The notes beneath the pieces are model-generated. The model was not told the origin of the DNA and searched no databases. It saw only the letters and a list, made by a program, of their open reading frames with translations. Source: Rhizaria sp. SCN 62-66 (Eukaryota). From it: DNA of 32,487 nucleotides. This document shows, piece by piece, positions 1 through 32,487 of the stretch. Position 1 is the stretch's first letter; every line of letters begins with the position of its first letter. The translations under genes were made by a program, and so were the position numbers. Location of the stretch: NCBI GenBank assembly GCA_001724265.1, contig MEDY01000340.1:1-32487 (forward strand), written 5' to 3'.

Positions 1-602
1 TTATTTGACGGAAGTTTGACAAAGTTGTATGGCTATTTCAAACTGCCCCTTCCAGGCGCGTTTTTGCGTTTTCCATAAACCTCTACATCAGGGGTACGTG
101 CTTGTTGTTACGTTTGATGTTAAGTGTATTGATATTCAGCGTGCAACCACAAGACTTGCGCGAACGCAAGCGAATGACAAAGACAAACACCTTTATGAAC
201 TATTATTGAACTAGAAAAAAATAGAAAAGCAAACCGACTAAAATAAAAAACATTTGTTTTGATTTGACTTTTGCACAAAAAGAAAAAGCTACATAACCTA
301 TTTGACTTGGTATTATTATTGTGAACACTAACAAGGACTCTCGCGTCTCATTTGTTTGATTGTCCGTGACTTGACTCGAACAAATAGAGCAATAACGAGT
401 CGAACACTGGCCTTGCTTGGGGAGACTAGTTACATTACATTCCTGAAGACGCGTAATGAGCGTGATGAAGCAGAATAACGCACTGCAAATATGGTCTTGC
501 AAACACTGCTGTCTATCGAGTATAACGAGACAAACTGCTTTGTAAAGTGAAAATACACTGCACAAGCACATCGCACCGACTCACTGCTGGGCGCAACAAC
601 GC

Positions 603-1842
603 TTACTCATCTGCATTGCCAATACCCTGCTCCGTGATAGAGAACGTCGCCTCAGCCTCGGGCAGACACGGCGAGTCCACAATCTTGCAGATACGCTGAT
701 TGCCCTTGCCCTTGCGGAGACTGAGGCGCGTGGTCGACGCGTGCGCAATGATATTACCACCGATCGGTTTCTTGTTATCCGAGGCAAACATCATCGCACC
801 GCCGTCCGGGTTGGCGACGACCTGGTTCGTGATTACGACAGCGACACCGAACTCGTCCGCCAGCTTCTGCAGGTTCCGCAGGAAGCGCGCCATGTGCATC
901 TGGCGCGCAGACAGCTCGCCGCGGCCAGAGTAATCAGTGCGGTAAAGAGCCGTTGCGGAGTCGACGATGATGGCGGCGTGGACGGACTCGGACATGAGCG
1001 ACGCAGCCTGCTGCAGCAGTGTGATCTGGTGGTCCGAGTTGAACGCGCGCGCACAGGTGATGTTGTCAAGCACCCAGTTGGGGTCGAGACCGAACCGCAT
1101 GGCGGCTTGCACAATACGCTCGGGACGGAAGGTGTTCTCGGTGTCGATGTACAGCACGCGACCAGCGCCGCCGCCCTGCTCACGCGCGAGCTGAGCCGTG
1201 ACGCAGAGAGTGTGGCAGAGCTGGGACTTGCCGGTGCGGAACTCTCCGTAGAGCTCGGTGATGGTGCCAGACTCGAAGCCACCGTTGAGGATGGCGTCGA
1301 GCTCGGAGCTACCTGTGGAGATATAGACAACCTTCTGGCGCTGCTTGTAGAGCTCGGCGGCGCTGGTGAAACCCATGGGGACCATGTTGCGGGCTTCATT
1401 GATGAGCTTCTCGGCCTTGACGTCGGTGATGCCCTTGATGCTGGTGAGAGTCTTGGTCGTGGCGTGGGCAATGCTCTCCAGGGTCTGAAAACCAGCGGCT
1501 TGGAGCTTCTTGATGTCCGTCTCGTTAAAGCCGACGGTCTGTGGTGGGACGCGGCGGTGGCGGAGGGCGAGAGAAAGGCGAATGAGGCGTTGGAGTGATG
1601 TTTGGGTGAGGCGGGCATGAGGCGGGCAAGTGGAAGAGGTTTGTAGAAACGAAGCATTCTGGGCGATAAAAAGGATCTTAAACGCGTATTCAGAGATAGA
1701 TACTATGTAAACGCAGAGAATGGAGTGCTTTACGTACGCTGAGCTGAGAGATAAGCTGGAAAGGGGCCTGCACCTCTTCCTCGGCAGCCGCGCGGAAAGC
1801 GTCAGGCGCAACATCCTCAACATAGTCCTCCTGCTGGTCCAT
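603..1842 (-). CDS. RAD51: DNA recombinase RAD51, 346 aa; exons 1842-1738 and 1538-603
   Basis: Walker [10 protein letters not shown] and Walker B IIVDS. The segment [43 protein letters not shown] is RAD51-type rather than DMC1-type, followed by [17 protein letters not shown]. Exon 1 (MDQQEDY...QLISQLS, 35 codons) joins in phase 0 across a GTACGT...CAG intron to [12 protein letters not shown]. Ends GIGNADE-TAA. The ORF-track N-terminus (from 1982) is upstream and intron sequence. Confidence 0.97.
1539..1737 (-). other. Spliceosomal intron of RAD51 (199 nt, phase 0)
   Basis: AGC|GTACGT donor at 1737 and C-rich tract ending CCACAG| at 1539. Removal joins the acidic N-terminal exon in frame to the RAD51 helix-hairpin-helix region. 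Confidence 0.9.
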
Positions 1843-3770
1843 GGAAATCTCTGGGAAACAAGAAAAAATGCAAATTCAGAAAATGACAAATTAGGGTCAA
1901 TCATGTAAGCGAAGCAACTTTCGTGAGACAAAAACATAAATCCGGTCGCGCGGAGGGAATTTGAAGTATTAGTCACATTCATGCAACTTCTCGCAGGCGG
2001 GCAGGAAGTCTTTGGGCCACGGCCGTGGACCGGAAAAAAGCAGCAAGGAAAGTTGTATGTGGTCAGATCAGAAAAAGTAACCTAAAGGCTACTCGACCGA
2101 CTGCCATGAACTATACGATAGCACTCCATCGAATTGTATGTCGTTTTTTAATGCAGCAAGTAATGAAACTGGTTCTCCGGAGTTATGATCATTGCATTTT
2201 GCTGATGTTAAGTGATCGAGGACTTAAGCAGGTGGTCAGCATCCATTCTTTTTGATACTTTCGGGATGTATCTTCCGTAAGAATGGCTTAATATTTGCTG
2301 AAAGAAATATATGTTATGTTTTCCACGTGACGGCGTTGTTTTATTGAGTTATCATAGACGAATTAATATCCATCCATACGAGTTTACTTTCATTACATCG
2401 GCTACAATCACCGTCTGCAACACCTTGTCCATGACCTAGTTTTCTATATAACTCGGTATCTTCTAGCTTAATTGAGCTAAGAGTTGTTTTAAAAGTTAGA
2501 TTATAAGTTACTGTAGGGTATTGTATATTTTTGCCGAATTTTCATCGTATATTTTCAGATACCCATGTGTTTCTTCATTGGCAGCGACTGGGCATCTCCA
2601 ACTCATTCGGCAGCTGAGTAGAGAACCAAAAACACAATTTAGCGTGAAAAAACATCGACATTGTATTTCTGATCTAGTTTTATTGTGTTCATCGTTTCTG
2701 TGCTTATTATCACCGTCATGATCTCTCATACAAGACGGTGGAATTTGGGTCGGTTTTGTCCACTTGACAGGTCAAAGGCCGACATGAATGTCGGCAATAT
2801 CACCACTATCTGACGGTCAATTATTGTGGATTTGCAGTATGTTATATGTTGCAACATTATTTATCAAAATAAAATGGCGGTAATTTTTCAGTCCATATTG
2901 CGTTGCGTTGGCCAACCATTTCCTAGCTACATAAGCTCTTACAAATGACGCACAGCTCATTATATCAGATTGTAACCCTAAACAAGCAATATGTGCAATT
3001 AATTTGTTGTCACAGTACGCTTATGTACGCGATGTGCCCAATGATTTCCGATATTGACGTGAAACATACACACTAAGCGCTGTGGCGACGTGGGCCTGAG
3101 GGAAGAAACCGAGAAGATATGAATCGATGTTGGATCAGACACTATAATACACACATGTCAAAGTATACCCTCCAGGGTCAGTCAATATAATCGACGTCAA
3201 ACGTTGCCACACTTGGGTGACTACCGCCTAAAGTGACTTTTTAGCATCGTCCTGCGTTTTGTGGTCCTGGTGCGCCTGTGCCGAAGTTTCGATCTCTTCC
3301 AGTGCGGTCCCGCTTAGGTTTCGGGGACAAGGCTCGTCCTCATCATGATTACGACAAGGAGATATATGCCCAAACCCACCAATGGTTAGAGAATTGATCA
3401 TGTGTTTTGATGTTTTTACAAAAGGAAACATTTATTTTCTACGCGAAACCGTCTTTTCACTGGAGTTATGGGGATATATTCACCGATAATAGTCAATCCC
3501 AATCTCAAAACGACGTGCCTCGACAGGACCTTTCTAAATCTCTCTGCCATCAATGATCTAGAGATAAAGTAAAATGCCACTGCTTGATTCTGCTAGGCCG
3601 CAATGCTTCGCTTTTGATCTACTTAAAAACGGTTAATTTCGGTAGAATTACGCCCGTCATCTTGGTCTTCTCCGTCGAGTCCACGCTCCTTTGCCTTGGC
3701 TGCCGTTCTCCCCCACTCACATTCCTCCCTCTTTCCCACCTTATCCGCTCCATCTAAAGCCTCAATTGCA

Positions 3771-6700
3771 ATGCCCCTCCCTAACCGCGGTCCAAAGGCC
3801 ACCGGCGAAGACATGCGCCGTCTCCACCAACGCACTATCACCCAAGTTTACTCGTTTATGGAAATCCTCCACGACCACACCTGCAACCGCAACCGTAGCA
3901 ACCGCCCCAGCGACGACCCAGCCTCAGACGCGGACTCACTTTCCTCGCACAGCTCCTTTTACGCCGGTGCTGACCAGGCTTCCTTGGGCCCGTTGGCGGC
4001 GCGCGTTCCTCGCGCCACTGCCTGCTACACCGACGCACAAGCCCTCGTCAGCTCCATCGCCGCCTTGGGCGAGAGCACTGAGGAGCTCACCCGAGCCCTG
4101 CGAATGCTCGGGCTTCCGGCGTCTCTGTTGGTCGCCGGAGGGGAGGTGCTGCCCGCGCCCGGCGCCGCGCCCGCTGACCCGGCCGCCCCGCGCCGCGTCG
4201 TCATGATGGCGACCCCCCCTGATAACGACTACAACTACGACGACATCAACAACAGCAATCACTGTTATAACGCTGGTTGCGCGAAGACAAACAACCCTAG
4301 TGTCAATGGCCACCACTGTGCGCCGGCGGCGGGTCATGCGTCGCTTTCCACACTGTATCCCGCCCCCGTCCCCGCGCCAGCGCCTGTGCCGTCCCAATCT
4401 AACAACTCCATCTTCTCGACACCCAAAAAAAACAAGTCTAGCTTGAACACCCGTGGTATGGTCAACAACAGCGCTGTCTCCGGCGCTGTTGCCGCTGGTA
4501 ACTGCGGTGCGGATGAGGTTACTGCCTTGCCCCAGCCTGAGCTATTACACGTCGCCCCTTCCCCTCCCGCCCCCCTAGTCGCCGCCGCCGCCGCCGCTGC
4601 TGCTGCTGCCTCGAATGGGAGTGGACATGTGGTGGGCGTATCGGCTGCGTCGTCGCCGGCACTCTCGGCCTCAGCGTCCCTCCCCCGCGCCGACTGGGTG
4701 GCCGAAGACGCCTCGTGGACCAAACCTGCTGAAGAAGAAGAAACTGCTGAGCTACGCCGCCGCGCACTCGCCGCCGCACTTAATGTCCCAGTCAACTCTC
4801 TCCCTCCCGCCGCTGACGCCGAGGCCGCCCGCGCCGCCGCTGCCCATGTCTGCCCTCAGTCACCCGCGAATGTGCTCGCTGCCCGCTTGCGCTCAGCTCC
4901 GCAAGTTAAGCCGGCACCATTGCGGTTCAAAAAGCTCTCCAAGCTCGGCCAAGGCGCGTTTGGCGAGGTTTTTAAGGTGTTAATGATTGAGACGGGCGCC
5001 GTCATGGCGCTGAAGCAGTTTCGCCGCGCTACCGCTGACGAGCGTCGCCACGCGGAGGCTGTGGCGCGGGAAGTCCGGCTTATGCAGAGGCTGCGGCACC
5101 CGCATGTGGTGACATTTTTCGGAACTTTCGAGGCCAAAGACTCGCTCGCGGTGCTGATGGAGTACGCTCCCGGCGCCTCACTGCACGCTCTCCTGCGCGA
5201 CACCGGCGGACTCTCAGAGCCGCTCGCGCGTCGCGCCACGCGACAAGTCTGTCTCGCGCTGGCGCACTGCCACGCCCATCACATCGTGCACCGTGACATC
5301 AAATCGCATAACCTGTTGCTTGACGCGTTTGGACACGTCAAAGTAGCCGATTTTGGCTCTGCACGCGTGCTTGACCGTGCGCACGCCGCCACGGCCGCCA
5401 ACGCGGCCGACTTCACCCCGCTTTGGGCCGCACCAGAGGTTCTGGAGCGCGGGCCGCAGGGAGCCGCGGTGGACATCTGGGCTCTTGGCTGCACGGTGAT
5501 CGAGATGGCGACAGGCCGTGACCCGTGGGCTGAGTGCCGCTTCTCCACTCTCCCACAGGCCATTGCGCACATCGCGGAGCCGGGTTCATTGCCCGCAATG
5601 CCGGCGACGCTGTCAGCGCTCGGCCGAGACTTTGTCAGTCAGTGTCTGCAAAGGGATCAAACGATGCGGCCAACCGCTGCGCAGTTGCTCGATCATCCTT
5701 GGCTTGCAGATGCTGAAGCTCAAACGACCGTAACTGCTGTAAACACTTCGGTTTCGGAGACTGCCGCTGCCGCTGCCGCTGCAGCGACTGGGACCACTCA
5801 GAGCACTAAGAATGCAAGTGTGGCCGTAGCGGCGCCTGTTACTGCGAACGCAACCGCTGCGACCGCTGCAACCGCTGCGGCCGCCGCCGCCGTTGCTGCT
5901 GCTGCTGCTGTTGCTGGTCAAGTTAGTGAAGCTGCTATTGGTGACTTGAAGGCTGCCTCAGTTGCAGCGCAGTTGCATCAGTTGCAAGCGCAAGTCCAGC
6001 AGAATCACTCGCGATCCCACTCGCACCTGCATGCCCAGCGACTGCGTTCATCGCCTCAACAGCAACAGCAGTATCATCAGAGCGAGTCGAGCCAGCAGCA
6101 GCAGTCGTTTACGTCCTGCGCCGACACCACCGCTGGCGACGCGAGCGTTATGCTCGCGGTGCACGATGCGTCACTGTCAATGGTGCGCGCATTAGACGGC
6201 AGCGCTGCAGACTCTTTCGCGCTTACAGACACCACAAGCACGGGTGGCTTTGAGTATAGCACTCGCACTAGCGCTGGCGCTGGCATTGCGGATGCTGCTG
6301 ATTGCCCTCAGTCAGCTCTGGTTAATAACTCGGTGGCGATGACTGATACTGACGGCAACTACAGTGACAGTATCTTGAACAATATCAGCGCATTCACTCC
6401 TACTGTTGCTGCTAGCAACAGCGATGACAGCGTCGCGAGTTTTAACGGCGCAGTAAGCAACAGCAGCTCCAACAGTGTCAACAACAAGACGTCTCCTACT
6501 ACTACTGCAGTTGCTGCTCCTGCTACTGTTGATGTTGATGTTGCTACAATGGCAATGACGGATACTGAGACAGACAAACCCTTGCTCGCCACCACAACCT
6601 CCGTCCTCACTCCCACTGCACCGGTCACTCCGGCGGTGTCTCCCGCATTATCTGCAGCGAAGCCTGTAACCAATAGCACTGGCCCCGCTTGCGGCAGCGC

Positions 6701-9700
6701 CAGTGCCAGCACCAGTGCACGTGTGAGTCGTGCCAACTCCGCTGTCGCGGTTGGCCGGACCGCACATATGTCCGAGGGGGCTGCCGTGGCCGCCGCAGTC
6801 TCCGCCGCCGCTGCAGCCGCCGTCGTTGCCAACTTGGCCGCCATGCCACCGCCATCGTCGGTATCGGCCCGGTTAAAGAGCTTGCACCCCTCACAGTCTC
6901 AGTCTCAGTCTCGGTCACAGTCTCGGTCTCAGTCCCAGTCTCAGTCCCAGAGCCTCACTTCGCAGCCGCAGGCGCAGTTGCAGCCACATGTAGTCAGCGC
7001 GGCCCCTCGTGCCAGTGCTCGGCCGCCGCTGTCACGCACCAGCAGCGGCCTTCTACCCGGAGCCAACGCCACCGCCACGGCCACAGCATCCGCGACTGCA
7101 AATGTGACCACAAACTGGGGCAGTGCTGAATGTGGCGTCCCGAGCTCTCGCACCTGCGCTGGTGGCAATAGCAGTGGAAATCGCAGTGGAAACCCGACCC
7201 CTGGAGCTGTGCGCAGTGCGTTCACGTCCCCTCGCGGCGGCTCCGTCGTCCGCCCCCCTTCGACTCCCGGCTCCGGGTGCGGTTCGGTCTCCGTCGCTCG
7301 GCTCGACGAGAGCCAACTGCGGGTCGAACTGACGCAGGCCCGTGAAGCAGTGGCGGAATTATCGGCCATCTCGGCCACGCATGCGGCGGAAAGCAGGAGG
7401 CTGGCGGCGCAGCTATTAGAGCTGCAGGGGCAGATGCAGGCGTTGCAGCGGAGTAACCAGCATGAAAACTCTCAAAGTTTTACTCGGAACGGCGCGAGAA
7501 GTGGGGACACAAGCGCCGCCGCCAGTAACATTGGCAGCAGAAGTGGCAGCAGCAATAGTAACAACAGTTACGGCGATGGTAGCGGCAATGGCCAAAGCCA
7601 GATTCAGAGCCAGAGCCAGAGCCAGAGTAGCTGCAATGGAAGCACGGTCGGAACGCCTAAGGCCGGCCCTGCCACCACCCGAATGCCTGCTGCTGCATCG
7701 ATGCCCTACTCCAGCTACAGCCCTCACGCTAATGGTACCACAAACGGTCAGCAGCAGCAACAGGGTGTGAACGACGGACCTATTCGCGTGCCAGCCTTGC
7801 CGCTAGGCTCCTCATTCCCCTACGCCACCAGTGATCTACTCGCCAGTGTGACAACGTCGCACGGTTCGACCCCCGGCACAGGGCCGTGTTTTGGCGCTGA
7901 GGGGCCATTTGTGCAGCCCCCGCAATCACTGCATTTACCCGTCAGTGTCAGCGTCGGTGCGCACTCGCACTCGAAGTCACAATCTGCTCTGATGGCACAG
8001 CCACAGGCTGCTATGATGGCACAGGCACAGGCTGCGGCGCGTGCGCATGCAGACGCCGCTGTTGCGCAGACTCTCGCTGCAGCGACGCAGTTTGCCTCCG
8101 GTAACAACTCGACGGAAAGACAAGTTATTCCTGCTGCTGCTGCTGCTGCTGCTATGAAGAAAAATAGTAACAATGCACAGCGGCTTCCGTCTGTTCAGGA
8201 CGGCTCTCCCGGTGTCGGCCCCACCTTTGCCGCCGTTAGCATCAACAACTCCGACACAGTCACTGTCGTTAACAACAACGCTGCAGCCGCTGCTGTTGTT
8301 GCTGCTGCTTCTGCGGGTGTTACTATGGGGGATGGCGATCGCATCAGTCCACGTGCTATGTTTTCCGCGACACAGCCCACTCAGGCGTCCGCGAGTTTTG
8401 CTGCTGCTGCTACAACGACTGCAGTTGGTGGCGGTGCTGTTACTGCAGTGTTGACGCCGGTTGAGCCCACACGCTCGTGCTCAGTCATGATGCGTTCTCT
8501 CGACATAAACGGCAAGAACAGCATCAACAACAACAGCAATAATCACAGCAACTGCGACACTGATAATGTTCCCAGCTGTAGCCCTCGGCGCCGCACCGTC
8601 GCCGCATCTGCCCTTCTTACTCCCATCAGCAATCGCAACAACAACAACAATAGTAACAACAGCAATATCAGTCCCCAGTTGCTGTCTTCGCCCTTATTCG
8701 CCGCCAGTGGTACGCTGCCCCTCAGCGCCAGCCAAGACGCTGCCCTCGCCTCGGCCTCGCTACGGTCCCTCGCGCCCGGTACACTCGGCGCAGTCGTCTC
8801 CGGCAGTGGCCTGTTTAGCAACAGCGGCATGTTTAGCAACAGCGGCGGCATTAGCGGCGGCGAGGCAAACTTTAACGACAACGCGTCGCCTAATAAGCTT
8901 AGTGCAAGCGCAAACGCATCCCTGCCACGGTCGTTTATTAGCTCCTCCTCTCGCGCGTTTGCCCCCACACGGGCCCCTCACGCCGCCGCGGCTATTGCAC
9001 CTCCTGCCGCTTTGGCAGGGTCGCTCGGCCTCGGCCTGGCCGGCGCGGCCGCGGCGGAGGCGGCGGAGGCCAGTGTGGCGTTCCAAGAGGAAGAGAATGC
9101 GGCTTTTAACGCGCAGTATGGCGCTGAGGCGATGCCTGACACCCGCGGCACCAATCTCCGTGCGGCGCGCCGTTTCCTGTTCAACGCCGCCAATAACGAC
9201 CAAAACAACAGCCAAAATGGTAACCACGACCATAGCCCTCCACCAGTTGTTAACTTGAACGCGAGCTTTGCCGCGGTAGCTGCTGTGCGTAACCGTCGTG
9301 CGAGTGAACCTAGCGATGATGAAACCGACGACACCGACAACTCTGTGCGTTTCCTGCCGACTGTGTTGAAGCCTGTTGCTTTACACTACGGCGACGCTCA
9401 TGCTTCTGCTGCTGCGGCGGCGGCGCCGTCAGTGCCGTCAGTGCACAACACGCCCATGCGCCATCCCGCGGTTTCTCTCACCGGCCGTCTCGGTGGCGTA
9501 AACGCAGTGGCGCACACAGGCAATGTTGGGGGTGACCTAAATAGCAGTGGTGGCAACAACTCCCCACCCTATCCGACCCCCGGCTCTGCAATTGGTGCTA
9601 CTGCTGCTGTTGTTGCATCGTCATCTGCTCGTGGGGTAAAGCGTCGCACGCCGTCTCTGTCCATTCTCCCTGCCGAGCCCTGGAGCAGCAACAGCAACAG

Positions 9701-11999
9701 CGGCGGCGGCAGTGGTGGCAGTTGCGGGGACGGAGATAGTGAAGACGATGTAGCTGCCCAGGAAGCCGCCATGCGTTACGCCTCAGCACTGTACGCTCGC
9801 GCGCAACAGCAACAACAACAGCAGCATCAGTTGCATCGGCCGCTGTTGTCTGTCACCACTGCGGTTGTCCATCACATCGATAATGGTGACGATGACGACA
9901 TGTTTGCCGACACGGGCGCTCTCGACGCCGCGCTCGATGCGGCTGCTGCGATGGCTGCGGCCCACAGCAGTAGCTGGGACGTGTTGGAGCCCCGCACAAA
10001 GCGCGCCCGCAGCCCTCATGTCGGTGACCAGCTCGCTCCCCTCGGTGCCAGCGCTGCGCATCTGCCTAGCGCAGTCCAATTTACTCTGGGTGCCGTGTCT
10101 AGCGCTGTTGCTTTCGGTGCCGTGCCGAGCGATGCTGCTACGGGTGCGGGTGCTGTGCCGAGCACTGTCACCAGCCCCGCGCTGGCGTCTCGACACTTCC
10201 AACCCCTCGCTGCTGCTGCTGCTGCTGATGCTGCTATTGTTGGTGGTCTGTCCACGCCCCCGCGTGTCCCGGCCCCGAGCGCTCTGGGCGCAATGGGCGC
10301 TGTCCCCAGTCCGGGCTCGGCGTTTACACTTGCTCGCCCCGCGCATTCCCCAGCACCGGGGGCTAGCCGAGAGCAGCCGTTTGTGAGTGCTTTTGGCCGG
10401 GCCAACCCTACCGCCGCCGCCGCCGCTGCCGCTGCTTCTGGTGCAGCTGCAAACGGTGTCGCTGCAACGGGTGAGATGAAGGCGCCGCCGTTGCCGCTGA
10501 GTGGTTGGAAGTCAGTTGTGCCCTCTGGCCGCCTGCATCGGAGTGACCGTCGGCGCAGTGACCGTAACCGTGACCGTGAGCATGACCGTGACCGTGAGCG
10601 CGGGGACCGTGAGCGTGGTGGGTGGCTGAGTAGTCTCAGCGACGAAGACTGCACCACATCTACCACCGACGACGACGACAACAACAGCGCTATCGACGTG
10701 AAAGCTGGTGCTGCTGCGGCGGCGTCTATGGACCGTAATCGGACACCGATGGATGCACTGTCACAGGAGATGGCCCGCCGCCGCGCTATCGCCCACGCAG
10801 CCGCTATGGCCGAGCTCCAGCGCACACAACAACGACACCAACAGCACCAACAACAGCAACAGCAGCAGATTACGCTGCTTCAACAACAGGAGTTTACCCA
10901 GCACCAGCAACAACAACAGGATGTCGCTGCGTCGTTGACTGCAGCTCTCACAGTAGCCCGGCCTCGCAGTGCAAATCAGCAGCAGCCTTACTGTGGCACA
11001 AGCCTCCCCTTTGATGCCGTTCGGCCTGGCCCCGAGCCCTCGTTCGCACCCGTGCTGCCAACCTCGGCCGCTCGCCCCGCCACTGCCACTATGGCCCCCT
11101 CGGCCTTCGCCGCCCGCCCCGCTACTGCTGTAGACTTCCTTTCTGCTAACATGACACGCTCTATTGCTGCGCCCCTCTCTGCCTTAGCTGGGAACCGCCC
11201 CTCCACAATGGCTTCCTTTTCGTCGTCAGCTCTGGCCCGCCCCGCAACTGCTGTGTCATTCTCCCCCGCTGAAGCCCGTTCTGACACTATTGACCGCCGC
11301 TTCAACATTAATGCTGCGGCCTTCCCCACTGCTGAAGCCGATTCTGCCACCGTAAACAGCTCTATCACTGCTAATGTTACCGCGTCTGCTGCTGCTACTG
11401 CTACTGCTACTGCTGTTGTTGATGTTGATTTGGGCGTTGCAGAGCAGGCTGTGACGCCGCGACGGACTGTGGCGTCGGCGATGATGCGCCCGCCAGCCAC
11501 CGCACTCTCCGTTGTCTGCTCTGGCGTTTTGCTGCGTGACAATGACACCGTGACATCATGCTCCGACAATAACAACGCGAATAACGACGACGTCGTCGAC
11601 GACGACGATGGCAATAATGGCCATAATAACAATGCTGAACAATGGGGTGACGCCATGATTGCGTCAGTCCGCGACAGTACTGAACTCGCCCAAACGGACT
11701 TCTCCGCCAGCGGTCTCGCCGCCGCTGCTGCTGCGGCTGTTGCATTGACCCCCACTAGCGGCACGCGCAGTGGCTGTGTCAGCCACAATATGGGCGGGTT
11801 CGTCTCGATGGCGAGTCCGCTAGTGCAGAGCGTTGCGTCAACGGCCTCGGCAGCGGCGGCGGCGGCAGTAAGTGAAGCTCGTCTCGGCGCCAACAACAGC
11901 GCGATTGACAATGATAGTGAATCCACCGCTGCTGTTGCGGAGTGTGAGGACGCGGATCTCGTTGCAGGCGTTGTTTATATGACTGATGACGCTGCGTAA
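3771..11999 (+). CDS. Giant intronless Ser/Thr kinase, STE11/MAP3K (MEKK/NPK1)-like, 2742 aa; kinase domain at ~4926-5706 followed by ~2000 aa of low-complexity tail
   Basis: LGQGAFGEV, MALKQ, HRDIKSHNLL, DFG, TPLWAAPE and DIWALGCTVIEMATGRDPW, the last typical of MAP3Ks. First in-frame ATG is 3771 (the ORF-track start at 3696 is TTG; in-frame TAA at 3624). Ends TAA. Confidence 0.9.
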   Translation: MPLPNRGPKATGEDMRRLHQRTITQVYSFMEILHDHTCNRNRSNRPSDDPASDADSLSSHSSFYAGADQASLGPLAARVPRATACYTDAQALVSSIAALGESTEELTRALRMLGLPASLLVAGGEVLPAPGAAPADPAAPRRVVMMATPPDNDYNYDDINNSNHCYNAGCAKTNNPSVNGHHCAPAAGHASLSTLYPAPVPAPAPVPSQSNNSIFSTPKKNKSSLNTRGMVNNSAVSGAVAAGNCGADEVTALPQPELLHVAPSPPAPLVAAAAAAAAAASNGSGHVVGVSAASSPALSASASLPRADWVAEDASWTKPAEEEETAELRRRALAAALNVPVNSLPPAADAEAARAAAAHVCPQSPANVLAARLRSAPQVKPAPLRFKKLSKLGQGAFGEVFKVLMIETGAVMALKQFRRATADERRHAEAVAREVRLMQRLRHPHVVTFFGTFEAKDSLAVLMEYAPGASLHALLRDTGGLSEPLARRATRQVCLALAHCHAHHIVHRDIKSHNLLLDAFGHVKVADFGSARVLDRAHAATAANAADFTPLWAAPEVLERGPQGAAVDIWALGCTVIEMATGRDPWAECRFSTLPQAIAHIAEPGSLPAMPATLSALGRDFVSQCLQRDQTMRPTAAQLLDHPWLADAEAQTTVTAVNTSVSETAAAAAAAATGTTQSTKNASVAVAAPVTANATAATAATAAAAAAVAAAAAVAGQVSEAAIGDLKAASVAAQLHQLQAQVQQNHSRSHSHLHAQRLRSSPQQQQQYHQSESSQQQQSFTSCADTTAGDASVMLAVHDASLSMVRALDGSAADSFALTDTTSTGGFEYSTRTSAGAGIADAADCPQSALVNNSVAMTDTDGNYSDSILNNISAFTPTVAASNSDDSVASFNGAVSNSSSNSVNNKTSPTTTAVAAPATVDVDVATMAMTDTETDKPLLATTTSVLTPTAPVTPAVSPALSAAKPVTNSTGPACGSASASTSARVSRANSAVAVGRTAHMSEGAAVAAAVSAAAAAAVVANLAAMPPPSSVSARLKSLHPSQSQSQSRSQSRSQSQSQSQSLTSQPQAQLQPHVVSAAPRASARPPLSRTSSGLLPGANATATATASATANVTTNWGSAECGVPSSRTCAGGNSSGNRSGNPTPGAVRSAFTSPRGGSVVRPPSTPGSGCGSVSVARLDESQLRVELTQAREAVAELSAISATHAAESRRLAAQLLELQGQMQALQRSNQHENSQSFTRNGARSGDTSAAASNIGSRSGSSNSNNSYGDGSGNGQSQIQSQSQSQSSCNGSTVGTPKAGPATTRMPAAASMPYSSYSPHANGTTNGQQQQQGVNDGPIRVPALPLGSSFPYATSDLLASVTTSHGSTPGTGPCFGAEGPFVQPPQSLHLPVSVSVGAHSHSKSQSALMAQPQAAMMAQAQAAARAHADAAVAQTLAAATQFASGNNSTERQVIPAAAAAAAMKKNSNNAQRLPSVQDGSPGVGPTFAAVSINNSDTVTVVNNNAAAAAVVAAASAGVTMGDGDRISPRAMFSATQPTQASASFAAAATTTAVGGGAVTAVLTPVEPTRSCSVMMRSLDINGKNSINNNSNNHSNCDTDNVPSCSPRRRTVAASALLTPISNRNNNNNSNNSNISPQLLSSPLFAASGTLPLSASQDAALASASLRSLAPGTLGAVVSGSGLFSNSGMFSNSGGISGGEANFNDNASPNKLSASANASLPRSFISSSSRAFAPTRAPHAAAAIAPPAALAGSLGLGLAGAAAAEAAEASVAFQEEENAAFNAQYGAEAMPDTRGTNLRAARRFLFNAANNDQNNSQNGNHDHSPPPVVNLNASFAAVAAVRNRRASEPSDDETDDTDNSVRFLPTVLKPVALHYGDAHASAAAAAAPSVPSVHNTPMRHPAVSLTGRLGGVNAVAHTGNVGGDLNSSGGNNSPPYPTPGSAIGATAAVVASSSARGVKRRTPSLSILPAEPWSSNSNSGGGSGGSCGDGDSEDDVAAQEAAMRYASALYARAQQQQQQQHQLHRPLLSVTTAVVHHIDNGDDDDMFADTGALDAALDAAAAMAAAHSSSWDVLEPRTKRARSPHVGDQLAPLGASAAHLPSAVQFTLGAVSSAVAFGAVPSDAATGAGAVPSTVTSPALASRHFQPLAAAAAADAAIVGGLSTPPRVPAPSALGAMGAVPSPGSAFTLARPAHSPAPGASREQPFVSAFGRANPTAAAAAAAASGAAANGVAATGEMKAPPLPLSGWKSVVPSGRLHRSDRRRSDRNRDREHDRDRERGDRERGGWLSSLSDEDCTTSTTDDDDNNSAIDVKAGAAAAASMDRNRTPMDALSQEMARRRAIAHAAAMAELQRTQQRHQQHQQQQQQQITLLQQQEFTQHQQQQQDVAASLTAALTVARPRSANQQQPYCGTSLPFDAVRPGPEPSFAPVLPTSAARPATATMAPSAFAARPATAVDFLSANMTRSIAAPLSALAGNRPSTMASFSSSALARPATAVSFSPAEARSDTIDRRFNINAAAFPTAEADSATVNSSITANVTASAAATATATAVVDVDLGVAEQAVTPRRTVASAMMRPPATALSVVCSGVLLRDNDTVTSCSDNNNANNDDVVDDDDGNNGHNNNAEQWGDAMIASVRDSTELAQTDFSASGLAAAAAAAVALTPTSGTRSGCVSHNMGGFVSMASPLVQSVASTASAAAAAAVSEARLGANNSAIDNDSESTAAVAECEDADLVAGVVYMTDDAA
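6892..6953 (+). repeat. CAGTCT/CGGTCT hexamer microsatellite encoding an (SQ/SR)n run in the MAP3K
   Basis: tcacagtctcagtctcagtctcggtcacagtctcggtctcagtcccagtctcagtcccagagc, translated SQSQSQSRSQSRSQSQSQSQS. Confidence 0.8.
10545..10617 (+). repeat. GACCGT/GAGCGT hexamer repeat encoding an alternating-charge RD/RE tract in the MAP3K tail
   Basis: Translated DRRRSDRNRDREHDRDRERGDRER. Confidence 0.75.
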
Positions 12000-12570
12000 A
12001 TCTCACTTCACAGCAACTTGCCTTAAAGTCACGGTCTCCACATCTCGAACATTATGAAGAAAGTATCAAAAATATTTCGGAGGTTGCACATATTTAATGT
12101 GTACTTGCAAGTTGTATAGTTTATTATTTGTGTTTCTCACTTTGACGGTTGCTGTACATTGTACTCTTATTAATACAGCGATAGCGTTAAGTTTCGTTTC
12201 ATTCTGCTTCTTATTTGTCAAGTTTACACTCTGTTTGACTTCTCCACATTTTGTTCTTGCTCAGGTTTTCAACACCTCGTGACCTGTTTACAGCATTTTG
12301 CACAACTTTTACGGTTATCTTTTAGTATACATTGTATCTATATTCTTACCGTCTCTCAGTTTGCTCTCAATCCTTTCATTCTAAGTATCTTGTAGCTGTG
12401 ACACTTGACGATCACTATTGACATCGGGCCTGCCACAAATGCACCTGTCTATGTTTCTTTTCTAATATCACTGCCTGCATGTGTTTGCCTTTTTTCTTTT
12501 TCCTTCCACCCAGTTCATATGTTGTTTCTCTGTCTTCTTGGCAGTCACGCTTGTCTTGTGTTGATATGCG

Positions 12571-12682
12571 TATTGCTCTCTGTTTATCTATGCGCATGCT
12601 TAGCTGCTGATGCGTTTTATTTGTGGATTGTACGCTTATTGCTCTCTGTTTATCCCTGCGCACGCTTGGCTGATGCGAATTA
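12571..12682. repeat. Two-copy imperfect direct repeat, 66-bp period, between the convergent 3' ends of the MAP3K and kinesin genes
   Basis: TATTGCTCTCTGTTTATC is identical at 12571-12588 and 12637-12654; each copy is followed by TGCGCAYGCTTRGCTG...ATGCG. Confidence 0.75.
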
Positions 12683-13294
12683 TGACGACGTTCGTGCTTA
12701 GCCGCAGTAGTTACCACTTCATAATAATTACAACAATTGATACGCAACTTGCAAGTAGCGTGTCACTCCAAAGTAAAAAAAAAAACACGTAGTTTCAACT
12801 CCAAAAAAGAAAAAAAAAAAACTCAGATTGAACTATGTATTACTCCGTCAATGATTCACCATCCCGTCAATATCTGTTTTGTAACTAAGTGTAGCAAAAA
12901 TCACACACGGCCACTAAAATTACCAAAACACACAATGTCAGAGTGTGTGTTATACTACGGCCACAATTGAACCTCCAGTCTGTATAAAATACACTCAAAA
13001 CACACAATTAAACTTAGTTTAAATCTAAGCACGCTCTGAAACGCTTCGACGACGTTCGCAAATCAACGTGAAATCACTGTTTACTCAAGCAACGCGCTCA
13101 AGTCTCGCTGTAAGCATTTTCCTATTAAAGCAGTGCATTAACGTCTCTTTGACTGTGAAACTCGTGCGTTCAAGTGTCACTCTGGGCAACGCGCTGCTAA
13201 ATCAGAGTTTTCACGTTTCGCCGTGTGAATTTGACTTTGAGAGCTGTGCATTCACGTCTCACTGTTTGTGCAAGCAGTGCATTCAGCTGTAAAT

Positions 13295-16039
13295 TCATGT
13301 CTCGCTGTGGGCAGCGCGCTGTGCGAACCTGAGCGAACTGAGCGTCTCCTCCGCCGCCGCCTCCTCCGGCGCCAGGGCAACCACAAACGCGACCTTGGCC
13401 TTGGGCGCAAAGCTTTCCTGCAGTAGATGCGTCAGAGTGGAGTTGCGATATGGCACATGCGTCGCCCTCGCGCTACCACTGTTGCTATTGTTGTTTGCGG
13501 GGGCGAGTGCGGCCACAACTTGCCCGAGTGCGGAGAGTGAAGAATTGATCGCGATTGCCTCAGCACGACCGGCGCCTTCGACAAGGCTTTCTTTGATACG
13601 CTCTGAGCCCGCGAGATCAACCAGGGTGACGAACCCGCGTTTCACGGTCTCACGGTCGCTAGCCCCGCTGGCGCGACCACCGCCACCGTCACCCGCGCCA
13701 GCAGAACCGTTACTGCCCCCGCCACTGCCACTCGCACTCGTAGAAACGCTGTCTGCACTATGCGTGAGCGTGATGTAGAGCTGAACGATGAGATGTGACC
13801 GTGAGGAAACGTCGTTCAGCGCAGTATCCCGCGTCCTCCTCACAGCGCACGCCTCCGTGTAGAGCGCCATGAACGCAGCCGCGTCGGCCACAGGGACGGG
13901 ATCCGCGCCCACTGGCTCTGGGGTGAGGGCCTGTGCGTTGTTAAGCCGCAGCTCAACCTTGCGCGGGGCGGTGATCGAGGCAGCGCCGGGGATTGCGGGC
14001 GTGAGGGAGTAGACTGAGTCGAGGTAAACCTCTAAGACGCGGGCAGTAATGGAGCCCCGCCAGCCATTGCCGCGGCGGGAAAGGGCGTTCAACCGTGCGA
14101 ATAGGTCGGCAACGGCGCGTGGAACAATACCAACGCTCGCGGGCATTGCCATCGCACTCCTAGAACTCTCTGCAGTCGCATTAGCAGCAGTAGTCGTGAA
14201 AGAAGTGTCGTTGTCACCGTTACCACCAGTCATAGTATACGTCTTGCCCGCCCCGGTCTGTCCATAAGCCAGCACGGTCACCCGCCCGCCGTCCAACGCA
14301 AGCTGAATCAACGGTGCCAGTTCAGAGTACACAGTGGCGTTGTCGTCATCTGCAGCGAAAACACCGTCAAAGCCCCACTTAGAGCCGCTGGCAGTTGAGT
14401 TGTTATTGTGACTGTGGCTGCTCACGGTCCCTGACTGTGAGGTGGGAGCTGTGTATCGAAGCTCGCGTTTGAGAGCCCCTTCCCTCACTGCGGGCGTCAC
14501 AGCCACAGTTGCCGTCAGCTTGGCGCTCACAGTGTTGCTGTTCTTGGCCGCATTATTACTGCTGCTGTTGTTGTTGTTATTGTTGTTGCTGTTAATGTTA
14601 GCGTTGATTGCGCTGCGAGGGGGACGGATGCGGCAAAAGACGCGAATCTGCCCCTTGAGCAGCAAAAGCTCCCCCAACAGCGCAGCCCGTGCGGCCTCAG
14701 ACTCCTCTAGCTCAGCCTTGGTCACCGCTGTCTCCTCCTTAGCCTCCGCCAACGCCGCAGTCAACGCTGCCAGTTGAGCGGTCAAAGCGGCTACTTCAGC
14801 AGTGAGAGCAGACCCTTCTGCAGTGAGAGTCGAGACTTTCGCAGCCAACACTGTCCCTTCTGCGGTCAGAGCGGCTCCCCGCGCCCGCTCTTCGGTCAAC
14901 GCCGTCTCAGTGGCGGCGGCGGTGAGCTGCAGCGCGGAAACGCGTTGTTTCAGCGCAGCAGCTTCACGAGCAATGGCTTCCCATTGGCCGACACGGGCTG
15001 CAACGGACGTCTCAGCACCGGTAACGACCCCTCCCGCATTGCCACCGCTGCCGCTGCCGCTGCCGCCGCCGCCGCCGTTGCTGTTGCTGTGAGTAAAGCT
15101 AGAGTTAGAGGAGTTTTGGAGTTGAGCCATACGGGCAGCGATGCCGCTTTGAGCGCCGGCGCCAGTGCGGCGGGCAAAGGGGGCCGTTTTAGAGGCGGCG
15201 TTGCTCGACGCAGCAGAATCAGCATGTGAAGATTCATGGCTATCCTTGCTCTCATCCTCATCATCGTCATCGTCGTCATCGTTGATGTTGCTGATGTTAT
15301 TGCTCTTGGGATCGAGGTCAGTGTCCGTGTCAGGGCGAGTGCGCTTGCGAGGGGATTTGGACGGGCTAACCAGTTTCTTGGCCGAAGCAGCAGTCGCAGC
15401 CGCCGCCGCAGTGGCAGAGGCAGCAGCACCAGGCTTCGTCGTCTTCTTAACTGCCGTCTTTGCAGTCACGGTTGCTGCCACGCCGGGCTTGGGAGCAACC
15501 GTGGCGACCGGGGTGGCTAAGCGAGCCGTGGCCGCCTTGGCTGCAGCACCAGCAACAGCAGCAGGAGCGGCGACGGCGGCGGCGTCGGTGGCGGCGGCGG
15601 CGGGGCGAGAGCGTTTGACTGCGCTGCTACCAACAGCGGCTGCAGTCGAAGAGGCGACTGAGCTACGTGAAAGAGCAGGGCGTGCAGTGGCGCTAGGGGT
15701 GGTGGTTGTCGCAGGCTTATGACTGCTGCCACGGGGGGTAGCTGGGACCAGAGGAGCCGTTGCTGACGATGCTGTTGCAGTTGCTGTTGCTGTTGGGGGG
15801 CGGGCGCGGGCGGGCGTTGTCACAGCAGCAGCGGCGGCGGCGGCGACGGCGGCGGTGCCAGTGCGGGATGTTGCGGGGCGCGCAGGGTGGTTTTTGGCAG
15901 GGGTCGCAGTAGAGGGGCGTGATGCGGTGGTGGCCGCAGAGGAAGAGGAGGCAGCAGTGCCGCCGCCGCTGATGCTGCGGGTGGAGGATGCACGTGCGGG
16001 GGTGCTAAGAATAGCGGATCCCGAACGGTTTCCCTGCAT
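13295..16039 (-). CDS. Kinesin-14 family (C-terminal motor, Kar3/Ncd/KIFC-like), 914 aa
   Basis: Basic Ala/Thr/Pro-rich tail, then coiled coil, then neck/motor start LKGQIRVFCRIRP, P-loop GQTGAGKT, switch I NDVSSRSH, switch II LVDLAGSER, HVPYRNSTLTHLL and ETLSSLRFAQR at the extreme C-terminus. Ends TGA. The ATG is immediately preceded by an acceptor-like TAG, so a small upstream exon is possible. Confidence 0.93.
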   Translation of the reverse strand: MQGNRSGSAILSTPARASSTRSISGGGTAASSSSAATTASRPSTATPAKNHPARPATSRTGTAAVAAAAAAAVTTPARARPPTATATATASSATAPLVPATPRGSSHKPATTTTPSATARPALSRSSVASSTAAAVGSSAVKRSRPAAAATDAAAVAAPAAVAGAAAKAATARLATPVATVAPKPGVAATVTAKTAVKKTTKPGAAASATAAAAATAASAKKLVSPSKSPRKRTRPDTDTDLDPKSNNISNINDDDDDDDEDESKDSHESSHADSAASSNAASKTAPFARRTGAGAQSGIAARMAQLQNSSNSSFTHSNSNGGGGGSGSGSGGNAGGVVTGAETSVAARVGQWEAIAREAAALKQRVSALQLTAAATETALTEERARGAALTAEGTVLAAKVSTLTAEGSALTAEVAALTAQLAALTAALAEAKEETAVTKAELEESEAARAALLGELLLLKGQIRVFCRIRPPRSAINANINSNNNNNNNSSSNNAAKNSNTVSAKLTATVAVTPAVREGALKRELRYTAPTSQSGTVSSHSHNNNSTASGSKWGFDGVFAADDDNATVYSELAPLIQLALDGGRVTVLAYGQTGAGKTYTMTGGNGDNDTSFTTTAANATAESSRSAMAMPASVGIVPRAVADLFARLNALSRRGNGWRGSITARVLEVYLDSVYSLTPAIPGAASITAPRKVELRLNNAQALTPEPVGADPVPVADAAAFMALYTEACAVRRTRDTALNDVSSRSHLIVQLYITLTHSADSVSTSASGSGGGSNGSAGAGDGGGGRASGASDRETVKRGFVTLVDLAGSERIKESLVEGAGRAEAIAINSSLSALGQVVAALAPANNNSNSGSARATHVPYRNSTLTHLLQESFAPKAKVAFVVALAPEEAAAEETLSSLRFAQRAAHSET

Positions 16040-16645
16040 CTATAAGGGTAAAATATCGACACAACGTAATCAATTGTTGTATATGTTAGATTGTGAAGTT
16101 AATCTAGCAGAAATACACATCTGGTGCGCGCAAATGCAGTGAAGCAACAAATTGCGAGAGCCGTTGGCACGTGTCGTGCGCCGATTGCCGCAGAGATGGT
16201 TCTAAAGATACACACAACTCGATTTAAAGTGCTAATAGCGCGTTAGATACGATGCACCTTTGTAGATCGTAAATCGCGCATTTTACCACCTGCGACGGTC
16301 ATAAACACATCAATATTTAGTTTCTCGAACTTGCTGTGGAGGCGGACCAACAGCAATCGACGACTGGCCGCGGCCACGCGGGTCTGCTGGCGGTTTCGTC
16401 ACCGTTAACTTTAGAGACCAGCCACGCAATATACCTTCGTCATTCTGCAATGATAGCGTATATTTATTTGTCTCACTTGTTTATCTATTAATCCACTTAA
16501 TTACATTTTTTATTGTACAAAACCTAGGGCTCCAGAGCTGTTCCAGTGCAGCTCTCTTTCCTCTCTTGTTTCTGACCGCACCTCTGCCCGCCTCCCACCA
16601 GGCCCGCCTTGAGCCCAGCGCCAGCGCCAGCGCCAGTTGCGCCAC
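16040..16645. promoter_or_regulatory. Compact divergent intergenic region (probable bidirectional promoter) between the kinesin-14 and coiled-coil genes
   Basis: Only ~600 bp separate two head-to-head start codons, with an AT-rich core at ~16440-16525. Inferred from gene geometry; no specific motif identified. Confidence 0.45.
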
Positions 16646-18061
16646 ATGTCCATCTACCGTCCTCCGACGATTTCCCGTCGCGCTCAGACCGGACCCGTGA
16701 CTGTGGCCTCCCAACCGGCCACCATGTCACCCCCTGCGTCCTTCTCGATCTACCTCGCAGCGCGGCCATACTCGCCGCCCTCAGCCCGCGTCAAGACTCT
16801 CGCCGAGTCCCCCGCCAAGTCGGTCGAGCACGAGGCTGCGCGAATCCGCTTGTTGGACCATTCACGCCTTATCCGCGCCCATAACGCCTCCGATAACAAC
16901 AACAACGACAGTACTGACTACACCTCTACCAACGCTGCTGCGTTTCAACAGCAACAGCAACAGCACAGTGGTTCATTCTCATCATTCCCCGGCAGCAACT
17001 CCCTCACTCTCTCGCAGCAGCTGCAGCAGCACTCTAGTTACTCCGACACAACAACAACAACAACAACAGCAGGAGCAATGGTCGATTCATCATCATCGTC
17101 ATCATCATCGCTGCAGCAACAACAGCATCACTATAGCGCGTCTTTCGCCCCTAACCCCGACCCCACCGCCTCGGGCGGCCGCGGCGCCGACAAGTGGTCC
17201 AAATCCTGGACCAGCGACGTCGTCGCCCTCAACGTCGGTCTCCGCCGCCCCGCCGTCCTGCCAGTCCCCCCCCGCACACAGGAGGTCCTCGCAGTTGAAA
17301 CCGAGCGCCGTCTGGCCGAGGCGGACCGGCAAGTGCTGCTAAACCGCGTCCGCGCGCTGCAGGGGCAGGAGCGGCGGGCGGCGACCAAGATCCACGCCGC
17401 CGCCGAGAAGCTTGACCGCGTGCGGACGGTCCGCGCACAGCAGAGGGTCCGCAAGGGGGCTCGTGACGAGCTGATCGCCGAGCTCGCGGCCCAGAGGTAC
17501 GACGAAGCCCAGGCGAAGCGTGACGACGCGCGGCGGGCGCGGGCCGCGGTGGAGGAGTATAAGGCGGCAGTGGCGGCACAGAGGCAGCATCAGCGGGCTC
17601 AACTGCAGGCTGAACGGCGGGAAGGGGAGATGTTGCAGCGGCAGGTGCGGGACGCGGACGAGGCAGCGCGCAGGGCCGCGGCGTCGGTGGTCCGCGCGCA
17701 GGGGCGGCTGCACCAGCAGCGGAGGGAGGCGGCAGCGGCGCTGAGGCAGGCGGCGGCCGAGGGGGAGCGCGCGCGGCGTCTGCAACATGCTGCGGAGGCG
17801 AGGGATGCGGCGTTGAGGGACATGGACGCACTGCAGAGGGCGGAACAGGAGATGTTGGCGAGGCTGCAGGCCAGGGGGGCGCAGCATAGCGCGGTGTTTG
17901 AGCAGTTGGCGGGGGAGCTAGAGCCCTCTGCGGCGGCCGCTCAGTCACACTCTCAGTCCCACTCATCATCCTCACAGGCATACTCGCCCTCGCAGTCAAA
18001 TGCGCAGTCAAATGCGCTGGGACAGGGACAGGGACAGGGCTACCATGGGAGGGTGCGTTGA
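16646..18061 (+). CDS. Uncharacterised coiled-coil protein, 471 aa, with Q/S/T low-complexity N-terminus
   Basis: First ATG at 16646 (in-frame TGA at 16610). Long R/E/Q/A helical region (RRLAEADRQVLLNRVRALQGQERRAATKI ... MDALQRAEQEMLARLQ), strong codon bias, ends TGA. Confidence 0.82.
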   Translation: MSIYRPPTISRRAQTGPVTVASQPATMSPPASFSIYLAARPYSPPSARVKTLAESPAKSVEHEAARIRLLDHSRLIRAHNASDNNNNDSTDYTSTNAAAFQQQQQQHSGSFSSFPGSNSLTLSQQLQQHSSYSDTTTTTTTAGAMVDSSSSSSSSLQQQQHHYSASFAPNPDPTASGGRGADKWSKSWTSDVVALNVGLRRPAVLPVPPRTQEVLAVETERRLAEADRQVLLNRVRALQGQERRAATKIHAAAEKLDRVRTVRAQQRVRKGARDELIAELAAQRYDEAQAKRDDARRARAAVEEYKAAVAAQRQHQRAQLQAERREGEMLQRQVRDADEAARRAAASVVRAQGRLHQQRREAAAALRQAAAEGERARRLQHAAEARDAALRDMDALQRAEQEMLARLQARGAQHSAVFEQLAGELEPSAAAAQSHSQSHSSSSQAYSPSQSNAQSNALGQGQGQGYHGRVR

Positions 18062-21000
18062 AGAAAGAGGAGAGAGGTGATCTGAAAAGTCGATTTGAGG
18101 CAGATGCCTCCGTGTTATTTGGAGCGTCCATCTCTCAATGGCCAGCGATGATGCTGTGAATGATTGATTCGATTCGAGTGAGGTGAGCATTGATTCCGTT
18201 CAACATAGAGATGTATCTTGCATATGTACCAACGCAACCATACGCATGTGGAGCCTATACGACTTTAAATTGTCCGAATCCATCTGCCCTGGCGTCACAC
18301 GAAAGTCCTTGGTCAGGCATGTTCGTCGCTATCAGTGAGGATGTGCCTTATATACAGCATGTCGGACGAGCTCACGATGTCTGTCCGCGTTTCTGTATTG
18401 TTTTAGCATTTCTATTCTTTCTTTCCCTGATTTAACATCTCCAACACGAATCTATATCGTGTCAAATGCAATTTCTGATCCTCGTATTGACGTTATTTCA
18501 TTTAAAGTCGTGCTTAATCACCTTATCATGGAAGGTTAATACAGTTTAAGCAAGTTTATGAGTTATATCAGAATGTTTTTGATCATATATTGCGTAATCA
18601 TTTGTGTATGACCTCATACTGACTGTAATATTTGCATTTTTCTACAAGTTAAAAAGCCTCGCCGGAAAAAATCTCAGCTATTTATAAGCTATAAAATTAA
18701 AATCTTGAACTTAATCGTCTTGGTAAGATTTATCAAAGAATTCCTTTATCTCATTTTCTGACAGTCACCATACACAGTTGTTGTTTTTTATTCTGTGATA
18801 TCTGTCATCAAACACACATCCCGACTTATCGTGGCATGTCCGACGATAAACGGGGGAAACACACCTCTACAGTCAGAGGGGCACTGAAGAGCAGCTTGGG
18901 ACCTGCTACATCATTTGATGCTTTGAGGACAAAAACCGAGTTCGAGGACGAACGTTTTAAGATTAAACACTATGTGATATATCGAATTAAGCAATATCTA
19001 CGTCTGTAGCGTGTCTAAACTAGTTCTGTCTATCGCAAAAACAACATGCAATGTTGCAGGCGCGTTTTCATTCATGGGATGCCAAAAAGCAATAACGTAC
19101 ACGCGTTAACATTGTTTTCATTTGTCTGTCTGTGTTTTACAAAATCTTATGCTTGGAATGAGACAATAAGACCTTGGTCGACACGAGTTCGTTTTAATAT
19201 CTTAATTGATTACAAAAGTAGTGTGTATTCTGACTGACTAAGCGCGGACAGCAAAGTCGACAATCGAGCTAAGCACAGCAGCATGTGATACAGAAGAGTG
19301 AGCGCAGCTTAGTTGGCAACCAACCATTTCCCCCTAACTTAAACCCTAAACCCAGCCAGTCAGTCAGTCAAAGAACCAGTCATGTGGTGTCCAAGGTCAC
19401 AAATCAAGTCAAGTCAAGTTATTGAATCGAGCTGAGTGTAATCCACAGAGAGTGTCCTGAAGTGCTGCCGAAACTAGAGCACTGTGGTATCATCAAACTG
19501 GGATTACGTCCATCAGATCAATCCAATAGTGTCAGAGACAGTGAGTGTGTGAATGTGTTGGTTGAGACTAAAACAAAGCAAGATATACAGAAACAGGAAC
19601 GGATACAGAAACGGATACAGAGCGGGCGGGGGCAGTGATCGCACTGAGCGTTGCAGAGCCCCCTGCGGCACGCAAAAGACTCACGGGATAAAACTAGGCA
19701 GACAAACAAAATATAAAAGAACTCTAAGTGAAAAAAATGAACAATGATATGAAAACACGAGAGATAAAAAGAACCAGAACAAAAGCAGGAAGGGGAAGAA
19801 AGAAAGAAAAACAAAAACATACACACGAGACAAGTTGGGAGGGGTTCCTGTTACGAACGAAATAAAACACGGCATGGCACGAAGCATGAAAACATCGATG
19901 CAAGTGTGTTGTTGACAGAATTGATAAAACGAAGGAAAACTAAACCAGCAAAGGAAACAGAGTTTTTTTAAACATAAAAAGGAACACAGGTGATGTAAAA
20001 ACCAGGAGTTTGAGTGTGTGTGTGTGTGAGTGATTGTGTGTGAACAACATTGTGTGTGAGGGGCGGGCGAGCAACAAACAGGACATCAGACTGACGGAAG
20101 CAGCTGAATTGCGAGTTGAATCAAAGGGGGAGTTGGTTGCATGTGCGTGTGGATGTGGATGCGGTGGCATTGTAGGGGATTGTTATTGTTGTTAAGCAAG
20201 ACGGGAGAAGTTACGATTAAAAGCCATGATTAAAACAACAAACGACGGTAGTGTGTGATTAAAGCGTGACATGTGAGTCTGTGAATTGGTGTCAGGAGCG
20301 TGGAGGGATGTCTGTGCATTGACACGACACAGAAAGTGTGAAATGTACGAAGAGTGTGATGTCGTGTTTACGCATGCAGCAGATGTGCACAGTGTGAATG
20401 AGAGAGAGAGTGTGTGTGTGTTACATTAGCGGACACTGCACAATGGCATAGCATACAAAACACTTCAAGAAACAACTGTGTGCGGGGCATACATACACGG
20501 GAAAAACACACGGACATATCACGCAATATAACACTTGTTGTTGTGGGAGAATAATGATGGGAGAGAAATGAAACGTTTAGGATCAAAGAGATTCGTAATA
20601 ATGAGGCAATAATCTGACAAAACTGAACACTGTGTGGTCAATTTGCGAGGGCCAATTACACTCACCCACCCCGTTTGTTACAAAACAAACCGAAGCGGGG
20701 GAAGGGAATGGAGGCAAATGACTGGTGACGTCGTCTGAAGCAGTGACAACTGCACAAGAAGTGCGGGTGTTGTTGCCAGAGCCAGAACCACCGAAACAGT
20801 GAGTGGCAAAGACGGACAATGACGCGATCGATGAAGACGCGGAGTGGTGAGAGAAACAGAGACAGCCGACAGACAGGGGAATGCAAAGGGGGATTCTCGA
20901 TGAGACCACAAAGAAAAAAGAAAAAAGTCGTCAAAAGGGGGATGTTGACGTTGCGACACGTTTAGAGACTCAAAACAATAGAAACAGGAGCAGCGAACAA

Positions 21001-21109
21001 ACATAAACGAAAAATCACAAGAGACACTGTCATGAAACAGCATTTCAAAGAAAAAGATAAAGAGGTAACAAAATAGCAGAAACGAGAAGAAGAAAAAAAC
21101 ACTGTTGAT

Positions 21110-22178
21110 TTACTCACTGCCGCCGAAAGCAGGTTGTGCCGGGACAGGGGTAACTCCAGCGTTTGAGCTGGCATTGCTGTCTCCCCGCCTCAGACCCCTG
21201 CGCTGGGGTGTCGGGGACAGCCGGTCAGCGCCAGACCCGCCGCCGCCGCCCACGGTCACACTCTGACTCTGGGGCTGACCGGTGGTGGGGGCGAGAGATA
21301 GACCCTGGATCTGCCGGCCCAGTGAGAACGAGAACCTCGGAGTGTCCTCCGTGCCATTGTTGTTGCTGCTATAAACACCATTACCACTGCCAACACCCTA
21401 GCCATTGATATTATTTGCATTTGCATTTGCGTTGTTGTTGTTATTAGGGTTTGAGTTGTTACTGTGCGAGTTTGAGCTTGCCCGGGGTGTCATCGTCAGC
21501 GGCGGCAGCATCGCAGGCGAGTTGCTGTGTTGCTGCAGCTGTACCTGCGCTGCCGAGGGAGCGGATGGATGCATTTCGACCAAGGACACGCCTGCGAGAC
21601 CGGCCAGCGGGAGCTTCGACCCCTTGGGCGACGGGGGGACTGACAGAGCAGTGCCACTGGCACTATTGTTACCAACAGTGGCGGCAGCGGCGGCAGAGGA
21701 AGTGAGGGGGATTTGCCCGTTCGTGGTCATACTGCGGCGAAACTGCGGAGTCGAGCTTCCTTGTTGCTGCTGTTGAGGCTGTGGCTGCGGTCCGGGGCCA
21801 CTGGTCGCGGTAAGGGAGACTGTGAGCCCTGATCCAGGGATGCCACCAACTGAGGGGTTGCTGTTGTTGGAGGCTCCGTGCGAGGGTGATTTGTGGCCAG
21901 AACCTGTGGGACGGGTGCGGGACGCGAGCGTGCTGTCCACGGTCAAGGCTGAGCTTGATCCGGCACGGTGTAGTGGAGCCTGTTGGCCTAGCTGCAACTG
22001 CTGCTGCTGTTGTTGTTGTTGTTGTTGCTGTTGTTGATAGTCGCCGCCGGCGGTCGGGCCGAGTGAGAAACCCGACGGCTGCTGCTGTTGCTGCATCTGC
22101 TGCATTTGTTGCTGCTGCATGTACTGTTGCTGCTGAGCGTGCGACGGTGACGCCGATGCTCCTAGCCCAGGGCTAAAA

Positions 22179-22216
<38 letters not shown>

Positions 22217-25200
22217 CTGCATCGCGAGTGAGACTGAGAGCCGCCCCTGGGACGACTGGCGCTGATGGTGCCCCTGCCCCTGCCCTTGGTACTGCTGCTG
22301 CTGTTGTTGATACTGCTGCTGCTGATGCTGCTGGAACTGGTTACTCGAGGACATGGCCGCTGCCGAGAGGATCGCGTCCCGGCCCCGGCGCGGGGACGGC
22401 GCTGACGGAACCATACTTCCCCCACCACCGTTAGTAGCATTAACACTCACATTATAGCCGGTATTGGGGTTGCCATTGAGGTTGTTGTTTGTGCTCACGT
22501 TCATGTTTGGACTGCTGCCCGAGGGGCCCAGCGGCGGAGACGGCATATGCGGCGACGGCGACGGGGACCTCTGCATCGTATTCACACCACCCACATTGCC
22601 ACTTCCAGTCAAACCACCGCCGACCAGAGGGGCGTTGTTGGCGCCAGTGCGGACCGACCGGGAGGAGTTGCTGATGACCGAGGGGGCACGTCCCTGTCCC
22701 TGCGCGGGCACGTACAGACGCATCCCATCGCGCGTGAGGCCAGACATCGCGTCCCCGGCCAGTGAGCCGCCGCCGTGCTGAGACCCTGCGGCGGAGCTGG
22801 TCGGCGAGTGCATGACCGAGGGAGCGGGGGAGTAGACCGACGCCGCCGGTGATCCGACAGGGGAGTAGTCGTACGCCGACGCGAGAGCTGAGCAGCGGAG
22901 CATGTTGGCACGCGTGGAGCCCAAGGCCTTGAACAACACGTGTTCTTGGGACACCTGCGCGCCTTCCAGCGACGGCTCGCGGGCGCGGCGGGAGGTTTCG
23001 AGACCGGCATCGTAGGCCGCCGCCGAGAGAGGCATCTGCTGCTGCTGGCCTTGCCCATACTGTTGTTGCTGCTGCTGACCGTAATACTGCCCACCACCGT
23101 AGTTCGTAGCGCCGGTTGCAGTGTCGACGTCTCCCAGCGCAGCGTAGTCAAACTCGTAGAAAAGCGGCTGCAGCTTGGGCGGCATCAACGGCGCCGGGGC
23201 ATCGTCATCCTCGCCACCCCCACCCTGCTGTTGCTGCTGCTGGGCCTGGGCCTGAGCTTGTTGGGCGGCGGCGATGGCGGCGGGGGAGCCTGGGGGGTGG
23301 GCGTTGATCGCGGCCTGCGCCTGCGCCTGCTGCTGCTGCTGCTGCTGGGAGGGGGGTGCGACGTACCTGTAGTTCTTGAACCCCTTCTGCGACGTGGGGA
23401 GGTTGGGGAAACACTTGTTCATGTACGCCGCGCGCTCGGCTTGCGGAATGGGCGGGAAAGGGGCCGGGCCACGGCGGTGTTCAATGGCCTCCCAGTCCAA
23501 CGACGCGAACCAGGGGTGGGATTTGACGGCGTTCCAGTGGAAATTGGTGTCGCTGTCGATCTCGTCCAGAGTGCGGGCAGCCCAGCCGTCCTTTTGCTTC
23601 AGACCGGGGGGACCGGAGGTGGCCGTGGGGGCCGGTGACGGGGACGGCTGAGCGCCGGGCCCCGGGGACGCCGCTGGAGAGCGCAGAGAGCCGCCGCCCC
23701 CCGCCCCGTTGTTAGGGACGCCAGGAACGGCGAAACGCGGGGAATCGACCGACATCACACCGTTATTGCCGTTGTTGCCGCCGAGGCCGGTTTGAGAGCC
23801 AGCGATGGAGTAGGCGTTGTTGGATGCGTTGCTGTTTGAGCGCGGACCAAGCTGCCTCACCTGGCCCTGCTGCTGCTGCTGCGACTGTGAGAGGCTCAGA
23901 GGAATCGACGCCTGGGGCAAGTGTAAGTGCCGCGTGCGGGGGCCGGGCGGGGTGTAGGTGATCACACCGTCCCCGTCCAAGTTCGCCGGCCAGTCTGTGT
24001 GACGGAAAAACTGGTGTGAGTAAGGGAAGTCGCTCAATAGTGTCGAGGCAGGGACACACGCGCCGGGCACCGGGAGCAGTTTACCCGCCTCGTCAGTATC
24101 GCCCGGCTGCGGCAGGTCGTGGAAGGGTAAGTGCCAGCCCTAAGTAGCCGCCTGGAGGAGTTGGCTGCGGTGGGCATCGAGGAGAGTGAACTGGCCGGGG
24201 TAGTGGGCTGCGGTGCCGAAGACGCCGCGGCTCGGGCTCGGGGTGCTCGGGACGACTTCCACGGTGATGGGCCCAGCTGCAGTGGTCGTAGTAACCAGTG
24301 TATGTGCCAACACGACCCCGGCGGCGGCGGCGGCGAGCGCGGCTGCCTGATCCAGATCCTCCAGTGAGTCCACCTCCGGCACAGTGAGCGAGCGCCCCTT
24401 CCGGACAAGCTCGGCACAGGCCTCACATCGGCATCCGGCGCAAGCGGGGCAGCCGCAGGGCACGGCGACCGGGATGGCGCGCGGGGCCAGGACCGCATGA
24501 GGCCCAGCGGCGGTGGCCACGGCGGCGAGGTTGTCGTTCATCGGGGCGGTACACGCAACCTGGTAGACGGGGACAGCGGAGAAACCCTCGAGGTTCAGAG
24601 CGCGGGCGGCGCGTTGAACGGCTTGCTGCGCTGAGGAGGCCGGCCCGGCGACGGCAGCAGGGATGGAGCGGTCGCTGCCGGCGCCGGCGCCGAGCGCGGC
24701 GGGGAAAGTGGGGGAGACCTGCTGCAGAGGAACATCGGTCGCCGGGTGGATGTGGTATATCTGGGCCATGCCGGGCACGTTCCCGTACCCGCGCACGTGG
24801 CCGTGGCCGATCCAGTGGCCCTCATCGGCGACAGCGACGGGGACCTTGACCGCGGTGAAGGTGTGGGGGAGAGCGCGGTCTAAGTGCGGGGGCAGGCCGA
24901 CGGAGAAGGCGGGCGGCCCCTGATAGTACTGCTGCTGCTGCTGCTGTTGCTGCATATGCTGCTGGTATTGGCCGTTGTTGATGTTGTTGTTGTGACAAGG
25001 GCAGGCGCATGAGCCCATCAAGTCAGGCCCGGGGCTGCGGGCGCCATCATCATCGCACGACCACAACATACGCTGCTGCTGCTGCTGCTGCTGACCGTTG
25101 GCTGTGACGCCGCTGCCGCCACGGCGAGGAGACGGCTGGGCCGCGATGTTGCTGTTGTTGTGGCCGCCGTGGAGACTCTGGGCGTGACCGGTGTTGCTGC

Positions 25201-26999
25201 CGGTGAAGTTGCCGTTGTTGCCGTTGGCGCCGAGGCCGAGAGCTGGGTCCTCCTCCTGAGTGGTGTGCGCGAGCCCGGGGGTCATCGAGGCACGCAGGGG
25301 AGGCCCGCCCGTGACAGAGCCAGACCCAGTGACGCCGAGACCGCTGAGGCCGCCGCCAGGAGTGTAGGGCGTGGCGAAACCACTGTTGGCGTAGCCGCCG
25401 CCGCTGTTGTTATGCCCCCCAGTGCAGCCACAGCTGCGGCACACGCCACCGGCTGTGGTAACCCCCAGATCAACCATGCCGGAAAACCCGCTGTTGGTGA
25501 GAGGTGGGTACACGCGGGGCGGGGCTGGGGCAGTGAAGTCGTTGTGGGGCAGACCGAGACGAACGCAGCGTTCAACCATGCGCATGCAGCTGAGTTCGCA
25601 GCCCAACCGGTCACAGGGGTTGGGTAAGGTGAGCCGCCGGATGAGGTCTTTGAATTCGCGGCTGAGGCGTGCGTTGGTTTTGAGGTCGTTGGGCGTGTTG
25701 GGGACGCCGGGGTGCAGGGACTGGGCCTTGCGGCGGCCGGTCACCATCTCGTACAGGGTTATTCCAAGGGAGTAAAAGTCGCAGGAGAAATCGTAGGCGT
25801 GGCCCGCGGCGGCTTCAGGAGACCGGTAGCCGCGGGTGCCGCCGCGGCCGACGATCGAGTAATGGTGGTCCTCCTCCAGCGGGCGGCAGAGGCCGTAATC
25901 GGTGACGGCGATGTGCCCGTCAGCGTCGATGAGCAGGTTGAGCGGCTTGATATCACGGTAAACGTAGAAGAGAGAGTGGATATGCTCCATCGCGAGGATG
26001 ATCTCGGCCGCACACAGCCGCACGATGTCCTCGGAGAGCCGTTGGGACGCCATGAGAGCCGAGTGGACATCGCCGCCGGTGTAGCAGGGCATGACGAGGA
26101 TGAGCTCTTCGCGTGTCTGGAAGGCGTGGAGGAGACGGACGACGTAGGGGGAGTGGGAGGCAACCATGACGGCACGTTCCATCCACAGCATCTATTGCAA
26201 CACAGCAGCAAAAGCAAGAGCAACAGCGCAAAAAGCAAAGCGAAAGAGAGAGAGGGGAGCAGAGGAGAAAGTTGAAGAAAGGTGAGGTTGGCAGAGGCGG
26301 ACATTCGGGATACAGCCAGAAAGGGTTTTTTGGGGAGAGGAAGAGAGTATAAGAGATAGAAATAAGTTGTTTTGTTTGCAAGCAAAGGTGACGTACGAGA
26401 GCGGAGGTTTTATCGGCCTCACAGATCGAGCGCTCGGCGAGTTGGGCATCGGTTAACCCTTCAGGTCCCTGTTGTGCCCGGTCAAGACCGAGCAAGCGTG
26501 CCTTGTTGATGCGCTTGACGGCAACGAGAGAGGAGAAATCGGGAACGCCCTTAGACTTTTCGCTAAGGCGGAGAGCGGCCTGGACGCGACCAAAGCCGCC
26601 GCGGCCGAGGGTCTGGGACGGGGGAAAAAGGGGAAAGGAAGCGGGAATGGAGCGGTGACAAGGGAAAGCATGTGCGGTAAGAATGGGACATAGAAAATGA
26701 CGAAAAGAGTCATGAAAAACAAAAGAGGAGAAAATCTGGCCGGGCTAATAAGGTATATGCGTAGTCTAAGTATCTGGTTATGGCATATTCGTCGAATAAG
26801 GAAGGGATCAAAGGCAAGAAAAGCCTTGTTTAGGTGGTGTGGAGGTGCTATGAACCACTAGTTAGTTTAGCTTCGATCACAGCACTCACAAACATCGAAA
26901 GGGACGGGAGTAAACCGGCAGTAAAGAAAAGTAACGTACCTTTCCGAGAAGGAAAGAGTCCAGGGAGATCTCCTGTGGTTGTGAAGCGCACAACCCCAT
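21110..26999 (-). CDS. AGC-group Ser/Thr kinase with N-myristoylation motif, ~1785 codons including two in-frame TAGs; exons 26999-26940, 26612-26397, 26191-21110
   Basis: Exon 1 MGLCASQPQEISLDSFLLGK; exon 2 TLGRGGFGRV...VAVKRI; exon 3 YRDIKPLN, DYG, GTRGYRSPE, DFYSLG, DRLGC. After the first TAG come WNAVKSHPWFASLDWEAIEHRRGPAPFPP and the hydrophobic motif FYEFDY. ORF-track pieces 24140-26191 and 21398-24070 are in the same frame, separated by one TAG. The frame continues 95 codons past the second TAG to TAA at 21112-21110. Confidence 0.88.
21980..22335 (-). repeat. Clustered CAG/CAA trinucleotide runs encoding polyglutamine tracts in the AGC kinase tail
   Basis: Several (ctg/ttg)n runs on the + strand, in frame as Q tracts on the - strand. 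Confidence 0.85.
26192..26396 (-). other. Intron 2 of the AGC kinase (205 nt, phase 0)
   Basis: CTC|GTACGT donor, pyrimidine-rich body, GCAATAG| acceptor. Joins the 72-codon exon 2 to MLWMERAVM (helix C region). Confidence 0.88.
26613..26939 (-). other. Intron 1 of the AGC kinase (327 nt, phase 0)
   Basis: AAG|GTACGT donor and long pyrimidine tract ending GTCCCAG|. Splicing gives FLLGK-TLGRGGFG, the expected lead-in to the glycine-rich loop. Confidence 0.88.
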
Positions 27000-28466
27000 T
27001 AGCGTAGCGGTGCAATCGCAAGAAAGAACGCAGAGGCCACTCGAGTATACAAGTCGGGGTACGTCGAACGAAAAAAGAAGAGGGCTACGCAAAGAAAGCA
27101 AATGGGGATTCAAATTCCAAAGAATAATAGTTAGAAGGAACTAAATTGCAAGTCCTTTTAACCTGTTTGCCGTATTGACGGACAATCTGAACGTAAATGG
27201 AGGCAGAATGCAAAATTGGCCGAACGACGACTCCTCAGTCTCGATCGAATCGGCCCTCGCTCTCATCGGTAAGACGAGCCACGGAGTAATCCTTCTAGTG
27301 CGCAATCGACGTGTGTGGTGAACCTGGTAATTGATCCCATTTGAGCACGTTAAACTTTGTAGATTTGAATATTATTTCCAAGTATGCATAAAATGATGTG
27401 CATAGTTTGTTTGAGTGGTAGTGTTTAACAGCTGAAGCGTTGTATTGGAGATTGTTTTTAAAGAGGGGGTGGGGGACTAGACAAAGGCACTCTGTTGTCA
27501 GTCAGCCCCGTCACACAGCACCACAACGACTCGGATTCTGACTGAATCTAAAGTGGAGGGGAGAAGGGGACAAATGACGAACAAACAGCAGAGCGCAGGC
27601 AGGGTTAATGCTTCCTCTACACACGAGATATGCATTTCGGAAACGGTAACGCAAGAGAAACGACCAAGAAAGGAAGCCGTAACATGACACACAGTCGAGA
27701 GAGATGAAGAAGAAGAAAAAGAAAGAAAAAAGATGCACAAAGTGACGCGCAATGACAGCAGCGGGCGGGCGGCGGGGAGCAGTGTGGCTCAGCAGCAGCA
27801 GCAACACAGCAGAACACTGCAACGCACAGCAGACACACGCACACGCATCATACAGAGACATGTTATTGAGCACTATATACACACAGGTAGGGACACACTG
27901 AGGGTGAGTCATAGACGAGACTGTTAAGTGTTTCAAGTGAAGACATTGGAACTTGTAATTGTTGTTGTTGTTCGTTACATATTGGGGGTGTACAGAGTTT
28001 TTGCTCTCTTCTTGTCTTGTTTACGTAATTCTGACTTTGTTGTTTGTTCGATACTGAAATGTGGAATTATTCGAAATATGTTCATATTTTTCCTCGCGCT
28101 TGAGCTCCTCGAACACGCTATCATCTTTCACTTCGTCTTTTCTAATTCTCATATACATACACAAATCAACGCAGCACTCATTTGCAATACTCATCACTCA
28201 CACGCGCTCCACTCAACAGTCACGAACCATGTGTTAAGATAACACCCCGTGACAACAACAACTGAGAGAGAGAGAACGTAAAGTGATCGAGAGCAATGGT
28301 GGAATAATGGATGAAAGAAACAGATATTCCGCGCAGCGCAACAATCATGTAACTGAATACGCGAAATGAAGCTCAATAATTTAGTCTTAAGCTCTCATAA
28401 CAACGCAATCAATGACACGAAAGCGGCTGCAGCGGCGTCCACGTTCGCGTACAAACTGCTGCAGAC

Positions 28467-29291
28467 TTACTCGCGGGACTGCTCACCAGCGGCAGCGGGC
28501 TTAGCGACATCAGTGGCATGGCCGGCAGCAACGAGGTTGGAGCGGACCTTGCGGATCTGGCGCTTCAGCTCCTGGGCATCCTCAAGGAAGGGGATGTAGA
28601 GCCAGACGCGGTTGAGGCACGGCATGGGCTTGCCGACGAGGAGCTGGGGGCAGGGGCAGCCAGTGGGGATGGAGGGGGGGCCCTGGCCGAGGGGCATGCA
28701 GGGGTTGCCCCAGATCTTGCCGCCGGCAGTGAAGCAGCAGGTGCCCTCACCGTGCATGAAGACGACCTCGCCGCACGAGTCGAAGCCGGTGGGGCAGCAG
28801 GAGCAGTGAGTGAGGAAAGGACGGCAGCAGTCGGGGACGGTAGAGAGCTGAGCAACGTCACGGTCGAGGTACAGAACCTGGGGGTTGTCGACGATTTGGT
28901 AGCAGACCGAGGAAGCGTAGTTGTACTCAATGCGGTCCTCGTAGAGGTGGACGTAGGAGGCCTTCTTGAGCTCAGAGGTGTGGCAGAGCGCGAAGGAGCA
29001 GGGGAACGCCTGGGTGGCGAGGAAGTGGAACAGCACGATGCGGTCAGAGATGGGAGCAGAGTAGATCAGGGTGGTGTTGCCGCCGTTAATGTTGATCTTC
29101 TCGGCAGCGAGCATGCCGGGGTAGCCGCACATGGGCTCCTTGGGGCCGGCGGGCTCGGCAGCAGCGGCGGGCTCAGCGGCAGCGGGCTCGGAGGCAGCGG
29201 GGGCCACGGCAGCGGCAGCGGGGGCAGCAGCAGGGGTGGCCTCGGCGGGGGTGGCCTCGGGAACGTCGGTGGTGTTAGGCTCAGCAGACAT
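28467..29291 (-). CDS. Cys-rich protein of unknown function, paralogue A, 274 aa, with Ala/Pro/Glu-rich N-terminus
   Basis: Strong C/G-ending codon bias, ATG...TAA, and colinear motifs shared with the 30964-31722 gene. Confidence 0.88.
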   Translation of the reverse strand: MSAEPNTTDVPEATPAEATPAAAPAAAAVAPAASEPAAAEPAAAAEPAGPKEPMCGYPGMLAAEKININGGNTTLIYSAPISDRIVLFHFLATQAFPCSFALCHTSELKKASYVHLYEDRIEYNYASSVCYQIVDNPQVLYLDRDVAQLSTVPDCCRPFLTHCSCCPTGFDSCGEVVFMHGEGTCCFTAGGKIWGNPCMPLGQGPPSIPTGCPCPQLLVGKPMPCLNRVWLYIPFLEDAQELKRQIRKVRSNLVAAGHATDVAKPAAAGEQSRE

Positions 29292-30963
29292 CGGTGACTA
29301 GATACGACGCAAACAATGTGGCGAGCACGGGGTGGTGTGAGAAGCGAGCAGATTCAAACGAGCGCAAGTGGCGCATACGAATGGTGAGGAAAAGATCGGG
29401 CGGAGTGGGCAGCAGAAAGAGTGAGATTTAGGACGAAAGATAGCTACATAGCTGGTGAAAAACCCGGAAATTGTGTTTTCCTAGCAAAGAGAAGTTTCAA
29501 TAAATCGCAAAACAAATCATAGAGCCGGGAGGTAGAGTGGAACATGGTGCGGATTCTTCGGGCAGCATGCCTCACGCGAACAAGTTTTGGCCCGCGTATT
29601 TCCATGTTCACTACAGCCTGCTGCATCATTGCTCGATCAAGAAAAAGAAACTAGAACGGTTGACAAGTTAAGAACTACGCCACATTTCGACTGACATTCG
29701 AACTGAACACAGAGGACGGCAGAAAGTCATGATTTCTTCTCGGTTTCGGGGCCCAACTCTTCGGTCGCCTGCCCATCCAGGCGTCGGTTTGGCGGCTTAA
29801 CTTCGATGTACTCGGTTCCGAAAAAATAACCATTTAAACGGCAAAAAATCACCCAACTCACCTAAGTGTAATTCGATGTTAATTTAAACAAATGTTGTGT
29901 TTTCTGTAAACCTATATGTTAATGCGACGTTTTTGAATTAAAGTGCTACAAATATTTTCGGAGCACTACTGAACAAGGCATCTAGTGCGAATTAAACGGA
30001 TATTGCGTGATAACAACGTATCGCAATGTATTCCTGACAGTTTTCACCAGCTGCCGCGTCCGAACGCACAGTAGGCGCACGCCAAAAGAAAAGTCGAGCA
30101 TGCATACATGATACCAGAGCAACCTGCGATTGCCAGTCCTCTTCCTAGTAACCACATAAGACTGTACGTAAAAGAGAAAAGACTGGAGAGTAAGCACTCG
30201 TATTGGGGTTTTGATATTTGCTGAATTTACAACACAGAGAACATATATGCATGAAACAAATTGGTGACGGAGGGGTGGCTTCACTGCCTCCTGCACAAAA
30301 ACTCAACACAACACTCGCACACAGTCAACCAAACAAACACAGTAAAAACACAGCGCAAGCCCACAGAGAGCATGGCTATGACTGAGAAACGGTGACTTTT
30401 GGGGGTGTGAAACACGGAAGAAGAGACGAGAGAGTGGAAAAGAGCAAGCGCACGGAAAACCAGCAGGGATAACACTTTGAAGACAGTTTCTTTTTTAAAG
30501 AGAGAGAAAAGAGCTGATGAAACGAGATTGACGGTAACGACGGTGGTGGTGCATGAGTTATCAATCACACGGAATGAGTGACTGAGAAGCTGGTCATGAG
30601 TGCTGGTATACAATGGGAAAGAGGGCAAAGGAGAGCGCACACGCAACAACACAAGTCTGTCGCGAGTCACGCAATAGATGTGATGTTTTGCACACTTGGT
30701 GTTTTTTTTACTTACATTACACATTCATACAGATATACTTGAGACACACTGTGCGTAGAGACGGGGGAGGGTGGTTTTATGATGGCAACACAAAGCGATA
30801 AAGCGATAAAGCAAACAAATAGCCTGATGGTCGATCTATCGTTTTGTGTTACGTCTCTGTGAGATTTGCAGTCACACAGAGACGCAAGCTGTCACACAAC
30901 GAGCGCATAAGTTTCGAGAGAGTGTTAAGTGTTATGAAACACGGACACACCAACGCAAGTTAC

Positions 30964-31722
30964 TTACGCGTCACGGGACTGCTCGCCCTCAGCGGGGGCC
31001 GCGGCGACACCGACAACCTTGCCCGCGACAACCTTGTGCGCCTCGACAATGGCAGCACGTTGGTCAGTGAGCTTCTGGATGAAGGTGTCAAGGCCGTCCT
31101 TATCGACGAAGGGGAAGCACACCCACTGCTCGTTGCCGATGGGGCAGAAGCCGAAGAGGCAAGGGCCACCGAGGCAGGCGCCAGTGCCGGCGGGGACGAG
31201 AGGGGAGGCGAAGCGGCGGCCACCGGCGCAGCAGACACCGTTGGTGGCGCCATGGCCGATGGCGGTAGTGCCGCACATGCCGCAGCCGTCGGGGCAGAGC
31301 ATGCAGTGGGTGAAGACGGGGAGGCAGGGGCCGGCCTGCTCGAACTTGGCAGCCCAGTCACGGTCGAAGTAGGAGACGGTGGTCATGTCCATAACCCAGC
31401 AGAGGCACGACATGGGGATGTTGGACTCGACGTGGTCGTCGTAGATACGGTGGAAGGTGTACTTGGCCAGCGCGTCGTGGTTGCAGATCATGCACGACAT
31501 GGGGGAGCAGATCGACATGGTGAGGTGGAAACACCGGAGGCCGTCCTTGGAAATGGGGGCATCGTAGACGAGGGTGGACGACTTGCCGGCAGCGTAAGTG
31601 GCAGCGATGGTGGACGACTTGGTGTCCATGATTCCGTAACGGAACTCCTTGCGGATGTAAGTCGGGTCATCGGTGGGGTCGTAGGCGGGGTCCTTCATGC
31701 GCTCGAGCTCGGCGTTGTCCAT
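30964..31722 (-). CDS. Cys-rich protein of unknown function, paralogue B, 252 aa
   Basis: Codon bias starts at ATG 31722 (MDNAELERMK); the ORF-track extension to 32049 is a pyrimidine-rich non-coding leader. Shares TLxYxAPIS, YxDxxExN, YxDRD, THCxxCPxGxxxCG and GEQSR with paralogue A. Ends TAA. Confidence 0.88.
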   Translation of the reverse strand: MDNAELERMKDPAYDPTDDPTYIRKEFRYGIMDTKSSTIAATYAAGKSSTLVYDAPISKDGLRCFHLTMSICSPMSCMICNHDALAKYTFHRIYDDHVESNIPMSCLCWVMDMTTVSYFDRDWAAKFEQAGPCLPVFTHCMLCPDGCGMCGTTAIGHGATNGVCCAGGRRFASPLVPAGTGACLGGPCLFGFCPIGNEQWVCFPFVDKDGLDTFIQKLTDQRAAIVEAHKVVAGKVVGVAAAPAEGEQSRDA

Positions 31723-32487
31723 TGTGTGAGACTGAGGCAGGACAAAATGCGAAAGGGGTGGGTTGTGGTGGGAGAGATATCGAGGCACGAGGCGTGGATT
31801 GGACGAGCGGTTAACCGGGATTGGGGAAGCAAGATGAAGTCCGATGGAAAATGCGAGTGGAGAACAAGTTGGAATATAAAAAGACAGAAATTGTAGAGCA
31901 AAAGAAAACGGGCGCCAATGATTGTCAGCCGAGGAAACGCAGGGGAGCGGAATGAGGAGACAGGTAGGGCAGAACAGGATGAGTGGGCAACAAGAAAAAA
32001 GATAAAAAGCGGTAGGGAATGAGATGTTAGGAGAATTTAGGCTTGTCAAGAGAAAAAACTAGACGTAAAAAAGTGTGTGTTCATTCGCAGATTCGTATTA
32101 AGACAGATAGAAAGCTAGAAAGTCACGCCAAGAGGAAATGGAGCTGCGCCCGTGCACACGAAACCAAGCGCTTCCGTCAAAAACCACAGTCCTGATGAAC
32201 GCCGGTATTGAAAAGACGTGGGACACGACATGAACATAGAATCGAGTCGGGTAAAGCATTGAAGATAGATCACATCCTAAATCACTGGAGTGCTGTCGCG
32301 CAAAACACTTGATTTCAACTCCCTCGGTCCAGCTTCGGCCGAGACTGCTCCAGAATATAAATTAAGCCGCGGTGTGGTTTGACTGATTATTGATATTTTG
32401 AGAACCCCAACGGAAGGGACGGGGCAGGTGGTGTCGAAGAGTGCGCAACTACAATGTGAGATTGCTAACCATTTGCGCACAAACACG

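Follow-up and report, generated by a model that had tools for sequence, protein, structure and literature searches.

A stretch of DNA of 32,487 nt (the window) holds an AGC kinase gene that carries two in-frame TAG codons (TAG1 and TAG2), with a conserved part of the enzyme encoded beyond the first. We put at about even the chance that UAG works as a sense codon, at least partly, while UAA and UGA stay stops. Evidence from a single gene falls short of proving a new genetic code, and the odds attached to this and every other reading, given below in words, are judgement and not computation.

The kinase gene model has three exons and 1785 codons in total (Table 1). Translation confirmed the first-pass annotation's account of exon 3, a frame whose only stops are the two TAGs and the closing TAA. 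No frameshift, TAA or TGA occurs within the 1785 codons ahead of that terminal TAA, and the catalytic motifs are intact. Exons 1 and 2 match the N-terminus of an orthologue, P0141, with 43% identity over 86 columns (E 8e-16); RSK and PKA are the nearest solved relatives of the core, and all three introns of the window start with GTACGT. TAG1 lies inside a low-complexity insert of ~650 residues between the kinase core and the AGC C-terminal block, and TAG2 lies 95 codons upstream of the TAA in a low-complexity tail.

Table 1. Features of the AGC kinase gene and ends of the genes in the window.
Feature	Position	Strand	Details
AGC kinase exon 1	26940..26999	-	MGLCAS..., 20 codons; donor GTACGT
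AGC kinase exon 2	26397..26612	-	glycine loop GRGGFG and VAVK lysine; X5 depth tracks exon share per bin
AGC kinase exon 3	21110..26191	-	1694 codons, TAA end
Kinase core within exon 3	25595..26185	-	Pfam Pkinase positions 46-255 of 263
In-frame TAG 1	24140..24142	-	codon 776; context ACT TAG GGC; QLLQAAT(TAG)GWHLPF
Conserved block past TAG1	23456..23590	-	DGW..R.L..ID.D.NF.WNA...HPWF...W
LQPLFYEFDY	23144..23173	-	matches QQxLFVDFEF of both orthologues
In-frame TAG 2	21398..21400	-	codon 1690; context GGC TAG GGT; NNING(TAG)GVGSGNG
Terminal TAA	21110..21112	-	UTR-like composition begins right after; X5 contigs continue past 20600
TAA-ended genes			Rad51, putative MAPKKK-like kinase, AGC kinase, two Cys-rich paralogues
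TGA-ended genes			kinesin, coiled-coil gene

The strongest argument for decoding, absent from the first-pass annotation, is that the sequence past TAG1 is, as judged by alignment, a conserved part of the enzyme. Ahead of the insert the Pfam kinase model is matched only up to position 255, and the match of the core to RSK2 (E 9e-33) ends at residue 272. RSK2 residues 278–306 align with the AVKSHPWFASLDW block of the window, 690 codons on and past TAG1, in a match that is weak alone (2.6 bits). By these comparisons the block is the probable last helix of the kinase domain plus the start of the AGC tail. Two orthologues, P0139 with 590 aa and P0141, a longer member of the second orthologue cluster with 904 aa, have core, C-terminal block and FxxFxF motif in one open frame, and the core of the window kinase is 66–68% identical to theirs. 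In local comparisons of the 45-residue block, the window shares 29/45 and 23/45 residues with the orthologues, which share 24/45 with each other; for a 140-residue stretch of the core, the three pairwise comparisons give 105, 102 and 99 identical residues. Because identity in the block is on a par with that between the orthologues, the part past TAG1 shows no decay. LQPLFYEFDY, farther downstream, resembles what we take to be the AGC hydrophobic motif, and the AGC kinase architecture of core, C-terminal block and hydrophobic-motif-like tail is complete only if TAG1 is read through. Other AGC kinases (RSK/S6K, PKA) likewise have the core, the HPWF..DW block and then an FxxFxF tail; the window kinase differs from them in its DYG in place of DFG and in a lineage-specific insert that separates the core from the last helix, ~650 residues long here and ~130–210 in the orthologues.

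A query with the TAG1 region against 1.84 billion proteins returned three matches, namely the window's own cut call and the two orthologues, which match only the block downstream of TAG1 and not TAG1 itself. No relative in this search aligned across TAG1, and at the 90% level just the window's own protein was found. Both TAGs sit in inserts, and no orthologue has a residue aligned to either, in agreement with the earlier statements that neither occupies a conserved kinase position and that the residue cannot be assigned from the window. The prediction that standard-code calling would fragment such genes is borne out by the public proteins P0134, P0137 and P0138, which end at QAAT, at TAG1. The AlphaFold model of P0139 (pLDDT 37.6) carries no argument. 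A metagenome scan for contigs of relatives gave seven loci, none with the kinase, one of which (L007) is a piece of the same organism; bacterial genomes and viral contigs scanned for stray contigs yielded nothing useful (L008, a 32% match, is a bacterial record). One relative appears to have its Rad51 gene (P0002) together with its Cys-rich gene (P0121) on a single 24.5-kb contig.

Matches to part of the stretch occur in 13 public rows, which come from 7 studies covering metagenomes of bioreactors, wastewater, sludge and biofilms; 6 rows contain at least half the words, and runs X1–X4 contain 85–100% of them. Letter-level comparison covered 4 of the 13, including DNA run X3, run X5, poly(A) run X7 and X8. 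X3, an independent DNA run from a study other than the possible source of the window, has contigs at 23610–25375 (1766 nt) and 20922–21854 (933 nt) with no differences from the window and both TAGs present. An assembly error, raised beforehand as a possible explanation, is ruled out by the identity of X3 and X5 to the window at both TAGs. A heterozygous null allele was likewise rejected, as no alternative letters are listed at either TAG in X3 or X5, with the limit that contigs drop rare variants. In all four runs the kinase pieces listed match the window letter for letter, and the four runs therefore amount to one evolutionary observation on one clone-like lineage.

X5 is annotated 'RNA? probably DNA', and its RNA status was judged from its behaviour on this stretch. 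The alignment of one X5 contig breaks off exactly at 26191, the exon-3 acceptor, and 93 letters of the contig remain unaligned. Across five bins, X5 depth is 3.83, 1.62, 0.97, 0.88 and 0 where spliced RNA would give 3.48, 2.02, 1.03, 0.85 and 0, and the DNA run X3 has 4.4, 6.4, 6.4, 2.2 and 4.3; the gene adjoining the kinase is one 1.8-kb X5 contig at depth 61, next to a bin of 0. From the contig end at the acceptor and the exon-tracking depth, X5 behaves as spliced RNA. Its contig 24091–24455 bridges TAG1 with 49 and 313 letters on either side, and TAG2 is bridged with 470 and 244 letters on either side, in both cases with neither differences nor gaps. An X7 contig spans TAG2 unchanged; the listed X7 pieces do not cover TAG1, and those of X8 cover neither TAG. 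Since another X7 contig lies inside intron 2 (26305–26569), X7 includes unspliced molecules and is weaker as RNA evidence. Contigs drop rare forms throughout, so minority alleles, edits or splice isoforms would escape view.

These contigs bear directly on two ways in which the TAGs could be absent from the translated message. It is very improbable that they serve as 3′ splice sites or fall within cryptic introns missing from mature mRNA, even though both are followed by G in an acceptor-like manner and contigs drop rare isoforms. RNA contigs cross both TAGs without a gap, and those of X5 retain both, contrary to the suggestion that cDNA might show them spliced out. The 1.5 kb upstream of each TAG contains no exact in-phase GTACGT donor, the sole 5-of-6 donor match (25564) would excise 1425 nt that X5 covers, and TAG2 has no pyrimidine tract (0.40). 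As the main form, intron ends are ruled out by the ungapped RNA contigs together with the donor search.

Stage-specific A-to-I editing of UAG to UGG (Trp), on the model of the restorative editing of PUK1 in Fusarium, we regard as improbable, though less so. PUK1 is described as a kinase gene with two edited genomic UAGs, and both TAGs here suit the reported fungal preference for U at −1 and A or G at +1 and +3 (PMC11156358). Editing limited to one life stage would also escape these libraries. Nonetheless, X5 is unedited at both TAGs and X7 at TAG2, although minority or stage-specific editing is invisible in contigs; the PUK1 UAGs are in tandem (PMC11156358), whereas those of the window are 914 codons apart and kept as UAG in RNA contigs. 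Trp makes up 8 of the 1476 residues of the unconserved kinase region, and the precedent is fungal while no evidence puts the organism within the fungi.

With the TAGs established in DNA and RNA, we asked how the reading frame behaves around them and around real gene ends. All seven gene models of the window were rebuilt: five end in TAA, two in TGA and none in TAG (Table 1; the MAPKKK-like label is our interpretation of a Pfam Pkinase match). The six genes other than the AGC kinase have no internal stop in 4999 codons, which include a 2742-residue low-complexity kinase. A codon model trained on these six genes versus the non-coding DNA of the window scores the kinase frame at +0.67 bits/codon before TAG1, +0.57 between the TAGs and +0.62 after TAG2; the score is −0.53 bits/codon after the kinase TAA, and 0.2 or less in the other kinase frames. 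Over 95 codons, the sequence that follows a real stop scores −50 to −110 bits for the seven genes, as against +35 bits after TAG1 and about +59 to +60 bits after TAG2 (all of these values but the +59 computed with two small exon borders slightly off). GC content over 90 nt drops past every real stop (7/7) and does not drop at the TAGs, going from 0.69 to 0.69 at TAG1 and from 0.42 to 0.54 at TAG2. UAA and UGA therefore terminate, at 7/7 gene ends with a composition shift after each. No further coding stretch was found in the remaining window DNA, where the best of 1228 95-codon windows scores −19 bits, and the window has no tRNA genes, no Rfam matches and no dispersed repeats fit for use as a probe.

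The earlier claim that no gene of the window ends in TAG is true for all seven, but taken alone it is within chance and has little weight: under the standard code, 0/7 has p = 0.48, 0.21 or 0.08 for TAG use of 10, 20 or 30%. Missing TAG ends say little because Euthynema, a standard-code fornicate, is reported to end just 7 of 170 genes in UAG (PMC9161772). X7 has diverged copies of the Cys-rich genes, and none of the 40 variants examined in them, out of 59, creates a TAG.

The frequency of UAG is the chief difficulty for a reassigned code. The codon occurs twice in 6784 codons and in 1/7 genes, which makes it the rarest in the window, though AGA and ATA, at 3 uses each, come close to it, with a share of 0.4% of Leu codons if it is read as Leu or 0.5% of Gln codons if Gln. 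Ciliates with UAG-only codes are reported to have UAG in 78–91% of genes; it amounts to 6.5–10% of Leu codons, in 81–91% of genes, where it means Leu and to 18.5–31.8% of Gln codons where it means Gln (PMC11687900). In Iotanema it is about 8% of Gln codons, and 384 UAGs are given for 71 genes of the rhizarian exLh (PMC5304391). UAG use here is 15- to 70-fold under these published codes, on a sample of one window, and the spread of UAG across genes that marks UAG-only codes is missing, with 1/7 genes containing it. The broad claim of the first-pass annotation, that the genome decodes UAG, accordingly survives in part: the TAGs are real, are present in spliced RNA and lie ahead of conserved enzyme sequence, but extending the claim from a single gene to the genome is not supported by two codons among 6784, confined to one gene of seven.

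Another reading is that the code is standard and that the gene was recently broken by two fixed nonsense point mutations in a near-clonal lineage, which we hold to be possible though rather doubtful. TAG2 would trim a dispensable tail and TAG1 would remove the last helix and the AGC tail, too recently for the gene to have gathered frameshifts, decayed or ceased to be transcribed. TAG is the likeliest nonsense product of the kinase codons, at 56–68% of nonsense changes, so that two TAGs have p 0.31–0.47; that both fall in one gene has p 0.26 if they are randomly scattered, the six other genes having none. A second stop would need about 30 point changes (nonsense share 3.2–3.5%), which would barely touch the 45-residue block, and the compared strains are identical. 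The window was also chosen from a very large scan, in which broken genes are presumably commoner than new codes. Against this, two nonsense changes are needed and yet there is no frameshift over 5.3 kb, and under a random decay model the probability is about 0.10–0.13 that a pair of nonsense changes would each yield TAG and each fall away from Gln runs. The catalytic motifs are intact in a gene that is 66–68% conserved in two relatives, and pseudogene marks such as frameshifts or decayed motifs are absent from the 1785 codons, as they would also be if the break were very recent. The spliced mRNA in X5 speaks against any loss of transcription or splicing, and depth 3′ of TAG1 is equal or higher, contig depth being a poor measure.

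Both TAGs are followed by GG (2/2 sites). Given that Gly makes up 12% of the unconserved region, this has p about 0.015, a post hoc value, and it fits a reading in which UAG is still a stop that some near-cognate or weak suppressor tRNA reads through when GG follows, yielding a short inactive kinase and a lower level of a full-length active form. Such readthrough would explain both the rarity of UAG and its restriction to a regulatory gene. It has two sites only to build on; the full-length kinase would require two readthroughs, the first mid-gene, and no stable RNA structure was found around or after either TAG in 6/6 folds (z −0.13 to +1.55, pseudoknots being outside the model), a result that gives editing no structural support either. 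We judge it unlikely; context-dependent readthrough and editing taken jointly are still on the unlikely side, if less markedly.

If UAG is instead a sense codon, translation of the spliced kinase mRNA would continue past both UAGs to give a protein of 1785 residues, in which the block past TAG1 would complete the kinase core. A tRNA with a CUA anticodon would probably outcompete an eRF1 weakened for UAG. Such a tRNA should not read UAA, as argued for ciliates (PMC11687900), and the eRF1 changes L69A and T32G are cited as precedents for lowered UAG affinity (PMC5304391). Because UAG is the rarest codon and is confined to unconserved inserts, the reassignment would be young or inefficient. In a more specific and rather unlikely version, the code has been caught early, with UAG retired from gene ends and decoded seldom, perhaps only before GG. 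UAG would then survive in a few unconstrained inserts, a living 'ambiguous intermediate' in a widespread wastewater protist of a non-ciliate lineage.

As to the residue, our best guess is Leu, somewhat better than even, with Gln a distinctly weaker candidate and Ser, Tyr or another residue weaker again. Neither TAG (0/2) has a Gln neighbour, an outcome with an expectation in the kinase of 0.87 for Leu and 0.13 for Gln; Leu is preferred over Gln because most kinase Gln residues sit in runs, and because the 297 CAG codons, each one transition from TAG, would presumably feed many more TAGs. Ser suits the TAG flanks equally with Leu.

The organism has a GC-rich window and is intron-poor. A Rad51 tree of 119 rows (P0004, P0005 and P0111 left out) places it in a long-branched clade with 3 rows (SH-aLRT 100) and no named sister. 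A weak hint of SAR affinity comes from the Atlas, where the clusters linked to the coiled-coil gene are most frequent in ciliates and oomycetes. Rosculus vilicus, reported at 37.7% GC (PMC10770858), is a poor match to the GC-rich window.

Nuclear codes that split UAG from UAA have been described in few lineages, namely an uncultured rhizarian, Iotanema, several ciliates and a green alga (PMC11687900). The kinase resembles the genes of exLh, a Sainouroidea rhizarian with UAG = Leu, in having in-frame UAG in an expressed gene, and gene ends are only UAA and UGA in both (56 and 15 of 71 in exLh, 5 and 2 of 7 here); in exLh, however, UAGs fall at conserved Leu columns, whereas the window has two in seven genes and none at a conserved column, and exLh is insect-associated while the present organism occurs in wastewater and bioreactor metagenomes (PMC5304391). 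Iotanema spirale, in which UAG = Gln, shares UAG as a minor sense codon with UAA as stop; it differs in the share of Gln codons (about 8%, against 0.5% here), and neither TAG here lies in a Gln run. Its eRF1 is reported to have T32G (PMC5304391; PMC9161772). Phyllopharyngean ciliates, with UAG as Leu or Gln, share UAG-only reassignment, which is reported to have arisen several times independently among them, and the tRNA-CUA of the mechanism proposed above, found in two genomes; their genomes are AT-rich, and UAG is in 78–91% of their genes (PMC11687900).

As UAG-only nuclear codes are already known, the case is at best a further one, unusual in its low codon use. Our literature search, with subscription papers outside its scope, found no published UAG-only code in a wastewater protist, which does not prove absence. 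A gene that has simply been broken would make it an ordinary finding. The organism is present in runs of 7 studies, so its genome, tRNA set and eRF1 are obtainable from public data; many public metagenomes and metatranscriptomes exist for the lineage. If UAG is indeed sense, this would be an additional independent origin outside the ciliates; its very low UAG use would make it the foremost candidate for reassignment at an early stage, and it would bear on the question of ambiguous intermediate versus codon capture.

The AGC kinase that contains the two in-frame TAGs carries DYG in place of DFG in its core (25595-26191, minus strand) and has a short activation segment, GRGGTRGYR. Both features are common to its two orthologues (P0139 and P0141) and point to a lineage-specific AGC subfamily. 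Downstream of the first in-frame TAG (24142-24140), the insert in which that codon lies includes a second H-x-F-F..DW-like stretch, YSHQFFRHTDW (24012-23980, minus strand), resembling a partial duplicate of the conserved AGC C-terminal block. The other kinase listed below consists of a 260-residue domain and a low-complexity tail of approximately 2100 residues, and no in-frame TAG was found within it. All three introns reconstructed in the window begin with GTACGT, and a fourth probably lies directly upstream of the kinesin frame. The coiled-coil gene belongs to an unnamed family; its closest clusters in the Atlas occur most often in ciliates and oomycetes. The intergenic DNA contains one short direct repeat, together with a pair of imperfect palindromes, at 12565-12675, 12738-12765 and 30849-30887.

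Coordinates of genes and introns in the window
Feature	Position	Strand	Remarks
Intron	1539-1737	-	Reconstructed; GTACGT start
Kinase	3771-11999	+	Single exon; 2742 residues
Coiled-coil gene	16646-18061	+	
Intron	26192-26396	-	Reconstructed; GTACGT start
Intron	26613-26939	-	Reconstructed; GTACGT start
First Cys-rich gene	28467-29291	-	Tandem paralogue pair
Second Cys-rich gene	30964-31722	-	Tandem paralogue pair

The tandem Cys-rich paralogues are 34% identical over 216 columns and have no Pfam match; of their 12 homologues, one comes from a Yihiella transcriptome set. A 24,561-nt contig of a relative appears to hold both P0121, the closest Cys-rich homologue, and P0002, the closest Rad51 homologue, and this apparent linkage suggests that the order of the two genes is conserved. 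The first Cys-rich gene corresponds to a 1.8-kb RNA contig, 960-nt 3′ UTR included, in X5, a public run that behaves as spliced RNA on the window. In X7, a poly(A) run, at least two diverged copies of this gene, approximately 89–90% identical, were found over 28467-29141. They represent either paralogues or sequences from related species. Their changes are mostly synonymous, and the copies are a possible source of codon comparisons.

Follow-up and report, generated by a model that had tools for sequence, protein, structure and literature searches.

UAA and UAG nearly always carry one shared meaning. The nuclear codes on record in which UAG alone is a sense codon assign it, according to the texts consulted, to leucine, glutamine, or serine (PMC5304391, PMC11687900, PMC9161772, PMC10770858, PMC13746701), and UAG as glutamate is recorded there only where UAA is reassigned too (PMC10553269, PMC12153298). 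Two UAG-only codes are described in PMC5304391. In Iotanema spirale, UAG encodes glutamine, UAA and UGA remain stops, a CUA tRNA was predicted, and Thr32 of eRF1 is altered. The genome analyzed here shares the UAG-only change, the CUA tRNA, and an altered Thr32, but the residue is likely glutamate, the substitution is T32S and not T32G, a tRNA gene was found, and UAG is very rare. The marks of the Iotanema code, UAG at Gln columns and a CUA tRNA derived from tRNA-Gln, give a mixed picture here: the CUA tRNA is not Gln-like, and Gln is absent or nearly absent at two constrained columns and favored at one. In Rhizaria sp. exLh, possibly a member of the same supergroup, UAG encodes leucine and genes end in UAA or UGA, as here; the description lists 384 UAGs in 71 genes and an eRF1 that has L69A but unchanged conserved motifs (PMC5304391), whereas in the present genome Leu69 is kept and UAG does not fall at conserved leucine columns.

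Glutamate codes are known from two other lineages. The ciliate Oligohymenophorea sp. PL0344 (UAG = Glu, UAA = Lys, UGA stop) has a tRNA-Sup(CUA) that is nearest to tRNA-Glu, like the one reported here; unlike the present genome, it has also reassigned UAA, and its description counts ten genes for CUA tRNAs and in-frame UAGs in the thousands (PMC10553269). Blastocrithidia spp. (UAR = Glu, UGA = Trp, UAA also stop) use a tRNA-Glu(CUA) derived from the canonical tRNA-Glu, and the reassignment of all three stops is linked in that report to falling GC (PMC12153298), whereas the genome studied here is GC-rich with UAA and UGA as ordinary stops. UAA does not double as an amino acid codon here, as it does in peritrichs, Blastocrithidia, and PL0344. 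UAG is sense with UAA as stop in phyllopharyngean ciliates (Leu or Gln), Protocruzia (Gln), and Scotinosphaera (Ser), and CUA suppressor tRNAs are reported for two metagenome-assembled genomes (PMC11687900). UAG as glutamate with UAA as stop is not among the code variants in the consulted text of PMC11687900. It was not reported in the literature searched, a scope that excluded most subscription papers and supplementary code tables (e.g., Codetta, PMC11687900), and prior mention elsewhere is possible.

Here we describe a protist genome in which UAG alone is very probably decoded as sense in some form. On the sequence evidence presented below, it probably encodes glutamate and has no terminal use, with UAA and UGA serving as stops.

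Host genome and sequence context

The window is the whole of contig C340 (32,487 nucleotides), part of a eukaryotic assembly of 34.9 Mb in 714 contigs (GCA_001724265.1, Rhizaria sp. SCN 62-66). Coding DNA has a GC content of approximately 0.6 to 0.7 and spacers of approximately 0.4, and introns are of the GT-AG type with a few hundred bases each. Metagenome runs that contain the window sequence are labeled bioreactor, wastewater, and activated sludge.

The host lineage may be Rhizaria, for which the evidence is weak: Plasmodiophora brassicae, a rhizarian, is the top named match of one kinase (57%) but is not the sister of the query in the tree. An insertion in polyubiquitin is a rhizarian marker. 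A polyubiquitin junction was sought at the ubiquitin loci and none was recovered, and the marker thus gave no readout. The ubiquitin genes at three of these loci (L172, L175, and L178) are divergent and carry an extra Met-Ser at the start, and the monomers of L172 have a three-residue extension at the end. A small-subunit rRNA gene that spans 4.4 kb and is interrupted by four group I introns (L001 1501-5945, G000:C706) is divergent and AT-rich relative to the coding DNA and may belong to the host. One relative was found in metagenomes (P0001, P0121), with 81 to 84% protein identity to the host. A metagenome scan with the eRF1 of this relative returned one same-organism contig and three distant eRF1s, and no DNA of a sister species.

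The window also carries, on the minus strand, a RAD51 gene (603-1500, stop TAA) and a C-terminal-motor kinesin gene (13295-16039, stop TGA) and, on the plus strand, an open frame of 2,790 codons that includes a protein kinase domain (3627-11999, stop TAA) and a gene for a coiled-coil-like protein (16613-18061, stop TGA). None of these four contains an in-frame TAG past its likely start. Two tandem Cys-rich paralogues on the minus strand (28467-29291 and about 30964-31700) have similar C termini and belong to no Pfam family; an Atlas search gave weak leads to a PH-like or DUF7642 fold and no indication of the host lineage.

A kinase gene with two in-frame TAG codons

The gene that prompted this analysis lies on the minus strand and is organized as follows.

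26940..26999, minus strand: exon 1 (inferred), ATG + 20 codons, starting Met-Gly-Leu-Cys and ending at a phase-0 GT donor
26613..26939, minus strand: intron 1 (inferred), 327 nt, GT..AG with a pyrimidine tract, coding score −70
26397..26612, minus strand: exon 2 (inferred), 72 codons with the kinase Gly-rich loop and the VAVK lysine
26192..26396, minus strand: intron 2 (inferred), 205 nt, coding score −39
21110..26191, minus strand: exon 3, 1,693 codons plus TAA, with two in-frame TAGs
25595..26188, minus strand: kinase catalytic core, Pfam PF00069 positions 45-255, best solved relatives RSK, MSK, and PKA (AGC group)
24140..24142, minus strand: first in-frame TAG, within an insert of approximately 690 residues, bridged unchanged in contigs of runs X3, X4, and X5
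23444..23530, minus strand: last kinase helix and start of the AGC tail, aligning with RSK2 residues 278-306, past the first TAG
21398..21400, minus strand: second in-frame TAG, most likely Glu
21113..21397, minus strand: 95-codon G/S/N/Q/P-rich tail, recognized by coding score and composition
21110..21112, minus strand: true stop TAA, where composition and coding score drop
20825..21109, minus strand: T-rich, non-coding, 3' UTR-like sequence (T 0.46, score −46.9)

The inferred model comprises 1,785 codons in three exons. Its Met-Gly-Leu-Cys start may be an N-terminal lipid-anchor signal. A third TAG in this frame, at 26194-26192, does not serve as a codon, as it is the acceptor of the inferred intron 2.

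The catalytic core is nearest to AGC Ser/Thr kinases and is followed by an AGC-type last helix; core and helix align collinearly with RSK, MSK, and PKA: RSK2 residues 72-271 match residues 4-198 of exon 3, and RSK2 278-306 match residues 888-916, which lie approximately 200 codons beyond the first TAG. Alone, this second match carries little weight (2.8 bits); what counts is its collinear position. Because the last helix lies beyond the first TAG, this codon must be passed to complete the kinase fold. In contrast to RSK, MSK, and PKA, the protein carries the insert of approximately 690 residues ahead of the last helix (23531-25594, minus strand), with a Cys-rich stretch and the first TAG, as well as a low-complexity tail of approximately 780 residues. 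Read in frame, the insert scores as coding (+89 and +35 bits), whereas the two introns score −70 and −39. Two TAGs in exon 3 exceed the genome rate (0.21 expected, p 0.02), which weighs against the reading favored below. The genome average is likewise exceeded in a lineage-specific kinase family (L040, L041, and L042) in which helical, repeat-like regions follow the kinase, with three in-frame TAGs in the L040 gene and at least two in that of L041.

The 95 codons beyond the second TAG

The original prediction was that the reading frame continues past TAG 21400-21398 on the minus strand for 95 sense codons (21397-21113) to the TAA at 21112-21110, and both this layout and the predicted peptide were recovered exactly. 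It had also stated that base composition breaks at the TAA and not at the TAG. With a dicodon model trained on the long stop-free open reading frames of this genome, the tail scores +8.4 bits in frame, compared with −46.9 for the 95 codons past the TAA, and GC/T fractions change from 0.64/0.18 in the extension to 0.41/0.46 past the TAA. The style of the upstream protein is maintained as described, with G, S, N, Q, and P together making up 0.57 both of the extension and of the preceding 204 residues. The other frames of the tail score −37 and −46 bits in the sense and −18.5, −32, and −56 bits in the antisense direction. The open frame by itself is weak evidence, because 6.3% of 5,000 base shuffles of the tail are also stop-free; the coding score of the tail was matched by none of the 5,000. 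Among the 95-codon stretches that follow real stops, 0 of 78 after TAA and 2 of 60 after TGA score as high as the tail.

The TAG at 21400 is bridged in contigs of runs X3, X4, and X7, from two studies of which neither is flagged as the source, with no alternative letters and no gap. These are near-identical strains (a single base differs over 6.9 kb across four runs). In the poly(A) run X7, contigs over 20992-21470 cross the TAG without a gap; they may be DNA rather than transcript, because the same run covers unspliced intron sequence (26305-26569 and 26542-26750). The joints found in run contigs lie within poly-Gln repeats and resemble other organisms. A Pfam search returned no family in the 95-codon tail. 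The tail contains a variant of a Ser-Pro-Arg-Arg motif that occurs at two earlier positions of the protein. Taken as protein, the 95 codons look like a real C-terminal disordered tail of an AGC-type kinase, and the tail itself is ordinary low-complexity sequence.

The tail had further been put forward as a second, independent instance in support of TAG decoding. It is a second instance, but its independence is only partial, because the first TAG sits in the same gene. The genome-wide support for TAG decoding is much stronger than that from the tail, and it bears out the proposal through in-frame TAGs in conserved domains, the lack of clear TAG gene ends, a CUA tRNA, and an altered eRF1.

Use of TAG, TAA, and TGA across the genome

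Stop usage was analyzed in a set of 878 kb, made up of three contig blocks, the window, and 50 loci, some of which were fetched for their TAG. Where the preceding sequence is strongly coding, the coding signal persists beyond 27 of 36 TAGs but beyond only 1 of 79 TAAs and 2 of 61 TGAs (27/36 versus 3/140, Fisher p 7e-21). In the 600 kb of unselected blocks, 21 of 6,298 TAG triplets have coding context on both sides, compared with 16 of 22,518 TAA and TGA triplets, which define the false-positive level of this filter (p 4e-6). UAA and UGA are ordinary stops, which end genes and are not used in frame. Stops that look like gene ends, with non-coding sequence after them and outside a GT donor, comprise 30 TAA, 30 TGA, and 3 TAG. 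Inspection by eye of the four cases of TAG followed by non-coding sequence showed two shadow frames, one frame that reaches a GT donor, unless it is an antisense shadow, and one that runs for 16 further GC-rich codons to a TGA, where the composition drops. No clean TAG gene end was found among the 63 gene-end-like stops; approximately 2.5% of the genome was covered, and rare use is possible.

As a sense codon, TAG amounts to approximately 0.3% of Glu codons and, counted with the same filter, is less frequent than even the rarest of the standard codons (21 versus 64 for ATA). Conserved coding sequence with an in-frame TAG comprises eRF1, a UBE2J-type E2, and four kinase domains, in addition to a kinase insert. 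Of 142 kinase matches, 9 contain a single TAG and 5 contain TAA or TGA in some mix; five of the nine TAGs are exonic (four in the domain, one in an insert) and three are intron acceptors. The only TAG among 43 DEAD-box matches is likewise an intron acceptor. Ubiquitin matches include 1 of 23 with TAG. When 28 TAG-bearing fragments were scanned, only 1 had a Pfam match over the cutoff. A ubiquitin-like copy with an in-frame TAG (L171, G000:C681 2800-3500) is fused to a further domain. This domain may resemble a tail-fiber chaperone/peptidase S74.

A tRNA with a CUA anticodon

A pattern search for anticodon arms with CUA gave seven matches, one of which is a tRNA (G000:C84, L106 1489-1561, minus strand). 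It scores 58 bits with the Rfam tRNA model, has a T-run behind it, and is flanked by two open reading frames that fit the codon model of this genome. Of the 23 host tRNA types, tRNA-Glu(CUC) is its best match (34.0), compared with 15.25 for tRNA-Gln(CUG) and 9.25 for tRNA-Gln(UUG), and its first five acceptor pairs are the same as in both tRNA-Glu genes and unlike those in both tRNA-Gln genes. The CUA tRNA and tRNA-Glu(CUC) are identical at only 47 of 73 positions. In a thermodynamic fold, the acceptor and anticodon stems form but the full cloverleaf does not (z −1.5). ARAGORN labels the gene as pyrrolysine; this label stems from the anticodon alone, and the body matches host tRNA-Glu. No tested identity set for eukaryotic Glu or Gln tRNAs appears in the consulted text of the review PMC9976931.

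One CUA tRNA gene was found. The genome gave no match to a Leu/Ser-type CUA tRNA pattern or to one Glu-type tRNA pattern, a D-arm pattern search matched only the CUA tRNA itself, and a DNA search with tRNA-Gln(CUG) recovered five copies, all identical, but no variant with CUA. Coverage of the tRNA complement is incomplete, as the Rfam search scored 63 of 506 candidates.

The release factor eRF1

One eRF1 gene was found (C63). It has an in-frame TAG in domain 1, the stop-reading domain (L076 1594-1596, minus strand), and the same TAG is present in a separately deposited metagenome contig (L156). At the genome rate, a TAG would fall in eRF1 by chance with a probability of 9 to 12%. A further locus recovered by the eRF1 search is, by resemblance, presumably a Pelota-like gene.

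Compared with 120 homologues and with numbering anchored on Thr32, the host eRF1 has Ser in place of Thr32 (Thr in 119/120) and of Gly57 (Gly in 120/120), Lys in place of Thr58 (Thr in 119/120), and Gln in place of Lys130 (Lys in 117/120). The full set of changes is T32S, G57S, T58K, L124M, L126M, and K130Q, of which T32S, G57S, and T58K alter stop-reading motifs, and E55, NIKS, L69, S70, Y125, C127, and F131 are unchanged. The eRF1 of the 84%-identity relative keeps Thr32 and Gly57 and has Lys58 in common with the host. Thr32 is described as bonding the G of UAG and as altered in Iotanema (PMC5304391), the standard-code relatives of which are reported with Thr32 intact (PMC9161772). It is plausible that the conservative T32S spares UAA, because release at both UAA and UAG is reported to be lowered by T32A (PMC3384315). 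The effect of T32S is uncertain, since the hydroxyl is kept.

The residue at TAG

Alignment columns at conserved TAG sites are few and mixed. In eRF1, the column of 120 homologues contains Glu in 108, Asp in 11, Val in 1, and Gln in none, with Val in the nearest relative. In the UBE2J-type E2, the column (150 homologues) contains Asp 99, Glu 15, Asn 12, Ser 12, and Gln 1, and may be tilted slightly by a search query that used the Glu reading. A CAMK column (120) contains Gln 31, Lys 29, Glu 14, and Asp 13, with Gln in the nearest relative. The TAG of the L041 kinase corresponds to Asp in two in-genome paralogues and to Gln in the sole outside homologue, the TAG of the ubiquitin-like copy takes the place of a Gln in the genome's own ubiquitins, and two TAGs sit in Gln-rich runs. 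Such mixed columns would arise if TAG appeared by single changes (from CAG, GAG, TAC, and others) at loosely constrained places. Because CAG to TAG is one transition, Gln-derived sites are expected even if UAG encodes glutamate.

A fixed-tree likelihood over three sites, with the top 60 homologues for each, gave Glu 0.87, Gln 0.07, and Asp 0.04, although Glu was first at no individual site. Summed Pfam scores over six sites, for the 7 of 20 residues that were tried, were 404.6 bits for Glu, 403.2 for Lys, 402.9 for Gln, 400.0 for Ser, 395.2 for Tyr, 392.5 for Leu, and 391.2 for Trp, so that Glu is ahead of Lys and Gln by 1.4 to 1.7 bits and of Tyr, Leu, and Trp by 9 to 13 bits. A flanking-composition classifier with a held-out accuracy of 0.26, applied to 41 TAG sites, gave an E-Q value of −0.5, with 20 ± 5 for Glu sets and −43 ± 11 for Gln sets, so that the TAG sites matched neither a pure Glu nor a pure Gln set, and ranked Tyr first. 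The TAG flanks are far less Gln-rich than those of true Gln codons. The sites and the CUA tRNA together make glutamate the most likely residue, well ahead, with glutamine as runner-up.

Three other residues were rejected. Leucine, as in the known rhizarian code, lies 12 bits below Glu and has a likelihood of 0.0003; tyrosine is excluded by the Pfam sums and the likelihood; and tryptophan, which A-to-I editing would insert, is the worst-fitting residue in both.

Interpretation and alternative explanations

The reading we consider likely is that UAG encodes glutamate without terminal use, while UAA and UGA terminate translation. A copy of tRNA-Glu(CUC) would have acquired a C36-to-A change that gives a CUA anticodon, would be charged by glutamyl-tRNA synthetase, and would read UAG but not UAA, because C34 cannot pair with A. 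The hold of eRF1 on UAG would be weakened at the contact of Thr32 with the third-position G, with the reading of UAA and UGA kept. Poor decoding, with the one tRNA gene found, may keep UAG at approximately 0.3% of Glu codons and let it gather in loosely constrained regions such as the kinase tail. The 95 codons would then be the disordered C terminus of an AGC-type kinase of 1,785 residues.

A code in which UAG is ambiguous, with a Glu-type suppressor tRNA competing against an eRF1 that still terminates in part, would place the tail on only some kinase molecules. We regard this as unlikely, though it is consistent with the rarity of TAG (approximately 0.3% of Glu codons; 21 versus 64 for ATA), far below the 1.38 to 1.66% of all codons given for Blastocrithidia (PMC12153298), as well as with the single CUA tRNA gene found, the conservative T32S, and the location of most TAG sites in unconstrained regions (1 of 28 fragments with a Pfam match). 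The same rarity also fits a GC-rich genome with little mutational push to TAG, no clear TAG gene end was found, and TAGs occur in eRF1, kinase, and E2 domains, where frequent termination would carry a high cost. A more speculative and slightly less probable version holds that the code is half-way, with a young tRNA-Glu(CUA) set against an eRF1 that partly reads UAG, and that eRF1 sets its own level via the UAG in its own N domain: much eRF1 would truncate its own synthesis, and little eRF1 would allow read-through. The autoregulation of bacterial RF2 is the counterpart of such self-tuning. If this were true, in-frame UAGs such as that at 21400 would be rheostats for the number of tailed molecules. 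The 9 to 12% probability of a chance TAG in eRF1 and the Val at that site in the nearest relative both speak against it. Glutamine, as in Iotanema, or a Glu/Gln mixture from a mischarged CUA tRNA appears improbable. Gln is the commonest residue and that of the nearest relative at the CAMK site, it is found in the outside homologue of L041 and at the ubiquitin-like position, two TAGs lie in Gln-rich runs, and its Pfam sum is only 1.7 bits below that of Glu. At the two most constrained columns, however, it accounts for 0 of 120 (eRF1) and 1 of 150 (E2) residues, the body of the CUA tRNA is Glu-like and far from both tRNA-Gln genes, and the TAG flanks are much less Gln-rich, with the single CAG-to-TAG transition predicting Gln-derived sites in any case.

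Under the standard code, the TAGs at 21400 and 24142 would be stops, and the tail would be a recently lost coding relic, or the genes would bear nonsense mutations or depend on RNA editing for rescue. The lack of a Pfam match in the tail and a comparison confined to near-identical strains are in keeping with this view. It would, however, truncate the sole eRF1 found and deprive the kinase of its last helix, A-to-I editing to Trp gives the worst residue fit, and the interruption of genes by TAG only, the absence of TAG gene ends, and the CUA tRNA would be left unexplained. The standard code is already largely refuted by the read-on counts and the CUA tRNA, and we consider it very improbable. 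An artifact at TAG 21400 is scarcely credible. Assembly error is ruled out there by the identical TAG in contigs of three other runs. A missed intron has precedents in this genome, as 3 of 9 single-TAG kinase matches and the sole TAG among the 43 DEAD-box matches are intron acceptors, but the TAG is unspliced in those same contigs and no pyrimidine tract precedes it (38% pyrimidine in the 40 nt upstream, versus 70% and 90% at the two inferred acceptors of the gene). The eRF1 TAG, moreover, is repeated in the separately deposited contig L156.

Implications

Annotation under the standard code truncates genes of this genome, including that of eRF1, and code detectors based on frequency could overlook a codon as rare as UAG is here. 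The very low use of UAG in a GC-rich genome offers a test of codon capture against an ambiguous intermediate. Unlike in the two cases described in 2017, the genome, the tRNA gene, and the eRF1 are all in hand. Several studies have recovered the organism in metagenomes from bioreactors and wastewater, and it may therefore be within reach. The host eRF1 offers itself as a candidate release factor blind to UAG alone. It bears directly on the discrimination between UAG and UAA and, in eukaryotes, on amber-free expansion of the genetic code. If true, UAG as glutamate beside two working stops in a GC-rich, intron-bearing protist would be a new genetic code.

Follow-up and report, generated by a model that had tools for sequence, protein, structure and literature searches.

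On the minus strand of the window (the whole 32,487-nt stretch of DNA that was analyzed) lies one three-exon gene for an AGC-type kinase, which contains two in-frame TAG codons. Exon 1 (positions 26940 to 26999) encodes the 20 residues MGLCASQPQEISLDSFLLGK, with an N-terminal MGxCxS that is presumably a myristoylation/palmitoylation signal, and is followed by the donor GTACGT. It is supported by a tblastn match to residues 1 to 20 of an orthologous protein, P0201 (60% identity). Intron 1 (26613 to 26939) is 327 nt long (GTACGT...CCCAG), with a GC content of 0.45 and a pyrimidine content of 0.68. Exon 2 (26397 to 26612; 72 codons) aligns by tblastn with residues 6 to 86 of P0201 and carries the glycine loop GRGGFGRV and the VAVK lysine. 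At the junction formed by intron 2 (26192 to 26396; 205 nt, GTACGT...AATAG, GC content of 0.46, pyrimidine rich), P0201 continues across without a break.

Exon 3 starts with the catalytic core (25598 to 26191; exon 3 residues 1 to 198), which runs from helix alpha-C through DRLG and includes the catalytic motifs YRDIKPLN and DYG. A lineage-specific insert of approximately 670 residues (23591 to 25597) extends from DRLG to DGW, starting with the conserved CELSCMRMVERCVRLGLPHNDF, and holds the first in-frame TAG (TAG1; 24140 to 24142, context ACT TAG GGC). It is followed by the conserved block DGWAARTLDEIDSDTNFHWNAVKSHPWFASLDWEAIEHRRGPAPFPP (23444 to 23590), comprising the alpha-I helix and the start of the AGC C-tail, and by the hydrophobic motif FYEFDY (23144 to 23161), which fits F-x-x-F-[D/E]-[Y/F] and is acidic at the position of the phospho-site. 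A long Q/N/S/G-rich C-terminal region (21401 to 23143) continues stop-free in the same frame up to a second in-frame TAG (TAG2; 21398 to 21400, context GGC TAG GGT). Beyond it the frame continues for 96 codons whose coding signature is normal (21113 to 21397), up to a TAA (21110 to 21112), the likely true terminator, located directly before T-rich, low-GC sequence.

The upstream kinase ORF spans 26191 to 24143, and both WNAVKSHPWFASLDWEAIEHRRGPAPFPP (23536 to 23450) and FYEFDY are in frame with it beyond TAG1, at exactly the coordinates given in the original prediction. Its calculation that a stop at TAG1 gives 775 amino acids was likewise reproduced (20 from exon 1, 72 from exon 2, and 683 from exon 3). 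After TAG1 the frame is open for 913 codons, as against 126 to 248 codons for the gene's five other frames, and no frameshift, TAA, or TGA was found in the 1,693 codons of the kinase frame. The full product, of approximately 1,785 residues, would be an atypical kinase of the AGC family, acylated at its N terminus, in which a large, low-complexity insert specific to the lineage would split the core (to DRLG) from the alpha-I helix, C-tail, and hydrophobic motif.

Kinase core and tail on either side of the first TAG

The core matches positions 46 to 255 of the 263 in Pfam Pkinase (E = 5.8e-38) and residues 75 to 273 of RSK2 (E = 3.5e-32), the latter match ending at DRLG. The top PDB matches of the core were RSK2, RSK1, and RSK4, MSK1, GRK1, GRK2, and GRK6, MRCK, ROCK, PKA, SGK1, and AKT2, with E values from 3.5e-32 to 1e-26. 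The segment after TAG1 matches residues 276 to 303 of PKA C-alpha (E = 0.009 against 177,635 PDB sequences). With our own PKC/PKN (AGC) profile, the core aligned to positions 65 to 252 and the tail to positions 258 to 286 (i-E = 2.4e-4), split across TAG1, and a BLASTP comparison against a PKN gave the same collinear split. The part lost by stopping at TAG1 is the AGC alpha-I helix and C-tail, as originally predicted, and the PKA and profile matches support an AGC tail (HPFF..DW...PPF.P in this family) after alpha-I. An HMM check suggested at that time succeeded for the core, which Pkinase recognizes, but Pkinase_C matched the tail neither in this kinase nor in its orthologs.

The protein resembles AGC kinases in its core, which is nearest to those of RSK, GRK, ROCK, and PKA, and in having a ...HPWF..DW......PF.P segment followed by an F-x-x-F-[D/E]-[Y/F] motif. 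It differs from them in the insert between RLG and alpha-I, in the lack of a Pkinase_C match, and in the activation loop, where the PDK1-site Ser/Thr of [S/T]-F-C-G-T is absent and the aligned position is a Gly (IVGRGGTRGY), as it is in both orthologs. FYEFDY aligns with LFVDFEF of both orthologs, and the LFVDFEF of ortholog P0199 falls on the hydrophobic-motif columns of our AGC profile. In the AlphaFold model of P0199 this motif has a pLDDT of approximately 37, so any docking of it to the N-lobe is putative. A second candidate for the motif, FKNYRY (23380 to 23363), was aligned by BLASTP to FKDFTY of PKN but was rejected because the orthologs conserve LFVDFEF at the position of FYEFDY.

The two orthologs, P0199 (590 amino acids, on a 12.3-kb Logan contig) and P0201 (904 amino acids), come from other metagenomes, and each carries core, insert, and tail in a single uninterrupted ORF; the downstream part therefore belongs to the same protein. 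This fusion argues against the alternative, raised with the original prediction, that the tail might come from a separate transcript. The inserts of the orthologs are about 155 and 217 residues long, the one described here being approximately 450 residues longer. Identities to the orthologs are 151/218 and 148/220 in the core and 30/47 and 24/47 in the tail, compared with 25/47 between the tails of the orthologs themselves. As the tail is conserved to the extent seen between orthologs, a stop at TAG1 would remove a conserved module. In the model of P0199 the segment after the insert has a pLDDT of 64 to 90 and is placed at the location of the PKA alpha-I helix and tail; the model of P0201, made from a three-row alignment, was unusable (mean pLDDT of 28.8). 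The earlier claim that the fold cannot be completed without passing TAG1 is upheld insofar as the orthologs share the tail, but it is drawn from these orthologs and the model of one of them rather than from this protein. In alignment A3 the tail from the window was misaligned, and so only the core columns and the PKC/PKN rows were used.

Relatives of the gene are scarce in the databases searched. A search of 1.84 billion representatives gave three matches, and two other clusters among them have this tail. A protein search with the whole read-through sequence, which was swamped by poly-Q, returned no ortholog, as the best of 8,000 scored candidates matched 9% of the query at 37% identity. A search of longer proteins with a 201-amino-acid query across TAG1 recovered only P0198, the window's own protein. 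Scanning metagenome contigs with the kinase, in a collection that does not include the contig of the window, identified one relative (L001, on a 298-kb contig) and three distant kinases (27 to 28% identity). Scans with the kinase alignment gave no match in genome contigs or viral contigs. RAD51 scans found only archaeal RadA in genome contigs (43 to 51% identity) and a single unrelated match of 44% in viral contigs; the RAD51 of the organism shares 64 to 68% identity with named proteins from many supergroups. A protein-atlas search with the neighboring paralog likewise yielded no hint of the lineage.

TAG1 is real DNA and is present across several studies. The window is represented in the DNA runs X1 to X4, and contigs from three additional studies (X3, X4, and X5) have the same letters at TAG1. 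The predicted proteins P0198, P0203, and P0204, seen on 3, 3, and 1 contigs, all terminate in ...LLQAAT at TAG1. The sequence was identical in all copies seen, which come from at least four studies dated 2015 to 2025. Under the standard code, gene prediction truncates the kinase at 775 residues. Given that all three of these proteins end at TAG1, proteomes of the organism would be systematically truncated if TAG is translated.

Coding signal and stop codon usage

The sequence after both TAGs is coding in nature, and the presence of a second in-frame TAG with a coding continuation is a new result beyond the original prediction. The frame-0 coding score of the 96 codons after TAG2 is 0.43 (coding windows, 0.49 ± 0.15), a value that no intergenic window (0/396) and no off-frame window (0/298) attains, while the other two frames over these codons score -0.36 and -0.46. 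Just upstream of TAG2 the score is 0.37. After the TAA it falls to -0.40, and the sequence becomes UTR-like (GC content of 0.33 to 0.46, pyrimidine content of approximately 0.7). The signal directly after TAG1 is weak, as the first 96 codons score 0.16, which for coding windows is close to the 0.7th percentile.

The six other genes of the window end in TAA (four genes) or TGA (two genes), and with the kinase, which ends in TAA, the counts are five TAA and two TGA; TAG is thus absent as a terminator (0/6 other genes), although the sample is small. By contrast, three of six gene-like ORFs picked by eye in L001, one of them the orthologous kinase, end in TAG, each followed by UTR-like sequence. 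This difference in terminators between the window and L001 is weak (Fisher P = 0.09). Only two in-frame TAGs occur in approximately 6,900 codons of the window, both within one of the seven genes, the kinase; the other approximately 5,100 codons, which include ORFs of 2,790 and 914 codons, are TAG-free. No tRNA genes or Rfam matches were found in the window.

In the poly-A RNA run X7, positions 24014 to 24264 were uncovered, leaving TAG1 without any RNA contig, and exon 1 was also uncovered. Two X7 contigs (26305 to 26569 and 26542 to 26750) pass through both introns. X7 may therefore contain DNA or unspliced RNA, and no conclusions on splicing or expression were drawn. No splice joint for intron 1, intron 2, or TAG1 was found in any run, the RNA data being too thin for this to count. 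All 15 listed joints connect places within CAG repeats, with sides of 18 to 33 letters, and were treated as repeat artifacts.

TAG as a candidate sense codon

Because conserved parts essential to the enzyme lie beyond TAG1, TAG probably stands for an amino acid rather than a stop in this wastewater eukaryote. The two in-frame TAGs, the coding continuation, and the lack of TAG at the ends of the six other genes together argue for organism-wide decoding rather than a switch specific to this gene. Our preferred reading, to which we give a probability of roughly one half, is that TAG is decoded throughout the organism, by either UAG-only reassignment or strong to near-complete suppression, while TAA and TGA go on terminating translation. 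Ribosomes would then decode both TAGs (24142 to 24140 and 21400 to 21398) and terminate at the TAA (21112 to 21110), and TAG would be used rarely as a sense codon, its simplest origin being the abundant CAG (Gln) codons. We infer both the translation of TAG and its organism-wide scope at even odds and leave the amino acid unassigned; TAG1 and TAG2 both lie outside conserved alignment columns, and consequently no amino acid can be assigned. In favor of reassignment, the tail beyond TAG1 belongs to the protein, with no sign of relaxed constraint. Against it are the restriction to two TAG codons in one gene, the weak score after TAG1, and the use of TAG as a stop in the relative.

The main competing explanation is a very recent double nonsense event (CAG to TAG or similar), which would make the gene an ordinary young pseudogene or null allele encoding a 775-residue core without a tail. 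Both stops being in one gene, together with the use of TAG as a stop in L001 and the weak score after TAG1, would fit such an event. So would the composition of the ORF, which has 132 CAG codons, most of which (102) follow TAG1: between 56 and 66% of its one-step nonsense changes yield TAG, and two random nonsense changes would both be TAG 32 to 43% of the time. However, across 5 kb with abundant CAG repeats there are two independent stops yet no frameshift, the tail matches the orthologs as well as these intact proteins match each other, the same sequence recurs in every copy seen over the decade, and the other genes of the window avoid TAG as a terminator. The cluster and 201-residue searches also gave no second, intact copy. 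Frameshift, residue loss, and relaxed constraint past the first stop, the marks of a pseudogene, were not found in the kinase, and we consider this explanation unlikely, though a very recent event is the strongest of the alternatives.

Read-through confined to this gene under the standard code, with a near-cognate tRNA such as tRNA-Gln reading TAG part of the time and yielding little full-length kinase, is a decidedly improbable alternative. A G directly after a stop codon makes a strong termination context, and both TAGs have G at +4 (TAG-GGC and TAG-GGT). No stimulating structure was predicted, as local RNA folds of 61 and 101 nt at the TAGs were no more stable than shuffled sequences (z = +1.8, -0.07, +1.6, and +2.3), so that neither TAG has the leaky context or structure of programmed read-through. 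Passage through two TAGs in succession would also be the product of two small probabilities. The mRNA is rich in Gln codons (173/1,693), and in yeast, according to a preprint, a QXQ context and a higher content of Gln codons in the transcript both raise the read-through of premature stops (Leslie et al. 2026; PMC13192750). The kinase resembles that system in combining a Q-rich mRNA with a premature UAG at which tRNA-Gln could insert Gln, but QXQ is absent at both TAGs (T-TAG-G and G-TAG-G). The suggestion in the original prediction that TAG1 acts as an on/off switch for the kinase was not sustained: context, structure, the like behavior of TAG2, and the absence of TAG at the ends of the other genes fit decoding by the organism or a recent nonsense mutation better.

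Restorative A-to-I editing of UAG to UGG in some life stage would produce the on/off behavior first envisaged, but is very unlikely. In filamentous ascomycetes, according to two reports, such editing prefers UAG and repairs the kinase gene PUK1 and approximately 70 "pseudogenes" (PMC11156358, PMC10776026). The likeness to these targets (PUK1, AMD1, and PSC genes) extends to an in-frame UAG that must be overcome for the full protein, to what would be a stage-dependent switch, and, for PUK1, to the type of gene. Fungal editing is described as preferring hairpin loops (PMC11156358), however, and none are predicted at the kinase TAGs. No edited RNA was seen: the sole RNA-library contig over TAG2 (X7, 21218 to 21470) has no letter differing from the genome, although DNA may be present in the library and minor variants are lost from contigs. 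Nor is the organism a known ascomycete; with its RAD51 at no more than 68% identity to named proteins, it is not close to any named fungus.

It is hardly to be expected that one hidden intron removes TAG1 and another TAG2. The gene does have two real upstream introns, and its insert exceeds those of the orthologs in length. Yet the region around TAG1 (GC content of 0.60 to 0.71, pyrimidine content of 0.50 to 0.60) differs from the real introns (0.39 to 0.51 and up to 0.78, respectively), and frame-0 GC3 stays at 0.67 to 0.87. Only nine of the 3,726 GT..AG pairs spanning TAG1 have decent signals, and all nine are at least 987 nt long, have a GC content of 0.67 to 0.68, and delete the conserved tail, so that no acceptable pair, and no intron-like sequence, was found across TAG1. 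The low-GC stretch before TAG2 consists of purine-rich Asn codons, unlike an intron, and the thin RNA data contain no splice joint. Least credible is the production of two proteins, a core ending at TAG1 and a tail translated on its own from the first ATG beyond it (residue 813; position 23755), which would suit the weak score of the 128 intervening codons but is opposed by the fused orthologs, by frame-0 GC3 periodicity that holds from about 24070, and by the lack of any known promoter or transcript start for the tail, eukaryotic reinitiation after a 775-codon ORF not being expected.

To our knowledge, UAG-only reassignments, the class to which organism-wide decoding of TAG would belong, occur in very few eukaryotic lineages, and all described cases are mature, with UAG common in genes. 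Codes in which only UAG is sense and UAA is the main stop have been described for the rhizarian exLh, where UAG means Leu, for Iotanema spirale, where it means Gln, and for phyllopharyngean ciliates, where it means Leu or Gln (PMC5304391, PMC11687900). The kinase locus resembles them in having in-frame UAG, in keeping UAA and UGA as stops with UAA the commoner (104 UAA versus 15 UGA in Iotanema [PMC5304391], compared with five and two here), and in that UAG ends no gene in the sample. It differs in scale, as UAG codons number in the hundreds in the known cases (384 across 71 genes and 204 across 126), some at conserved alignment positions, and the ciliates have suppressor tRNAs. The window, by comparison, has only the two codons of the kinase gene, neither at a conserved position, and no tRNA, and UAG is a stop in the relative.

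Since the nearest sampled relative stops at TAG, any reassignment would be recent. A tentative extension of the preferred reading, held with somewhat less than even confidence, is that, in a deep-branching eukaryote from activated sludge, UAG has been captured for infrequent use as a sense codon and UAA and UGA still serve as stops, a young reassignment outside the ciliates. If true, a rare sense UAG beside a close relative that still stops at UAG would represent an early stage of codon capture, and the order of events, i.e., the loss of UAG terminators, the appearance of a suppressor tRNA, and a change in eRF1, would become testable. In such a young capture the proteome would be Q-rich, with CAG to TAG the commonest route to a stop.

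Gene structure and the sequence beyond the first TAG

The three-exon kinase gene lies on the minus strand, with exon 1 (26999-26940) coding for the 20 residues MGLCASQPQEISLDSFLLGK, exon 2 (26612-26397) for 72 residues that carry the glycine loop and the VAVK lysine, and exon 3 (start at 26191) for 683 residues before a TAG at 24142-24140, giving the 775-residue product (20 + 72 + 683) that had been predicted. The exon borders were placed from sequence signals and by homology with P0201, an orthologue whose gene lacks introns, and no RNA joint at these borders was found among the runs examined; the two introns (327 and 205 nt) are CT-rich, and the donor GTACGT follows exons 1 and 2. The region before the TAG matched AGC kinases in the PDB (e.g., RSK2 residues 75-273, E = 3.5e-32), with the match stopping at DRLG. 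The kinase frame continues past the TAG, as the original prediction had it, and both motifs predicted downstream were found in place. The first matched PKA residues 276-303 (E = 0.009, whole PDB sequence set), and a BLASTP comparison with a PKN gave two collinear pieces, residues 1-197 on PKN 874-1073 and residues 889-945 on PKN 1082-1153. Our own AGC profile, made from 13 PKC/PKN sequences, was divided by the TAG, with positions 65-252 before it and 258-286 after it (i-E = 2.4e-4). Pkinase and Pkinase_C had been named as the families to look for: Pkinase was recovered in the 683 upstream residues (positions 46-255 of 263, E = 5.8e-38), but Pkinase_C had no match in the Pfam search. By codon usage, the 96 codons next to the TAG on its downstream side scored weakly (0.16), yet still above all 396 intergenic windows and the other two frames.

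Exon 1 begins with MGLCAS and the orthologue with MGACSS, presumably an N-myristoylation/palmitoylation-type N-terminus, which would suggest a membrane-anchored kinase. In typical AGC kinases, PDK1 phosphorylates an activation-loop Ser/Thr; at this position the window protein and both orthologues have Gly (IVGRGGTRGY, 25840-25870), and the hydrophobic motif of the family has Asp/Glu at the phospho-site position, so the family may be phosphorylation-independent. A conserved Cys-rich helix-like segment after DRLG, CELSCMRMVERCVRLGLPHNDF (25530-25597), is common to all three orthologues; MAFFT aligned it where ordinary AGC kinases have alpha-I, and its confidence in the orthologue model is low (pLDDT about 47).

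Orthologues with an unbroken reading frame

When 1.84 billion cluster representatives were searched exhaustively with HMMER, using the insert and tail as query (TAG read as Q for search purposes only), three matches were returned: the window's upstream ORF, P0199 (590 aa) and P0200; P0201 (904 aa), from the same cluster as P0200, is full length. In P0199 and P0201, both from other metagenomes, the core, insert and tail blocks all lie within one unbroken ORF, so the sequence beyond the TAG is part of the same kinase protein; the claim that the protein needs this part is thus well supported. The insert is about 155 and 217 residues long in the orthologues versus about 670 in the window protein. 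The tail blocks common to the orthologues are DGW..R.L..ID.D.NF.WNA...HPWF...WE...RR and LFVDFEF, and FYEFDY is therefore the hydrophobic motif of the family. With P0199 and P0201, respectively, the window protein shares 151/218 and 148/220 residues in the core and 30/47 and 24/47 in the tail; the two orthologues share 25/47 in the tail, so the tail has not drifted faster in the window lineage. P0199 starts with MLWMERAVMV, as does exon 3, suggesting that intron 2 is shared; the orthologous kinase of the nearest sampled relative (L001, 9989-12715) has no introns and the window gene has two.

A structure model was made by AlphaFold for P0199, not for the window's protein (14-row alignment, mean pLDDT 48.6). 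The core was folded, the insert was disordered (residues 217-355 below pLDDT 50) and residues 361-400 were placed at pLDDT 64-90. VIA-align superposed the model on AGC kinases, with alpha-I and the tail included, both for RSK2 (5d9k_B; Z 27.5, rmsd 2.3, 207 aligned, model 1..396) and for PKA (5n1o_A; Z 25.7, rmsd 2.2, 223 aligned, model 1..405 on PKA 87..325), the input alignment already having AGC tails aligned to the post-insert segment.

The two TAG codons and how they may be read

The first TAG is real in the DNA, as contigs of three further studies and database proteins agree. It is covered with the window's letters by contigs of three runs from these studies, X3 (23610-25375, no differences), X4 (23612-24473, one difference) and X5 (24018-24382, no differences), and three database proteins, from 3, 3 and 1 contigs, all terminate ...LLQAAT; contigs lose rare variants, and a minor CAG allele may escape them. 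The X4 difference, C>T on the plus strand at 23695, is Gly833Ser in the low-complexity part after the TAG and the sole strain difference seen across 7.5 kb.

A second TAG (21400-21398), beyond the stretch originally singled out, interrupts the frame and is followed by 96 further in-frame codons and a TAA at 21112-21110. These codons scored 0.43 (coding windows, 0.49 +/- 0.15), and all 396 intergenic and all 298 off-frame windows fell below that value; the other two frames scored -0.36 and -0.46. Beyond the TAA the score was -0.40 and the sequence T-rich (GC 0.33-0.46), the TAA sitting exactly where the composition becomes UTR-like. Thus, the TAA is the likely true gene end and both TAGs are internal.

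The six other window genes end with TAA (n = 4) or TGA (n = 2), none with TAG. In L001 (22.7 kb of the 298-kb contig encoding P0201), TAG terminates three long ORFs, one of them the orthologous kinase, and what follows each is plainly non-coding, so the relative uses TAG as a stop; three other ORFs end with TAA, TAA and TGA. The difference in TAG ends (0/6 versus 3/6) gives p = 0.09, with the six L001 ORFs chosen by eye among 27 listed.

The most likely mechanism, with a probability of roughly 0.5, is that the window organism decodes TAG as a sense codon or suppresses it efficiently; full reassignment is a more tentative reading. Decoding at the level of the organism would cover the two internal TAGs, the TAA end, the conserved intact tail and the absence of TAG terminators. 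UAA-dominant termination, as in the window, is also found in known UAG-decoding systems (excerpts of PMC5304391 and PMC11687900). Counting against TAG decoding are the tiny sample of two codons in one gene, the position of both TAGs outside conserved columns from which an amino acid could be read and the standard meaning of TAG in the relative. The main rival, a young double nonsense event, is rather unlikely: TAG makes up 56-66% of one-step stops in this ORF with 132 CAG codons, and the chance that two random nonsense hits both give TAG is 32-43%, but two fixed stops with zero frameshifts are required in repeat-rich DNA, and the missing TAG terminators are left as a coincidence.

Removal of the first TAG by a hidden intron is very unlikely. 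Nine of 3,726 GT..AG pairs spanning it pass the signal thresholds (donor with at least 5/6 consensus letters, acceptor tract at least 75% pyrimidine); the nine candidates span 987-1,685 nt, have a GC of 0.67-0.68 and end at 23440 or beyond, so that the conserved alpha-I block would be lost. Composition near the TAG (GC 0.60-0.71, pyrimidines 0.50-0.60) contrasts with that of the real introns (GC 0.39-0.51, pyrimidines up to 0.78), and frame-0 GC3 holds at 0.67-0.87. Specific evidence also counts against a separate downstream product, A-to-I editing like that of ascomycete PUK1 (excerpts of PMC11156358 and PMC10776026) and read-through under the standard code; RNA structure was looked for around both TAGs and none was found, and G directly follows each, which likewise leaves the proposed on/off switch without support.

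The window and its lineage

The window is a 32.5-kb eukaryotic contig with several genes, in which exons have a GC of about 0.6-0.69 and introns, UTRs and spacers are CT-rich with low GC. The RAD51 main exon (309 aa; 603-1532, minus strand) shares 64-68% identity, with 68% the maximum, with named proteins from very different eukaryotes and 75-76% with two metagenome proteins; the organism is a member of a poorly sampled lineage. A plus-strand ORF of 2,790 codons (3627-11999, TAA end) encodes one complete Pkinase domain (E = 1.7e-67), outside which the sequence is Ala/Ser/Asn/Gln-rich and of low complexity. A C-terminal-motor kinesin gene, a coiled-coil ORF and two tandem minus-strand paralogues with Cys-rich C-terminal halves (28467-29297 and 30964-31725) are also present; the paralogues matched no Pfam family, and the protein atlas gave a hint only of a bacterial-PH/DUF7642-like fold (TM <0.5). 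The window was found in DNA runs from bioreactor, wastewater and activated-sludge metagenomes, with at least half of the sampled window words contained in 4 of the 15 runs listed. CAG/CTG repeat tracts at 22229-22340, 23225-23245 and 23860-23890 draw contigs of many other organisms, with depth up to 690 in one bin, and false joints arise there.
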